Source: Schmidtea polychroa (taxonomy: Eukaryota). From it: a DNA stretch of 64,000 nucleotides. Positions 1-64,000 of this stretch are shown here, piece by piece. The translations under genes were made by a program, and so were the position numbers. The number at the start of each line of letters is the position of its first letter. Position 1 is the stretch's first letter. The notes beneath the pieces were generated by a model, which saw nothing but the letters and a program-made list of their open reading frames with translations, did no database searches and had not been told where the DNA came from. The stretch lies in NCBI GenBank assembly GCA_044892525.1, contig CM097886.1, positions 33,108,001 to 33,172,000 of the forward strand. The letters run 5' to 3'.

Positions 1-1378
1 AATATTTATTACTTTTATATTTATTTAACACAAATTTTCGGCAGTCTTTTTCAAGTGCCTATAAATTTATAGCTTGGAATGAAAATAAAATTTACTAATT
101 ATGATCAATATTCATTTTAAAAGTATAAAATGATAGTTTCTTGGTAGGAGCATTAACTAAATGTTAAACAACTTTAATAATAAAATAAGCCTTTTGCTGC
201 AAAATATATTATAATGAAAAATTTTCGATTATTAGATAATTCTTTTCAATTTCATTTTAAATTGAAGAATTTACTAATAATCAAATTTTTTTTCCATTTA
301 ATATATATTTTACAGCAAAAGACTTATCTTATCATTCAGTTGTTTTGCTATTCATTTTAATTATTTGGAGTCTGTGAGAACTTATAATTTTTGAGTAAAA
401 TTCTAGATGATTTATAGAGTCTGAGGATAGTTAAAGAAATAATGTTTTCAAATCACTGATTTCATTCTCAAAAAAATTAGGATTTTTGAAAATAAAATAT
501 TGTAGAGCTAGAAACAAGAGAATATTGGATTTGCTTTAATAAGTCAGAAAAGATACTAGCGAGAAGAGATAATAGGTTTTGCTGATTTTTTTCGAAAAGA
601 GATATTTGAGAATAAAATGATCGTAAATAGACTAAATGGTGAGTGACGGAAATTTGAAATAATAAAATAAAGAAGGAATGCTCCTTAATTTTTGGAAGCT
701 AAGTACGGCTACATCTATTTTAACGTAAAATAAAGACGCATTCAAATATTTCGAATTGAGTCACAGTGAGAAACATTCATTAAGAGAATTTATGTAAAAC
801 AAGTTCATGAAATGGTTGAAAGTCGTATCTACAAAAAGGAATGAATAGAAGAGGCGTAAATCCTTCTGCCAGTATTAAAGAAGTCGGAAATAATGGGGAA
901 TTTTATTAACAATAGACTTTAACTGCCCATTTGTTCTTAACTACTTTATACATTTTCAATTTGCGCTTCAAGGTCAAAGTGAAAAGTAACACAGCCATGG
1001 TAACACAGTAACTTAATAACCACAAGCATGAACTTAATGGTTTAAGAAGTTTTAACCAATTTTGTAAAAATATATTTCGTCATTAAATTTAATATGTTCA
1101 TTGATTTACTGAAAAGGTTAAGAAACAAATTCAATTGTGACTGCACTGACACGAGACACCTTTAAGGGAACATTCCTTATGAAAAAAAACTGCTGTCTTA
1201 TTTAAAGAACAGTACGGCATGAAGTATGGAGTATGCCATGCGACATGTGTTATATTGCAACAATGAAAGAAGTAGATAAATGAATAAGTTATAAAGTGTA
1301 CCAAACCATTAGATTGTTATATCAAAATTACAGATAAATGTGATGTTAATTCCAGAGCCAACAACAGCTATTTAACAA

Positions 1379-1623
1379 TGTGAGGAAGATTTAATTATTA
1401 GCACAATATAATATTATAATAATAAATTACATCTGAATTATTACTATTAAGAAATTAACATATACATATATTAAAGTATTATATTCGTATTATATTATGG
1501 CGTACATAATTATTATTGTTATTTAGAAATGCTTAATCGTCAATTTAATGATTTGTTTAGTCAAACCGATATTGTTATAATTTTTGAATATAATTTGAAT
1601 TCGACTTTTAGTTTTATTTAACA
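1379..1623 (+). repeat. 5' LTR (245 bp, TGT...ACA)
   Basis: Starts TGTGAGGAAG, ends ...TTTAACA immediately before TGGCGACC; repeated at 6302. Confidence 0.93.
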
Positions 1624-2786
1624 TGGCGACCCTGGCAATAGTGAATAAGATGATTCCGGATGTTTACGACGGAAGACACGAAATCGAAACTTTCATTGAA
1701 GAATGTAAGCGATATTTTCAGTTATGTGGGTTAGATCAAGATAACCAAAATATGATGATAAAATGCCTTATTTCAAGAGATATTTTACCGATTTATGAAG
1801 CCGTCGATGTCAAATTTATTAATTTTGAAGATAGACTCAGAGAAGCTTTCAAGAAGCCGTCAACACTGATAGGCGATTTTCTGAACTTATACAATTATGA
1901 GAAAGATAACGATGCAGCGCCAGTGTTTTTCGAAAAGATTGAGAAAATGGTCGACAAAGTATTGAAACACAAGTGGGATAAAAACGAATTAGTCGCTTAT
2001 TTTTTGATACATTGTGTCAAAGACAAAGAAATCCAAAAAGAGATCAAGATGCGAGATGCTTTAAAAGTCGAAGAGATCAAGGACGTAATTCGTAAAGTTG
2101 ATGCTATCAACATTGAAGTTTCTAGTATTGCAGTTATGCAAAGAAAAGAAACGTTCGCAAACGTAATAAAGAAACGACAAGGATTTGCCGATATACAAGA
2201 TCGACAACGCAATTTTTCGAATGTTCAAGAAAGACGAAATTTTGAACCAAGATTCAATTCTATTCCGCACGCTCAAAGCTTCGATTCTGGAAGGAATACT
2301 AATCAACAGTATTACCATAGAGACAACAGAGCAAGTGGAAGTCGCGTTGTTACATGTTGGAATTGTCAAGAACTAGGACATTCGAGTCGAGAATGCCCAA
2401 AAAAGAAGTGTTATGGATGTGGAAAAGAAGGACACATGATTAGAGAATGTAAAAATAACAAGATAAATTCAGAATTGAGATGCAACGCTTGTAAGGAATC
2501 TGGCCATCACCGGGGAGAATGTCCATCGATTTCATGCTCAGGATGTGGAAAACGTGGTCATTTGCGGTTTCAATGTTGGGGAACAGCAGACACACGATCA
2601 TCAGGAAGAAACCAATCTAGAAATTACGAGGATAACAGACGATATCAAGACAGATATGCCGATGGAAGAGTGGCAGCTATGGAAGACCGCGGAAACGAAG
2701 CGGAGGATTCTCAGTCTACCCGAAGTGATGGACACCCAAATGGGAGGGCTCCATCATTAGGCGAGATGATAGGAGCCATGCATTAA
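1623..2786 (+). CDS. gag: Gag polyprotein with four CCHC zinc knuckles
   Basis: 387-aa ORF with four C-x2-C-x4-H-x4-C motifs at 2355-2576 (CWNCQELGHSSREC, CYGCGKEGHMIREC, CNACKESGHHRGEC, CSGCGKRGHLRFQC). Confidence 0.93.
   Translation: MATLAIVNKMIPDVYDGRHEIETFIEECKRYFQLCGLDQDNQNMMIKCLISRDILPIYEAVDVKFINFEDRLREAFKKPSTLIGDFLNLYNYEKDNDAAPVFFEKIEKMVDKVLKHKWDKNELVAYFLIHCVKDKEIQKEIKMRDALKVEEIKDVIRKVDAINIEVSSIAVMQRKETFANVIKKRQGFADIQDRQRNFSNVQERRNFEPRFNSIPHAQSFDSGRNTNQQYYHRDNRASGSRVVTCWNCQELGHSSRECPKKKCYGCGKEGHMIRECKNNKINSELRCNACKESGHHRGECPSISCSGCGKRGHLRFQCWGTADTRSSGRNQSRNYEDNRRYQDRYADGRVAAMEDRGNEAEDSQSTRSDGHPNGRAPSLGEMIGAMH
1624..1636 (+). promoter_or_regulatory. Primer binding site, tRNA-Arg type (TGGCGACC...)
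   Basis: TGG directly after the LTR-terminal CA. TGGCGACC is complementary to a tRNA 3' end ...GGUCGCCA, as in tRNA-Arg; the tRNA assignment is from recall. Confidence 0.75.
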
Positions 2787-5700
2787 AAGGTAATAATGAT
2801 GATTGTGTGCGCCAAGATAAGTATAGTATATTTTTTAATAATAATAGTAATAGTAATTTAGACAGTATGTATAATTTTAAAAGTAGTAATAATAATTTAG
2901 ACAGTATATCTAAATCAAATTTAAAGGTAAAAAATATTAGATTTAAATCAGATGTAATTTTAGAAGATAGTATTAAAAACGTGAAAAGTAAATTAAAAAA
3001 ATATGATGTAATAAAGGAAGATTATCAGAGTAACAGTAAGATTATATATGACGTACGAGATAAAACTGATATTAATGATTGTAATTGGATGCGTGATAAA
3101 ATTAATGTAATTGAAAATAAATGTGATCAGAATTGTAAGAAGATAATAAGTATTTGTGAGGCAAAATTAATAAATAGCAGTAAAAGGTTTGTTTATGACG
3201 AAACATTGGATAAACATATAAATAATATTTCTGTTTTAAATGACGATTTAGAAATTGTATATGATAAGATGGGTGGAAGACCAAGCGTAATAGTTGGGAT
3301 TAATAGGATTTATTTCAAACATTGTCTATTGGATACGGGGGCTAGAATGAATGTAATAGATAGCTCGATCATCAAAGAAATAGGTGAGATAGATATTAAA
3401 CCTCACAATGAAGGAATTTGGTGTGCAAATGGCAGTCCATTGGAAACATTTGGCAATGTTAAATTGAAGATTCAAATCGGTAACAAAGAAGAGAATGTGA
3501 TTTTTGTTGTTGTTAAAAAGGTTTCACCGTCAATTATTGGTGGGATAGATTTACTTCGTCAATTCAACATCAAGTTAATGAAAATAAACGATAGTATAAC
3601 TGAAAATACGGAAATAGAAAATAATTTTAATGAAATTTGTAATATTGAGGCAAGATTTAGCAACTCATATAATGATGAGAAAAGATTTAGTCGAGCAATA
3701 AAATTATTTGATTTAAAAAAAGGAGATAAAATGTATCAGATAATTAATGAAAATAAAGAAGTTTTTATGGCTGATAAATGGGACATTGGAAAAACAGATT
3801 TATTATGGCACGAAATCAAAACTACTGAGGGCCCAATTTACATGAACCCTAGACGACAACCGGCTCATTTAGAAGAAAAAATTGAGGAAGCTATAAAAAA
3901 TTTGGAAGAAAATGGTATTATTAGGAAATGTGATTCGAGTTGGAATACTCCATTGGTATGTGTTTGGAAAAAAGAAAAGAATGACATCAGATTGTGTTTG
4001 GATTTTAGAAACCTAAATAAAATAACAGAAAGACAAATATTTCCAATGCCTAATATTGAACAAATGTTAGATTCACTCAATGGATCCAAGTTTTTTAGTA
4101 CTATAGATCTTGGAAGTGCATATTATCAAGTGGAGTTAACAAATAATTCACAAGAAAAAACCGCATTTTCAACAAGGAGCGGACAGTACTGTTTTAATAG
4201 AATGCCTTTTGGAATTGCTGCGGCACCGGCTACATTTCAAAAACTAATGAATATGGTTTTAGGAAAACTTCTGTGGAATACAGCTATTGTATATTTGGAT
4301 GACATATTAATATTTTCTACAAATAAAGAAGAGCATTTTAAAAGAATAAATGAAGTATTAATGAAAATTAAGGAAGCGGGATTACGAGTAAATCCAGAAA
4401 AATGTATATTTTTAACAAATGAGACAAAATTTTTAGGCCATATAATTAATAATGAAGGTGTGAAAGTGGATGAAAATAAAATTGAAGCAATTAAAAATTT
4501 TGTAAGACCTCAATGTTTGAAACAACTAAGAAGTTTTTTGGGGTTGTGTAATTATTATAGAAAATTTATAAAAAATTATTCAATGTTTTCACGAATATTA
4601 GAGTCTATATGTGGTACGACTAATGAAAAACTTATATGGTCAGAAAAATGTGAAGAAGCATTTGAAGAATTAAAAAATGCATTATCGAAAACACCAGTAT
4701 TAATATACCCTAACTTTCAGAAAGAATTTATTTTGGACACTGATGCAAGTTTTGACACAATTGGTGCGGTTTTATCACAGTTAGACGAACAGGGACATGA
4801 GCGAGTAATTGCATATGGTTCGCATTCAATGAATAAGCATGAAATAGGTTATTGTATAACAAGGAAGGAGTTATTGGCCATTTATTATTTTACTCAACAT
4901 TTTAAACATTATTTGTATGGGAAAAAATTTAAATTAAGAACGGACCATAAAGCAATAACATTCATGATGGCAACAAAAAAGCCAATCACGGCACAATTCC
5001 AAACTTGGATAAATTTTCTTAGCAGTTTGGATATGGATATTTCATTTAGAAAAGGTATGGAACATACCAATGCAGATGCATTATCCCGAGATAAGTGTGG
5101 ACGATGTACTCAATGTATGGAAGTTCATGAAAATCCTAAAACAGAAAAAATGAAAACAAGACTTTTAACAATGACAGCTGTTAAGCAAGGTGTGATTTGG
5201 CAAAAGGGTAATGTTGAGATAGAAAATCAAAAAGAATTAATCATGAAAAATGTAAAAACTAAATTTAAGATTGATGATGATGTTATCATGACAAAAGAAA
5301 ATAAAATTTGGATTCCTAAAAACAATCGCGAAAAATTTATCAAAGAAATGCATAAAATCCTATGCCACGCAGGTTGCAAAAAAGTGATTGACTACATAAA
5401 AGTAAATTATGACATGGATGAATTACAAATGATAACTACAGAAATTATTCAAAATTGTGAATTATGTCAAAAAAGAAAAACACTAACAACTAAAACAAAG
5501 GAAACTATACTAAAAACGGAAGTGTCGAAACCGTTTGAAACAATTGCTATAGATTTTTGTGGACCTTTGAAAACAAGTGTACATGGGAAAAAGTATATTT
5601 TAGGAATTATTGATATGTGCACTCGATATATTTCTCTTACAGCAGTTTCTAAGCAAGATGAGAAAACAACAGCGGACACAATAATGAAATTTTGGATTCT

Positions 5701-6334
5701 AAAATACGGTTCTCCTAGGATAATTCAAGTAGATTGTGGGAAGACATTTGAATCAGGTGTGATGAAAGAATTAGCTAAAACCCATAACATAATGCTTCAA
5801 TTTTCAAGTCCATACCATCATAGTGCAAATGGATTAATAGAACGGCAATTTCGAACAATAAGAGATTTCATGAGTACCTCAATTAAAGATAGATTAAAAA
5901 GCAATTGGGTAGAGGTATTACCAGAAATTGAATTTGCTTTGAACGCAACCGTACAAAGTACATTAGGGAAAAGTCCAGCGGAAATAGTATTTGGGTTTCG
6001 AATAACAAGAGAATGGCAAAACAAAAAGGAAGTTACTAATGACCGAATTAGAATCATTGAAGAGATACAAGAAAAGCAAAGAAATGTTAAGTACAGAAAC
6101 GCAGATAGAATTAATAGAGAATTTAAAATAGATGACAACGTTTTAGTAAAGATAGACACAAGAAAAAAAGAAGATGATAGATACAGAGGACCTTTTCGAG
6201 TGATAAAGAAACTACATGATAGAAGTTACGAACTTATGGATAAAGAAGGTAAAACAATGATTCGAAATGTAGAATGGCTAAAGCCTTTTAAACAGGGGGG
6301 ATGTGAGGAAGATTTAATTATTAGCACAATATAA
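2729..6334 (+). CDS. pol: Pol polyprotein (protease, RT, RNase H, integrase), probably expressed as a gag-pol fusion
   Basis: Motifs LLDTGA (protease); LCLDFRNLN, MPFG and YLDD (RT); LDTDAS and ELLAI (RNase H); H-x4-H/C-x2-C plus IAIDF, IQVDCG and GLIERQF (integrase); GPF motif. No stops from 2729 to 6334. Confidence 0.97.
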   Translation, partial: WTPKWEGSIIRRDDRSHALKGNNDDCVRQDKYSIFFNNNSNSNLDSMYNFKSSNNNLDSISKSNLKVKNIRFKSDVILEDSIKNVKSKLKKYDVIKEDYQSNSKIIYDVRDKTDINDCNWMRDKINVIENKCDQNCKKIISICEAKLINSSKRFVYDETLDKHINNISVLNDDLEIVYDKMGGRPSVIVGINRIYFKHCLLDTGARMNVIDSSIIKEIGEIDIKPHNEGIWCANGSPLETFGNVKLKIQIGNKEENVIFVVVKKVSPSIIGGIDLLRQFNIKLMKINDSITENTEIENNFNEICNIEARFSNSYNDEKRFSRAIKLFDLKKGDKMYQIINENKEVFMADKWDIGKTDLLWHEIKTTEGPIYMNPRRQPAHLEEKIEEAIKNLEENGIIRKCDSSWNTPLVCVWKKEKNDIRLCLDFRNLNKITERQIFPMPNIEQMLDSLNGSKFFSTIDLGSAYYQVELTNNSQEKTAFSTRSGQYCFNRMPFGIAAAPATFQKLMNMVLGKLLWNTAIVYLDDILIFSTNKEEHFKRINEVLMKIKEAGLRVNPEKCIFLTNETKFLGHIINNEGVKVDENKIEAIKNFVRPQCLKQLRSFLGLCNYYRKFIKNYSMFSRILESICGTTNEKLIWSEKCEEAFEELKNALSKTPVLIYPNFQKEFILDTDASFDTIGAVLSQLDEQGHERVIAYGSHSMNKHEIGYCITRKELLAIYYFTQHFKHYLYGKKFKLRTDHKAITFMMATKKPITAQFQTWINFLSSLDMDISFRKGMEHTNADALSRDKCGRCTQCMEVHENPKTEKMKTRLLTMTAVKQGVIWQKGNVEIENQKELIMKNVKTKFKIDDDVIMTKENKIWIPKNNREKFIKEMHKILCHAGCKKVIDYIKVNYDMDELQMITTEIIQNCELCQKRKTLTTKTKETILKTEVSKPFETIAIDFCGPLKTSVHGKKYILGIIDMCTRYISLTAVSKQDEKTTADTIMKFWILKYGSPRIIQVDCGKTFESGVMKELAKTHNIMLQFSSPYHHSANGLIERQFRTIRDFMSTSIKDRLKSNWVEVLPEIEFALNATVQSTLGKSPAEIVFGFRITREWQNKKEVTNDRIRIIEEIQEKQRNVKYRNADRINREFKIDDNVLVKIDTRKKEDDRYRGPFRVIKKLHDRSYELMDKEGKTMIRNVEWLKPFKQGGCEEDLIISTI
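2735..2777 (+). promoter_or_regulatory. -1 programmed ribosomal frameshift signal (C CCA AAT + stem-loop)
   Basis: The pol frame is -1 relative to gag and open from 2729. Heptamer CCCAAAT at 2735-2741 is in X XXY YYZ phase, then a 5-nt spacer, then hairpin GGCTCC-ATCAT/ATGAT-A-GGAGCC at 2747-2777. Confidence 0.75.
6290..6301 (+). promoter_or_regulatory. Polypurine tract
   Basis: AAACAGGGGGGA directly before the TGT of the 3' LTR. Confidence 0.85.
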
Positions 6335-6532
6335 TATTATAATAATAAATTACATCTGAATTATTACTATTAAGAAATTAACATATACATATATTAAAGT
6401 ATTATATTCGTATTATATTATGGCGTACATAATTATTATTGTTATTTAGAAATGCTTAATCGTCAATTTAATGATTTGTTTAGTCAAACCGATATTGTTA
6501 TAATTTTTGAATATAATTTGAATTCGACTTTA
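6302..6532 (+). repeat. 3' LTR, lacking its last ~13-15 nt
   Basis: Identical to the 5' LTR up to ...TCGACTTT (6531), then diverges; terminal GTTTTATTTAACA is absent. Confidence 0.9.
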
Positions 6533-9500
6533 CCTTCAAATGATTTGGAGTACAAACATCTAATTCTTCGATGCATAAATGATTTTGAATTCGCCAGAGG
6601 AAATTTTCTCCAGGTTCAGTGATCATAAATTCACTTTTTAATTGATCTTCGTAGTCATCTAGAAATTCATCACATTTATTTTTTAACCACAAAGTAACGT
6701 TCTCATCATTATAAACTCCAGACGTGTTATATTGTTCAGCATTATGAGGTTCAAATCTAACAAATTGTGGAATGTTATTTGTCCATAATTGTCCATATTT
6801 GACCATTTCTTTACATAACTACAAAGATANNNNNNNNNNNNNNNNNNNNNNNNNNNNNNNNNNNNNNNNNNNNNNNNNNNNNNNNNNNNNNNNNNNNNNN
6901 NNNNNNNNNNNNNNNNNNNNNNNNNNNNNNNNNNNNNNNNNNNNNNNNNNNNNNNNNNNNNAGGGTTCCCTCCATCCGAATTTTACTTTTTTTAAAATTT
7001 TTTTTATGAAGTATTTAATCTTTTGTACTTATCGTTCTATATTACTTATAAATGGTTTATGCTATTGTCTTTTATCATAGTTATGTAAACATATTAATAA
7101 ACTGAATCTTACTCCTGTCCAAGAATACCCTGGATATTAACTTTAACATTAACTCCACGTTCTAACGGGGTTGGTGAAGCGAAGCGAACAAGGACAGAGC
7201 CCCTAATAATAATATTAATAATAATATATTTAATAGAAATTTTTTGATTATGAATCAGTAAAGATATCGATGTTTTTTATATCTTTAGTGATTCATAGTC
7301 AAAAACTTCTAAGAAATGTCAATTGAAAAGAAATCAGAGATGAAAATTGAAAAAAAGTTTTTATAATAATAATAATACAAGTATACAATATTGCCGATTC
7401 AACTCTATTATAAGTTAAAAATGCTAAAGATAATCGGCTGCACTTGTAAACAGTTTCTGTGTATCTACTAATTTTTTAGTTCACAGAAGTGATTATGATT
7501 TTTCATACGAGATGTTTATAAGTTTGACCAAGGTAATTTTAAGTGATGCGATTTCCAGTGTACCAGGGAAACTATGCAATAGAGTTGAATCGGCAATATT
7601 ATATACTTACCTGGCGCGAAGAGAAATCTTTGCGTCTCCTGCACAGTACTGATGAGAACCAAAAGCTCGAAACTAGTCTACTATTGGGATTTGCACTGGG
7701 TATCAAAAATCTTATTCTATTCAAGTGTAAGACATCCGACAAAAAACTTTTACACCCTTACTTTATAATGTAAATGACATGCATTCAATCAGTAACAATA
7801 GTGGGGTATATTGAAAAGGATTATTTTGTATTCAAAAAGTCTATTTTAATATAACTTGCAGCAAAGACTTTTCAAATGTTTTAAAATTCCTTAAAACTTG
7901 TCATTATCACTTAATAAAATTACAAATGAATGAAGTCATTCTTGTGATTTACTCGAAAGATTTTAATTAGCTTAATCTTTGAAAATATGTACTCACATGG
8001 ATAAAAGATTTTCAATATGGTCGAAAGGAGTCTAAGACAATATCTCCCAAGATTAAAATTCTGTTGGTTGGTGGACTGGAACTAAATAAAAGTAAGTCCT
8101 GACTGTTGGTTGTTTTGTAGTGATCTGGTAAAACGAAATCTTCGGCATATAATGGGACTGGAACCGGATTATTTATTCGTTGTCAGATGCGCCGAAGAAT
8201 ACGTCTTAGATGGTAAACAGTTGGCAATTATTTTTCGTGAAGTCGACCTACAACTTGATTACCAAGAACTTTTACTTTAACTTTACTAGTCTTTTGAATC
8301 TCGACTTTTCTCACACTCAAAGGAAACAACCCAATTTTTTAGATATATTTGTTTTACTTAAACAAATCCTTCGAGTAGTAGCTTATCTTGTCCCTTTTAA
8401 TACATAACATAATATAATATAATATAACAACATAACATAGAATATTAACTGCTACAATGTACCAAAATAAATCATATAAACTTCCAAACTTTAGCTATTT
8501 ATAGTGTATTTATCAATTTACATTTCCAGGTTTAAAAATTTTATTATTGTCCGGAGGAATATTGTCTTGATACAGATTAATAGAAATCAAACATAAGTGA
8601 GTATAATAGTTGTTTCACGCTTTAGACTACTGGCAAATTAAAATTTAAAAGTACTTCTGCTCAAAAAATGCTTAACGAATGAAAAGATAAATAGAGGATC
8701 ATCCCAATTTCTTTCTTCATCGCAACCCAAACGTCTTTCATATACAGAAATTTCGGGCCAACAAGCAAATTTTCCCCCATGAGGGAAAATTTGCATGTTA
8801 ATTAACATGTTGATAAGATAGTAGCAGATAATATATAATTTTATCTAATAGATATCTAATAGATAACTCTATCAAAAATCAATTAAAAAATGTCTATGTG
8901 GAGCATATGGAGTCTATGGAGTCTATGTGGAGCAAGATAAAGTTACTAATCAAACAAATGAAAGGATTATGTAAAAATTCTCTCTAATGAGTTTATGTTT
9001 AAGAATAATGTTTGTCGTTATGATTTTCAACATTTAATTGATTTAATAAAATCTGATCAACCTTATTTTATATTTATTTTAGTTTTATATTTTGTTCTAT
9101 TATTCTTTAATTATCAAACAATTATCTTTTAATTACATCAGAGGGAAAATTTGCGTGTTGACCCGAAATTTAAATAACTTTTCTATATATACTTCCATAT
9201 TCAATTTTCGACGCTCTTCAAAGTCTTTAACATCCTTTTCTTTAGACCGTCGTTATTTTCACATTGTAAGATATATGAATTGATTACAATGTTTATGAAA
9301 GCATTTGTAGTGGTTGCTTATGAGACTTCTTCGAGATACATGCAAATGTTTAAATATGACGACTATTTCGTCTGAATTGTTTATGACTGTTGATAATCTA
9401 GTCTTTCTTTTTCTGTGAAGATGACTATTGCTTTTATGTCAATAATTCAATGACCAGGAAGTTCAACTGTGATGATAGATGGTTTTCGATTAAAATAAGT

Positions 9501-10490
9501 TTTGTTATTCTGTCAAAATTGTTATACAGTATATTTCTTTCGAATAAAGAATGATATTCAATAGATAGTGATATAATTACATATCAGACAACACAGACTT
9601 ACAACTTGAAACCATTTGCGCTCACACATAGGACAAAGGTTAAGAGATTCTTTTCGTCACCCGAATTCATTAATCACAATTTGTGATACAAACTAATAAT
9701 TAGACTTTGTCGTTCATCGGAACCTTCGAAGGCGTCAAATATGACTGAAATTTTATCTGTTTCATAAAAGTTAAATTAAATGGTTTCCTTTATGATCGAC
9801 CACAAATTTTATGAATATAATCATCTTTAATTTCAAAAGTCCGAAGTCACTATAAGCCTGATAACTTGATTTCACTTCACAAATTTAAAGATTCATTTCA
9901 TTGAATATTGAATGTTTTAGTAGAAACCCGATAACCAACTTCCGTTGCTCAATAACATTGGACTTAAAATGGACATTCGTTACTGAGCAATAGAATGCCA
10001 TCATCCTCATTATCACTTATCCGTCTTTATTGGTTCCTCTTCCATAAATTCCTTTTCATTCTTCCATTGAGTATTCTGACTCATTTGGGCTTCGCAATTA
10101 TATTTTACCACTTGAAACCTACGTAATATACGGCGACTTGTAAAATTAAAATGGTAACTGTTAACTCCACAGGTTATTATTATTATTTGTAAACCAAAAT
10201 GTTAAAGTTATTCCAATAAAATAAAAATGAAGAAAAGTGAATCTAACCGAATCAATTGCAGTCGTAAGAAAGGTATCTGATCTGGAAAACTGTATTTTTT
10301 TAGTTTTAATGTCTCCTCTTGTACTTAACCGATAACTTCCCTTTTCAATTGTCTGAGAAGGGTCCACCAGAGACACTTGATAATTCAGCTCTGAAACCAA
10401 AAGTCTACATAAGCTACATGCAAAATCAGTTTCATAATTCAAAGATTCATTTGCAAATAAAATTAATATAAAAATTGATAACATTTTCAT
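6498..10490 (-). CDS. CNPY2: Canopy/CNPY2-like ER saposin-like protein; exon 1 10490-10248, exon 2 6818-6534 (or read-through to stop at 6498)
   Basis: Signal-peptide-like N-terminus, then CSLCRLLVSEL..VDPSQTIEKGSYR..FSRSD, matching CNPY2 CGACRALVDEL..VDPKKTIQMGSFR..YARSE. The phase-0 intron TCG|GTTAGA...TTTGTAG|TTATGT joins to LCKEMVKYG..KCDEFLDDYEDQL..LC..C. The exact paralog is uncertain. Confidence 0.85.
7486..7702 (+). mobile_element. PLE-type 3' end/pLTR repeat, copy 1 (homologous to 36637-36869)
   Basis: Shares long exact blocks with the 36.7 kb copy and contains a hammerhead motif. A PLE RT relic lies ~500 bp downstream. Confidence 0.65.
7644..7683 (+). ncRNA. Minimal type I hammerhead ribozyme motif
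   Basis: AGTA-CTGATGA-GAAC CAAAA GCTC-GAAAC TA GTC^TACT. Intact core, 4-bp proximal stem I, stem II with one A-C mismatch, palindromic stem III (ACTAGT), cleavage after 7678. Confidence 0.8.
8210..8400 (+). pseudogene. Degenerate Penelope-like RT C-terminal fragment
   Basis: Translation LNLDFSHTQRKQPNFLDIFV resembles the PLE RT NLKFT.E.....NFLDI motif; heavily decayed. Confidence 0.4.
9141..10130 (-). mobile_element. Degenerate pogo/Tigger-type DDE transposase relic in CNPY intron 1
   Basis: Minus strand gives ETDKISVIFD...NSGDEKNLLTFVLCVSANGFKL (about 9602-9770), matching the pogo DDE_1 pattern DET..FD...G.EK..T.VL..SA.G.KL. Many stops; edges approximate. Confidence 0.55.
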
Positions 10491-11208
10491 TTTGAAGTAT
10501 CATTAAAATTTCTCAGATATGCCTCTTTATATATTATTTTATATAAATCAATTTATAATTGCTTAATTAAATTAAATATGTGATGATGTATGTCAGTACA
10601 AATAAAATAATTAAATAAATAAATTTTAAAAATTTAGTATAGCCAGTGTTAGAAGAAAACATTAAATAAAAATATTTATTTAAGATATTTCAAACCAATA
10701 CTATTGGTAATGTTTCATATAGCGTAATCTAGAAAAATGAATATTGTTAGTTTAAGCGGTATTATCGATACAGGTCAAATATATAATGCACTTTCTTGCA
10801 CACTCAAACATTCAGTCATCAAATTGTGAGGTCATTGATAATATAATTAGCTAAACACGAATTATTATTTTATTACTTTGACGAAGTTTACGTTGCAGAG
10901 CTTTCTCTAAAACGTGAAACCTCGCAATTATTTCTAATTTTTCGAAAATTTGTTCTAAGTATAGACTGTATAGCAGCTATTCATTTGGTCAAATAAAAGT
11001 GTTTTTACATAAAAAAAGTTATAACTTTTGTCGACAGGTAAGCCATGACTGTTATAGCCACTAAAAATGTAGATTTTAGCATTTATTTTTAAAATATTAT
11101 TATTTTTAGTACGGTTACGTATTTACAAATAACAAGTGATATATTATTAAGCAAATCTTTCACATTAAACTCCACTAAATGAGCTTTCATTTAATAGTTT
11201 ATATCATT

Positions 11209-12187
11209 TGTTGAGGATACCTAAATAACAAATTTACAAATAAATAAAATTACTTATGGGAAGATTGTCATGACAAACGGGATGATCTATGGGGACTCAG
11301 AAAAGAAAACGGAAGTATAAAGAAATGAGAAATGAGAAAGAGGAATGAAACAAAATAAATCAGATATGATAGCAAAAACAAAGTTCAGTACTAATTAATT
11401 AGTACAAAAAGGAAAAGGAATTTTGACATCGGGAAAATAGAAAAACAACAATATTCTTATCTCGACAGCTTGTTATAGATATTCGGGATCAAAACGAAAA
11501 CTGGCCGGAGCCGCAAAAGAAAATTAGAAAATATCTCGACAGCTGTCAAAGATAACTCGTTCGCAGGAAAAATTGGGAAATCATGTTGGAGAAAAAATGG
11601 GAAATTGAAGATAAACTGAAGTGCCACAAATTAACGAAATATAAAAGGAGGTAGCACGACAGAAGCAGACAAAAATATAGAGAGAACAATTTAGAAAAAA
11701 AGTTAGAAGGAACAATCGAGAAACAAATTTGGGAAGGACCAGTTAGAGGAAATTTTGGGGATAATTTAGGGATATAATATTTAATTTGGAGAATTTGAAT
11801 AAAATTGAAGTGGAGAAATTAAAGAGAAAACAGAAATAAAGAGAAGCAGCAAAAGTTTATTTAGTGATAATAGAGTAAAGTTTAGTGAGTAAATCCAAGT
11901 CAAAATCAGAAAACAACAATCAGAATACAACATTACCAATTATTACACTCCTTAGTTGTGAGAGATTTGTCGAATCAAGGTTATACACGTATGCTATTCC
12001 TCACCATAGTATTGTAATAAACACTGTATAATCGATTGTTAGCTTGTTGAGCCAATTGTATCATTGTGAAAATATTTGTGATATTTAATAAAGTTTCCAG
12101 TGTTAATTGTTATTTGTGGGTCAGTCAAAGAAACGCTTGGAGTCAGAGTAAGAATTCTAATCTTATCACCAACCCAATAACACAACA
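11209..12187 (+). mobile_element. Solo LTR, family B (979 bp)
   Basis: TGT...ACA ends, 4-bp TSD CATT/CATT, AATAAA near the 3' end; homologous to 13611, 33813 and 41327. Confidence 0.88.
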
Positions 12188-12579
12188 CATTCTTCGGATT
12201 AGTTTGTAGTTTATCCGCTACGGGATTTTAAAATTGCCTGCATCTTTTAACACAATTTGTAAATTTGTTTTAAATTAAGCTAAAGAAATAAGAAATTCTG
12301 CTAAAGCTGCAATTCGTTTCTATTATCTCAAATGAAGCTAGTGTTATGACAAAAATGGAAAAGTTATTATCAGCTTGTATCAGCAATTATGTTTGGCACA
12401 CCGTATACAATTTAGCATCAAAATATTTAATAAATGTTTAATATATATTTTTAATTTTCAAACTATATAAATTTCATTTTATCGGTATATTTTTTATAAT
12501 ACATGAATTACTAATAACAATATACATATGTTAATAATAAATTAAATAAAAACTTAATGTTATAATGAATTTTAAAGAA

Positions 12580-13610
12580 ACCCATGGTTTTAGGTTTATA
12601 TTAGTTTTTAAAATCCCGAGATCAAAAATTATGACCGGGATTGAAAACCCGAGTTGAAATAAACGAAGTCATTTATAAATTAACAGAGAAATGTTTAAAT
12701 GTATTTAAAAGTTCTAATTGTGATTTTAAAATATCAAATACATGTGTTGAGCCTTGCGAACGACATGATGAATGCATTAGAATTCCGAATTAAGGAAAGA
12801 AGAACCGATTTATCAGGTTTGTTGCAATATTTGCACAGTGGTTATGCTAATAGTTCATCTTCCTCCACTGACCTATTCCGTGCTTTGAAGAAAATCACGA
12901 TAAAGAGACTCTTATTGAATATGGTGCAACGACTATTTATATCAGAATCAGATAATGAAAATGACGAACTAGGACAGCAGCATAGCGACGAAAATGTTAG
13001 TATGGAAGTTTCGATAGTAGAAGAAACCGAAGACGACGCCGATACAATTAAGCAACAAATGCAAAGAGCAATTGATCAGCATTTGGCTGTACCTGACAAA
13101 CTGAACACATTTTCTTCCGCATCTTTAATAATAGAAAAAACTTTAAAACGTGAGCTTGCTCAATTTGAAGATGATGGAAATCGCAGTAAATGGTTGGATC
13201 TTTGTTATGACACATTAAAATCAATTCCTCCTACCAGTGTGGAATCGGAGAGGGCGTTTTCCGTATCCGGAAACTTTTGTACAAAACTGAGATCATGATT
13301 AAGCGATGAAACGATTGATAATTTATGTTTTCTACGAGCTCATTTTAATAAAATTTAAAAACATATTTTTCGAGAATTTGTCTAATAAAACTTTAATATT
13401 GTTTTGTTAATGAATTATATTTTTAAATAAATATTATCTTTTTTATACATGAATTAAAATGAAAAAAAGGTAAAATTGAAAAAAATTTTACAAAAAATAG
13501 AAAAAAAGCAGTTACTTTTAAAACCCGATTAAAAACCGATTAATCGGTTTTAGTAAAATTGAAAACCGAAAAATCGGTTTTTACTTTTACAATACTTTTT
13601 GCAATCACTA
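12580..13610 (+). mobile_element. hAT transposon 3' remnant with truncated transposase
   Basis: ORF 12699-13298 ends IPPTSVESERAFS..KLRS*LSDETIDNLCFLR (hAT dimerisation domain with a premature TGA, probably from CGA). Subterminal AACCGA/TCGGTT repeats and terminal GCAATCACTA at 13610. Confidence 0.85.
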
Positions 13611-14585
13611 TGTTGAGGATGCCTAAATAATAATTTATAAATAAAATTACCTGGGGAAGATCTTCATGACAAACGGGACGATCTATGGGAACTCAGAAAA
13701 GAAAATGGAAGTAAAAAAAATGAGAAATGAGAAAGAGGAAGGAAACAAAAGAAATTAAACAAGAAAATAAAATCCAAGGTCAGTACTAATTAATTAGTAC
13801 AAAAAGGAAAAGGAATTTCGAAATCGGGAAAATAGGAAAAACAACAATACTCATATCTCGACAGCTTGTCAGTGATAACAGAACTGCTGGGAGAAGGTGG
13901 TTAAACAAAAAAGGAAAAGGGAAAATAACTTGACAGCCGTAGAGATAAAAATGGAACAGTCGGCGAAAGCGGGAGAAAGAAAGTGGAAAGCACTTGATTA
14001 TCTTGAGTGCCACAATAGAAGCAAGCTATATAAAGAGAAACTATTAGAAACAAAAGGAGACGAAAAGCGAGAATAAAGCGAGACAAAAAGTGCCGCGAAA
14101 TTGAGACGATTTGAAAGATAATTTGAGAGATAAAATTATTAGAAAAAAATTAGACAACGTCGAACGAAACGTTATTTGAGAAACGATTTGTGGAATAGAA
14201 TTGTAAAGAAAATAATTGTGAAGAATAATTATTGGAGAAGATTTGAAGAAAAGAATTAGTTGAAAATTAAACGAATAGAAGTTACTTGAGTATTTGAATA
14301 AATTTGTTAAGAAGGTCAAAGAAAACAAACAGCTCAAAGTCCCAGTTTATAAACCAATCAGTAATTTGTGATCTTTTAATCCGGTGTTATACGCAAGTGC
14401 TATTCTCACTGAGTGTTGTAATAATATAGTTGTAATAATATAGTCACCAAGCAGAGTGTAAAGTGAAAGTTTATTTGTGATTGTCAATAAAGATTTCTGT
14501 TGTCAATTGTTATTTGTGAATCGTATAAAAACTCGTTTGGAGTCAGAGTAACATTTAAATTTATCACCAATTCAATAGCCCAACA
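13611..14585 (+). mobile_element. Solo LTR, family B
   Basis: TGTTGAGGAT...GCCCAACA, homologous to 11209-12187. Flanks ACTA/AATT do not form a TSD; abuts the hAT end. Confidence 0.8.
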
Positions 14586-15238
14586 AATTTGTAACTTGCA
14601 GACTCGCTTCTGACGAATGTCCAATTGGTTAGTTTTTTAATTGATTTCAAATAAAGGTTAAAGAATGAAAACCGTGAGGTATACGGAAACCGATAATTAT
14701 TTATGGATCTATTTTAATGTCAAAAGATGAATAGAAGTAGAGAATTGAAGAAAAAATCTCTTTGGTCGTCCTAATGTCTGCCGCGCGAAAGTAGGTACTT
14801 CACCTTGAGAGAGAGAGTTATGGTAGAATATTGTTATTTTTATATTTTATTATGCACTAAATTTCAATAACAATAATTTACGAGTTCATTTATTTTCATC
14901 ATTTTAGGATATAAATTTATGTAAAATCGAAAATAATACTTTGATTTATAATTTGAAAGAATTAAACGAAATTGTAAATGAAAACCGACCAAAATTGACG
15001 AAGTTAAAACATTTTAATGACAATAATTTATAAATAAATAATTTTTATTTTTTAACATGAATTTTCTAAATATGTTTGTTAAATGCATTTTCATGAATTG
15101 ATTTACAAATTCTGTAGTTTTTTATACTTCACCAGCATTACTGCATAGGGTTATGTTATTTGTCAATTGAACTTAGAGTTTTCTGCCTGATTATCTGTTG
15201 TAGTTGGAGTTTTTCGTGATTTGTACCTTGGTAATAAG

Positions 15239-15677
15239 CAGTGGTGGGCTATAGGAGGCTCGCGGGGCTAGCGCGAGCCCTTTGTTAAATTATTCTAAGA
15301 TTCGGAGCCCCTTTTTCTTCTTAGTAACTATTTTTTCAAAAAGAAAATATAATACTTTGAAATCATTTTCATTACATATATTTGTAAAGCGACGAAGTCA
15401 TGCACATCAAGCAATGACGATTAAATTTGGAATATCACGACGCGTAACTAAATATTTTGAACATGAATGTACAATCACTCGATTACACACGATAAAGCAC
15501 AAAGCGCGTTACATGTTCTGGAGGCTTTCACACACAGTACGCACTCTAAACCAGTACACACATAGCGTTATAGAAGTGACGTTATAGGGGTGACATATTA
15601 CTAGGGTACTAGTTCATACGATTCTCGAGGAATAAAAAGAGCGAGCCCTTTGTTAAAAATTTCATAGCTCACCTCTG
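15239..15677. mobile_element. hAT-type MITE (439 bp)
   Basis: Perfect 8-bp TSD GTAATAAG; TIR CAG(T/A)GGTG(G/A)GCTAT; internal direct repeat GCGAGCCCTTTGTTAAA. Confidence 0.9.
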
Positions 15678-15697
15678 GTAATAAGAAGTTATATAAT

Positions 15698-16130
15698 TGT
15701 TGGGGTTGTTTGTGAAATTTAAAGTTAACAATTATTGATTTAACTCCAAAGAGTGCTTAGATTAACAACAATAACGAATTCCAGACAATATAAACTTTTA
15801 TTGATCAACACAATAAATTACCAGTTTGCAGCGAGACCAATAATAAATATTACAAGAATGACTTGAGTGCTTATTGCAACCATTCGGAAGGAATAGCACG
15901 TCTGAAATATAACTTGGAATTCACGACTTTTTCTAGTTTGGCGATTGGTAGAACTGATCTAGTTGCTCATTGGATTTAACTTGAAATCACTTGATACTCG
16001 CGATTAATAACTTGAATAATTTTTTTTAATATCTTTTCAGATCTAACAAGATTTTCTTCAATAATTTGGTAATTCGCTTTTTTCGCTTTTGCACTTCTCT
16101 TCACTCGTCCGTATTTTTCTTCTGAAAATA
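15698..16130 (-). mobile_element. Truncated, diverged family B-like LTR (3' part)
   Basis: Begins TGTTGGGGTTG and carries the family motif GGAATAGCAC at 15890; inner end approximate. Confidence 0.55.
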
Positions 16131-18181
16131 CATTTATACATGGAATTCATCTACTTATTACTGAGCATAAAAGATCAATTTCTAGAAATGACTTTTATAA
16201 AAGAAATATAATTAAAAATAATTCTTGATATGAACTCAAAATAACTAATAATAGTAAAATGAAGTAAATGATTATTTGACAAATTTGTTTTCAAAAATCT
16301 GCGGAGGAAAAGGATAAGAATATAAATAATTTTTATTCATTTATTTTTTTCTTATTTTGTAAATCGATGATAGCAATTTGTAGAGGAAATTGTTACGAAT
16401 CGAATGAAATTCATCGAGAATACTCATGAGAAATCGTAAAATTGTTTTTCCTAGTAGATCACTGAAATCTATTTGTAAAGAAACTTTTACGTACAATTTT
16501 GCTCCATACGCCTGCCACATCAATATAAGTTTCATTTGAGAATATTACCTTAAATGTATTTATACCAAAATTAATTTTAACTAGAGATCTAAATTTTATG
16601 AAAAACACTGTCCTTATCTAACTTTTTGTCAATTCAACAAAGGAATTGGCATTGGAAAATGAGCCTTTCTCTTCTTACTGTAAATAACTACCCGGTAGTT
16701 TCCGGGTAAAAAAAAATAAGAAAACAAAAATAGTTACTATATGTTGTTATTATAAGAAATTTTGGTTAATTTTTCAGTCTTATTACTCCGTTCCTAAAAT
16801 CATCAGAAGAAAATCTGAAGTATGAAGCATTTTCAAAGAGAAAGACAAAGCTAAATGCTATGATTGTGGAACGCCTAAGTTTTAAGAGGGTCAATAATAC
16901 AGGTTTAATTTACCATCTCAAACTCAATAGTATTTATATTAACACGTTAAACGCAGCAATACTAAAAATCAAATGTATTGTACATCTTATACGATTCGCA
17001 CGGCGATCAAAGTGTTAATACAGTTCAACTGTCATTGTTAAGGTCGGCAAATTAATAGTAGCGTAATTTTAGCAACTATAAATTTCTAATATTTAGGTTT
17101 TAAAATCTACCTAAAACTTCAAGTTTGATACCAGTCACTGATTTTTTCTTTCCTGCCCTTCATTTTGACTGGTCTTCTTCAAAATATAAATTAGGTGAAA
17201 CAACAATAATTAATTAAACTTACCTTAAGAAATTCTTTAAAATAATGAATTTCATTAGAAAATAATTAACCATTTGCGCTATATTGACGTGATATATCAT
17301 GATTTTTTTCAGAACTGCAAGTGACGTGCATACCACGTCGATAGTATTTGTCGCAAAAACCAAAACGACGTTCATACAAAAGTAGACTATTGATTAATAA
17401 AATTTATTGTTGTTGTGAATAATTATTTATATTCGTGTAAATCTTTTATTTAAGACCCTACCCTCGCGCTAAGTACTGGTCAAACCTCTGAGTTCGCTGA
17501 CGCAGTGAGGCGTAGATGCCTTACGATACTTTATATAGTAAAGCGCGGCTCAGCTACCGAAAATTAAATCATAACGCAAGTGGTTAAGAAAAAACAACTT
17601 AACAAAACTGAAATAATAAAGATAACATGTATTCTCCATGATAACTTGATCAAATAAAAAAAATATTACTTAATTAAATTAACTAAAACATTTTTTTTAA
17701 TATGATTACTTGTAAATTATAGGCAATATTAATATATGAAGTTTAAATTTATTAAAAGTCATAAAAGTTTTTATGAGAGTAAATAATTCTAATTTACTTT
17801 AATTTTTAATTTACAATATTCCTCAAATAACAAAATTAACTTTCTAATACACTTTAATTCATTATATTAAAATACGAGAAAAAGTTTATAAACTAATAAT
17901 TTAAATTAAGTAATGGATTTTTGATTTCATAGTAATATACTTTTTGTTTTGTTATTACATAAAAGTAATTTATTTACATTTGTTTTATTATAGTAATTGT
18001 AATTAATTTTAAATAATAATTTTCGAATAAATAAATCAATATAATTTTAGTTAGTTTTGATATAATAAAGTAAATAAATTAAAATATTAAATATTTATAT
18101 CATAAACTTTTTAATAATATTTCAGTAATATTAGTATTTGGCCGAATTTTCAAAACAATTACTATTGACCAATAATATATT

Positions 18182-18649
18182 ATGGCATCTCGAATGAGCA
18201 AAGATCGTTTGACAACTCTAATGAGAAAATTTAGAGACTTCCTTAGCAATGTAAACTTTTAATTTATATTATCTTAATTTTAATTCAATATTAGCGAGTT
18301 TATAATAATTCAATGAGATACGAAGGTTTGATTGCCCCAAGGTCAGTTCCACCAGCTAATCTTCCTGGAGGAGTTCACCATAAGTTATCTGACAATGATT
18401 ACTTAAAAAGAGATGCAAGAAATATAGTTGGCCATCCAAAATTAATACATCAAAGTAATATGCTAGTCATTGAACCAGGAAAAAAGTATTATTTATTTAT
18501 CAGATTATTCAAAATAATATTTATAAAGACCTGAAACAGAAAATAAGGAATTACCCAAAAGTTTTCCAACTCCAGGAAATGTTTTTCATTGGGATGGTCC
18601 ATCAACTGAGCTCGAAGGACTTTGGTATAAATATGATTCAAAGAAATAA
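18182..18649 (+). CDS. NDUFA7: NADH dehydrogenase 1 alpha subcomplex subunit 7; exons 18182-18250, 18295-18485, 18529-18649 (126 aa)
   Basis: MRYEGLIAPRSVPPANLPGGVHHKLSDNDYLKRDAR matches NDUFA7 [35 protein letters not shown]. Two GT-AG introns (44 and 43 nt) restore a 381-nt frame ending PTPGNVFHWD..KK*. Confidence 0.9.
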
Positions 18650-18828
18650 TGATGTAAAGAAATTTAGTGATTGAAATTAATAAATTTAGTTTGCACTTGA
18701 ATTTTTATTTGACTTGATTTGAAAATAAATTTGTCTTTATAGCTTTAATATTCTATTTTACTTTTTATTCTATTAACTTCGCTGATGTTTGTATATGCAA
18801 CGCAATTTTGTGAGGCCAAATTAACATA

Positions 18829-18925
18829 CTTTCCGTGATCGGATTGAGCTGAAATTTGGAAAGTGGATTTGTTGTCGAGAACGCTGCATGCTATCAAAAT
18901 TTCAGATCGATCCGATCATGGAAAG
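18829..18925. repeat. 29-bp imperfect inverted repeat pair, probably an interspersed-repeat fragment
   Basis: CTTTCCGTGATCGGATTGAGCTGAAATTT versus the reverse complement of AAATTTCAGATCGATCCGATCATGGAAAG. Confidence 0.6.
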
Positions 18926-19615
18926 TGAGTTTATTTAAAAACTATTGATATGTCAAATCTAGTGTTATTGCCTTATTTCAATATAAATTCTTATCCATTC
19001 ATTAACTTCGGATTAAAGGGATAGCGTAATTATATATAAAATATGTTGAAATTAAGAGAGTGAAATATAGAGTTTCGAAAACCATGTTTTTTCGGTTGGA
19101 TTTTTTCTAGAGTTATAAATTAATAACATGCTTCCAAACGTGTTTAAAATTCAGCCAAAACTTGGAATAACGGTCGTAAATTCTGAACTGCTAAAAAATA
19201 AACAAATATCAATGCAAAATGAAAGGTATACAGTAAAACTTCGTATTATGAGGTACGAGATACGAGCAAATTTAAAAGCATTGACTAGATATATAAGTAA
19301 AAATACCTAATGTTTAACTTAAAGCTGCATTCCTTACTAATGTATCACTTATAACAGCAGTGGCAGATTTTAAACTACACCAAAACCGCTACTGTGGTGA
19401 CAATGACATCTATTCACTTAACTGGCTCTCTCACTCGTGGATCAAGGAACAACAAGTCGGATAGGATAAAATCAAACAAACAGAGGAACCAAACAACGAT
19501 GGCTTTCTAACTACGAATGATCAGGAAGGGAGAACAGTCTAACAGGCGAGAATGGTGAAAGTAGTAAGAATTTATAAGTTCTATAATATGGCATTTTATA
19601 TTCAATTCAAAAATT

Positions 19616-20060
19616 TGTTGGGTATATTGTAAATGGTTGGGGATTATTAAATTGCCAATTACTCATTTGACTCCGAGCATGTTATTTAATAACGAAAAGG
19701 ACAAACCCCAACGACGTAAAACTTTATTGATTATCTCAAATGATTACAACAAATTCAATGATATCAATTTTCAACACACCTCAAATATTTCAAATGCTTA
19801 TTTCAACCCTTTGGGAGGAATAGCACAACAATGACAATACTCTAAGAACACAACTACTTGATCACTACTGGTAACGGGCTATTCACAAAATCCATCTGAT
19901 TGCCTTTAACTTAATTTGAGTTTCTCAACTACATCTAATTTACTAATTCATTACGCAAGTTTCTTCCAACAGTTTCCTGTTTCTCAACTATTTATTTTAA
20001 ATCTCCTCGTAAATTTAAATTTCTCACAATATCCTCAACAAATAAAAATTATTATGATTA
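19616..20060 (-). mobile_element. Old, diverged family B-like LTR fragment
   Basis: Begins TGTTGGG, carries GGGAGGAATAGCAC at 19813, pyrimidine-rich interior; edges approximate. Confidence 0.45.
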
Positions 20061-20515
20061 TTTTTCTAAGGTTTAAAACAGATAGAAGGATAATGAATAG
20101 GAAGGAAGGCTAATGTGGAAAGTAATGCAGCAAACGGGTGAAAAAATGATGAAATCTTCATCATCATCGTCATCAACTTGTTGTAGATTAAAAAATATAA
20201 AATTTTAATTAATTTTGCACTTTTATTGATTTTAGCCATTTTTGTTATGCTTTTTTTTATATATGAATTTTTGGTTTTTGCGCTAACCCCAACACATGGA
20301 TTTATTTACTATGGTGATATAAAATTATTTTTATATGATTAATTATAATTATTAATCAACGCATAACAAAAATTGAAAATAATAATTGAACTTATATATT
20401 AAAAATAAATAATTATTTAAAAAACTGAAAATTTAATAATATTAGTATTTGTTTATTTGTGATTCTTAAAATTCTGATTTCAGATATGTGACTCATGTTA
20501 GAATAATGTTTAGAG

Positions 20516-20770
20516 CAGTGACGTAGCTAGAAATTTTGGGTCCCTATGCAATGAGTCATAGATGGGCCCCCCTATACTGCATACACAAGTGAAATGGGTG
20601 CGGAGCACCATAGCGCCATAGGGAAAAAAATATTTGGCCCCCCTTGGAAGCACAATTGAATTAGACCAGGGTTTCCCAAACTTTCCTGCGACGGAACACT
20701 TCGTAACTCTCGAAATTTTGATGGAACACCTTGTTTATTTTGTACGGTATAAGACCAGTGGCGAAGGCCT
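20516..20770 (+). mobile_element. Three successive hAT-type left termini (20516, 20667, 20756)
   Basis: CAGTGACGTAGCTAG, CAGGGTTTCCCAAACT and CAGTGGCGAAGG, preceded by TAGAG, TAGAC and TAAGAC, which resemble hAT target sites. Confidence 0.55.
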
Positions 20771-22600
20771 ACCCAAGATTTTTTTTAGAGGGAGAGGAGA
20801 GTGTTAATTGAAAGAAGGGCTTATAGTTAAAGAGGAGTTTTGCGCCGCAGGCGAAACATTTTTTTGGGTCCTTTTTGGAAAGACGATTTAATTAAATAAT
20901 TAGAGCTCATTATACAATATAACAGTATAAATCATTATAAAATGATAGTAATGTTTTAGGGACAAATGTGTATAGCCGACAAGCAAAACAATTTTTTCGA
21001 CCCCTATATGAATGGGCGATTTACTTAGATAACTAAAGTTGCTTGTTTATACAGTATATTATTAGCGAGGGAGAGGCAGAAGGGATTGCTAAATAGGTGA
21101 AATGCAGGTAAATAATGTATTTAATGCAATAAGTAAACAAAACAAAGGAGCTTTATTACATAAAACCACAAATCGATTATTTCATTTGAATACAATTTCT
21201 TGTTAAAATTACTAAAATATAATTAAATATTTAGCAATGCAGCAAAAACTGTAAAATATATACAGTATTAAAAACTAAAAAATTGAGAATATGTACATTT
21301 AAGCTGAAAACTTACCAGCTATGAAAATCCTGAATTTAAATTTTACAAGTTTTAAATTAGAAATTAGAAATTCTTTTTTCTTGCTTTTAAGTTTGCAAAC
21401 TCATTGAGTAAATCTGCATAATTCATTTTCGCTGCTTCTTTGTGTTCAATAGATTGCTTTGGCCAATAGAATTTCTTTTGTGTTCCTTTATAATTTTCAA
21501 TTTGCTAAATGAGCGTTCGACACCAGCTACTGTAACCGGAAGTGTCAAGAAAACATGAAAGCTGTATATATTTCAGAAAATTCACTTTCTAAACAGTTGT
21601 ACTTTGTGAGAAGCAGGTTAAAAAAAGTTTTTATAGTCATTTTTTCATTTAATTTTTGTCTTATTAGACAAATTGCATCCAGAAACTGAATGTGAAACTC
21701 TGAGGTGATCACTTCTGGGTATTTCTTTTCGAAGTTTGAGCATAATTTTAAAATGTCTGCTTCAGGCAAATTGACAATGTTTTTAGGCTCAAGAAATCCA
21801 AAATTTTTAACAATTTTTAAACAATTTATAAACAATTTTTAATAAATTTTAACAATTTTTCTTAACAAAATTTTTAACAAACGCTGCTTAATCTGAGCAT
21901 TTATTTTGTCCAAAACGAAATAAAATACTTCAACTTTGAATAATTGTTCCTTGCTGTCAAAGTGATAATCTGAAGCTAACTCATCAAAATGTCGTCGAGT
22001 GCATGGCTGTCGTTTTGGTTGAAAATAAGTGTCAATTCTCCACTTTTTGGCTTGTTTTACAACTTCTAATTTCAGTTGTTCATACGATTTTCTAGAGTCT
22101 TGGATATTCTCACTGACACGATTTAACACAAGAGACGCTTCATCTAAGTCAATGTCTTTCTTATGCAGACTTTTGGATGCATAATTAATTTCGCACATGA
22201 TTTTATATAAAAATATACTCATAAAAAATCTAATGTCTCCATCTTTTTCTCTATTTGAATTGCCTCATCTCGCCCTTCCTTTTTCTGGATTTAAGACTGA
22301 TTTCATTCAAAGCTTTCAATATGTCAACAAAACGAACTGTAACAGTTGCTAGGGACTGTATTCTACCTGACCAACGACTTGGATTAAGGTTTTTTAAGGT
22401 GATCTGTGGCTCGCCACTAAATTCAGAAAGAAGATCCCACCTCTTTATACTGTTTCCAAAAAACGCATATATATTGTGAAGAGTGGAAAAATATAACGAA
22501 ACTGCGTAGCAGTCACTAATGCAGTCATTAATTACTAAATTGAGATTGTGACTGGCGCAATGCACATACTCTGCATTTGGTCGAATCCGTTTAATCCTTG

Positions 22601-23423
22601 TGATTAATTGTCGATGCTCGCGTCTGTGTGCGCTTTGTACTGGTTTTTGGAGGTTTTGTGTGCGCACACAGACGCGGACAATTGTGAATATAATTATGAT
22701 TTATTTTTGAGTTTTTATGGTGTCGATTTGTTTTGTGTTCCTTGCTGGATTCGAATTGTGAGGGATTGTTAGAGTAAGTGAGTTCTTGATTGTATCGGTT
22801 TTAGATGGTTTTTAAAAAGGAGTTTTGATCGAGTTGAATTTTGGTTTCGAGTTGTTTTCGAATTTTTGAATTTCTGTCCTGTTGGGAAAATATATGATTT
22901 TTGATATTATGCATTATAACTCAATGAAAAATAATGATGATGCCTTGAATGCTTTTCATGTTATTCGTTATAACTCAATGGAAAATAATGATGATGCCTT
23001 GAATGTTTCTCATATTATTCGTCATGTTCCTGTTGGAAATACTACAAACGAAACTGATGGTTCCTTTCTTATGACTCTAAAAGATCCTGATAATTTTAAT
23101 GGTGTTTTTGGCCAACTAATATCAAATTTATTTGGTGGATTGCTGCCGCAGGATTTTAGATCCGATTCGTCCGATTACATGTTTTCAGATCAAAGTTTTG
23201 ACAAGTGTGTAACGAGTATTAAGAATCAATTTGAACAAAGTGGTCCTCCACTAGCAAATAAGGCAGATATTGAGAGATTACAAGTCAAGAAAATCACCGC
23301 AGCTAATGATACAGGTTTCATTTGTATGTCAGATTATGAGGTGGCCGATGAAGTGTACAAGTTGCTCCGTCGAGAAACGCGGACGATTATACTACGAACC
23401 AATCTTCAAAGGACGATTAAACA
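22601..23423. mobile_element. 823-bp TG...CA element with 5-bp TSD (solo-LTR-like or TIR element) carrying a host gene fragment
   Basis: TSD CCTTG at 22596-22600 and 23424-23428; imperfect 12-bp TIR TGATTAATTGTC/TGTTTAATCGTC; removing it restores the transposase codons VQTRIK. Confidence 0.75.
22882..23365 (+). pseudogene. RNF126/RNF115-like RING E3 ligase fragment, truncated in the RING
   Basis: DYMFSDQSFDKCVTSIKNQFEQSGPPLANKADIERL..FICMSDYEVADEVYKL resembles RNF126 DYAWG..[45 protein letters not shown]. The first RING Cys reads Gly and the rest of the RING is missing. Confidence 0.75.
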
Positions 23424-24482
23424 CCTTGTTTGTACACCATTGTACACACCACCCATGACACTAGCCCCATCATAGCCCTGTCCATAGCATTTTTCTATTG
23501 GAATATTCATTTCCATCAGTATCTTCATTACCTGATCACTCATACCTTTTGCAAAATGGTCCTTTAATTCATAAAATCCTAGAAAGGTTTCAATTTAGTG
23601 AATTTTCTCTTTAATAATATGTCACTAGACAATGCAAAGTATTTAAGAATAAATAAATAAACAACATTTAAAAATAAGTAATTAAAAAGAACAATATATA
23701 AATATATTTATGAAAAAGTTAATAACTTAAAATTCTATTCTATTCAATAAAACAAAAAATTAAGATTTTAAATTTAAAATTTTCTAAAAGTAATTTTTGA
23801 TCAAATATAAATTCAAAACTATTGCTAATAAATTGAAATTCGGAAAATAATTCCTTAAAATTGAATCAAAAATATTTCTAGTGATATGCAGTTTATTAGA
23901 TAATTTGATCGTAGAGTTTTTCAAAATAAATATTGACTTTACCATAATAAATCAACATAAGAGTAGTGACATTTTTCCTAAGTCACCAAAAATTTGCCCT
24001 GATTGTTTAAAATACGATGTTAGAGAAAATTGAAATTCTAATTTAATTTTAAAATTTATAAATTTATTTCTAGACTTTTCATTAAGCCGCAATTTAGGAA
24101 TTAAAATTTCCATTTAATTCATAAATTTCATTTTTATACATTTTAACTCAGGTGTCTGAGATGTTAGGAAAAATGAAAATAACAATAATACAAAATTAAA
24201 GATATAATTAATGTTAATAAAAATTTATTAAAATATAAAATTTAACTGCTTACATGTCTATTAAAACAACAATTTTTTATGTTATTTCAGTTTTGTGCTT
24301 ACTTCAAATAAATATTGTTAGATGTTACAAGAACATCTTCTAAATGGTTTTCATCTGATAAACTTGAAATAGAAGATATAATCCAAAATACATTAATAAT
24401 CCAATAAAATTTAATTTTAAATCGAACTTTTAAAATCAGTTTTCAGCTTTGAATCAAATCTTTTTTAAATATTTATCTAAGA

Positions 24483-24512
24483 ACTAGCTGGGCTACCTGA
24501 CGTTGCTTGGGC
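24483..24512 (-). mobile_element. Probable Helitron 3' terminus (degenerate hairpin + CTAGT)
   Basis: Minus strand reads GCCCAAGCAACGTCAGGTAGCCCAGCTAGT, resembling common Helitron ends. Confidence 0.4.
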
Positions 24513-24659
24513 ACATAAGTCGTATAGTAAATTGCTATATTTTATTAAACGCACTTGAATTTTCAAAAGTAATTATACATCGTAAACATATATTACATGT
24601 TATAAGGAAGTGAAAACCTGCATCTTTTAAATTTCCCTGCATTTTAATAACTCTTTTTT

Positions 24660-24848
24660 AATTAACAATGACCTTTATTTTAATTCCTTGTTTGTTTTCA
24701 TTTATTTGATTTATCTTTCTCATTTTTTATTTCTTTTTACTTCTTTTTTCTTCTCTGAGTTCCCATAGATCGTCCGTTTGTCATGACGATCTTCCCCCAG
24801 ATAATTTATTTATTTATAATGCTTTTTATCATTTAGGTATCTTCAACA
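24660..24848 (-). mobile_element. Family B LTR 5' fragment
   Basis: Reverse complement of the LTR start (TGTTGAAGATACCTAAAT...CATGACAAACGG...CTATGGGAACTCAG); inner edge approximate. Confidence 0.8.
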
Positions 24849-24904
24849 ATTATAATAATTCAGTATTGTAATTCAGTAATATTTTCAAATTATTGCACAT
24901 ATAA

Positions 24905-24960
24905 TAGTTATCTGTTATCTAAGTTGTTATCTAACTGTTATCTAACTGTTATCTAAGTTG
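24905..24960. repeat. Short tandem array of TGTTATCTAA(C/GT)
   Basis: Four to five consecutive 11-13 bp units. Confidence 0.75.
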
Positions 24961-27900
24961 AATAAATAAAAAACAATTATTTTCAAAATCCATTATGTAC
25001 AATATATTTCAGAATCCTATAAATCACTAAGTACAAAATTGAGAATTAATTTCTAATTAAATTTTCATTTATAAAAAATATTTACAAATACGTAATTAAT
25101 TTTAGTTTAATATATCATGATTAAACTCCAGAAAGGGTTTGACATTTGTAACAAAGTTATCTTGAAAGGGTTAATATGGTTGAACAGGTAACATTAGTGC
25201 AAGGTATCGAAATTATTAAATATTTATTAAATAAATTTGATTAAATTAAAATGATATTATTGCAGAAAGTTTAACTGTATTTTGTTTGAATGTTTTAATT
25301 TAAATTAATTAAATTCAAAAAGATTATTTAATAAAATCTGCTTTCTTTATCAGTGAAAATTAAATATTATTTCATGAATGTCGAAAGTGAAATATTATTT
25401 CCATATCAATTCAATTTTGTTCATCCGGAAGTTGTCAGTTTCCCTATTGAAATTGCAATTAATTTTTTTTCAAAATTCACACAACAAATCATCTAGAATC
25501 CAATTTCCTAATGTTTAAATACGTAAATTACTGTCAATCAGTGATTAAATAAATAGTTTCCCATGAATTTTATATTTAAAAAGAAATAATTAAAAAATAA
25601 TTAAAATTTGATTTATGATTCTACATTGAGTTCATATTTCTAAGGAAAAATTAATTATTAATAAATTTTTAAAAAACTTCAAATAATATGTTTGATCTAA
25701 AAATATTTGATCTAAAAAATAAAAAATTTAAAAATAAAAAGGTTTTACTAAAATTTGGGACAACAACATACAACGGAAATAGGCTTTTGTGAACCGGTAA
25801 CACCAAAGGAAAATGCTGTCCAACGCCCTAAAACATTACCCTCTCCTGAAACGTCTACTCTCTTTTCACTAGTTCTCAAAATGCTATTTAACAAATATTT
25901 CACTCAAACATTAGTAAGTACATTAAAACAGATGCTTGTGTTAACTTTAACGTATTAAATATTTAAGAAGAATAATAAACTAAAAATAAGTTTTTTACAT
26001 CTAAATTATTGTGAATGAAATAATTTTAAAATTTTAAAATATGACAATTGGACATAATTTGATAATTTGAATTAAATAGTAATTTCTAACAAAGGAATAA
26101 TTGATCCACTTTGAATTAACAAGAAATTTATTTTTGTTTTAAAAATAAAATATTGCATTAGTACCGAAAATTCGTAAATATCAAAAACATCGATATTGAT
26201 TCAAAATCAAGCTTTTTAATAAATACAATGGAAAAGAAATCATTGTTGAAATTTGATAAACAAAGTTCTTATAATATTATCATTATGTTTATTTCAATTA
26301 TTCTAATCAAATAAAATTTTGACATTTAACATTTTGATTTCAATAATTTACAGTAAATAATTAATTATTTTAATTTATTTGTGAATAATGTGAATAAGCT
26401 GATCGACAAAAATGATCCTGGTTTAAAGTTTTTAATTTTGAAATTCAAATAAAGTTAATTTTTCATAATAATGTTTTATTAGTTGGATTTACAAAATATT
26501 TATTATGCTTATTAAACTGTAAATAAATAAATCCAAGAAAAAATTCAAATGAAGATTAGTTGATTTTAGTTGTATTAATTCATGATCTACGAAAAATTAT
26601 GGCTTTGTATAATAAAGAACAGTTGAGATGATAAGAATTATTCGTATAATGATGAGACCAGAGTAAAATATATCTTTGAATGTATGTTTAAAAGTTAAAC
26701 ATTATATGTGAAATGATAATATAAAAATTGAAAATTATTTATTTTATTTATTAAATAATGATTATTTTACAATATTTAAATAATAATATTTGTATAAAAT
26801 ATTATTGATTTACAATGCGTCTATTTTAATGTACTTGAATTATTATTTTTCTTATCCTTATAATATTCCTATACCCTCTTCTTGATTTAGAATGTATGTA
26901 TTACACTGTTTTTCGTAATTTTTATCCTCTTATGTGTTATTTTGTTATATCAAAATATATAACTCATTAGGTACATTTGTTAGAAATGCATGTTTAATTG
27001 GAGGTATCATTTAGTATATTTTAAAGTAATTTATGTAGATTAAATAAAAATACATGATCTATTCCGATAACATTTAGCAATTTATAAATAGTTGATATAA
27101 ATACATAGTCACCTTGAATAACCTTTAACAAATTCATAAGTAGTCTACGTATATTTGTTAGAAATACATTGGAATTTTTTTTCTAATATTTTTTTGTAAT
27201 TTAGGGATGTATCAGAATGTGTTAAAATAATGATAAGGACAATAGAAGGATAGGGCGCGGAATCTTCCAAAATAAACTCCTGCTTCTGGAGGTGCTTCAG
27301 GGCAATAGGTATCCTAGAAATTGAACTAATCTTTAGCTGATGACTACCCACTATAAAACAGTACCAATGTCGCTTGCGACGAGCAATTAGTAGTGAATAA
27401 TAGTTATTACAAAGTTTCGAGGGGGACAAAGCAGTGATAGGTACTGGAATGACAAAGGAGGGATACAAGTGAGGCGAATACGGTAAAATTTCGCCAAGTT
27501 GTAACCTACCAATATAGATAAGGAAGTATTAATAGTTTAAGGGATTTTACTGATCACATTCATACTTACTTCACTTCATTGCGCACGCAAACATTCTCAC
27601 ATAAGTCATCAAACATCTAGTNNNNNNNNNNNNNNNNNNNNNNNNNNNNNNNNNNNNNNNNNNNNNNNNNNNNNNNNNNNNNNNNNNNNNNNNNNNNNNN
27701 NNNNNNNNNNNNNNNNNNNNNNNNNNNNNNNNNNNNNNNNNNNNNNNNNNNNNNNNNNNNNNNNNNNNNNNNNNNNNNNNNNNNNNNNNNNNNNNNNNNN
27801 NNNNNNNNNNNNNNNNNTATAAAAATTTATTTCAGTACGATTAATATTTAAAGAACTTTCATAATAACATATTAAACATTGTTTTCAATTGCAAAATAAA

Positions 27901-28159
27901 AAAGAAAATTACCATTTTTCTTGTTCTCTTGAGTATTTCAATTGTTTTTCGTGGCAAAATCGCAATAGACTTTGACATCTACTTATATTTTTTCAAAGTA
28001 AATTTTATAATTATTACAATTATCATTTATTTACCCAAAATTTTTGAAAAATCCCATGTCCTAAATAAATATAAATTTTGATCTGTAGTTTGAAATGAAG
28101 AAAAAGGATTTTGAAAATAATCAATCAAAGTCGAAAAAAATAAAATAATAACGTAATAA

Positions 28160-28550
28160 TAATTTTTTTTTGAATTTCACCACTGATTTCTTTTCCATTG
28201 ACATTGTATTTATTAACACGTTGACGGACACTTGCGTCTATAGCCGTCAAAAAACGAAACGGTTGTTTTTAGACACAAAAACTTGCTTATTTGAGCCATT
28301 AAACCTGTCATTTACATTTTTAAATTACCTTATTAAAGGTGCTAAATTAATCAAAATTAAGTTTATTTAAGCAGAAAGAGTAATATTCTAATATTCTAAA
28401 AATTACAAAAACATGTGTCAATTTTCGAACTTCACTTGTTTCTACTGCCCGTCAGTGTGTTAATAAGCTTGAAGACTATGAATCAGTAAATATATCAAAA
28501 ACATCGATATATTTACTGATTTATAGTCAAGCTTTTCAATAAATACAATG
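28160..28550. repeat. Palindromic foldback repeat (best copy), interrupted by a piggyBac-type MITE
   Basis: 23-bp arms at 28474-28496 and 28506-28528 (1 mismatch) around AAAAACATC; outer arms continue. Partial copies near 7246, 26165, 47640, 51150, 58040 and 60265. Confidence 0.75.
28217..28459. mobile_element. piggyBac-type MITE (243 bp)
   Basis: TTAA on both sides; TIR CACGTTGACGG/CACACTGACGG. Confidence 0.75.
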
Positions 28551-29487
28551 GTTGCTGTGATAATTGCTGTGATATAATTATGTAATTAATTAAATTACGA
28601 AATGATTGTAATAATTAAATGAATATTTTGTTGTAATAATGTGGAATTATGAATGAATGATAACTTTAAGCTACATAATGTAAGCAATTTTGAATTTAAT
28701 CAGACATTTTACAAAAGAATATTAGTAAAAAGTGAAGATTTGCATTATTTCAGGTGAAAATATTAATAATAAGCATTTGAAAGCTGTTTAATGTTGCGTA
28801 AGTTTAAACTTAACTTAACAGCAATTTATTTGCAAAGATTTTTATTGAAACAACAGATAAGAAATCTCATGAGAATATTTAATTGTCATTTTTGTTATCA
28901 ATTAGTTAATAAATCATTTAAAATTATATATGAGATTCTGTAGAAATCATTGGAAAAATTCTTTATAATTAATGAATTGCTGGTTAGAGATAATTTTCAC
29001 TGAAACCAGATAAATAACTATACAAAATTTTTATTAAAATAATTTTACCTTTCTTTTAATGTCGGGAAAGCTACAATAGAAAATGTCTCAGAAATTTTAC
29101 CAATTTCTGTTTCAATAATTAATATCAAATATCCATGGAATTTATATTACAATTTTGTTTAAATTTTTACCGTNNNNNNNNNNNNNNNNNNNNNNNNNNN
29201 NNNNNNNNNNNNNNNNNNNNNNNNNNNNNNNNNNNNNNNNNNNNNNNNNNNNNNNNNNNNNNNNNNNNNNNNNNNNNNNNNNNNNNNNNNNNNNNNNNNN
29301 NNNNNNNNNNNNNNNNNNNNNNNNCTTGATAGCAGCATTTATTTTTTAAAACAATAAAGTGATAGTTTAAGCCTTTGCTGCGAATAATGTATTTAATGAA
29401 AAAATCTTTTGAAAGCATATTTCCTTAAATTTCTATAATTAATATTTTTTTAAAATTTTTTTTTATTATTATCAGTTATTATCAAGG

Positions 29488-29774
29488 TCAATGACAACAG
29501 ATCAAATTGATGATTTCATTGATTTCTTCTCTAGTGTTGATTGTTGGCCGTCTGTTTATATTGAGAATTGCTTCTTTGAATCTGACATTTTTTGGATGTT
29601 TCCATTGGCTACGATTTTGATTGAAATAATTTTTTTTTCCTTTGTTCGTTGACATTGTTGGAGATGTCTATTTATCGAGGATGTTCCACCAGGATCTAGA
29701 TGTTCTTTAACTCTTTGGTTCCAGGTCCTGAGTGTATTTCCAATGTATATTTCCTTGCATACATTTCACGTAAT
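29488..29774 (-). pseudogene. Penelope-like GIY-YIG endonuclease fragment
   Basis: IT*NVCKEIYIGNTLRTWNQRVKEHL...(frameshift) RFKEAILNINRRPTINTREE. Confidence 0.8.
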
Positions 29775-29781
29775 GCAAAAG

Positions 29782-29835
<54 letters not shown>
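29782..29835. repeat. (AAT)n microsatellite
   Basis: Pure trinucleotide run. Confidence 0.95.
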
Positions 29836-29836
<1 letters not shown>

Positions 29837-31333
29837 AACTATCATATTTACTTTATTTTTACTTACATATTAGTTCATATTAGTTATGATTATAACCATA
29901 ATATGAAAAACTATATTTCAAGAAAAATCACTGGAATATAGTGTTCTAGAACATTATAAATAAATTAAAAGCGAAAAGTTGTTAAACGGTTAATTATTCC
30001 GTTTGATAGTAATGTTTACATCATAAAACAATATGGAACTTTGGAGAGCGTCAATAAAAATATTGAACACTCCATTCATGCAATAAAAGTTTACATAATT
30101 TAAACAAAAATTTGAACTTTCCTTAAAATATATGAGAAGCCGGTCAACAAATACCGTAATTTTATTATTTAAAAATATGGGAAACATACTATACATGGTT
30201 TCTAATGAACAAATTAAAGTCGTCATCCTAATAAAAACACAACAGATCCTATAATTCTACGACTGGACACAACAATTTAATTAACTCTTTGTAACTCATT
30301 ATTTTTATATCGAAATGATTTGTTTTGTCATAGAATGGAATTAAAAGATGACATGTAAAAGAAATATGAAATTAAATGTACATACCGATCTTCATTGCTA
30401 CTACTATATCAAACGAAACAAATATTTTATACAGAAAAAATTATAAAGAAACTGCGGTTAAGTTAATGGCTGTTAGCAGAGAGTCCAATGAAATTTTGAG
30501 TCCATGTGTTAAGTATTATTAAGCTTCTTAAAAGAATGTTTTCAGATTTTTTATTTGCAAAAATTAAAAAATTTATTCATTTTGAAAGAAAAATATAATT
30601 CAATAACTAAACTGTTGAAAAAAGTAAAAATTAAAATTTTTATACATATTAATTTAAACAAAAATGATTTATTTATTGTATTTACGGATAATCTTATTCT
30701 GCTAGTGCCATTGAATTAGAAGTTATTTGTCAATTGTGAGATGTTTAAAAATACTCTAAAGATTTCTATAAATTAATTGTAATAAAAGAAGTATTTTGTA
30801 AAGGAAACAATTCTTTTAAAGTAAAATAATTATCAAGTAAAACTTTTAATAATTAGAATAGTTAAAATAAAATTTAAAATTACAATAAAAGGTTTAATAA
30901 AGTTTTATTAAATACAGGTTTATTAAAATATAACTGAAATTAATTTAAAAAATAAATCACAATAAAAAATTACAGTAATTAAAAATAGTATATTGAATGT
31001 ATGGATACATATTTAAAAAAATCCTGTCAAGACAAATTGCATAGTTTCGATTCTCCTCACTTTGTTTAAATATTGTATAATAAAAATATATTTTATAAAA
31101 GTGTGGATTTAATTATAATTTAATGATCGATTCAATTAACACCAGTACTTCAGGAAAAGAAAATATTAACATCAATTACCTCAGGAGAGTAATAAAAGCA
31201 TTGATCTATAATCAAAATGAAGATTAAAAATAGTTTAAAATAGTATCATTCGAACATTAAAAGAACTATAGTAAATAAACAAAATATATTATTTTCTCTG
31301 AATCAAATATGATTTATTAACAATATTTGAATA

Positions 31334-31561
31334 CACTCATACCTCGCTTTACGGTCTAGATACGTTCCAGGAAAGTTGGCCGCAAAGCGAAACGCCGCAT
31401 AACGAATCAAATATTTTGATATAATTCCATATATAATTCCATACTTTTTTTGGCCGTATAACGAAACATTTTAGGCCGTAAATCGAAAAAGTGCCGTAAT
31501 TAAAGTAGGCCGTTATAGCGAAAAGCCGTATAAAGAGCAGCCGTATAGCGAGGTATGAGTG
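31334..31561. mobile_element. Tc1/mariner (Tigger-like) MITE (228 bp)
   Basis: TA TSD; 21-bp TIR CACTCATACCTCGCT(T/A)TACGG. Confidence 0.9.
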
Positions 31562-33812
31562 TACTAAAATAAATTATAAAAATACATGATTAACAATAAA
31601 TTTCAAAATAATAATTTAATTAATTACTAATTTATTACCAATTTACTTTATAATTTTCGTAAAATTTCAGAATAATCAAAATCAAAATATAAAAATATAT
31701 TAAATTAAACCAAATATATTAATAATAATTCAATAACTATAATTTTTAGTAAACTAAGTAGATATTATTATTAAAAAATGTAATTAATGGTACAAAATAA
31801 TTGATGTCGTTTAAAGGGATAAAAAGAATCACTTAAAAATGTCTGGCAATATTTATGAATTGTTTTGCTATATAATTAGAATTTAATTGAAAAATAAGAA
31901 TTGCAAACGGATAAATAAAATTCAAGAGAATTTTATAAAGTTGATATATTCAGTCAATAATTAAAATAACGATTAAAATAAAAAAAATGAACAAATCAAG
32001 ACAGCATTTACTAAATATTCTCGGAATTAATTTCTTTAAAAATTAAAATTGAATTTAAACAAAGTTTCGTTAAGTTTAAAATTTTATTTATCAGATCAAC
32101 TGCCGACGCAAATGAATTATATAATCATTTATCTTTCTAATGCGGATATTTGAGGGGCCATGAAATCTATGAGTTCTACAAATACAGAATTAATTAATCA
32201 AACTGTGTCATTGTGCAAATATTTTGTCAAAATAATAACGGCAATGTTTTTAAAGAGACAAAAATTGAAAATGAAATAACCTTTTAAAGAGCGCAGCATA
32301 ATTGCATTTATTTCTGTTGAGTTTATTTTAAAGGATAAAATTAAATAATATTTTTACGAAACTAATTAATTTCATTAAAGAAAAAAATGTTTATAGGAAC
32401 AGAAACTTTTATATTACAAATCAGGACTTTCAAAATTTGACATTAATTGTAGTGTTTTTATCATAATAATTGGTAAGAAAACTTTTGTAAATAAATAACT
32501 ATATATTAATAAATAATTAATTATTATTATTTATTAATATTTTTATTTTTATTACTAGAAATATAAATATTAAATTTATGGTTAATATCAGATTTATTTG
32601 AAAATAAGACCATGATCTTATTTTCGAATAAAATATTTTAAATAATTGAATTTATGTAACTATCTTATAATATATATTATTAACAATTACGATTCTATAT
32701 TAATATCCCATTAGAACTACCTCTTTACTTAAAAAAAAGACATATGGAACAGGAATGGGAACAATGGCAATAAATGGTAATTTTCCTTATTTACGTACCA
32801 GTTATAAACCATTAGCTTCATGCTCACAGTAATCTCATTAATAATTAATGACTAATTGATCTAATTATAATAAAATATTTACTTTGTATGATAAATAATA
32901 ATTACCATATTTTGTATATAGTTTATCAAATTAAGCATAAAATTTATATTTTTAAGCGACTTTGTAATTTCATCTTTTATAATTTTAAATAATAAATATT
33001 AGTATTTTATTTTAAACCGTTGATAATAAAATGATTTTAAGATTGTTTTTAAGTGTTAAAAGACAATTTGAAACTGTTATGAAGAATAACATTTTTGTTT
33101 TAGTTGAAAGTTGTCAATAAAAAAGGTAAATTTATTTATTTAAATTAATTATAAAAACCTAATAGATCCGCGATAGTAATTGGATATATGATTTTATTAA
33201 CTATTTATGGATACACTTTTATTCGTGTTCTATAAAATAAGACACAACAATCTTAACGTATATTTGTATTTACAGTTTTATATCACAAATTGCACACCCG
33301 AATGTTCACACCAAGAAACAATATACGTTAAGACTACCCAACGAGCCCTACTGCGACTGTTGGATTCCTTGAACTTTAATACAATAATCTCCCTCAATAA
33401 TCCCTCAACCAGATCAAAGACATTCAGTTTATATGGTTTAACAGTAAATGATCAACTTCATATTTCTTATTCTTTGAAATCATATTACCAGACAGTTAAA
33501 TATTAAAGAAAAACGTAAAGATTAAAAATTAATTAACAAATTGTTGGAAATAAATTTTTATATTTTTTCAAATTATTACAATTTCATATTTAAATTGTGA
33601 TTTTTTGAAATATTCATCAAAATAATTTACATCATCTCAGACTCACAATTCTAATAGACGTGACAGGAAATATCAATAAAGTTTTTAAATAATTAAAGTT
33701 TTATAAAATTTATATTGCTTTGATAATACGTATTTTATCTTTTCTTTTAGACAGTCGTCGACTGACGACCTTGATTGGATCCGACAGAACGACCGATCAC
33801 TGGACTACCCTT

Positions 33813-34742
33813 TGATGGGTTATGGAGTTGGTGATAAATTTAAATGTTACTCTGACTCCAAACGTGTCTTTATACGATCCACAAATAACACTTGACAACA
33901 GAAATCTTTATTGATAATCACAAATAAACTTTCACTTTACACTGACAATAAATTCAACACTCGGCTTCGTGTCTATAAACTGCTTATTACAACACTCAGT
34001 GAGGAATAGCACTTGCGTATAACACCGGATTAAAGATCACAAATTACTGATTGGTTTATGAACGGTGACTTTGTGCTGATTGTTTTCTTTGATCTTCTTC
34101 ACAAATTTATTCCAATACTCAAGTAACTTCTTTTCTTTTAATTTGTCAACTAATTCTTTTCTTCAAATCTTCTCCAATAATTATTCTTCACAATTATTTT
34201 CTTTACAACGTTGTATAATTTTTCTCCAATAATTTTATCTCTCAAATTGTCTCTCAAATTGTCTTCCGAATTGTCTCAATTTCGAGTCACTTTTTGTCTC
34301 TAATTTTGTCTGATTTTGTCTCTGCTAGTTTCTCTTTATAAAGTTTGCTTATATTGTGACACTCAAGATATTCAAGTGTTTTTCTCCTGCCTTTTTATCT
34401 CTGATGGCTGTCAAGATAGCTTTCATTTTTCCTTTTTTGTTCAACCGCCTTCTCCCGGCAATTACGTTATCACTGGCAAGCCGTCGAGATAAGAATATTG
34501 TTGTTTTCCTTTTTTCCCGATTCCGAAATTTCTTTTCCATTTTGTACTAATTAATTAGTACTGACCTTGGATTTTATTTTCTTGTTTAATTTCTTTTGTT
34601 TCATTCCTCTTTCTCATTTCTCATTTCTTTTTACTTCCGTTTTCTTTTCTGAGTTCCCATAGATCGTCCCGTTTGTCATGACGATCTTCCCCAGGTAATT
34701 TTATTTATTTATTTATAAATTGTTATTTAGGTATCCTCAACA
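33813..34742 (-). mobile_element. Solo LTR, family B (930 bp)
   Basis: Reverse complement of the 11209/13611 family; 4-bp TSD CCTT/CCTT. Confidence 0.9.
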
Positions 34743-34859
34743 CCTTTATTTCGTATCAGTTTCATAGGTATATAATAAATTTTCAAATATTTCTTTGTAA
34801 ATTAATTAGTTTGATTTTAATGAATGACAAATATCATATTTTATTACTTACGAAAAAAA

Positions 34860-35280
34860 ATACTCCAATATACATGTTCATTTTCAAATTCATAATAACA
34901 CATAATCATTTTATTTCTGAATAATAACAGTTTTTCCGTGTCCATACCAGGAGATAATGTCATCATTGAACAACCTAATGGTCGCATCTCGGTTGATTGG
35001 GTAGAAAACTGCTTAATATCCGCAACAGAACGACTTATTATATCGCAAGGCATTTCATATCCATGTTTATATCTAAATCGAGCGGCTTCCATTTTTGCAC
35101 GACATACTTGAGATCGATAATCAGGGATCATACCAGTCATAACACTTCCAGTACTTTCAGTAATATTAAACAATCTTGTAGCTGAACTCTTCTCAATCAT
35201 TTTATCTGGAACCTGTCTTTGTGTAGCTACTACATCACAATAATTGCATCGAATATCCACGGAAAGCAATCCACCACATA
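34860..35280 (-). pseudogene. PSMA6: Proteasome subunit alpha type-6 fragment, decayed
   Basis: GGLLSV..TQRQVPDKM..TRLFNITES.GSVMTGM..DYRSQV.RAK.EAA.FRYKHGYEMP.D...VADI.Q..TQ..EMRPLGC matches PSMA6 about aa 35-140. The N-terminus is missing, conserved sites are substituted, and homology frays downstream. Confidence 0.85.
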
Positions 35281-36636
35281 AATTTGATATCATTTTATTC
35301 TTTTCATAATTAATTGCCGCCATCTTTTCTAACTCTTTACCAAAATTCATAAACCGAAATTCGATACCATTAACACCATTTAATTATAAGATAACGCCAA
35401 TCAAACATTTTTTTCACGATTAATTTCGACAGTTTTCCTGTCATCATCAGGTGGGATATAATACTCATTAAATAAAGGATTTTAAACAAATTTAATTATA
35501 TATAAAAAATTTTTTATTTTATAAAAAATATTATTTTTTAAAACTTTAACATTTAAAATTTAATTTAATAATTTAAAAATTTAAAAAATTTTTTATTAAT
35601 TATTTAATTTAACACAACAATCAATACATACAATACACAAAAGCTTATTTAAAAACACTCAACACACAAGTATTTACAGCATTCTGCACATTAATTTTCG
35701 GATTCAATGATTTTATCAACAACGCCTCACAAATCACACGTTCCCAATAACTATCAAAGTTTTTTAATAAAATTTTAAAATCAGACATACCTATTTTAAT
35801 CTTACAGCCCTTATTGTGCTCACCAATATGGGTCAAAGACTTCGGTCTACAATGTTCTCGAGCTCGAATACAGAGATGACGGGAAGTCTCTCCAATGTAT
35901 GTGGCATTACACCCATTACATGTAAACTGATAAACGAGATCGGAGCACAATTCAACCGGAGTCTTTGACTTATTAATAAACATATTGCGTACTTTCCATG
36001 AAGTTGACACTATCCCTTAGTTTAAATTCCCTAACTGCTTTCTTATCTTCACTTTATAATCCTTAAAACCTTCTGAGTACGGCAATACTAACACAAATTT
36101 AGGCTCATCGTCCTTGCTCACACTATTTAATTTATTTAACTCATCAGACTCATTCACCTCAACAAAATCACACACAGATTTTAACTCATCAGACTCACAC
36201 ATCTCAACAAGATCACACCCAGATTTTCTCAAACATGGATCCTTAGGATTTTTAATAAATTTGTCAACAGTCTCTTTCACCATAATTACTAAAAAGGATT
36301 TTGAATAACCATTCTTCATCAACAGTTCAACCAACACGTCAACACTCTTTACCGAATTTTTAAAAGTAGAAGACAAAGACCATGCACGATAAATCAATCC
36401 CTTCACCATATTTCTTTTATACTTGAATTCACAAAAACTTTCGGAAAAAAAAAATTCACAAAAACTTTCGTTTTTGCATTATATGAATAGTCTACATAAA
36501 AACATTGTATTCACATGTGAAACGGAGAAAAAATCATCGCTTGCTTTCTTGGATTTGTTAATACAGAGCAAAGAGAAACACTATGAGATAGAGATTTATA
36601 GAAAACCAACTGATACTGGTCTCTATACTTTCCCGC
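35280..36636 (-). mobile_element. 5'-truncated Penelope-like element with inverted 5' segment
   Basis: Minus 36444-35645 is one frame with a single TAA: ESFCEFKYKRNMVKGLIYRAW (RT thumb)...VYQFTCNGCNATYIGETSRHL..RAREH..EALLI..P.IN (GIY-YIG). Plus 36461-36636 encodes the preceding RT part FLHYMNSLH..FLDLLI..YRKPTDTGLYTFP. Confidence 0.9.
35415..35453 (-). ncRNA. Minimal type I hammerhead ribozyme motif at the PLE 3' end
   Basis: CAC-CTGATGA-T-GACAG GAAAA CTGTC-GAAAT TA ATC^GTG. Perfect 5-bp stem II, palindromic stem III (ATTAAT), only 3 bp of stem I; ~190 nt downstream of the GIY-YIG stop on the same strand. Confidence 0.75.
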
Positions 36637-36869
36637 AGGTGATTATGATTTTTCATAAGCCATGTTTACAAGTTTACAGATTTTTTCTGTGACCAAGCTA
36701 TTTTGCAAGCGATGTGATTTCCAGTGTACCGGGGAAAGTATGCAATAGAGTTGAATCAACAATATTGTATACTTACCTGGCGCGAAGAGAAATCTTCGTG
36801 TCTCCTGCATAGTACTAATGAGAGCCAAAAGCTCGAAACTAGTCTACTATTGGGATTTGCGCTGGGTAT
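36637..36869 (+). mobile_element. PLE-type 3' end/pLTR repeat, copy 2 (runs into an N gap)
   Basis: Homologous to 7486-7702. Its start translates VIMIFHKPCLQV, reminiscent of a GIY-YIG C-terminus. Confidence 0.65.
36810..36849 (+). ncRNA. Hammerhead ribozyme motif with core G5A change
   Basis: TAGTA-CTAATGA-GAGC CAAAA GCTC-GAAAC TA GTC^TACTA. Perfect stems I and II, but CUGAUGA reads CUAAUGA. Confidence 0.75.
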
Positions 36870-37409
36870 NNNNNNNNNNNNNNNNNNNNNNNNNNNNNNN
36901 NNNNNNNNNNNNNNNNNNNNNNNNNNNNNNNNNNNNNNNNNNNNNNNNNNNNNNNNNNNNNNNNNNNNNNNNNNNNNNNNNNNNNNNNNNNNNNNNNNNN
37001 NNNNNNNNNNNNNNNNNNNNNNNAGAAGAATCTTAAATAAGATAATTTCATTATTGCAGTATTTGATGAAATATTAATTGAATTCATAATTTAATTTTAA
37101 AATAGGATTTTGTGAATTTTAATGTGATAATGTTTATAAAATTATATAAATGTATATAAAATTGTCTGATTTTCTTAGGTTTGAAATTTACAGCTTTTTG
37201 TCGTGATTTCTTTTTGTAAAAACAAATTTATTAGCTCTCAAATAATTAACTTCACAAACTCTCATTTCAAATTGATTAATTACTAAAATATGATTTTTAT
37301 AAGTAATTATTAATAATAAATTAGCATTGAAATATTTGAGATTATAGGAAAGAAATTTTATTAATTTCAAATAAAATTTGATAAAGAAAAAAAAGAAAAT
37401 ATGTGGGTA

Positions 37410-37777
37410 CCTCCGTGTTATCTTACCCCCAAAAATCAAATTATAAAATACAATTAAAATAACAATATAAAAAATGAGAGAATACATTATTGATGACGTT
37501 ATTGAACATTATTGAACATGAATTTATTAAGGCTATTTGTGATTTATGTGATTATGTGAGTTTATGTGAGTTTATGTGGCGCAAACGTGTTCTAAGCAAC
37601 AGTGCCGATGTGTTCGGCACTATTCTCAACGACATTGTGGTTTTCTGGTCACCTGGATGACCATTTACAAACTCTTTACAAACATTTGCTGAGTTTGTAG
37701 CTGTGATTTAGAAAATAAATATAATAATTATATGTGTTCTTTTTTAATTTAATTTTTGTGGTAAGATAAAACGGAAG
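37410..37777. mobile_element. Tc1/mariner-type MITE (368 bp)
   Basis: TA flanks; ~35-40 bp imperfect TIR C(C/T)TCCGT(G/T)TTATCTTACC..AAAAAT. Confidence 0.7.
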
Positions 37778-38089
37778 TACCAATTTGTGTTATGTAGAAT
37801 TAAAATTTTGATCTTTTGTTAAAATGAAAATAAATGAAATATCATCAAATTTATAAAACCAAAAAATATGAAATATTAAAATTGAGGTTAACGAAAACAA
37901 ATTTAATATTGAATACAAATGAAATTATTAAATCGACGTCTAAATATATTTGTATTTGTTTGTCTTTTATAAGATTTGCTAGATTTATAATATCAGTATA
38001 CTCATCGGCTATTATGCATAATACCAACTGTGACATATATAAGACAATAACATTTCCTTTATATTTTCAGCCGTTTCAGTAATTTATCT

Positions 38090-38597
38090 GTAAGATATAT
38101 TGTCGGAAAGTAGATAGCCATCTAAAGGATTTTTGGCCTCATCACTTATCATTGCTGTCACCATAATTTTAGTTAGAGGCTTGACTAACGTTTCACCTAA
38201 TCTTTCTGCCATACCATATTTTACAATTATGTGCGAAACACGATACGAAGCTTCGATAATTCTTTTATTCTCATTTCATACTAAACCTAACATTTTCTTT
38301 TTTGATTGATTTAAATCTTTAAGTTTAATCTGAAAAAATATGTTGTTTTATTTTTCTATTGTCCGTATTTTGTCTTCAAATGACGCTTTAAGTCGGATGG
38401 TTTCATGTTGCCATTTGATATAGTTTCAGAGTAAATAACACACAAACAAACTTTCATCTTTATATATTAGATATTGAACTATTGTTTATCTTTTTAATTT
38501 TTCTTTGGCACACACAAAAATAGGAAGATCTTTAAAATTATTTGCAAACCCTTTGCATACTGTTAGGGATAGCCATATCACATTTTGAGAAACAATG
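38090..38597 (-). mobile_element. hAT Charlie/Buster-type transposon 5' relic
   Basis: CVI..ETISNGNMKPSDLKRHLKTK (BED-like) and IIEASYRVS..GETLVKP..LSDN; terminus resembles CAGTGGTTCTCAAAGTGTG. Confidence 0.75.
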
Positions 38598-41069
38598 CTT
38601 CAATGCAATAGTTTTTATAATTGTGAGTTTATGGTTAAAATTCATTAAAAAAGAATTAAAAAAAAGAATTACACTATTTTCAAACTAATTTTTATTTCAA
38701 AAATTAACTTTTCAAAAATTTATGAAAAACTATGAACTAAATTTAATTATTTCAAAATTCACAAATTGACATAAATTCAAATTTAAACTTACTAAAAATG
38801 TATTTAATTATTATAAATTAATTAATAATTTCTTAATTAAATATTTTTTAATATAATTTAATAATTCTATAATAAATAGAGAGTAGAACTTTTTATTGAC
38901 GAAATTTTATTTTCAAATACAATAAATAATTAAATAATCAAATAATCAAATAAATATAATTAACTCTTTTTTTGATTTAGTTTTTTTTGTTTGGTTGAGT
39001 AATTTTGAATTTATTTTCAAAAATAAAAAATATTCTGAATTTTTTCCAACATATTTTATTGCAAAAATAACTGTATAATTTCGACAGACAAAAAGTTATT
39101 GACAACAGTAACTAATATTCTCAAACCAAAATAAAACACGAATCTATTCGTGTTTTAATTCAACAAATTTATTACAGAAAGTTCAAAGTTAGAATTGTGA
39201 AGTAAAAAATTATTTCATTTCAAAAAACATAAAATACGTAATAATTTTACAACCGAAATATCAAAATTGAATTACGAATCTAGTCATATTTTTAAGATTT
39301 TTAGAAGAGATTTTAAATTGTCTTTTGACTGATATCCTGAATATTAAATTAGCAATAATTAGTCGGTGAAAATTTCCCAAAAATATTCATTTTATTCGAA
39401 AAGATAATTTAGAGCAGTTTTTATTTCATATGGAATTTATCAAATAATTAACTTTGTCTGATCGACTAGATCAGATATTGAAATTAAAGAAATAAATTGA
39501 TATTTTGTTTATCCAAACATATTTTGTTTAAGAGTTATATGACATTTTAACGACTATTTTATTTCAATCCTTTCATATAATGAAAAATGAAAGAAAATAA
39601 AATGATTAAAGACTAAAGAAATTTATGATATAACAAAATTAATGACAAACAATCAGAACCATCTTACCATGCGGGTCAACAAAGGTCATCAGTGCTGTAA
39701 TTAGAATGAACCGAACCGTAAACCATCACAGGACGTATATAATGCTTTTACATAAACAATATTTTATAAAATATTTGGTTTAGAAAAATAATTACTTTTC
39801 GGATTTTTAATATTTGAAAACATTGCATGTCAATCTAAAGTTTATTTTTGAGACCCCCCCCCCCCTAAAGATTTTTTCAAGTCAAATATCCCTAACATCA
39901 GTAATATGGTTCTCAAACCAAATAGTGCTTCAGATTGACAATACCCTCTCACTATAGTACATCACTTGGACATGCACAGAAATACTACACCATTAAAATT
40001 CAATTATAAATGTCATGTTGTCCATAAAAATTAAAGTTATTGTAAAATATTTGATTAATTACAAAATGAATATTAATGATTAATAGACCCGAGACTCATA
40101 GATCTGGTAAATTATTAAGTATAATAATCATCAACACAGAATAATTGTTTTAATGAGATTCTCAGGTCTCTCACAATGATAAAATTATAAATTTATTTTG
40201 AATTTATCATAATTGTCAAAACAAATTTTATGAAATTGATTTTAATTATTAATGACCCTTATTTAAATTATCACTTAATTAATTTATTTATATGTTTTAA
40301 CGCCATAGAATTCAGATTATTAATAATTAACTGTCACTTTCCATGAAATAAATTTAGTTTTTCATCTCAAAATAAATTAATTAAATTTTATATTAATTTT
40401 AATAAATTCTGATCAACGTGGACTGAATGAAAATTATAATATTGTATAATTTATACATCCAATAAAATATCCAAATTTATAATTATATAAGAATTTAAGT
40501 ATTTTATTATGATATATTTTATTTTTAACATAAAAGATATTTGGATATTTTGTTGACTAATATTATCTTTAATTCAGATAATATATTCACTTGATATTAA
40601 ACTGTTTTCTTTTGATTTCCATGAAGGGAATTTCGTTTTATTTGTAATATAATTTTTAAATAATAAACTTGATTATTTACACAAATTTATGAGTTTTGGT
40701 TTTAATTAATGAAATACGAATTTATTAAATTTAAAAAACATTTTTTTTGTTTAAATTGAAGATATTTTTAAAAAATTACAATATTTCTTTGAAGAGATAA
40801 TAGAGAAATTAATGGCTAACTTATTGATATAAAGAGAATTTATAAAGAAAAACTTCCATTGACTTTAATTTGCTAGACAGCCTAATTTCTTTCCAATCTA
40901 ATTAGTTGTCATTAATTCTTCTTTTGAACATAAAAAGGTTTTATCCTATCTAATTATTTTCAATTTATTCATCCTCTCAACCTGAAAGATAAATCAGTAT
41001 GAATTATTATTTTTATAACTTTATATAATATGCTTTTCCATTTTTATTATCTACATGACTGGAACATAC

Positions 41070-41072
<3 letters not shown>

Positions 41073-41130
<58 letters not shown>
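41073..41130. repeat. (TA)n microsatellite
   Basis: Pure dinucleotide run. Confidence 0.95.
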
Positions 41131-41132
<2 letters not shown>

Positions 41133-41326
41133 TTGCAGCCAACGATATACATATTCCAACAACGTATATCACGGGTTACCTCCACCTGCTAAATACACTG
41201 ACTATGCGGTGTCAATCGGTTTGGACTGACCGCAGCTCCGACGAGTACGCAATCGCACTGATTACAATATACACATACAGAGCACCAATCGAGGGAAATA
41301 GTATGTACAATTTAAAAATAAATATA

Positions 41327-42234
41327 TGTTAGGGTTTGTTGGTCGTCAGTGGTTTATCAAATCAATAATTACTCTATGACACCCAGAATATTTTATTCAA
41401 CGACAATAACGAATTCCAAATGATATAACTTCATTGAATACAACAAATTTTTATAACGATTACAATAACATTTTACTCAATGAAACTCAAACGTATTCCG
41501 GTGCTTATTACAATCCTTCGGGAGGAATCGCACTTTAAGAACATTGATTATACGACCACTTAACCGCTGCTCGTGGCTGACACTTCGCACAATTGAACCG
41601 GTTGCTTTCCTGCCACGACTTAGGACTTTAACGATTCCTAGTTTTTACTTCGATTACTACTGGCATATTGATTTAACAATTATATTTTTCTCTGGGTGTT
41701 TCGTTTTAACCCTTTTCAATTTTACTTCTTCTCTTTTCAAATTCTCAATTTTGCGACTCCTTCTTCTTCTCCAAAGAATTTATTCTCTATTTTGCAATCA
41801 GTGGCTTTCTTTTATACCCTGTCCTTTTCCGACGAAATAATTATCTTACTTTCACGCATATTCCTCTGGACATTCCGCATTATCTCTGACATCTGTCAAA
41901 ATATATAATTTATTTCGTTTTTACATATTTGTTTTCCCGGCTGTTCCAGTTATTCATTTATTATCTCCTCTAACACTTACGATAAGAGATTTCCATTTCC
42001 AAATTGTTTTAGTTTTTGTTTTCTTCATTTTCATTTGTACTTATTAATTAAAATCAACTTCACGTTTCATTATGCGATTTTATTGATTTTTGACATATCT
42101 TTTCAGTTTTCCAATTTCTTTCCTTCATTTATTTCCCCTAAATTTAAGAGCATGATATCATTTATTGTAGCGATTTTCCCCCGATCTATTTTTTGAAACT
42201 TTATTTATTTATTGCTATTCAGGTATCCTCAATA
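41327..42234 (-). mobile_element. Diverged solo LTR related to family B (908 bp)
   Basis: Right end AGGTATCCTCAATA matches the family start, 4-bp TSD TATA/TATA, motif GGAGGAATCGCAC at 41521. Confidence 0.75.
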
Positions 42235-45200
42235 TATACTACGAACGGAAAAAATATTTTTGTAAAAGAATTGTACAGTAATGTAATAGCTATAATAATG
42301 TTAAAATGTTTTCATAATGGTTGGACGGCTGCAATCTTTACGGGCTAAACTCCACTGATATATTTATGAAAATAGTTAAAAAAAATTAGGAATTTATTGT
42401 CGTATGAGCATTGAAGCAGAGGTTTAGCAAGATGTAAAAGTTTCGCAAATGAATTATTTAAATATAAACTCCTAAATAAATAATAGTCTCGAATTTGCCA
42501 ACCTAACTCCTCATATTTTGGAAGTTTAGATTTTAGTAATGTGTGGACAAAATATTGATCTATGGTCTGTAAAATCCTAATTATTTATGCACTAACTTTA
42601 TATTTATGTTAATTACAATATTATTTGAAATAAATCGAGTTAGAAATCTATGCGAAACAAATTATCATTGAACTGATTAAAACAAAAGAATAGTGTCACT
42701 AAGAATGAGATTGTCTAAAACCTAATTAGTTTTTTTAGGATTCATAATAAGGTCTGTAATTCATTTATTCTTTTTAAAAATATTTACAATGAAAATGCAA
42801 ATATATATAGAAAATGGAAACATTGTTAAAACTGTAATGTACTGGGTAGAACTTTTCTATTAATCTAATATTAATGAGAACTCTTTAGATGAAGTCTTCG
42901 TTTTTGTTTAGATTACCTTGACCTACTTCATGGCTCATATAATGACTCAATGTCTTTGTTCTTACAGAGATCATTCAAATTAATTTTAGTTTTCCTTATT
43001 TTGCCTTGCATATGTGTCCACAGAAATGTCTTTTATTGTACTGGTTAACTCTTCTGGCCTTCAATTAGAATTGTCAATAGATCTTGTATAAATTATTGTC
43101 CCAGTAACGAGTCTATTCATTGTATTTAAAGATCAATGCGATAGACCCTGAGATGCAACTTAGTTTCAAGCACAAAATTTTCAATTCGTTATATCCAACA
43201 TTGCATTTCAAAATCAATTTAACACAATTATCTACATTTCTAGGAAGACCGTTTTCTAAATATCGTAAATGACTGAATATTATCTTTTTTTGTGTTTTAC
43301 TATTTTTATATAATACAATTTAAAGAGGTTTATCTATACTTTACATGCACGTTTTTTTCCATTAAAACACTGTTAAAACTACCTAGTATGCTTTTCTAAT
43401 TTGCCCCTTTTCCCCAAAGTTTTCTTAATTGTTAAAAAATATATCTTAATATTTAAATTGTTTGAAAATCATTATTAAAAACAATTCACAAAACTTGCAA
43501 AATAAATCCAATCATATTTTAAAATTTTTAATGCTTCTATAAATAACTCATAAAAATTTCTCTTAATAAATTATATCATAAAATATTTATAAATAAAAAG
43601 TTTCATCAATATTGCCATTTAAACAAAATTTTTACAAAAAAATTCATTTTGATCTTGATAAGATTACCTTGATATTTATTCATAAATTTTACTAATTGTC
43701 ATTCTATACAAAATGACGTAAAATCTCATAGTGTCTTTAAAAGGCCTTTTGATATAAGATATTTTATAATGTATAGAACCTATTTAAAAATTAAAAATTC
43801 AATATATAACAGAAAGATATCGAAAATCGAATAAAATAAAAACTAATATCATTGTATATTTACAATTTATTATCCTCACTTTATAATAATTTATCCTACC
43901 TTGACTTCGATAAATTTGACTTAATTCTAAACCATTTCTCTTCTGAAATATGGTTTCATTAATACCACTATCAACTCTCTTGAAAATAAACAGTACCTTG
44001 TCAAGTGCAGGTTCTAAAACCGAACCCTTCAATTTTTCAATGTTTCTCTAATATTGATATCAGCTCCCTTTTGTGTGTCTTAATTTAATTTCTTTTATTA
44101 CTTTCAATTGTTAATATTTATATTGAATAACATTTTTAAAATTTTAAGTAAAATTTTATGTATTAATTACCATTTGATATTTTATTAATGTTAATGTTTT
44201 TTTCTATTTTATTGTTGTAAACATTTAACTAACCTATTATCAGTTTTATTTACCTATTTATCCCCCCCCCATTTTTAAACATAATTATAAAAAGTTTTAA
44301 AAATATCAATTGAGCAAAATAACATTTTATCAAAAACGAAAATATGCATGCTGAATTTGAAATATAAAAATGATAAAGTTACAAAATTAACAAAATTTTA
44401 GCAGAACATATAGCATTTAACTAATTAATTAATTGTAAATTGTTAAATAAAATTATTATTAAAAATTTCATTATTATATTATAAGTTCAGGGTTAATATT
44501 TTTAGGAATATTAATCTGAAAAGTTTTAATTTTTTTGAAATCATTAATAAAAATCTATAATAAAGTAATTTTTTAAAATTCTTCAATTATTTAGAATTAA
44601 AAATAATCTCTCAAAATAAGTGTATCAAATTTTGTCAGTAGTTTCAATTTTATTTGTATAATTAAAATGTAAATAATTTCTTTTAAAATATTCGGATTAA
44701 ATATATTTTTACATGTTAATGCAAATTATATACAATTCATTAAAAACTTCTAATTAATTAATAATTAATTTTACATTTATTTTTAAATCCTATATTCTAT
44801 ATCAAATGTTTAACAGTAAATACAAAAAATAAATAAATAAATAAAATATTCTCTATGGCACCAAAATCAATGCGGTAAGATAATCAATACGAGAGAAAAG
44901 GAATTTATCTATGAAATCTCATATCAGTCTGTAAGCATCGAATTGTTGGAGTTGTAGAGATTCCAATTTGTCCACAGTCGACCAATAAAAAGTCGATTAA
45001 CAAAATCTTTTCGTCATAAATAATAAAAAGTTCCATAACAATATCAATAATTGTTCTAGTAATATAAAAAGAATGATCGCATCTTTTCAAGGTTGGTAAA
45101 CATTAAATATTTTATATATTTTTCAATAGTTTATTCAAAATAAAACAAAGGTTTATTCAATTTATACAACTTTTACAAGTTTACTGAATATCCTCTATTT

Positions 45201-45543
45201 TGACAAAACAATTCGAAATGTTTTGGTTTTGATTCAATTTTTGTTTGCTTTTTTTCTGTCATAAAGTTTTTTGGCAATCAATATAATATTTTTTTTAATT
45301 AATGACAAATTCAATTAATTTTAAATGCTTATAAAATGTCGATTATATCCACTGAAAACCATCTGCCAGGTTTGTTGAAATTGTCAATCAAACAGCTGAA
45401 ATAAATTAATAGTTAAAAGTTGTATTTCAGTTTTTTTCATAAAAATGATTCAAGTTTATTTTGGATTCAGATCAAAGACATGTAAATAAAAGGTAAAATA
45501 ATAAATTGTATATTTTAATAAATATAATGATATTAAATAAGTA

Positions 45544-45608
<65 letters not shown>
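45544..45608. repeat. (AAT)n microsatellite
   Basis: Pure trinucleotide run. Confidence 0.95.
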
Positions 45609-45609
<1 letters not shown>

Positions 45610-46248
45610 TATAGATTTAGGTATTTAAATACATTTTTATTAAATTAATATATTCATAAAAAACATTTATTTCTAAACTTTAAAGTTAATAATAAGCTCT
45701 AGTATTGTTAAAAATTCATTATCATATGTTATTTTCTGGACAATAAAATATGCAATAAAACATTTATCAGAAATTCAATATATTGAAACAATTTTTCCAG
45801 TAAAATACTAATAAACCAATTGAGACTGATTCTTCATCTCCAAAACAATATTTCAAGTAATTTATCTGCTAGAAAATATGATAAATTAATAACAAACTTT
45901 GATGGATTGTATCAACAATAATGTTCAAGTAAAAGTTCTTTTTATGATAATTAGAATGACTTGAAGAAGTTAATAAAAGGAAAGACGAAGGAAATCATTA
46001 CCAAGCAATTAAAGCGACTTAACTAGGTAATAATAATTTAAGTATCAGCTCTGGCGCACATTTTGGTAACCTCCATCTTACTACTTATTAAATAACAGTA
46101 ATCGATAAATATTCCACTCAATTCAAATGACTAAGTAAAATCGAATTTTAAATTATGTGTTATTATTAATTACTTTTATTATTTATTTATTTAAATTCTT
46201 TTTTATTATAATTAATTTCTAATTAATATTAATATTATTTTTAATAAT

Positions 46249-46257
<9 letters not shown>

Positions 46258-46331
<74 letters not shown>
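46258..46331. repeat. (ATT)n microsatellite
   Basis: Pure trinucleotide run. Confidence 0.95.
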
Positions 46332-49300
46332 CATTATAATAATTATTATTATCTAATATACACCCTCAGTTTAAATAAATCCAAAACTGTTAGAACAATA
46401 TATCTTTGATCTATCTAGACATACTGATTCTTTATTCAGTATGGTTGCAATTAAATTAAAAAAAACCCTCTTTTTTGAAAACGCTTTATTGATCCTAAGA
46501 ATAACTAACACCATTTCTACCTTATGGTGACTTTGTTTTTAAACACCAATTTCACCTTAAAATATGATCCTATAACGACCTCAAATCGACGACTTTAAAG
46601 AGAGGAAAGAGGTCTAATGATTTAGATATGACACTAGTAATTATTTTGGAGATTAATCAAAATATATTTATCGTTCAAATAATCAATATTCGTCAGCCTA
46701 TCAAATAAAAGCAAGACCATATTTTCAAAGGTTCTAACACCAGATTTAGAACTCAATTAACCCGCTGCTCAATAATAGACACTGTACTTGGAAAATTAAA
46801 GGGTGAGAGTAACAGTATTTGTTACAAAGAGTGGGTATTTTTGTGACCAAAATGTTATAGTTTACTGAGTAATACGAAAGCTTTGCTTACAAATAATGAT
46901 GATAAAATGGTTTTGGTTGGAAACCATAGAAGTCTGGTATATGGTAATTATATAATATTGAATAATAGTAAATTCACAATATAATCATCAAATTATTGAT
47001 TAAACTGTTCATCAAACTGCTAATAAAATCATTAACATACTTGTGGTTATCATTGTTATTGTCATATCGATTTAATAAATATATGTTCATATATTTGTTT
47101 TTGTTGTTATTATTTTTTTTCTATAACTTTAAATAATAGTCATGATATATAAACTGACTAGTTATTACGTATGTGTAAAGAATATGAATAATATATGAAA
47201 CATTAAAGAATAATAGAAATAATAGAATAATAGAATAATAGAAATAAATAATAATAATGACAAGGGTTATCTTATAGTCGAAAGTTTTTTCATTTTCGCA
47301 GCAAAAGGCTTAAATTATCATTTACTTGTTTAAAATTTAATTAATGCTGCTACCAAGAAATCTTCACTTTATAATAATATTAATAATAATATATATATAT
47401 ATATATATTATTAATACAAATAAATTTAAATAAACATAAATAATTAAATTAAAAAAAAATAATTAAAAATCAATAATTAGATTAATTAATAAAATAAAAA
47501 TAAAATATTAAGAAATAAATAATAATAAAAAAGAATTTAAATAGATAAATAATGAAAGTAATTTGATTTTACTTAGTCATTTGAATTGAGTGGAATATTT
47601 ATCGACTACTGTTATTTATTATAAGATTCTGTTACAATTTTGGCCTCTGATTTCTTTTCAATTGACATTGTATTTATTAAAAAATATTTGACAATGAATC
47701 AGTGAAGATATCGATGTTTTTTGTGATATTCAATATTTTTAATAAATATTAAGAAGGAGAGTAACAAAAACTGATTAATATAAGTTATATTTTGAACTAA
47801 CATATTTTTCTTTTTTTCCTAATAATAATCACTACAATTAGTTTAAATTTTTTGAGATGGAAATAAATTTATAATGGATGTAAATGGTAATTAAATGTGG
47901 TGATATGTAGTATATCTAAAGGTTGGACTACATTGTTGGGACGATTTCGTTGGGAAGTTATCACTGTAACCACATGAAAAATATTCCTATACTAACAATT
48001 GTTTTTGACAAGAATGTAATTTTATATTTTTCTAAAATAAATAAACCTTAGTGTATTGTTAAGCAACTTGTCTACGATGGAACTCGAATGTCAAGTAAAA
48101 AATTAACGAAATAAAAAACCAAATCAGAAATTTTAATAGACATCTATAAGGACATTTATTTAAATATTTATAATAATTTATTTTTCTTTCGTATTTTAAC
48201 ATTAAATTACACTGATAAAAGTGTGGCTAGTTTAAGATATTATATAATAAACTATTTGTTTATGATTCTTTAAAATTATTTAGTCAATTATTTTACATTT
48301 AAATCATTATTTTGCTAACTTTATTTTAAAACATTATAATATTTTTTAAATATTTAAAAATTTAATTGCAAATTTATTCTTTACAAATTTATTTTTTAAA
48401 TATTGCATTTAATGTATTTTTTTTATTATAGACAAAAATACAAACAATAATAAAGATTAACAAAAAAAAATATTTTATAATTAAATTTGTATAATTAAAC
48501 AATTAAGTCACAAAAAAATATAAACCTTAACGTTTTTACGCATTAAATATAAAAATATTGGATCATGTAAAATTAGCCAAAAGTAGCATCATGTAAAAAA
48601 GGGCAAGAAATAAAAAATTATAAAAATAAATAAGACACCAATTTAAATTTTAATTAAGTTAAGCAAAGATCTACAAAAACTTTCACTGTTGTTCCACATC
48701 CATATAAATTCCGTTAAAAATGTTAACCTGTCGCACGTTCTCATACCTTTTCTCGATTTAATTTCCTTTTTTAAACCACTATTAATTATTGTTAATTCGT
48801 TTTATTATATATAGTCTGAGTTTAACCAACAGGATGTTTTGTCACATGTGGGTATTGGTTGTAAGGGTATTGGTCACACTCATATCCCAAACCCACCAAC
48901 CTTATACAAACAACCAGTTAACAACCAGAAACCTGGAACCAACAAACAACTAGATACCATCTATTGATTATATCTATTTTTATATATATTAATTATATAA
49001 AAAAATATCATCTAAACATTTTTTTTAATTTTCATAATAAATATTGAGGATTTTTGAACTTTTTTCAATGATAAAAACAGATATTTTTCAAAACCTTGAC
49101 CGTTTTATCAGTTTAAATTACATTTCAATTTATTGGTAAGAAATGGAACAGTTGTCAATTGCGTGGAGAGAGTTGAAAAATACGAATACTTTATTATTGG
49201 GATAACATTTCTGTAATTATTCCGTAAATTGTTGGACCGAATTGTTAATTAGATTGAATTGAGAAATTCTCATTTGTAACTAGATGATAAATCCAAATTT

Positions 49301-51909
49301 TCTTTTTTTCTAAAATAATTAAAAAAATAAATATTAAGATTGCCAATAATTTGTAAATATGATTTAAACAATGAAAAAAAATTCATAAATTATTAATGAG
49401 ATATTTGGAAAATAATGAAGTTTAACAATTTGATGAAATATAAAGTAAAGGTGAAGGCAATTTCAAAGTTTGCCTTCAGCTCAAAGAATTACATTTAGTT
49501 AAAGAACCACAAATTTACCAACACTAGTTGCAAAAAATGACTGAAGTTTTAATGAATAAATGTTATTTACTTCAATGTATTTCGGTAGATCAGACAAATT
49601 AAAGAAATTCGAAAGAATAAACTTAACTTTTGACAAAATGTCAAACAATGTCTTTTCCTTCGGATGTTATTTAACATGGCTGCCATTCTAAAGTGTAACG
49701 AAACAAGAAAGAAAATGTATTGCTGTGTTTGAAGATGAGTTTGGGTGTAATAAATTTCGGAAATTGGAGTCAAAAAATTCAGTTTCGGAAGGTTTGTAAA
49801 AATCTGTAACTAATGACTTTAACTTGTTGTACATATCTGATTTAGGACTACCGAAGACCTTAACTATTTGCTCCTAAGTGATTTTAATAGTTCTGTGGGT
49901 AAAAAGGACATAAGAATTTGTGCTTTCGAACAAGAAGAGATGCGCTTGTTTGAGAAAGACAATTCTGTTAAGAACAGCCAAGTATCAGGAGCGCCATCTG
50001 TGTCTAAGAAGAAATTACGCAGAGTGACAAGTGACACAAGAGAGACATCCTTACTACAGTCGGCATGGATTGTACCCTTGTAAACCCTCTAAGAGCCTAT
50101 GTCTAAATTGTATAGAACCAATAAAAATCGATAATTGTTGGAAGCTGCGGTCGTCTCGAAGGATTTTTGTATTAATGCAGAGATAAAAATTTCTGAGTGG
50201 TTTCATTTTATAAATCGAAATCTTTCTTGATTGATGAATACGGAAAAGTAAAAAGGTTTGGTCTATGGCCAGATCAAAAGACAATAATTCATTAGGATTG
50301 TTAGGAGATACTATTACCGCCTGAGGTAAAAAAAGAACTGAAATTTATTAAAAAGAGAGTTTGATCAAACAGATATTTCACAGAATTCTATTTTTATTTT
50401 GAATTATTTATTCATATTACTTTGATCGTATAATGATATTTTTTTACTAACTAAAATGGAGCTATTTTCACTAATATATTTGAAGTTATTTGAAAAGTAA
50501 TTGTTAAAACATTCAAACAAACTATTTTTTCTGTATTGTTTTCATTTGAGAAAGAAAACGGGTCATTGCTGATTACTGATAACCAATTTATGAATACTTT
50601 AAGAGAAACAATAGCGGAACCTTTGAAAATAAAAAACAATAAAATATAAAAATAAAGACGAATTTCTTTTGTTAATTTGACAAAGTATAAATACAAACAA
50701 ATTATAAATTTCATAACAAAGTTACATTGAAAAAACCTAATAATTATTTATTCAATTAAAAATTATTGATAATTAATGAATATTATTTAAAAGAAAAATT
50801 TTTCAAATTAAAAAAAAATCTAAAGGAATCCTCTTAAAGTCATTTTGAAAAATTATATAAATTAAAATTTCTAGAACATTAATTATTTTTCTTTCCGCGT
50901 CATATAAATTTAACATTGATATGCTCTGTTTAAAAAAAATCTTTCAATATTATTATTATATTTTTATCAAAGCAGTGTTTAAAAAAATTTCCGGTTTAAT
51001 TTCCATATTATCAAATATCCACTTAATAAATCATACAATGAAATAAATGACGTTTAATAGAATGGACTGTGTTTTAGTATTTTCAAAATTGTATTGAATT
51101 GTGTTAAATATTAAATTAATCAAATTTAAATTAATTGACAATATATTAATAAAAAATTGGCTATGAATCAGTATAGATATCGATTTTTTATTTTGATATT
51201 CACGATTTTTCGGCACAGCCTTTTTTTAAGATAATGATGCCAGACTGATGATGAGGATCATTTTCTTGAAATATATTTCATTTGAATGACATTTTTTTAC
51301 AAAAAAACATTTACCAAATTATTTTATGTATTACATTCAATATTCTGTTTAAGATTTATTTGTTTTCGTTTCATTTATTAAATACAAAATGATTTAAATT
51401 CAGATAAATTTTCTGAAATATTTAATCGATTTTTTGAATTTGTTTTAATAAAATAAACTAGAATTTTTGAGATATTTTGGATTTTTGGAATCATCATATA
51501 ATTTTGGTAAATTTTAAAGTCACCGCTTTGCCTTAAGACAAGTATAACAGTTGAACAATCTGAATTATTATTAGGGGCATAATTATAATTATTAAATGCT
51601 TTAAAATGTCATTTAAAAAAAGAGTAAGAAAATCAATTTAACAACTGTATATATTTCTTTATGATATACCGTCAATAGTAGAATTTAAAAACAAATTGTT
51701 AACACGAAGTTTAGTTATCTTTCCGGTTGAATCTTAACTTTCTTTTGTTTCCTGGCCATGGGAAATACTATTATTTAAACAAATAAAAAATATTTTAAAA
51801 ATTCTTTTTAATATTTACAATTAAAGTTAATTGTATTTCTTCATTTTTTGTCATTTTGCTAAAATTTGGTTATGAAACATTATCCGAATTTGGCACTTAA
51901 AAGGACTTT

Positions 51910-51912
<3 letters not shown>

Positions 51913-51984
<72 letters not shown>
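51913..51984. repeat. (TA)n microsatellite
   Basis: Pure dinucleotide run. Confidence 0.95.
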
Positions 51985-51988
<4 letters not shown>

Positions 51989-53341
51989 AATTAAAGGAAA
52001 GAATTAATATGAACATGGAAAAGTAAATTATTCATTTGAAATTTTTAATAATTAGTTTCAAATTTTAGATAAAAAATATTATATATTAACGCAATAATCT
52101 TCTTTATCATTGAAATAAAAAATATTTTATTTCAATCAAACGTTTTTATTATTATTATATCCAGAAATTATTAAATAAAATGATCATAAATTTATAAAAT
52201 TTACAGGGAAATTATGAATATTTGTGACGATATTTATGTTGCTTTCACATCATCAACTCTTTTCTATAAAAAAGTTATAAAAATCTGTAAGTCCATATTT
52301 AAAATTTTGCTAACTTATAAAGTTTTATGTAAATTTTATTCCAAAAATAATTTTAGCGAAGCTTTATAAGTAAAATTACTAGAAATAGGATCCCAATCGG
52401 AAAACAAACAAAATATTTAATCACTGGAAAAAAATTTACACACTTATTCAAATATCCTATTTTTTTTGTAAAAAATTATTTTACAAAAAATAATAAAATG
52501 AAATTCAATTTCAAATCACTTAAAAATTATTATTAAATTAATATTTTATATTTAAAAAACATAAATTATAAAATAAAATAAAAAAAATGATATACATACT
52601 AACTAAAATTGCCTATTTAATGTCAATGTTATTTCTGGCCACGACACACACACACACACATTTATTATAGGTAAGTTAATATTTATATTATAAAAAGCCA
52701 AATCAATGTCCATTCGATGAAAATCAATCGCCGGCTATTAATAGAATGTAATTAAATGTCCGAATCGGTCCTATCAATTACGCTTTAGTGCATCAACAAA
52801 CCTAAACACGCACACAAATAACACAAATAAATACACCAATCAAAATTCCAACACACAAAACCAAAAACCATTCAATGCACACTAACAAAATATAAACACG
52901 CATTACACTATTAAAGGTTTAATCGGAAAAATCACCAAAAAGACCCCAGAGATAATATATAATAAAATATTACTAAAATTTTATATGAAATCAATTTAAC
53001 AAAATTATATTTATAATTATAAAATATTTCACGAAGAGGATTATTCAAGTGAAACCTTTCAGCTTCATTATAATTTCTTATTGATATCAACCAGTTTATT
53101 ATACCTCATTAATAACTGATACATTTTTCAGATAAATGATTGATCAGTAGGAGAATTCTAAAAAATTATATGTTAATTTATAAAAAAAGTTTTGTTTGAA
53201 ATAATCAACTTTGACAGGAGATTTTCATTTGTGCAAAAAAATCAGCAACAATATTTTTGAGAGAAAATCTTGAATACAGTTTGAATATAAATGCAAAATA
53301 AACTTTTGATTTTAAAAATAATATGATATTAAATTAGTTAA

Positions 53342-53577
53342 CCCTTTCCTGGCTAATGATGCCATATGGAATCATAATATATTTCATACAGGTGTAGACA
53401 TCTATAGACTGGTAGGTATAATATTTTTATTTATGATCGATAAGGAAGATCTATACTTTTAATATAAAATCATTTAATCCCGCCTTTTACCAAATATTTT
53501 ATTGTTTTTGTCATTTGAAAGAAGCAACTAGTGATTTTAGGACGCCATTTTCAACTCTTAATTCAGCCAGGAAAGGG
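53342..53577. mobile_element. piggyBac-type MITE (236 bp)
   Basis: TTAA TSD; perfect 13-bp TIR CCCTTTCCTGGCT. Confidence 0.9.
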
Positions 53578-54128
53578 TTAATTGAATTAGCTCTAGGTTT
53601 TCAGATACTAACTACTTACACATATCTAGTGTTTGCATTATATAATAGCTAAAATATAATAGCTAAAAAACTACAAATAATAGCAGATACTATACTACTC
53701 TATTTATTTAGATTATACAGTAATTATTTATTTTATAGAAGAAGGTACAATATGGTTATAAATATGAAAAATAGGATTTTGTGTGTTAAAATTTGTCGCA
53801 CTACAGCGCAAAGGAACCTGAAATATTTGAAGATATTCCATTGGAAAATGATAGAGAAATATGATGATAACATCTTCGTATCTATCCGGGAAGGCGGTAA
53901 AAATCATTGTTTTAACTTACTATCATTTATCGAAGCTTTCCTTACAAGGGGAAGTATAATACTTATGTGCTGGTTGATAATTTGAGATTTTTGAAAATTT
54001 CTTTTTGCAAAGATTTTCTACTTGATAAGTCAAGTCATTTTGTTGACCACGAGCTTTGAAATTCTCCATTGTAAATTGGCTTAAATTAGGAAAAATAGAT
54101 CATTTAAGGTGGAAAATCTTTATATATA

Positions 54129-54132
<4 letters not shown>

Positions 54133-54170
<38 letters not shown>
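54133..54170. repeat. (TA)n microsatellite
   Basis: Pure dinucleotide run. Confidence 0.95.
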
Positions 54171-54173
<3 letters not shown>

Positions 54174-54762
54174 TATTTTTACATTTCTAAGTTTGAATAA
54201 TAGTATTAATTTTTAAGAGCAAAATTGTACAATAAAGTGCAAATGTTATTTACATGTATTATTCTCGAGACTTTTGACGAAGCTTGAAAGAATTGCAATC
54301 GAGTGTAAAAATATGTAAAATTATTTTTAAATGGAAATGTGATCATTTGATGATTCATGTTGGACACTTCATTGGTGTTTTACCGATTTTGTGTAATTTC
54401 CAATTGATCTACTCGACAGATTTTAACCATTTATACCTTGTTTGGTTCTAAAAAGGAGGCTCCACAACACGAAAAAAAGGATTTTATAAGAAATATTGAT
54501 TATCAGTATATTCAATTTTCTCAATAACCAAGAATTATTTTCAAACAATGTTTTACATCATTATACTCACCATACAATTCTCTAAGAGATGATATATAAC
54601 ATTTATTAAAATATATTTATTTTCTTTTTATGAACATTTTGCCTGAATTCGTTCCTGTGTTTTCATAATACATTTTTTTTAAATTAATAAAACAAAATTT
54701 TAACTTATCAATATAAAATAAATTTCTTTCAAGTTTAAACCTATCTATTCATTAATGAACTC

Positions 54763-55069
54763 CAGTGCTTTTTATCTGGGAAAAAAGGTGCCGGAACGTA
54801 TCTGTAGTATTTCTATTGTATCATTACTAAACGTATCTGTGTTATTACTATTATATAATATAATAGTAATAACACATAGGAAGCACGGAGTTATGATTCA
54901 CTCGCTTTGGCGTACGACTACTACTTTTAATTTGATTGTAATTGACTATTTGAAATGTCAGAAATAGAAATATAACACAAAACCAAAACATATGTCAATT
55001 TTTTAAAATCTTTCCGCGACAAAAGGTGCCGGAACGCCGTTTCGGAGCGTTCGTCAGAAAAAAGCACTG
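54763..55069. mobile_element. hAT-type MITE (307 bp)
   Basis: Perfect 8-bp TSD ATGAACTC; TIR CAGTGCTTTTT; internal direct repeat AAAAGGTGCCGGAACG. Confidence 0.9.
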
Positions 55070-55711
55070 ATGAACTCTTAATATTTAGAAAAAATAAAAG
55101 TAACATTAAGTTTTATTAAAAAGAACTATAGAATATTATTTTATAGTTATTTAAAATGTTTTAGTATAGAAAAGTATGTATGTGAAAAAAATAAAAATAG
55201 ATTTCTAACAAAATTACCAAACAAGATTTCGAAACATTTCAAGTGTTTTCAATTGTAATATTCAATGCTTCTTTTTTCCACTTTTCATTCTTTCTTTACA
55301 AACTGAATGTCTATACAAATTTTCATTATCCTGTTTGAAAAGTGGCGGACAAAAACAAAACCACATTTTAAATTTTGTAATATAAATAAGAAGAGCACAT
55401 TATTTTATGAAAATGTTTATTTTATTACAAAAATAAATCTATAAAGTGTTATATTGTTCTTTATAGATCAACTATTTTAAATTCTACAGTTTTATAAAAA
55501 TTACAGAAAAGAATTAGGATTAAATAAACTTCCTATTGCACAATATTTATTATTATTTATTAAGTAAAATAAAAATATCTTAATAATAATATCTTGAAAT
55601 AAAAATCAATTGCTTTACAAATGATGTTACGATATATTGTTTTTTGTTTAAAACAATATAAAACTGTTAGAAAGTAATATCTTTATTAATTATTAACCGT
55701 ATTTATATTAA

Positions 55712-55929
55712 CCCTTTCCGCTCACATTAATTTTACCATGTTTGTTTCTTCCACTCATATTTGATTTAGTTAATTTTGTGGAAATTCAAAAATCTATGTC
55801 GGAATTTGAAATTATTTGGTCCTCTTATTTCAGGAACCACAAATCGGAAAGAAGTGATGTTGGTGTGGCGTCATTTATGCCATAATGAGTGTTAAGACAA
55901 AGAAAATTGGCAAGAAAGGATGGAAAGGG
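55712..55929. mobile_element. piggyBac-type MITE (218 bp)
   Basis: TTAA TSD; 8-bp TIR CCCTTTCC. Confidence 0.75.
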
Positions 55930-58900
55930 TTAAAAATTGAATATTTCTAAAGCATTTCAATCAAATATAATAGGAAAGTTGACAAACATTTATAACATTG
56001 CGCTAGAAATGTTTGCTAAAATTAATATAGAATACGTTTTTATTAAATTAAACAATTTAAAAATAGGAAAATTATGTATCTAATATCCAATTTTGACTAT
56101 TATTATCCATTTATTATCAAAAATTCAATTTATAAAGAAAAACTATAATTGATAAGAATATGCTTCGATATTACGCCGAATAAAAACGACGGTTTCAAAT
56201 TATCGTACATTTGATATCGGTGATACAATTTCTGGCAGGACAGGCTTAGCTTTTAGAGGTTTCTCCAGTAGAGGTTTCTCCAGTACGCTAAGATTCAATT
56301 TGACATTGGCTAGCACGAAAATTATAATCAACTTTAAAATTTTTGAAATTAACTTCGACTTACTTCACTAAGTTGTCTATTCTTTTATACTGTTCTCATA
56401 AATTAATTCGCTTTTCATTTAAATCGGGTTAATTACAGGGTGCCTATTGAAAATCTTTTTAAATTAATTTCTGCACTTTAATTATTATTTTAGATTTGAT
56501 GTTTTTATTGATTTACACTTAATTTTTGTGATTTTTATTTTTGTTTTGGTCTTATTATGCCAAACCCCAATATGTTGTTTAAATAGGTCTTTTTTGTTTT
56601 TGGATATATTTGTTTTTTTCTATTGTAATTGTGTTCTTACTAAAACGTAGAAAGGTTTTAAATATTGTAGTTTTATGAACATGGTCATTACATTTCTGCA
56701 AAAGGAATTAGTATATCTTAGTACTGTAGTTGACCGGACAAATATTTTCAAGATTTTTTAAATCTGATGAAATTGGGAAAGTGTTGATAAAATGTTATAA
56801 GTTAAAGTTTCGAATATCAGAGAATTCCAAATTTCATGTTACTTTCAATTTTCTAAGTTTTCATCAAAATAACGAATTAGGAAAGTTTTCTTCTGCATTT
56901 ACTCAAAAAGGAAATTTAATTTTCTAAATGGGCCAAAATATTCAAATGAAATAGAAAAATTTGAAAATTTAATTATCTTCACTTATCTGCAATAAATTTC
57001 TTCGATTAATAAATTTTATAAAAATTTTAAATTAAATAAATAAATTCGTTTGAAAATTTATAAAAATAAGAAAGTATAATTAAATATAATTATAAATATA
57101 TTTAAACTAAAATTATTAATTTTTGTTTATCTAAAACAATGTTTACAAAAATAAAATATCGTAAATTATTTTCAAATCCAGATCAAATCGGACTATCAAA
57201 TTCATAATTTTTTAAGAATAGAGAATTCGTTTTTTTGATTTCTAGAAATTTCAAAAATTACCGTTTCAGAAGAATATTTTAAAATAGTTTGAATAAAATA
57301 TAATATTAATATTTTATTTATCCCAGAAAAAATTTATAACCTTTAAAGTATTTTAATTTAAACAAACCGTAAAAAAAAATAAAAAAAGTAAACCGTAAAA
57401 TAAAAGATTTTGTTTTCGAAATGAAACAAAATTTACAGTAAAATGGAAAGTAATGTATACTTTATTATTCTTCCCATTTTTATATTTGAAAATTCTTTGG
57501 TCGAATACACAAAATTAATCTTACATATCACATCCGTTTCTATTCTTAGTAGAGATAAAACATCCATTTTGCTTTGTTGGATAGTTGTTTCTTTGAGATT
57601 TCTTCAACAAATCATTCTTACCTGATGCAGATGAATACTTGAACAGAAATAAAATCGATAAATTTATGAAATTTGAAACACAAAAATTTAATATTAATAT
57701 GTAAATATCATTTGATTGACATTGTTTATGGGTTGTTTCTAAAAAATGTACCAGCAAGTCAAATTTCACAGCGTTCTCCGTTTTCTTGATTTTGAGGAAG
57801 ATAGAAAAGTAGGACATCATTTATCAGCTGCACGAAGTATAGGAAAATGAGGCCCCATATAAGGACACTATTTATAATTGGATTAGTGAGTTTTTACCAA
57901 ACTAGAGCAGGATTTTCTAAATGAAAAGCAACCATTTTCTTCAATAAAGGTTGCTGAGAAAGGTTCCTGGAAGTAGAAGATGAGAAAATGAATCTGTGGG
58001 TTTTCCTATATAATTCACTTGTTGTAATTCACATATCAACAAAATCGATATATTACTGATTTATAGTCTTCAAGCTCTTTTTAATAAATAAAATGGAAAG
58101 AAATCAGTGGTGAAATTGAAAAAAAAGTTCTTATAGTATATATATATATATATAGTATTTATTAAAAAGCTTGACTATGGAACTGTAAATATATAAAAAA
58201 AACATCGATATTCATTACTTTTGACCGCTTTTAGGTATTTTTTGTCATTTTGGAAACATACGCTTTTCTGCTATTATATTGTAAAACAAATTTACTTTCA
58301 CCAAATATTTGATTTTACTTTCTCTTACAGTAATACTTTAAACCAAAGATTCATACGGTAACGAAACTTTTCTTCAAAATATAATTCCACCATAAATATC
58401 TGACGCAAAATTACACAGAAATTGTCAAACTTTTCAGATTTCATTTCAAATACCAAATTCACCATTTCAATCTTTAAAGGGTAATTTTGACAAAAAATAC
58501 GATTTTTATTTATTGTTTAAATGATTAAATTTTCAATAACAATTTAGTTTTGTGCAGAAATGCGGTTTGAATGGAATATTTATTACTTACTTGAATTCCT
58601 TTTTTCCATTGATCTTTTCGCTAAACATGAGAAAAATTAATGACAGGAAAAATTGGAATTCAACTCAATTTTTAAGTTACACAATCAACAATAGATTTCA
58701 AATACTTCCTAATTTTAAAGTTGTTCAAATATTTATACAAACATAAATTAATTGAAATTTAATTCTTCTTTCTATAAATTTGAAAATAAAATAAAAACAA
58801 TTTAAAATTTATTTGAGATAGTTGGAGTGTTTGCATGTAATGTATGNNNNNNNNNNNNNNNNNNNNNNNNNNNNNNNNNNNNNNNNNNNNNNNNNNNNNN

Positions 58901-59203
58901 NNNNNNNNNNNNNNNNNNNNNNNNNNNNNNNNNNNNNNNNNNNNNNNNNNNNNNNNNNNNNNNNNNNNNNNNNNNNNNNNNNNNNNNNNNNNNNNNNNNN
59001 NNNNNNNNNNNNNACAGCAATTAATCTTTAAATAATAATGTTTATTTATCAAAATATAAATTCTGTCCAAAATAATTCTCAAAATTAGGTATTTGCAAAT
59101 CTGACATAGAGCACTGTAAAGAAATTAAATAATTCCTATTCAATTTCCTCTTTCTGTCCTCTCAATATTTGCAATATTTTTAATAAATACTATATTTAGT
59201 ATA

Positions 59204-59635
59204 CAGGGACGGCTCTACCATATAGGCGAATTAGGCGACCGCTTAGGGCGCAAAAATAGTTTTCTAAATAATTTCTCGAATATATAAAAAAATTAATTAC
59301 TAACAAATTGCATCTATCTAATATTCTTACATTATTAAACAGATAAGCTTAGCGGTTTAGTAAATACTAAATTTTACTGGCAAGAAAAGTTGTCACTCTT
59401 ATATTATTTTGTACTATTATTTATGTATTTTGAAACTGCATATATTATTATATTTTGAAATGGACAAAATTTTTATTTCACTCAATAAAAAATTTATTAT
59501 GAAATACCTACTCGTTGAATTAAGAAATTTAAATTATTAAAACATAATGTTTCAGTTGGCATTCTTTAAGGTAGATGCTTCATAAAAATTTGCCTAGGGC
59601 GCTAGGCTTGGACAAAATTTCTTGAGCCGCCCCTG
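59204..59635. mobile_element. hAT-type MITE (432 bp)
   Basis: Perfect 8-bp TSD TTAGTATA; TIR CAGGG(A/G)CGGCTC. Confidence 0.92.
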
Positions 59636-62627
59636 TTAGTATATCATTGACATTTTGTAAATATTTAATTAAGAAAAAATAATTATTAAAAATTAAAAAA
59701 TAGTAATTAAATTAATATTGCAACGATTTAAAAACTAGAAACCCAATCAAAAATATTATGTGCTAACCTACAATAATTTATAATAGGGATAATTATTTCA
59801 ATTATCATCAGTATTTTTGTAAAATATAAATTTCTTGTCCAAATGCAATTTCAGCTATATTCATTAATATTGATAAAACATTTTGACCAATTATATATTT
59901 GAATTCATATGAAAGGATAATGGGAAATTTATTCGATGTATGAAGCATTTACAACCATTGCAAGCAAATTTATACACTAGAATGGGAACTAAACTTGTTT
60001 GAGTCTAAAATTTATTCACAGATTTAACAATTTGAAACATTTTTAAACATATTATAATTTTATAATTTAAAGATTTTATTAAAAAGTTTGATAATTATTA
60101 TCGGGAATTTTATTATTATTGGACATTTATGTATTATAGTTAATAAATGACAATCCTCTAAAAAAAATATTCAATCACTGATTGACAATCAGCCACAATC
60201 AGCTACTATTTATATAAAACTACTCTAATTATTTGAAATTAATTATGAATATAATAGAACTTCTTTCGATTTTCACCTCTGATTTCTTTTCAATTGGCAT
60301 TTTTAATATATATTTGTTTTAGTACCATTTCTCATTCGATACATGCCAGATAAACAACTCTATCCCAATAAATGTTTCAGTGTTTTAATAGAATTTTAAA
60401 ATTTTACATTCCAATTTTCATTTTAGAAACTTAAAAATCATTTTTTTTGCATGCAACTTATTCCAGATAATCTGCAATGTCCGTAATCCTTTAATGTTTT
60501 GCAATCTAAAAAGTATAAATATAAGAATAAAATTGAATTTTATATAACAAAATGACCAAATTTACAAATACATGCAATTAAAATTATAAATAATTTTGTT
60601 AATTACTGTCTAGACGAATCTTTTTATTCCAAAATGGAAATTTGCAAAAATAGAACTAAAACTAAAATACTGGACATTAATATAGAAAGTCGGTTGCATT
60701 TAGCTACAAACTTTGTATTATAATAGTTGCAAGAAATATCAAATACTTTTATATACGATAATCTAATACATTTACTGTATTTTGGATCCATTGAAAAAGT
60801 TANNNNNNNNNNNNNNNNNNNNNNNNNNNNNNNNNNNNNNNNNNNNNNNNNNNNNNNNNNNNNNNNNNNNNNNNNNNNNNNNNNNNNNNNNNNNNNNNNN
60901 NNNNNNNNNNNNNNNNNNNNNNNNNNNNNNNNNNNNNNNNNNNNNNNNNNNNNNNNNNNNNNNNNNNNNNNNNNNNNNNGTTATTAATTTCATTTTCTAT
61001 TAAAATGTCAGTAATCTTTCAAACTGATTATTCAGTTTTTAATTTTTAATGTTGGAAACGGATTATCTATCAAAACTGTCATAAATATCAAATTCAGCTC
61101 ATTTTTCATATTTAAATATTTTATTTTAAGCTGGAATAAATTTGTTATAGTTAACAGTTAAATTCTTAAAACATTTACAAAAATTAATTATTAAAAATAT
61201 TTATTTATTTACTAGAAAATAATGGACTTCAGCATGGCCAAGTTTATAATTAAATAATAATTACAATTTTATAACAAAAATATATAACATCAAAAATATA
61301 AACATTCATTTGACAATAAAAAAAACAAAACAAAAAAATAAACATAAATAAATTTATTTAACATGAAAAAACAAAACCTGAAATTTAACTGTTATAATAA
61401 AAAAACTTTATTATAATCCAAATTTTGTTAATAAAATATTATAAATTACATATTATAAATACAGCTAATAATTAATTTCAAACAGCTCCTAGCAAAATCT
61501 TGCAACTAAATAAACAAACAAACAAAACTGTCATAATTACAACACTGTTATAATACAAGTTGGATCGAGAACTGAAAAAAACTGAAACATAAGATAAACG
61601 AACTGTAATATATTTTAATATATTTATATTTTTTCCTAAAAACGTTAACCGGGACGATTGATGGTCCGTAAAACCTTCAACGGACGTTAATTTGAATTTT
61701 TATGTCAAAATGTGTAAATTTCTAAAACCGTTTTATTTTGTTCCAATAAAATAGATCCATTTAAACTCAGAAATAAAAAATAATTCCTCAAAATAAATAA
61801 AATTTATGACTTAAACTTATTAACTTTTTAAGAAAAAGAAAGAAAAACATTTAAAGAAAGCAACATAAAAAATATTTCAGAATTGATTAACTGTATTTTT
61901 ATTACATTTACACATTATTACTCTTAATATTTATTATGTTTTTAAACAATTTTATTTTACATAAGTTATTAAAAATTTTGAAATTTTGAAAAAATGAGAA
62001 ATCACAACATTTAAAAAACATTTATTTGATATTTATGACAAAAATTATTAAAACTTATTTTTCATTTTGACATTGTAATTAAAGTTGATAATTACAAGAT
62101 TTTTAAGGAAAATTTAGACTAGCATATATCTATTAGATTTGTTTTATTAGAGTTTCCATATTAATTTNNNNNNNNNNNNNNNNNNNNNNNNNNNNNNNNN
62201 NNNNNNNNNNNNNNNNNNNNNNNNNNNNNNNNNNNNNNNNNNNNNNNNNNNNNNNNNNNNNNNNNNNNNNNNNNNNNNNNNNNNNNNNNNNNNNNNNNNN
62301 NNNNNNNNNNNNNNNNNNNNNNNNNNNNNNNNNNNNNNNNNNNNNNACAGATATTTTTAATTAAAGAAATGAATCTTGGCTGGAATAATATATTGAAAAC
62401 TTACTTCATAATTGTCCTTCCAAATATCTGTCAATGCAATATAAGTTTGGTTACTTCATCAATTTCAATTACAATATTTGAAAATTTAATTTTCATAATT
62501 ATTTAGAACAAAAACATTTAAATTTTTTTATTAGATTTTAAATTTTTTTAAATTAAAATATACTATAAAAAATATATCTTATTATCAAGAACTTGAAATT
62601 TCCAAGGTTCACAGGAAATATAATTAA

Positions 62628-62700
62628 CACGGTAAAGACCATGTGAGTCATATATGACTCACGCTTTTTAGACACTGCACAATTTGAGTCACATATGATT
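62628..62700 (+). mobile_element. Probable piggyBac-type left end with a 20-bp palindrome
   Basis: TTAA|CACGG..., perfect palindrome GTGAGTCATATATGACTCAC at 62643-62662; no matching right end found. Confidence 0.4.
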
Positions 62701-64000
62701 CATACCCTTAATACCGATTTTTAAAAAATTTGACCTTTTGATAGATTGAATCCCACCAGTACCGTGAAATACCTTACCCTATTTGATACCAAACTAAATA
62801 TATTTGCAATTAAATTCAAGCATCCTAAAATCTCACAACCAAGTTACATAGAATATCCTAGCAGTACCAAATATATAAAAAATATTTGAAATATCAAAAT
62901 ACGCGTTAGATTAGAAAATCTTATCAAGCTCGATTTATTTTTTATCATCCCACAAAAAATATATTTTAAATAAATTTCAAAAAATATTTTATTTAATTAT
63001 TTTAAATTTAATAATTTGATTTTTATTGTTTATTGTTGAAAGATTTAGGATTATCTTTCAAACAAAAATTATTTGGTAAAAAATATTCTCCAATTAGGAA
63101 ATAGAGTGGGAATAAATACAAGGCACAAAATTTAGAAGTGTAATTTTGATTTTTATCAAAAAGAAAGAAACAAAATTGAATTGATAGAATAGCGTGATTT
63201 AAATTATCTGTTAGAAACTTCGAGCCAATCTTTGTCAGAATTTTGCATTTTTTTTGCAATTTAATTAAATTTATTTCAACTAAATTTATTTTATGAGATT
63301 TTAATTTTTAGAAAAATAGCAACTTTTGACTCACTAAATTATTTTATAATAAAAAATTAATTTATAGGTCTTATTAAAATGTCCATTTCTTTTTTCTTAT
63401 TAACTTTTTCAAAAGCAAACAGAAAAGACCAACTATTATAATTTATTTGCAAAACTACATTGTATTAAAACAATAAAATTCAAGATCCCCTAAAATAAAG
63501 TCCGATCGAGTAATTATTTATTAATTTAGTGCAACATAAAAAATGATTGGTCACCACTTAATTGGAATAAAAGTTTTCTTGAATAACCCCTTACTCTGAA
63601 AATTTATTAACATGTGCGGGTGGCGAACCCGTATAAAAAAATCTGCAAGTAGTTAGTTTGTTATTTTAACTATTATAAGTAAATTGGGTGCCATGCAAAA
63701 TATAACCTACTGTTTGTCAACTTAGCAAAAATAAGTCGACGAGTGATAAAAACATATTACTTTTGAAAAAATGTTACAAATGTCTTTTACAATGTTTAAA
63801 TCGAGCTTATAAATTTTATAATTTAAATCTTCTAAATCTCGATTGTGCTTTTTGCGATGCGTATTCCAACGTTGTCTTATACCAATGAAAATATCTCTTC
63901 GCTAAATTGGTTACAGTTGAACAGTTTTGAATGAATTTTTTCGAAAATATGAAGATTCTAGGAATCAATAACTTCTTTGAAAACATTTTAAAGTCATATT

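Follow-up and report, generated by a model that had tools for sequence, protein, structure and literature searches.

A 378-nt hammerhead repeat of Schmidtea polychroa, of which the window (the whole 64,000-nt stretch of genomic DNA analysed here) holds two copies, is best read as a non-LTR retrozyme copied by a PLE, whose tip, probably derived from a U1 transcript, is now predicted to serve as a paired structural arm and not as a working U1; we put the probability of this reading at roughly 0.6. It would extend non-LTR retrozymes to a planarian genome, with a snRNA fragment built into a predicted ribozyme circle, and a young, intact resident PLE provides a named candidate enzyme for the mobilisation of the retrozyme.

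The 378-nt repeat and its copies in the window

Measured from cleavage site to cleavage site, the unit spans 378 nt, contains a type I hammerhead and is repeated head-to-tail, with a period of 378-379 nt (nine units in the fetched locus L022) that lies within the 150-450 bp range of retrozymes. The array units have intact hammerhead cores and stems, and several arrays are bordered by (ATT)n. Pattern and DNA searches of the source genome (G000; 781 Mb, mostly in four large contigs) gave at least 1,226 matches to an exact pattern for the hammerhead only and 1,150 to a pattern combining the U1 tip with the hammerhead core, against 0 in reversed controls for either pattern; in the DNA search, 40 of 1,504 candidates were scored and yielded 68 matches, often spaced by 378-379 nt. 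The two copies described in the initial annotation are both present in the window, yet they are merely two of more than 1,100 in the genome, and a search for further hammerhead families with the same core led back to this retrozyme family in 22 of 22 matches. Copies are non-coding, dispersed and without LTR structure, and bear the scars of retrotransposition. The 378-nt circle is predicted to fold at -127.6 kcal/mol (z -8.4 against 100 shuffles), and one contig of run X9 returns after 378 nt, which is equally compatible with an array or a circle. Taken together, these sequence features make it highly likely that the repeat is a non-LTR retrozyme. An Rfam scan of the window at gathering scores gave 0 matches, both window hammerheads being damaged, and of 28 matches in a JGI metagenome scan for the U1 tip with the hammerhead, 0 were related on inspection. 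Literature searches at the level of titles and abstracts brought up no U1-tipped retrozyme; a flatworm family might be listed in the supplements of the retrozyme papers.

Copy 1, delimited by blastn against the 378-nt unit, is a 5'-truncated retrozyme of about 0.95 unit on the plus strand (7412-7764), 85% identical to the young unit and terminating at the long (about +90) 3' end. An inverted 5' piece on the minus strand (7379-7409), a scar of the twin-priming type, lies ahead of it and is itself preceded by a short (TAA)n run; a candidate target-site duplication, TTTATAAT, was read by eye at 7360-7367 and 7762-7769. All features within the copy are on the plus strand. Folding places the 5' strand of a closing helix at 7555-7562, pairing with 7692-7699 in a predicted four-way junction, and next to it, at 7563-7581, the donor-like 5' arm of a masking hairpin, an arm almost complementary to the U1 tip. 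The U1-derived tip, assigned by its match to host U1 types, occupies 7603-7621 and overlaps the GAAA hairpin at 7614-7635, whose nine base pairs were confirmed by folding, with copy-to-copy differences that solely exchange G-C for G-U; its 5' strand opens with U1 nt 12-19, and the hairpin resembles helix H of U1. The type I hammerhead follows at 7636-7689, as had been claimed, with the core CTGATGA at 7649-7655, a minimal palindromic stem III and cleavage after C7678, 76 nt from A7603; it is damaged by a stem II mismatch (A7658) and one stem I change. Copy 2 (36637-36869, plus strand) is a 5'-truncated member of the young subfamily, 98% identical to the unit, that runs into N, its 3' end not being given. 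Its U1 tip lies at 36769-36787 and its cleavage site after 36844, and its ribozyme carries the core change G5A at 36817, presumably an inactivating one. The two copies have a 163-nt repeat in common at 92% identity.

Several other features are found in the window. A Ty3/gypsy-type LTR retrotransposon with long gag and pol frames occupies 1378-6531 and must have inserted very recently, since its 231-bp LTRs are identical. A dispersed, palindromic MITE-like repeat of the GACTATGAATCA... type occurs at 7227-7302, just upstream of copy 1, and at 28474-28530, 47671-47746 and 51140-51191. An exon of a Canopy/MSAP-family gene (PF11938) lies on the minus strand at 9980-10500, at a distance of some 2.4 kb from copy 1. 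The segments 11258-14587 and 33811-34713 contain repeat pieces related to one another, some direct and some inverted, and a weak hit to a hAT dimerisation domain at 12699-13298 is below the curated cut-off.

The U1-derived tip and its predicted fold

The 12-mer ATACTTACCTGG, reported as identical to the 5' end of U1, was confirmed at 7603-7614 and 36769-36780, and the identity proved longer than claimed: nt 1-16 of the tip agree in 16 of 16 positions with one host U1 type (L031/L033), and nt 1-19 agree in 18 of 19 with the tandem-array type (L041). Host U1 genes were searched by scoring 42 of 8,713 candidates; a pattern for canonical-tip U1 genes had 258 matches, and among the 100 listed 4 were of the L031/L033 type and 96 of the tandem-array type. 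Compared with five host U1 types, 2,000 dinucleotide shuffles gave a longest exact match of 14 nt. Beyond U1 nt 19 no homology to the U1 body or to DNA upstream of U1 was detected (p 0.09-0.98), the unit has no counterpart of stem-loops I-IV or of the Sm site, and its sole Sm-like word, about 150 nt upstream of the tip, falls within a predicted hairpin. A match that begins at nt 1 and brings no promoter DNA with it points to capture from a U1 transcript, the probable source of the tip, whose derivation from U1 as such is very probable; capture from an snRNA transcript has been proposed likewise for the heads of SINEU (PMC4494074, in part).

The host genome itself has at least six divergent U1 types, some with altered splice-site tips (AAACTTACTTGG, AAACTAACCTGG; L031, L034, L035, L040, L041 on C1, C2 and C4), and two of the types occur together in a 1,771-bp tandem array on C4. 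Variants of the U1 tip have been reported for Schmidtea mediterranea (PMC6312358, in part). Upstream of host U1, U2 and U4 genes (L033, L035, L040, L164, L208, L210) an ATGCAAAWT-like motif at -67 to -71 is a candidate snRNA promoter element; the motif search did not converge when unconstrained and did so when anchored by position, with a leave-one-out total of 47-53 for the ATGCAAA-like word at -67 to -71 versus 14-35 at other anchors. Host U5 genes have ATGTAA at -76. Tandem-array U2 genes (L164-L175; C2 at 17.2 Mb, C45) have an unusual 5' region, and their branch-point pairing stretch reads AAGTGTAAGAA, unlike the canonical branch-point pairing sequence.

The 12-mer is at the same time the 3' arm of a longer hairpin, overlooked in the initial annotation, whose 5' arm is donor-like. 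This masking hairpin, the closing helix, the GAAA hairpin and hammerhead stem I are predicted to meet in a four-way junction (z -7.4 for copy 2), and in the predicted circle 11 of 12 tip nucleotides have an unpaired probability of 0.15 or less. When ten older full-length copies were folded, the tip was mostly paired in nine, the tenth having no tip. Among subfamilies, the helices of the circle gave no clean two-sided compensatory change, variable sites being one-sided or breaking, and changes in the partner arm are not compensated in the tip.

Of 80 copies, 53 preserve the whole 12-mer and 40 the whole 16-mer; per copy, the tip (0.93-0.94) is conserved to no greater degree than its flanks (0.91-0.97), as expected of copies in decay. 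Sites diagnostic of subfamilies are absent from the 16 positions of the tip and the 48 of the hammerhead, and they make up 3 of 19 positions in the partner arm and 27 of 167 in the upstream part, so the tip sits in a conserved core without standing out there.

A related sequence was found in a second organism (organism B; contigs of run X20, their kind being guessed), in which the alignment runs from L022:504, corresponding to U1 nt 3, to about position 605, with the main changes at 529, 530, 532, 534, 561 and 562; upstream of the tip, where the comparison spans 30 visible letters, the sequence is different (13 contigs, agreement 0.66). The difference table lists no variant at tip nt 3-16, and by hand arithmetic the probability of no change in 14 nt, given 5-6 changes in 102 nt, is about 0.4; in one loose-end consensus, built from 5 contigs, two tip positions are changed. 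That an alignment should extend from U1 nt 3 through the ribozyme fits selection on the tip and does not prove it. In the short loose-end consensus a potential closing-helix word is kept and the long masking arm is missing, and therefore the tip may be more exposed there. Hairpins of the organism B type gave 14 matches in the source genome, of which 0 were retrozymes.

As modelled by folding, the role of the tip is most likely structural. The masking arm varies at three subfamily sites and the U1 arm at none of 16, which, together with a homology to organism B that sets in at nt 3, hints at a constraint on the U1 sequence itself, and a purely structural role would leave such a constraint unexplained.

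Copy ends, insertion scars and the resident PLE

Copy anatomy was studied in 90 loci, those at the head of the list of hammerhead-pattern matches, which all lie within the first 45 Mb of contig C1 and were chosen for an intact hammerhead core, not for the tip; removal of 3 overlapping loci and 5 duplicates left 101 copies in 82 loci. Downstream of the cleavage site, 52 of the 101 copies end at +43 to +58 and 29 at +74 to +96. Their 5' ends are scattered: one starts within 3 nt of U1 +1 and 79 reach further upstream, and in a second set of copies 0 of 22 begin at U1 +1. ATT/TA repeats are present in the 3' flank of 34 copies and in the 5' flank of 8 (n = 101), and an inverted 5' piece occurs at 23 of the 82 loci. 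Read-through into a coding element was seen in none of the 101 copies, each of which ends or enters the next unit. Truncation at the 5' end, inversion and microsatellite targets are likewise scars of PLEs (PMC8557442, in part), and for an Anolis PLE nicking at ATT and an internal start of reverse transcription have been described (PMC11167929, in part). The insertion scars thus point to PLE mobilisation of the retrozyme as the likely route, to judge from sequence.

A PLE is at hand in the window. On the minus strand at 35378-36449 lies the 3' part of a young element, comprising the end of an RT-linker-GIY-YIG frame (Pfam GIY-YIG, E 9e-5), its own minimal hammerhead near 35417-35452 and a short tail ending in GTTATCTTA; it is 98% identical to the intact copy L287. 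An inverted 5' piece of the same insertion (36469-36630, plus strand) abuts the truncated 5' end of copy 2 and stops at PLE position 2406, the main piece beginning at 2405, as in a twin-primed insertion. Adjoining the PLE 3' end is an intronless proteasome-subunit-like frame (PF00227; 34844-35383, minus strand), possibly a processed pseudogene. The resident PLE family is young, with 150 of 150 scored hits at 97-100% identity, and has an intact 873-aa RT-GIY-YIG frame, a hammerhead of its own near the frame start and two tail lengths, the short one ending in GTTATCTTA. Retrozyme 3' ends read GTTTATCTTA in 15 copies and one-base variants of it, GTTTATTTTA and GTTTATATTA, in 19 copies each; these variants are the commonest ends, and therefore the likeness to the PLE tail is partial. 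In the window, L005 and L156, a PLE lies directly or almost directly against a retrozyme. The unit and the intact PLE have no common sequence beyond 15-nt chance matches, and the PLE is without a U1 tip. We infer that the resident PLE family is a candidate mobiliser of the retrozyme.

The life cycle could then run as follows. Read-through transcripts of the arrays would self-cleave into 378-nt monomers, possibly as dimers, as suggested by the minimal, palindromic stem III, and the monomers would be ligated into circles. The PLE endonuclease would nick ATT-rich DNA, and the PLE reverse transcriptase would start internally, about +50 or +90 after the cleavage site, and proceed back across the ribozyme junction, giving rise to truncated, inverted or tandem copies. 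The tip may have been acquired by a template switch onto U1 RNA, or by insertion of the PLE type into a member of the numerous U1 genes, whose promoter would then have driven transcription, and either event would explain a match starting at nt 1. After capture, U1 nt 12-19 would have become paired in the GAAA hairpin, and in this species an inverted arm would then have covered U1 nt 1-12.

Alternative readings and known systems

That the likeness to U1 is coincidental or convergent, a hairpin arm merely happening to complement a donor-like sequence, appears improbable. By definition the donor consensus is complementary to 11 of the 16 nt, and the partner arm looks like a donor (older copies read CAGGTAAAGTAT), but the match starts at nt 1 and runs 5-8 nt past the donor-specified part, and 0 of 2,000 shuffles reach 15 nt. 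The exact beginning at U1 nt 1, like that of the organism B homology at nt 3, would also agree with U1 +1 being the start of the element itself, driven by an internal snRNA-type promoter, so that the ribozyme would cut off a capped 76-nt leader and the monomer would follow; the newt satellite 2 promoter offers a precedent (cited in PMC2220036, seen in part). The element has a TGCAA word at -65, against -66 to -68 in host genes. Its best score on the host motif is -3.9 in place, although 3 of 11 host genes are likewise at 0.2 or less, and the two best-matching U1 types score poorly themselves (-0.8, -2.9), so the promoter test is weak for these types, which lack the motif too. However, homology to the upstream regions of 10 host snRNA genes was not found, and a single-ribozyme transcript from +1 should have left copies beginning there, as 1 of 101 does, 79 extending upstream. 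We regard such a start as rather unlikely.

The initial annotation had offered a ribozyme-terminated 76-nt U1-mimic RNA, a claim that received no support from the copy starts (1 of 101 and 0 of 22 at U1 +1) and from a fragment devoid of an Sm site. A released RNA, either the 76-nt fragment or a circle with an exposed tip, could also be a U1 decoy, acting in trans on 5' splice sites to which it would pair. By itself the 76-nt fragment is predicted to keep nt 1-10 free (unpaired probability 0.59-0.99) ahead of a helix, an order also found in U1, its duplex with a consensus donor is predicted at -14.0 kcal/mol, and the tip is constant across subfamilies and in the organism B table. The fragment, however, also lacks stem-loops I and II, its 5' end would require a start or cut at +1, which has no support, and the tip is masked in the predicted circle, is conserved per copy no better than its flanks and differs at two positions in the 5-contig consensus of organism B, where the unchanged 14 nt have the probability of about 0.4 given above; a decoy thus seems very unlikely. 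The proposition that a parasitic ribozyme RNA retains its U1 tip under selection through active use, as the start of a capped 76-nt decoy or as a switchable arm, is on balance unlikely; in the latter version the tip, masked in the circle, may be exposed on cleavage and engage 5' splice sites or U1 proteins. The initial annotation had further proposed that the ribozyme of a PLE pseudo-LTR borders on an antisense intron of 39 nt. The minus strand does have a perfect donor, CAG|GTAAGTAT, and a Drosophila PLE provides a parallel in an intron that ends at hammerhead helix I, although on the sense strand (PMC4209133, in part). The AG of this intron, however, is a private G>C change at 7572, shared by none of the 68 other copies that span this position, and was therefore gained in copy 1 and not, as had been stated, lost in copy 2; moreover, a PLE frame follows none of the 101 sampled copies, and there is no homology to the resident PLE, which has no U1 tip. 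The private AG and the missing PLE frame largely refute this candidate, which we consider extremely improbable, although the link to PLE biology stands and a rare autonomous partner may exist among copies beyond the sample. Among sequencing runs, none on record as RNA was listed as containing the repeat; contigs of four runs (their RNA status is a guess) contain no joint at the minus-strand donor, which counts neither way, and the NDUFA7 gene to whose introns the 39-nt intron had been compared in size was not found by a crude motif search.

The reading of a PLE-copied retrozyme with a structural U1 arm has consequences of its own. The open proposal that PLEs mobilise retrozymes gains sequence-level support from the two fixed 3' ends, the partly shared tail motif and the abutting insertions. 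If the tip is only structural, it records how such elements acquire host RNA; if it were a start site or decoy, a selfish circular RNA would be tied to splicing control, and with an active tip U1-mimic RNA would come from over a thousand loci. Planarian stem cells have been reported to express special U1 variants (PMC6312358, in part). Whichever reading holds, antisense intronic copies of the retrozyme carry a perfect cryptic donor.

Among known systems, the repeat resembles metazoan non-LTR retrozymes in its tandem unit of 150-450 bp, type I hammerhead and low GC, in occurring as monomers to multimers without LTR, PBS or PPT, and in a strongly folded predicted circle and co-occurrence with PLEs (PMC7229834; bioRxiv 10.64898/2026.07.22.740005; both in part). 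The U1 5' tip is found here only, the passages searched in these two sources making no mention of snRNA-derived sequence, and, unlike in those retrozymes, a derivation from the pseudo-LTR of the one PLE family tested is not visible and the circle is a predicted one. With the pseudo-LTRs of EN+ PLEs the repeat has in common a type I hammerhead whose palindromic stem III is short, a choice between two 3' ends separated by some 40 nt, insertion at ATT-rich targets, and 5' truncation with inversion (PMC4209133, PMC11167929, PMC8557442; all in part), whereas its copies carry no RT-GIY-YIG frame (101 sampled), form pure tandem arrays and have a canonical 4-bp stem II and 6-bp stem I in place of a minimal hammerhead. 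Newt satellite 2 is likewise a hammerhead tandem repeat (PMC7229834, in part) with a link to snRNA genes (PMC2220036, in part); there the link is a promoter, whereas here it is a transcribed tip, a promoter motif of the host type not having been found. SINEU of crocodilians, like the repeat described here, is a non-autonomous retroelement with U1-derived sequence, for which addition by template switch was proposed and along with which the snRNA promoter was not carried (PMC4494074, in part). In SINEU, however, the snRNA part forms the 5' head and mobilisation by Tx1 LINEs has been proposed (PMC4494074, in part), whereas the retrozyme keeps 16-19 nt of U1 inside a circularly permuted ribozyme unit, where the tip is not the 5' head of the copies.

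Follow-up and report, generated by a model that had tools for sequence, protein, structure and literature searches.

A decayed RNF126/RNF115-like gene fragment within an 823-bp TG...CA element inserted into a hAT transposase relic of Schmidtea polychroa

How a piece of a ubiquitin ligase gene came to lie inside a small mobile unit that itself interrupts a transposase gene is the question raised by one locus in a 64,000-nucleotide stretch of the Schmidtea polychroa genome (hereafter, the window). The window is AT-rich (GC 19–33%) and holds intron-bearing NDUFA7 and CNPY2 genes amid Gypsy, Penelope-like, and hAT relics. The NDUFA7 (B14.5a) gene (18180–18650) contains two introns of ∼45 nt each, and the CNPY2/MSAP-like gene (PF11938) comprises at least two exons (6532–6818 and 10248–10490, minus strand). 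A young Gypsy element at 1379–6531 has open gag and pol frames and LTRs that are identical over 231 bp. Its 3' LTR lacks the last ∼15 bp and adjoins the end of the last CNPY2 exon, the frame of which continues into the LTR; no target site duplication (TSD) was seen around this element.

The initial annotation described an 823-bp unit with TG...CA ends, a 12-bp imperfect terminal inverted repeat (TIR), and a CCTTG TSD that splits the transposase cleanly, and each of these features was verified. The non-autonomous element (22601–23423, no strand assigned) is flanked by the 5-bp repeat CCTTG at 22596–22600 and 23424–23428 (both plus strand), and its left TIR (22601–22612, plus strand) and right TIR (23412–23423, minus strand), with end motifs TGATT and TGTTT, are complementary at 10 of 12 positions. 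Such a pattern is by itself no proof of insertion and is not rare in the window, where we counted 12 combinations of TG...CA, TIR, and TSD at spacings of 100–5000 bp, the candidate included. The breakpoints were fixed independently of the element ends, however, by the spacing of the hAT protein, which is restored exactly when the insert is removed. Among 65 hAT homologues, 42 matched the motifs flanking the insertion (the 23 unmatched ones were dropped), and the distance between these motifs was 25 residues in 41 of the 42 and 26 in the remaining one; in the window, 75 nt separate the motifs after subtraction of 828 nt (the element plus one TSD copy). At breakpoints fixed in this way, the chance expectation is ∼0.003 for the 5-bp repeat, ∼0.002 for TG and CA, and ∼0.002 for a match at 8 or more of the inner 10 positions of the TIR. 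These results confirm that the insertion is real, and an assembly artefact was ruled out on the basis of the exact TSD and the exact restoration of the hAT spacing. The flanking repeat can be extended to 6 bp, and a 6-bp TSD with GA...CA ends is formally possible as an alternative reading, in which case the symmetry of the ends is lost.

The cargo of the element is an RNF126/RNF115-like coding fragment at 22972–23373 (plus strand) that corresponds to residues 41–174 of the database protein P0001 (134 codons). P0001 is a 220-residue protein, the one near-length homologue among 16 candidates, and is 77% identical to the cargo over 131 residues. It shows a zinc ribbon plus RING-H2 layout (9 Pfam matches), RNF115, RNF126, and Iruka are found among the Atlas clusters closest to it, and the nearest cluster is commonest in Platyhelminthes (16 members with an assigned phylum). 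The identity of the cargo was taken from P0001, since the cargo alone gave no Pfam match and nothing useful in a PDB search. At the level of protein similarity, an RNF126/RNF115-like E3 ligase is thus confirmed as the source. The fragment is truncated at both its 5' and 3' sides (residues 41–174 of 220) and is followed by no A tract. It lacks the N-terminal zinc ribbon (residues 9–37), which we take to be the BAG6/ubiquitin-binding part, and apart from the linker keeps no more than the first third of the RING, which is cut after the third cysteine position.

The earlier description of an intron-free, still-open fragment of ∼160 codons that ends within the RING stood with regard to identity, end point, open frame, and lack of an intron, but the homologous part amounts to 134 codons. 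The other ∼26 codons are a 54-nt tandem duplication, seen as extra copies of the first 54 nt of the cargo at 22894–22968 (plus strand; a full unit at 22915–22968, preceded by a partial one). Immediately upstream of this tandem array, 22877–22888 is an 11/12 copy of cargo positions 23028–23039, which could be due to chance. An ATG-to-stop frame (22894–23475, plus strand) leaves the element and enters the antisense strand of the hAT, with no evidence of use. The ∼400-nt cargo contains no intron at this locus. Vertebrate RNF126 has introns within the span that matches the cargo. A second related protein, P0002, begins at the equivalent of M124 and shows unrelated residues after K187, as in a single-exon prediction; judged from these protein ends, there are hints of introns in the parent gene, but none is placed within the cargo span. 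A search for the parent gene DNA in the genome contig collection returned 226 pattern matches, of which 0 were confirmed.

We compared the cargo with its homologues to assess its decay. The cargo differs from P0001 at 33 of 134 residues, 31 of which can be explained by a single base change, and the divergence amounts to ∼12% (∼51 substitutions over 402 nt). When P0002 was added to the comparison, the 14 differences over residues 124–174 divided into 11 that are unique to the cargo, 1 that is unique to P0001, and 2 unresolved, so the change sits on the cargo branch. Two of the three RING cysteines of the cargo, both zinc ligands, are altered (C155G and C173R). The mean BLOSUM score of the changes was -0.55, compared to -0.39 to -0.49 in a neutral simulation, and the tandem units show 4 differences from the second unit, all of them non-synonymous and 0 synonymous. 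At this divergence an unbroken frame has a probability of 0.12–0.26. No signature of hypermutation was detected, the inferred single-base changes being mixed. The decay of the cargo looks neutral, consistent with genomic debris, and a working protein product is very unlikely.

The suggestion that a RING-less product could act as a dominant negative found no support, in view of the lost zinc ribbon and most of the RING, the C155G and C173R changes, the neutral-like pattern of substitution, and an open frame that is within chance. More broadly, we consider it very improbable that the cargo is functional, whether its expression would yield a dominant-negative protein or antisense or small RNA directed against the parent ligase. 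The frame is open over all 134 homologous codons, the duplications are all in-frame, and the frame of a PSMA6 chimera elsewhere in the window (see below) is open as well (P 0.12–0.19); the joint chance of the two frames is ∼0.014–0.05, which is suggestive at most, whereas either frame singly is within chance. The cargo has neither the N-terminal zinc ribbon nor a complete RING-H2, such that both recognizable domains of a functional E3 ligase are absent or broken. In addition, its frame is not closed within the element but continues into antisense hAT sequence, and small RNAs would be expected to pair imperfectly with the parent at ∼12% divergence. An argument for selection on the cargo frame from the number of frameshifts in the hAT was rejected: the hAT frameshift rate is no valid control for the cargo, because the hAT contains 20 homopolymer runs and the cargo 1.

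The interrupted transposase supplied a relative date for these events. Its part upstream of the insertion lies at 23429–23591 and its part downstream at 21367–22595 (both minus strand), the latter with at least three frameshifts and one tandem expansion; the homology ends at ∼23591, and hence this copy lacks the N-terminal ∼380 residues. The low-complexity expansion (∼48 nt, 21810–21890) holds the only stop of the hAT coding region, in a non-homologous part. No nonsense substitution was found in 432 aligned codons, compared to 6.5–8.9 stops expected at the divergence of the cargo (P 0.0001–0.0015 for none), and the 95% upper bound on the hAT divergence is 4–6%. From these relative divergences we infer that the ligase fragment (∼12%) predates the host hAT copy (<∼6%) and that it aged elsewhere and arrived later, since the hAT lacks the stops that the same amount of decay would have produced. 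The simplest reading is that the loaded element jumped to this site; a paralogue that had already decayed and was captured recently would give an equal timing signal. The proposal that host sequence was captured in an element and mobilized was supported, in that a TG...CA unit with a 5-bp TSD holds the fragment and the divergence of the cargo exceeds that of the hAT. Irrespective of the class of the element, we hold with high confidence to the combination of a real insertion, host-derived cargo, neutral decay, and capture before arrival at this site.

Other hAT-related sequences are present in the window. Three stacked termini (20516, 20667, and 20756) start with CAG and are hAT-like. That at 20756 probably marks where the host hAT ends on its 3' side, and no other end matching it was found in the window. 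A further hAT transposase, distinct from the host copy, is represented by a C-terminal piece at 12699–13340 (weak PF05699 match).

Outside of the cargo, the element is made up of a structured left end, a T/G-rich segment, and a short right arm. The left end contains a hairpin (22606–22683, no strand assigned) with perfect 15-bp arms (22619–22633 and 22662–22676) plus a 7-bp extension that overlaps the left TIR over its inner half. Folding of the leftmost 83 bp gives an energy of -23.5 kcal/mol (z -7.5), a value reached by 0 of 200 shuffles. If the unit is a minus-strand LTR, this hairpin would be located in U5. Helitrons and Helentrons, considered on account of the hairpin, were ruled out by the TSD, a rejection that rests on the TSD rule for these elements. 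Transib was ruled out by its ends, which are CAC. A 12-bp direct repeat akin to the TIR core brackets the interior, with its left copy at 22672–22683 and its right copy at 23377–23388 (both plus strand), 3 bp past the end of the cargo; the two agree at 11 of 12 positions, and the core of the right copy is seen again in the right TIR, 30 bp further on. Repeats as good as 11/12 were obtained in 1 of 300 shuffles (12/14 in 2 of 300), and no further occurrence of the 7-mer core was found on either strand of the window. The longest direct repeat common to the two arms is 12 bp.

The T/G-rich segment (22691–22893, no strand assigned, ∼200 bp) is 48% T, 25% G, and 6% C. It contains the minus-strand AATAAA (22700–22705) that had been noted ∼100 bp from the end; it was found 99 bp from the element end, though a motif in such a position arises by chance in 28% of 5000 shuffles. 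A consensus splice donor at 22774–22779 in the same segment could also be due to chance. The right arm (23374–23423, 50 bp, no strand assigned) has no ligase homology and no notable fold. An Rfam search of the window gave no match. When the window was searched for further copies of the element ends, the candidate alone matched exactly, and the near matches were at chance level (6 compared to 4.1 expected and 4 compared to 2.9 expected). The left and right arms were not seen elsewhere in the 64-kb window.

A second locus bears on the origin of the cargo. At 34937–35290 (minus strand) lies a decayed PSMA6-like fragment with an apparent RNF-to-PSMA6 junction, the first 26 nt of which match the cargo: positions 23119–23144 and 35290–35265 agree at 25 of 26 bases. 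The best of 150 shuffles reached 22/26, and 0 of 210 window tiles scored as high; when extended to 49 nt, the match comprised 39 bases, compared to 36 in the best shuffle. The cargo-like piece sits at the start of the PSMA6 homology and is joined to it in frame, microsimilarity is seen at the RNF-PSMA6 junction, and the extra spacing at the junction is missing from all 54 motif-matching PSMA6 homologues (60 hits). The PSMA6 fragment is changed at 14 of 54 near-invariant columns, compared to a mean of 0.56 and a maximum of 10 in 59 homologues. None of the 60 hits was a close PSMA6 parent, the best full-length one being 57% identical. The database protein P0131 consists of an SNF8/EAP30 fragment, a similar ten-residue junction, and the same decayed PSMA6 piece. 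P0131 and the second locus have four derived residues in common at near-invariant columns, and P0131 carries a 15-residue in-frame deletion. Part of the P0131 junction may derive from SNF8 itself, where the Pfam match reaches residue 110 and the PDB match residue 97. These results suggest that multi-gene chimeras were copied more than once.

Around the second locus, no element ends like those of the candidate were found, and the locus lies directly downstream of a Penelope-like element. This is a GIY-YIG relic (35424–35450, minus strand, and 35648–36870) with a hammerhead-like core; a second hammerhead-like core is located at 7649, in a related fragment at 7489–7703, and neither was found by Rfam at its gathering threshold. 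Both the T/G-rich segment and the element as a whole seemed to resemble sequence flanking the second locus, but this likeness was rejected, as 99 of 794 and 87 of 512 random tiles, respectively, scored equally well. Any vehicle common to the candidate and the second locus is putative.

For the carrier itself, we favor, with a probability of about 0.5, the reading that the unit is a solo LTR, lying on the minus strand, that derives from a non-autonomous LTR retroelement making 5-bp TSDs, and that the mRNA fragment was captured by template switching. Reverse transcriptase would have jumped to an mRNA of the RNF126/115 family and then returned, so that an internal coding piece, truncated on both sides, came to lie antisense in U3. 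The piece would then have decayed to the ∼12% seen against P0001 and P0002, without protein selection, and gained the 54-nt tandem duplication. Integrase would later have put the cargo-bearing element into a young, broken hAT, where the insertion with its 5-bp TSD is observed and its place in the order is our reconstruction, and LTR-LTR recombination would have left the solo unit. The same template switching may have joined the ligase piece to PSMA6 and SNF8 fragments elsewhere, at junctions that are visible in those sequences and perhaps by way of the same vehicle. Both BEL/Pao and Copia elements produce TSDs of 5–6 bp. The initial annotation had offered a solo LTR or a Ginger-type end; the solo LTR stands as possible given TG...CA and a 5-bp TSD, whereas the 12-bp TIR, the 5-bp TSD, and the lack of TGTNR do not fit Ginger. 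In the available portion of PMC10045372, the LTR signature is TG...CA with a 3–6-bp TSD, and the element has both. Similarly, the marks of LTR-mediated capture given in the accessible text of PMC5131818 are double truncation, lack of poly(A), and multi-gene fusions at microsimilar points, and the cargo is truncated 5' and 3' without poly(A). Three solo-LTR-like units of 930–980 bp occur locally and carry AATAAA 94–95 bp from the end, compared to 99 bp in the candidate. Several observations oppose the solo-LTR reading. No second LTR, primer binding site (PBS), polypurine tract (PPT), or cargo-free copy was found in the window, and the cargo does not lie between 5' and 3' LTRs, the arms having no common direct repeat beyond the 12-bp one. 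The candidate TIR matches at 10/12 compared to 5–6/12 in the local LTRs, where a TSD is visible in the local solo units (two of them) it is 4 bp long rather than 5, and the TIR-like motifs recur subterminally, which is more DNA-transposon-like. The 11/12 direct repeat around the interior and an AATAAA within chance (0.28) also count against it, and a shared LTR route is opposed by a second locus that adjoins a Penelope-like element and has no candidate-like ends. The local units (11209–12187, 13611–14586, and 33813–34742 on the minus strand, with a fragment at 24658–24848) form an A-rich family, 71–88% alike in their aligned parts and with 4-bp TSDs in two members, that is unrelated in sequence to the candidate.

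A possible but doubtful alternative is that the unit is a Pack-TIR, a short cut-and-paste element with Ginger2/TDD-like ends in which the ligase fragment served as filler during gap repair or during fork stalling with template switching and which was later moved whole into the hAT by a transposase acting in trans. Host sequence does lie between TIRs with a TSD, the 10/12 TIR is accompanied by TIR-core motifs repeated near both ends, direct terminal repeats are lacking, and capture before arrival takes fewer steps than by the solo-LTR route. Dictyostelium TDD-4/5 make 5-bp TSDs and, in the available text of PMC2836005, are alone in that; multicopy Pack-TIRs of animals move after capture and carry tandem duplications, as described in the main text of PMC8277862; and the integrase-type GingerRoot carries gene fragments, some from two genes, according to the available part of PMC6839031. 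By contrast, the TIR is much shorter than in any Ginger described there (40–297 bp), metazoan Ginger1/2 elements have TIRs of 40–270 bp, 4-bp TSDs, and TGTNR ends in the same portion of PMC2836005 (45–180 bp for the TIRs of animal Ginger2, with 4-bp TSDs also in the accessible text of PMC10045372), and GingerRoot/IS3EU TSDs are 6 bp. GingerRoot cargo keeps its introns (PMC6839031, available text), whereas the 400-nt cargo has none even though the NDUFA7 introns in this window are ∼45 nt, and the inner left motif copy has the same orientation as the right-end copies. No integrase-like transposase partner with the candidate's ends was found in the window. We regard as improbable a nested structure, in which a hairpin MITE of ∼120 bp was split by an insert of ∼690 bp (the T/G-rich segment plus ligase) with its own 12–14-bp duplication. 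An enzyme of non-LTR or Penelope type, for instance, could have made that duplication, and either the composite would then have moved to the hAT or the insert would have come from an already decayed source. That the RING fragment might be a later insert with its own TSD had been named as grounds for refuting the initial annotation, and the bracketing repeat gives it partial substance: the 11/12 and 12/14 matches at the interior borders are as rare in shuffles as stated above, the 7-mer core is confined to these two places, and cargo homology stops 3 bp short of the right copy. Penelope-like relics with hammerhead-like motifs are present, one of them directly upstream of the second chimera, and Penelope elements are able to move host genes in trans (PMC3846280, available text). 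However, the left copy has the form of the motif seen in the left TIR and the right copy the form seen in the right TIR, which fits end motifs or a fold-back and not a duplication, and the 3'-truncated ligase piece without poly(A) is unlike the L1-type retrocopies described in the accessible part of PMC5131818.

That animal LTR elements and TIR transposons capture gene fragments has been published before. Within the literature text consulted, no description of this element or of ligase-proteasome-ESCRT chimeras was found. What this case adds is a carrier that departs from published Ginger, GingerRoot, and two-LTR retrocopies, internal dating that places the capture ahead of the last jump, and signs that three housekeeping-gene pieces were fused and copied repeatedly in the lineage. 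The three captured genes so far, RNF126/115, PSMA6, and SNF8, act in the ubiquitin, proteasome, or ESCRT pathways, and there is a hint of a wider fragment-shuffling family. Going further, and as a long shot, this AT-rich invertebrate lineage might harbor a family of short integrase-type elements that time and again take up pieces of housekeeping mRNAs, join them in frame, and copy them anew, with frames staying open though residues are unconstrained, for example if premature stops lower the survival of the element RNA. If true, the element would be an exon-shuffling vehicle with its cargo inside an LTR or inside an undescribed TIR family with 5-bp TSDs, and might give rise to small RNAs that target host genes; if the family were confirmed genome-wide, exon shuffling driven by transposons could be studied tractably in an invertebrate that has received little attention.

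Compared to known systems, the solo-LTR reading has its closest counterpart in LTR-mediated retrocopies. In the accessible text of PMC5131818 (Tan et al. 2016) these are likewise internal fragments truncated at both ends, without poly(A) and with fusions at short similar stretches, and are remobilized as non-autonomous units. They lie between two LTRs, where they replace internal sequence, whereas the fragment described here is inside one TG...CA unit, and an RNA origin is putative for the candidate. Ginger2/TDD and Ginger1 elements, as covered by the same portion of PMC2836005 (Bao et al. 2010), have TG...CA termini, with 5-bp TSDs in TDD-4/5, but TIRs of 40–297 bp compared to 12 bp here; animal Ginger elements have TGTNR and a 4-bp TSD, whereas the candidate has TGATT/TGTTT, 5 bp, and no transposase. 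The integrase-type GingerRoot/IS3EU elements resemble the candidate in carrying gene fragments (79–98% identical to their parents, some from two genes), and in the available parts of PMC6839031 and PMC10045372 they differ in their 6-bp TSDs, mostly TA..TA ends (occasionally TG..CA), length of ∼8.5 kb, and intron-containing cargo. Read with TG..CA ends the candidate gives a 5-bp TSD, and read with 6 bp it gives GA..CA. The Pack-TIRs of animals, finally, share with the candidate host sequence between short TIRs with a TSD, capture followed by transposition, and internal tandem duplication; 87% of the 370 cases in PMC8277862 (Tan et al. 2021), in the main text of which the word Ginger is absent, are hAT or TcMariner, whereas the candidate combines TG...CA ends with a 5-bp TSD.
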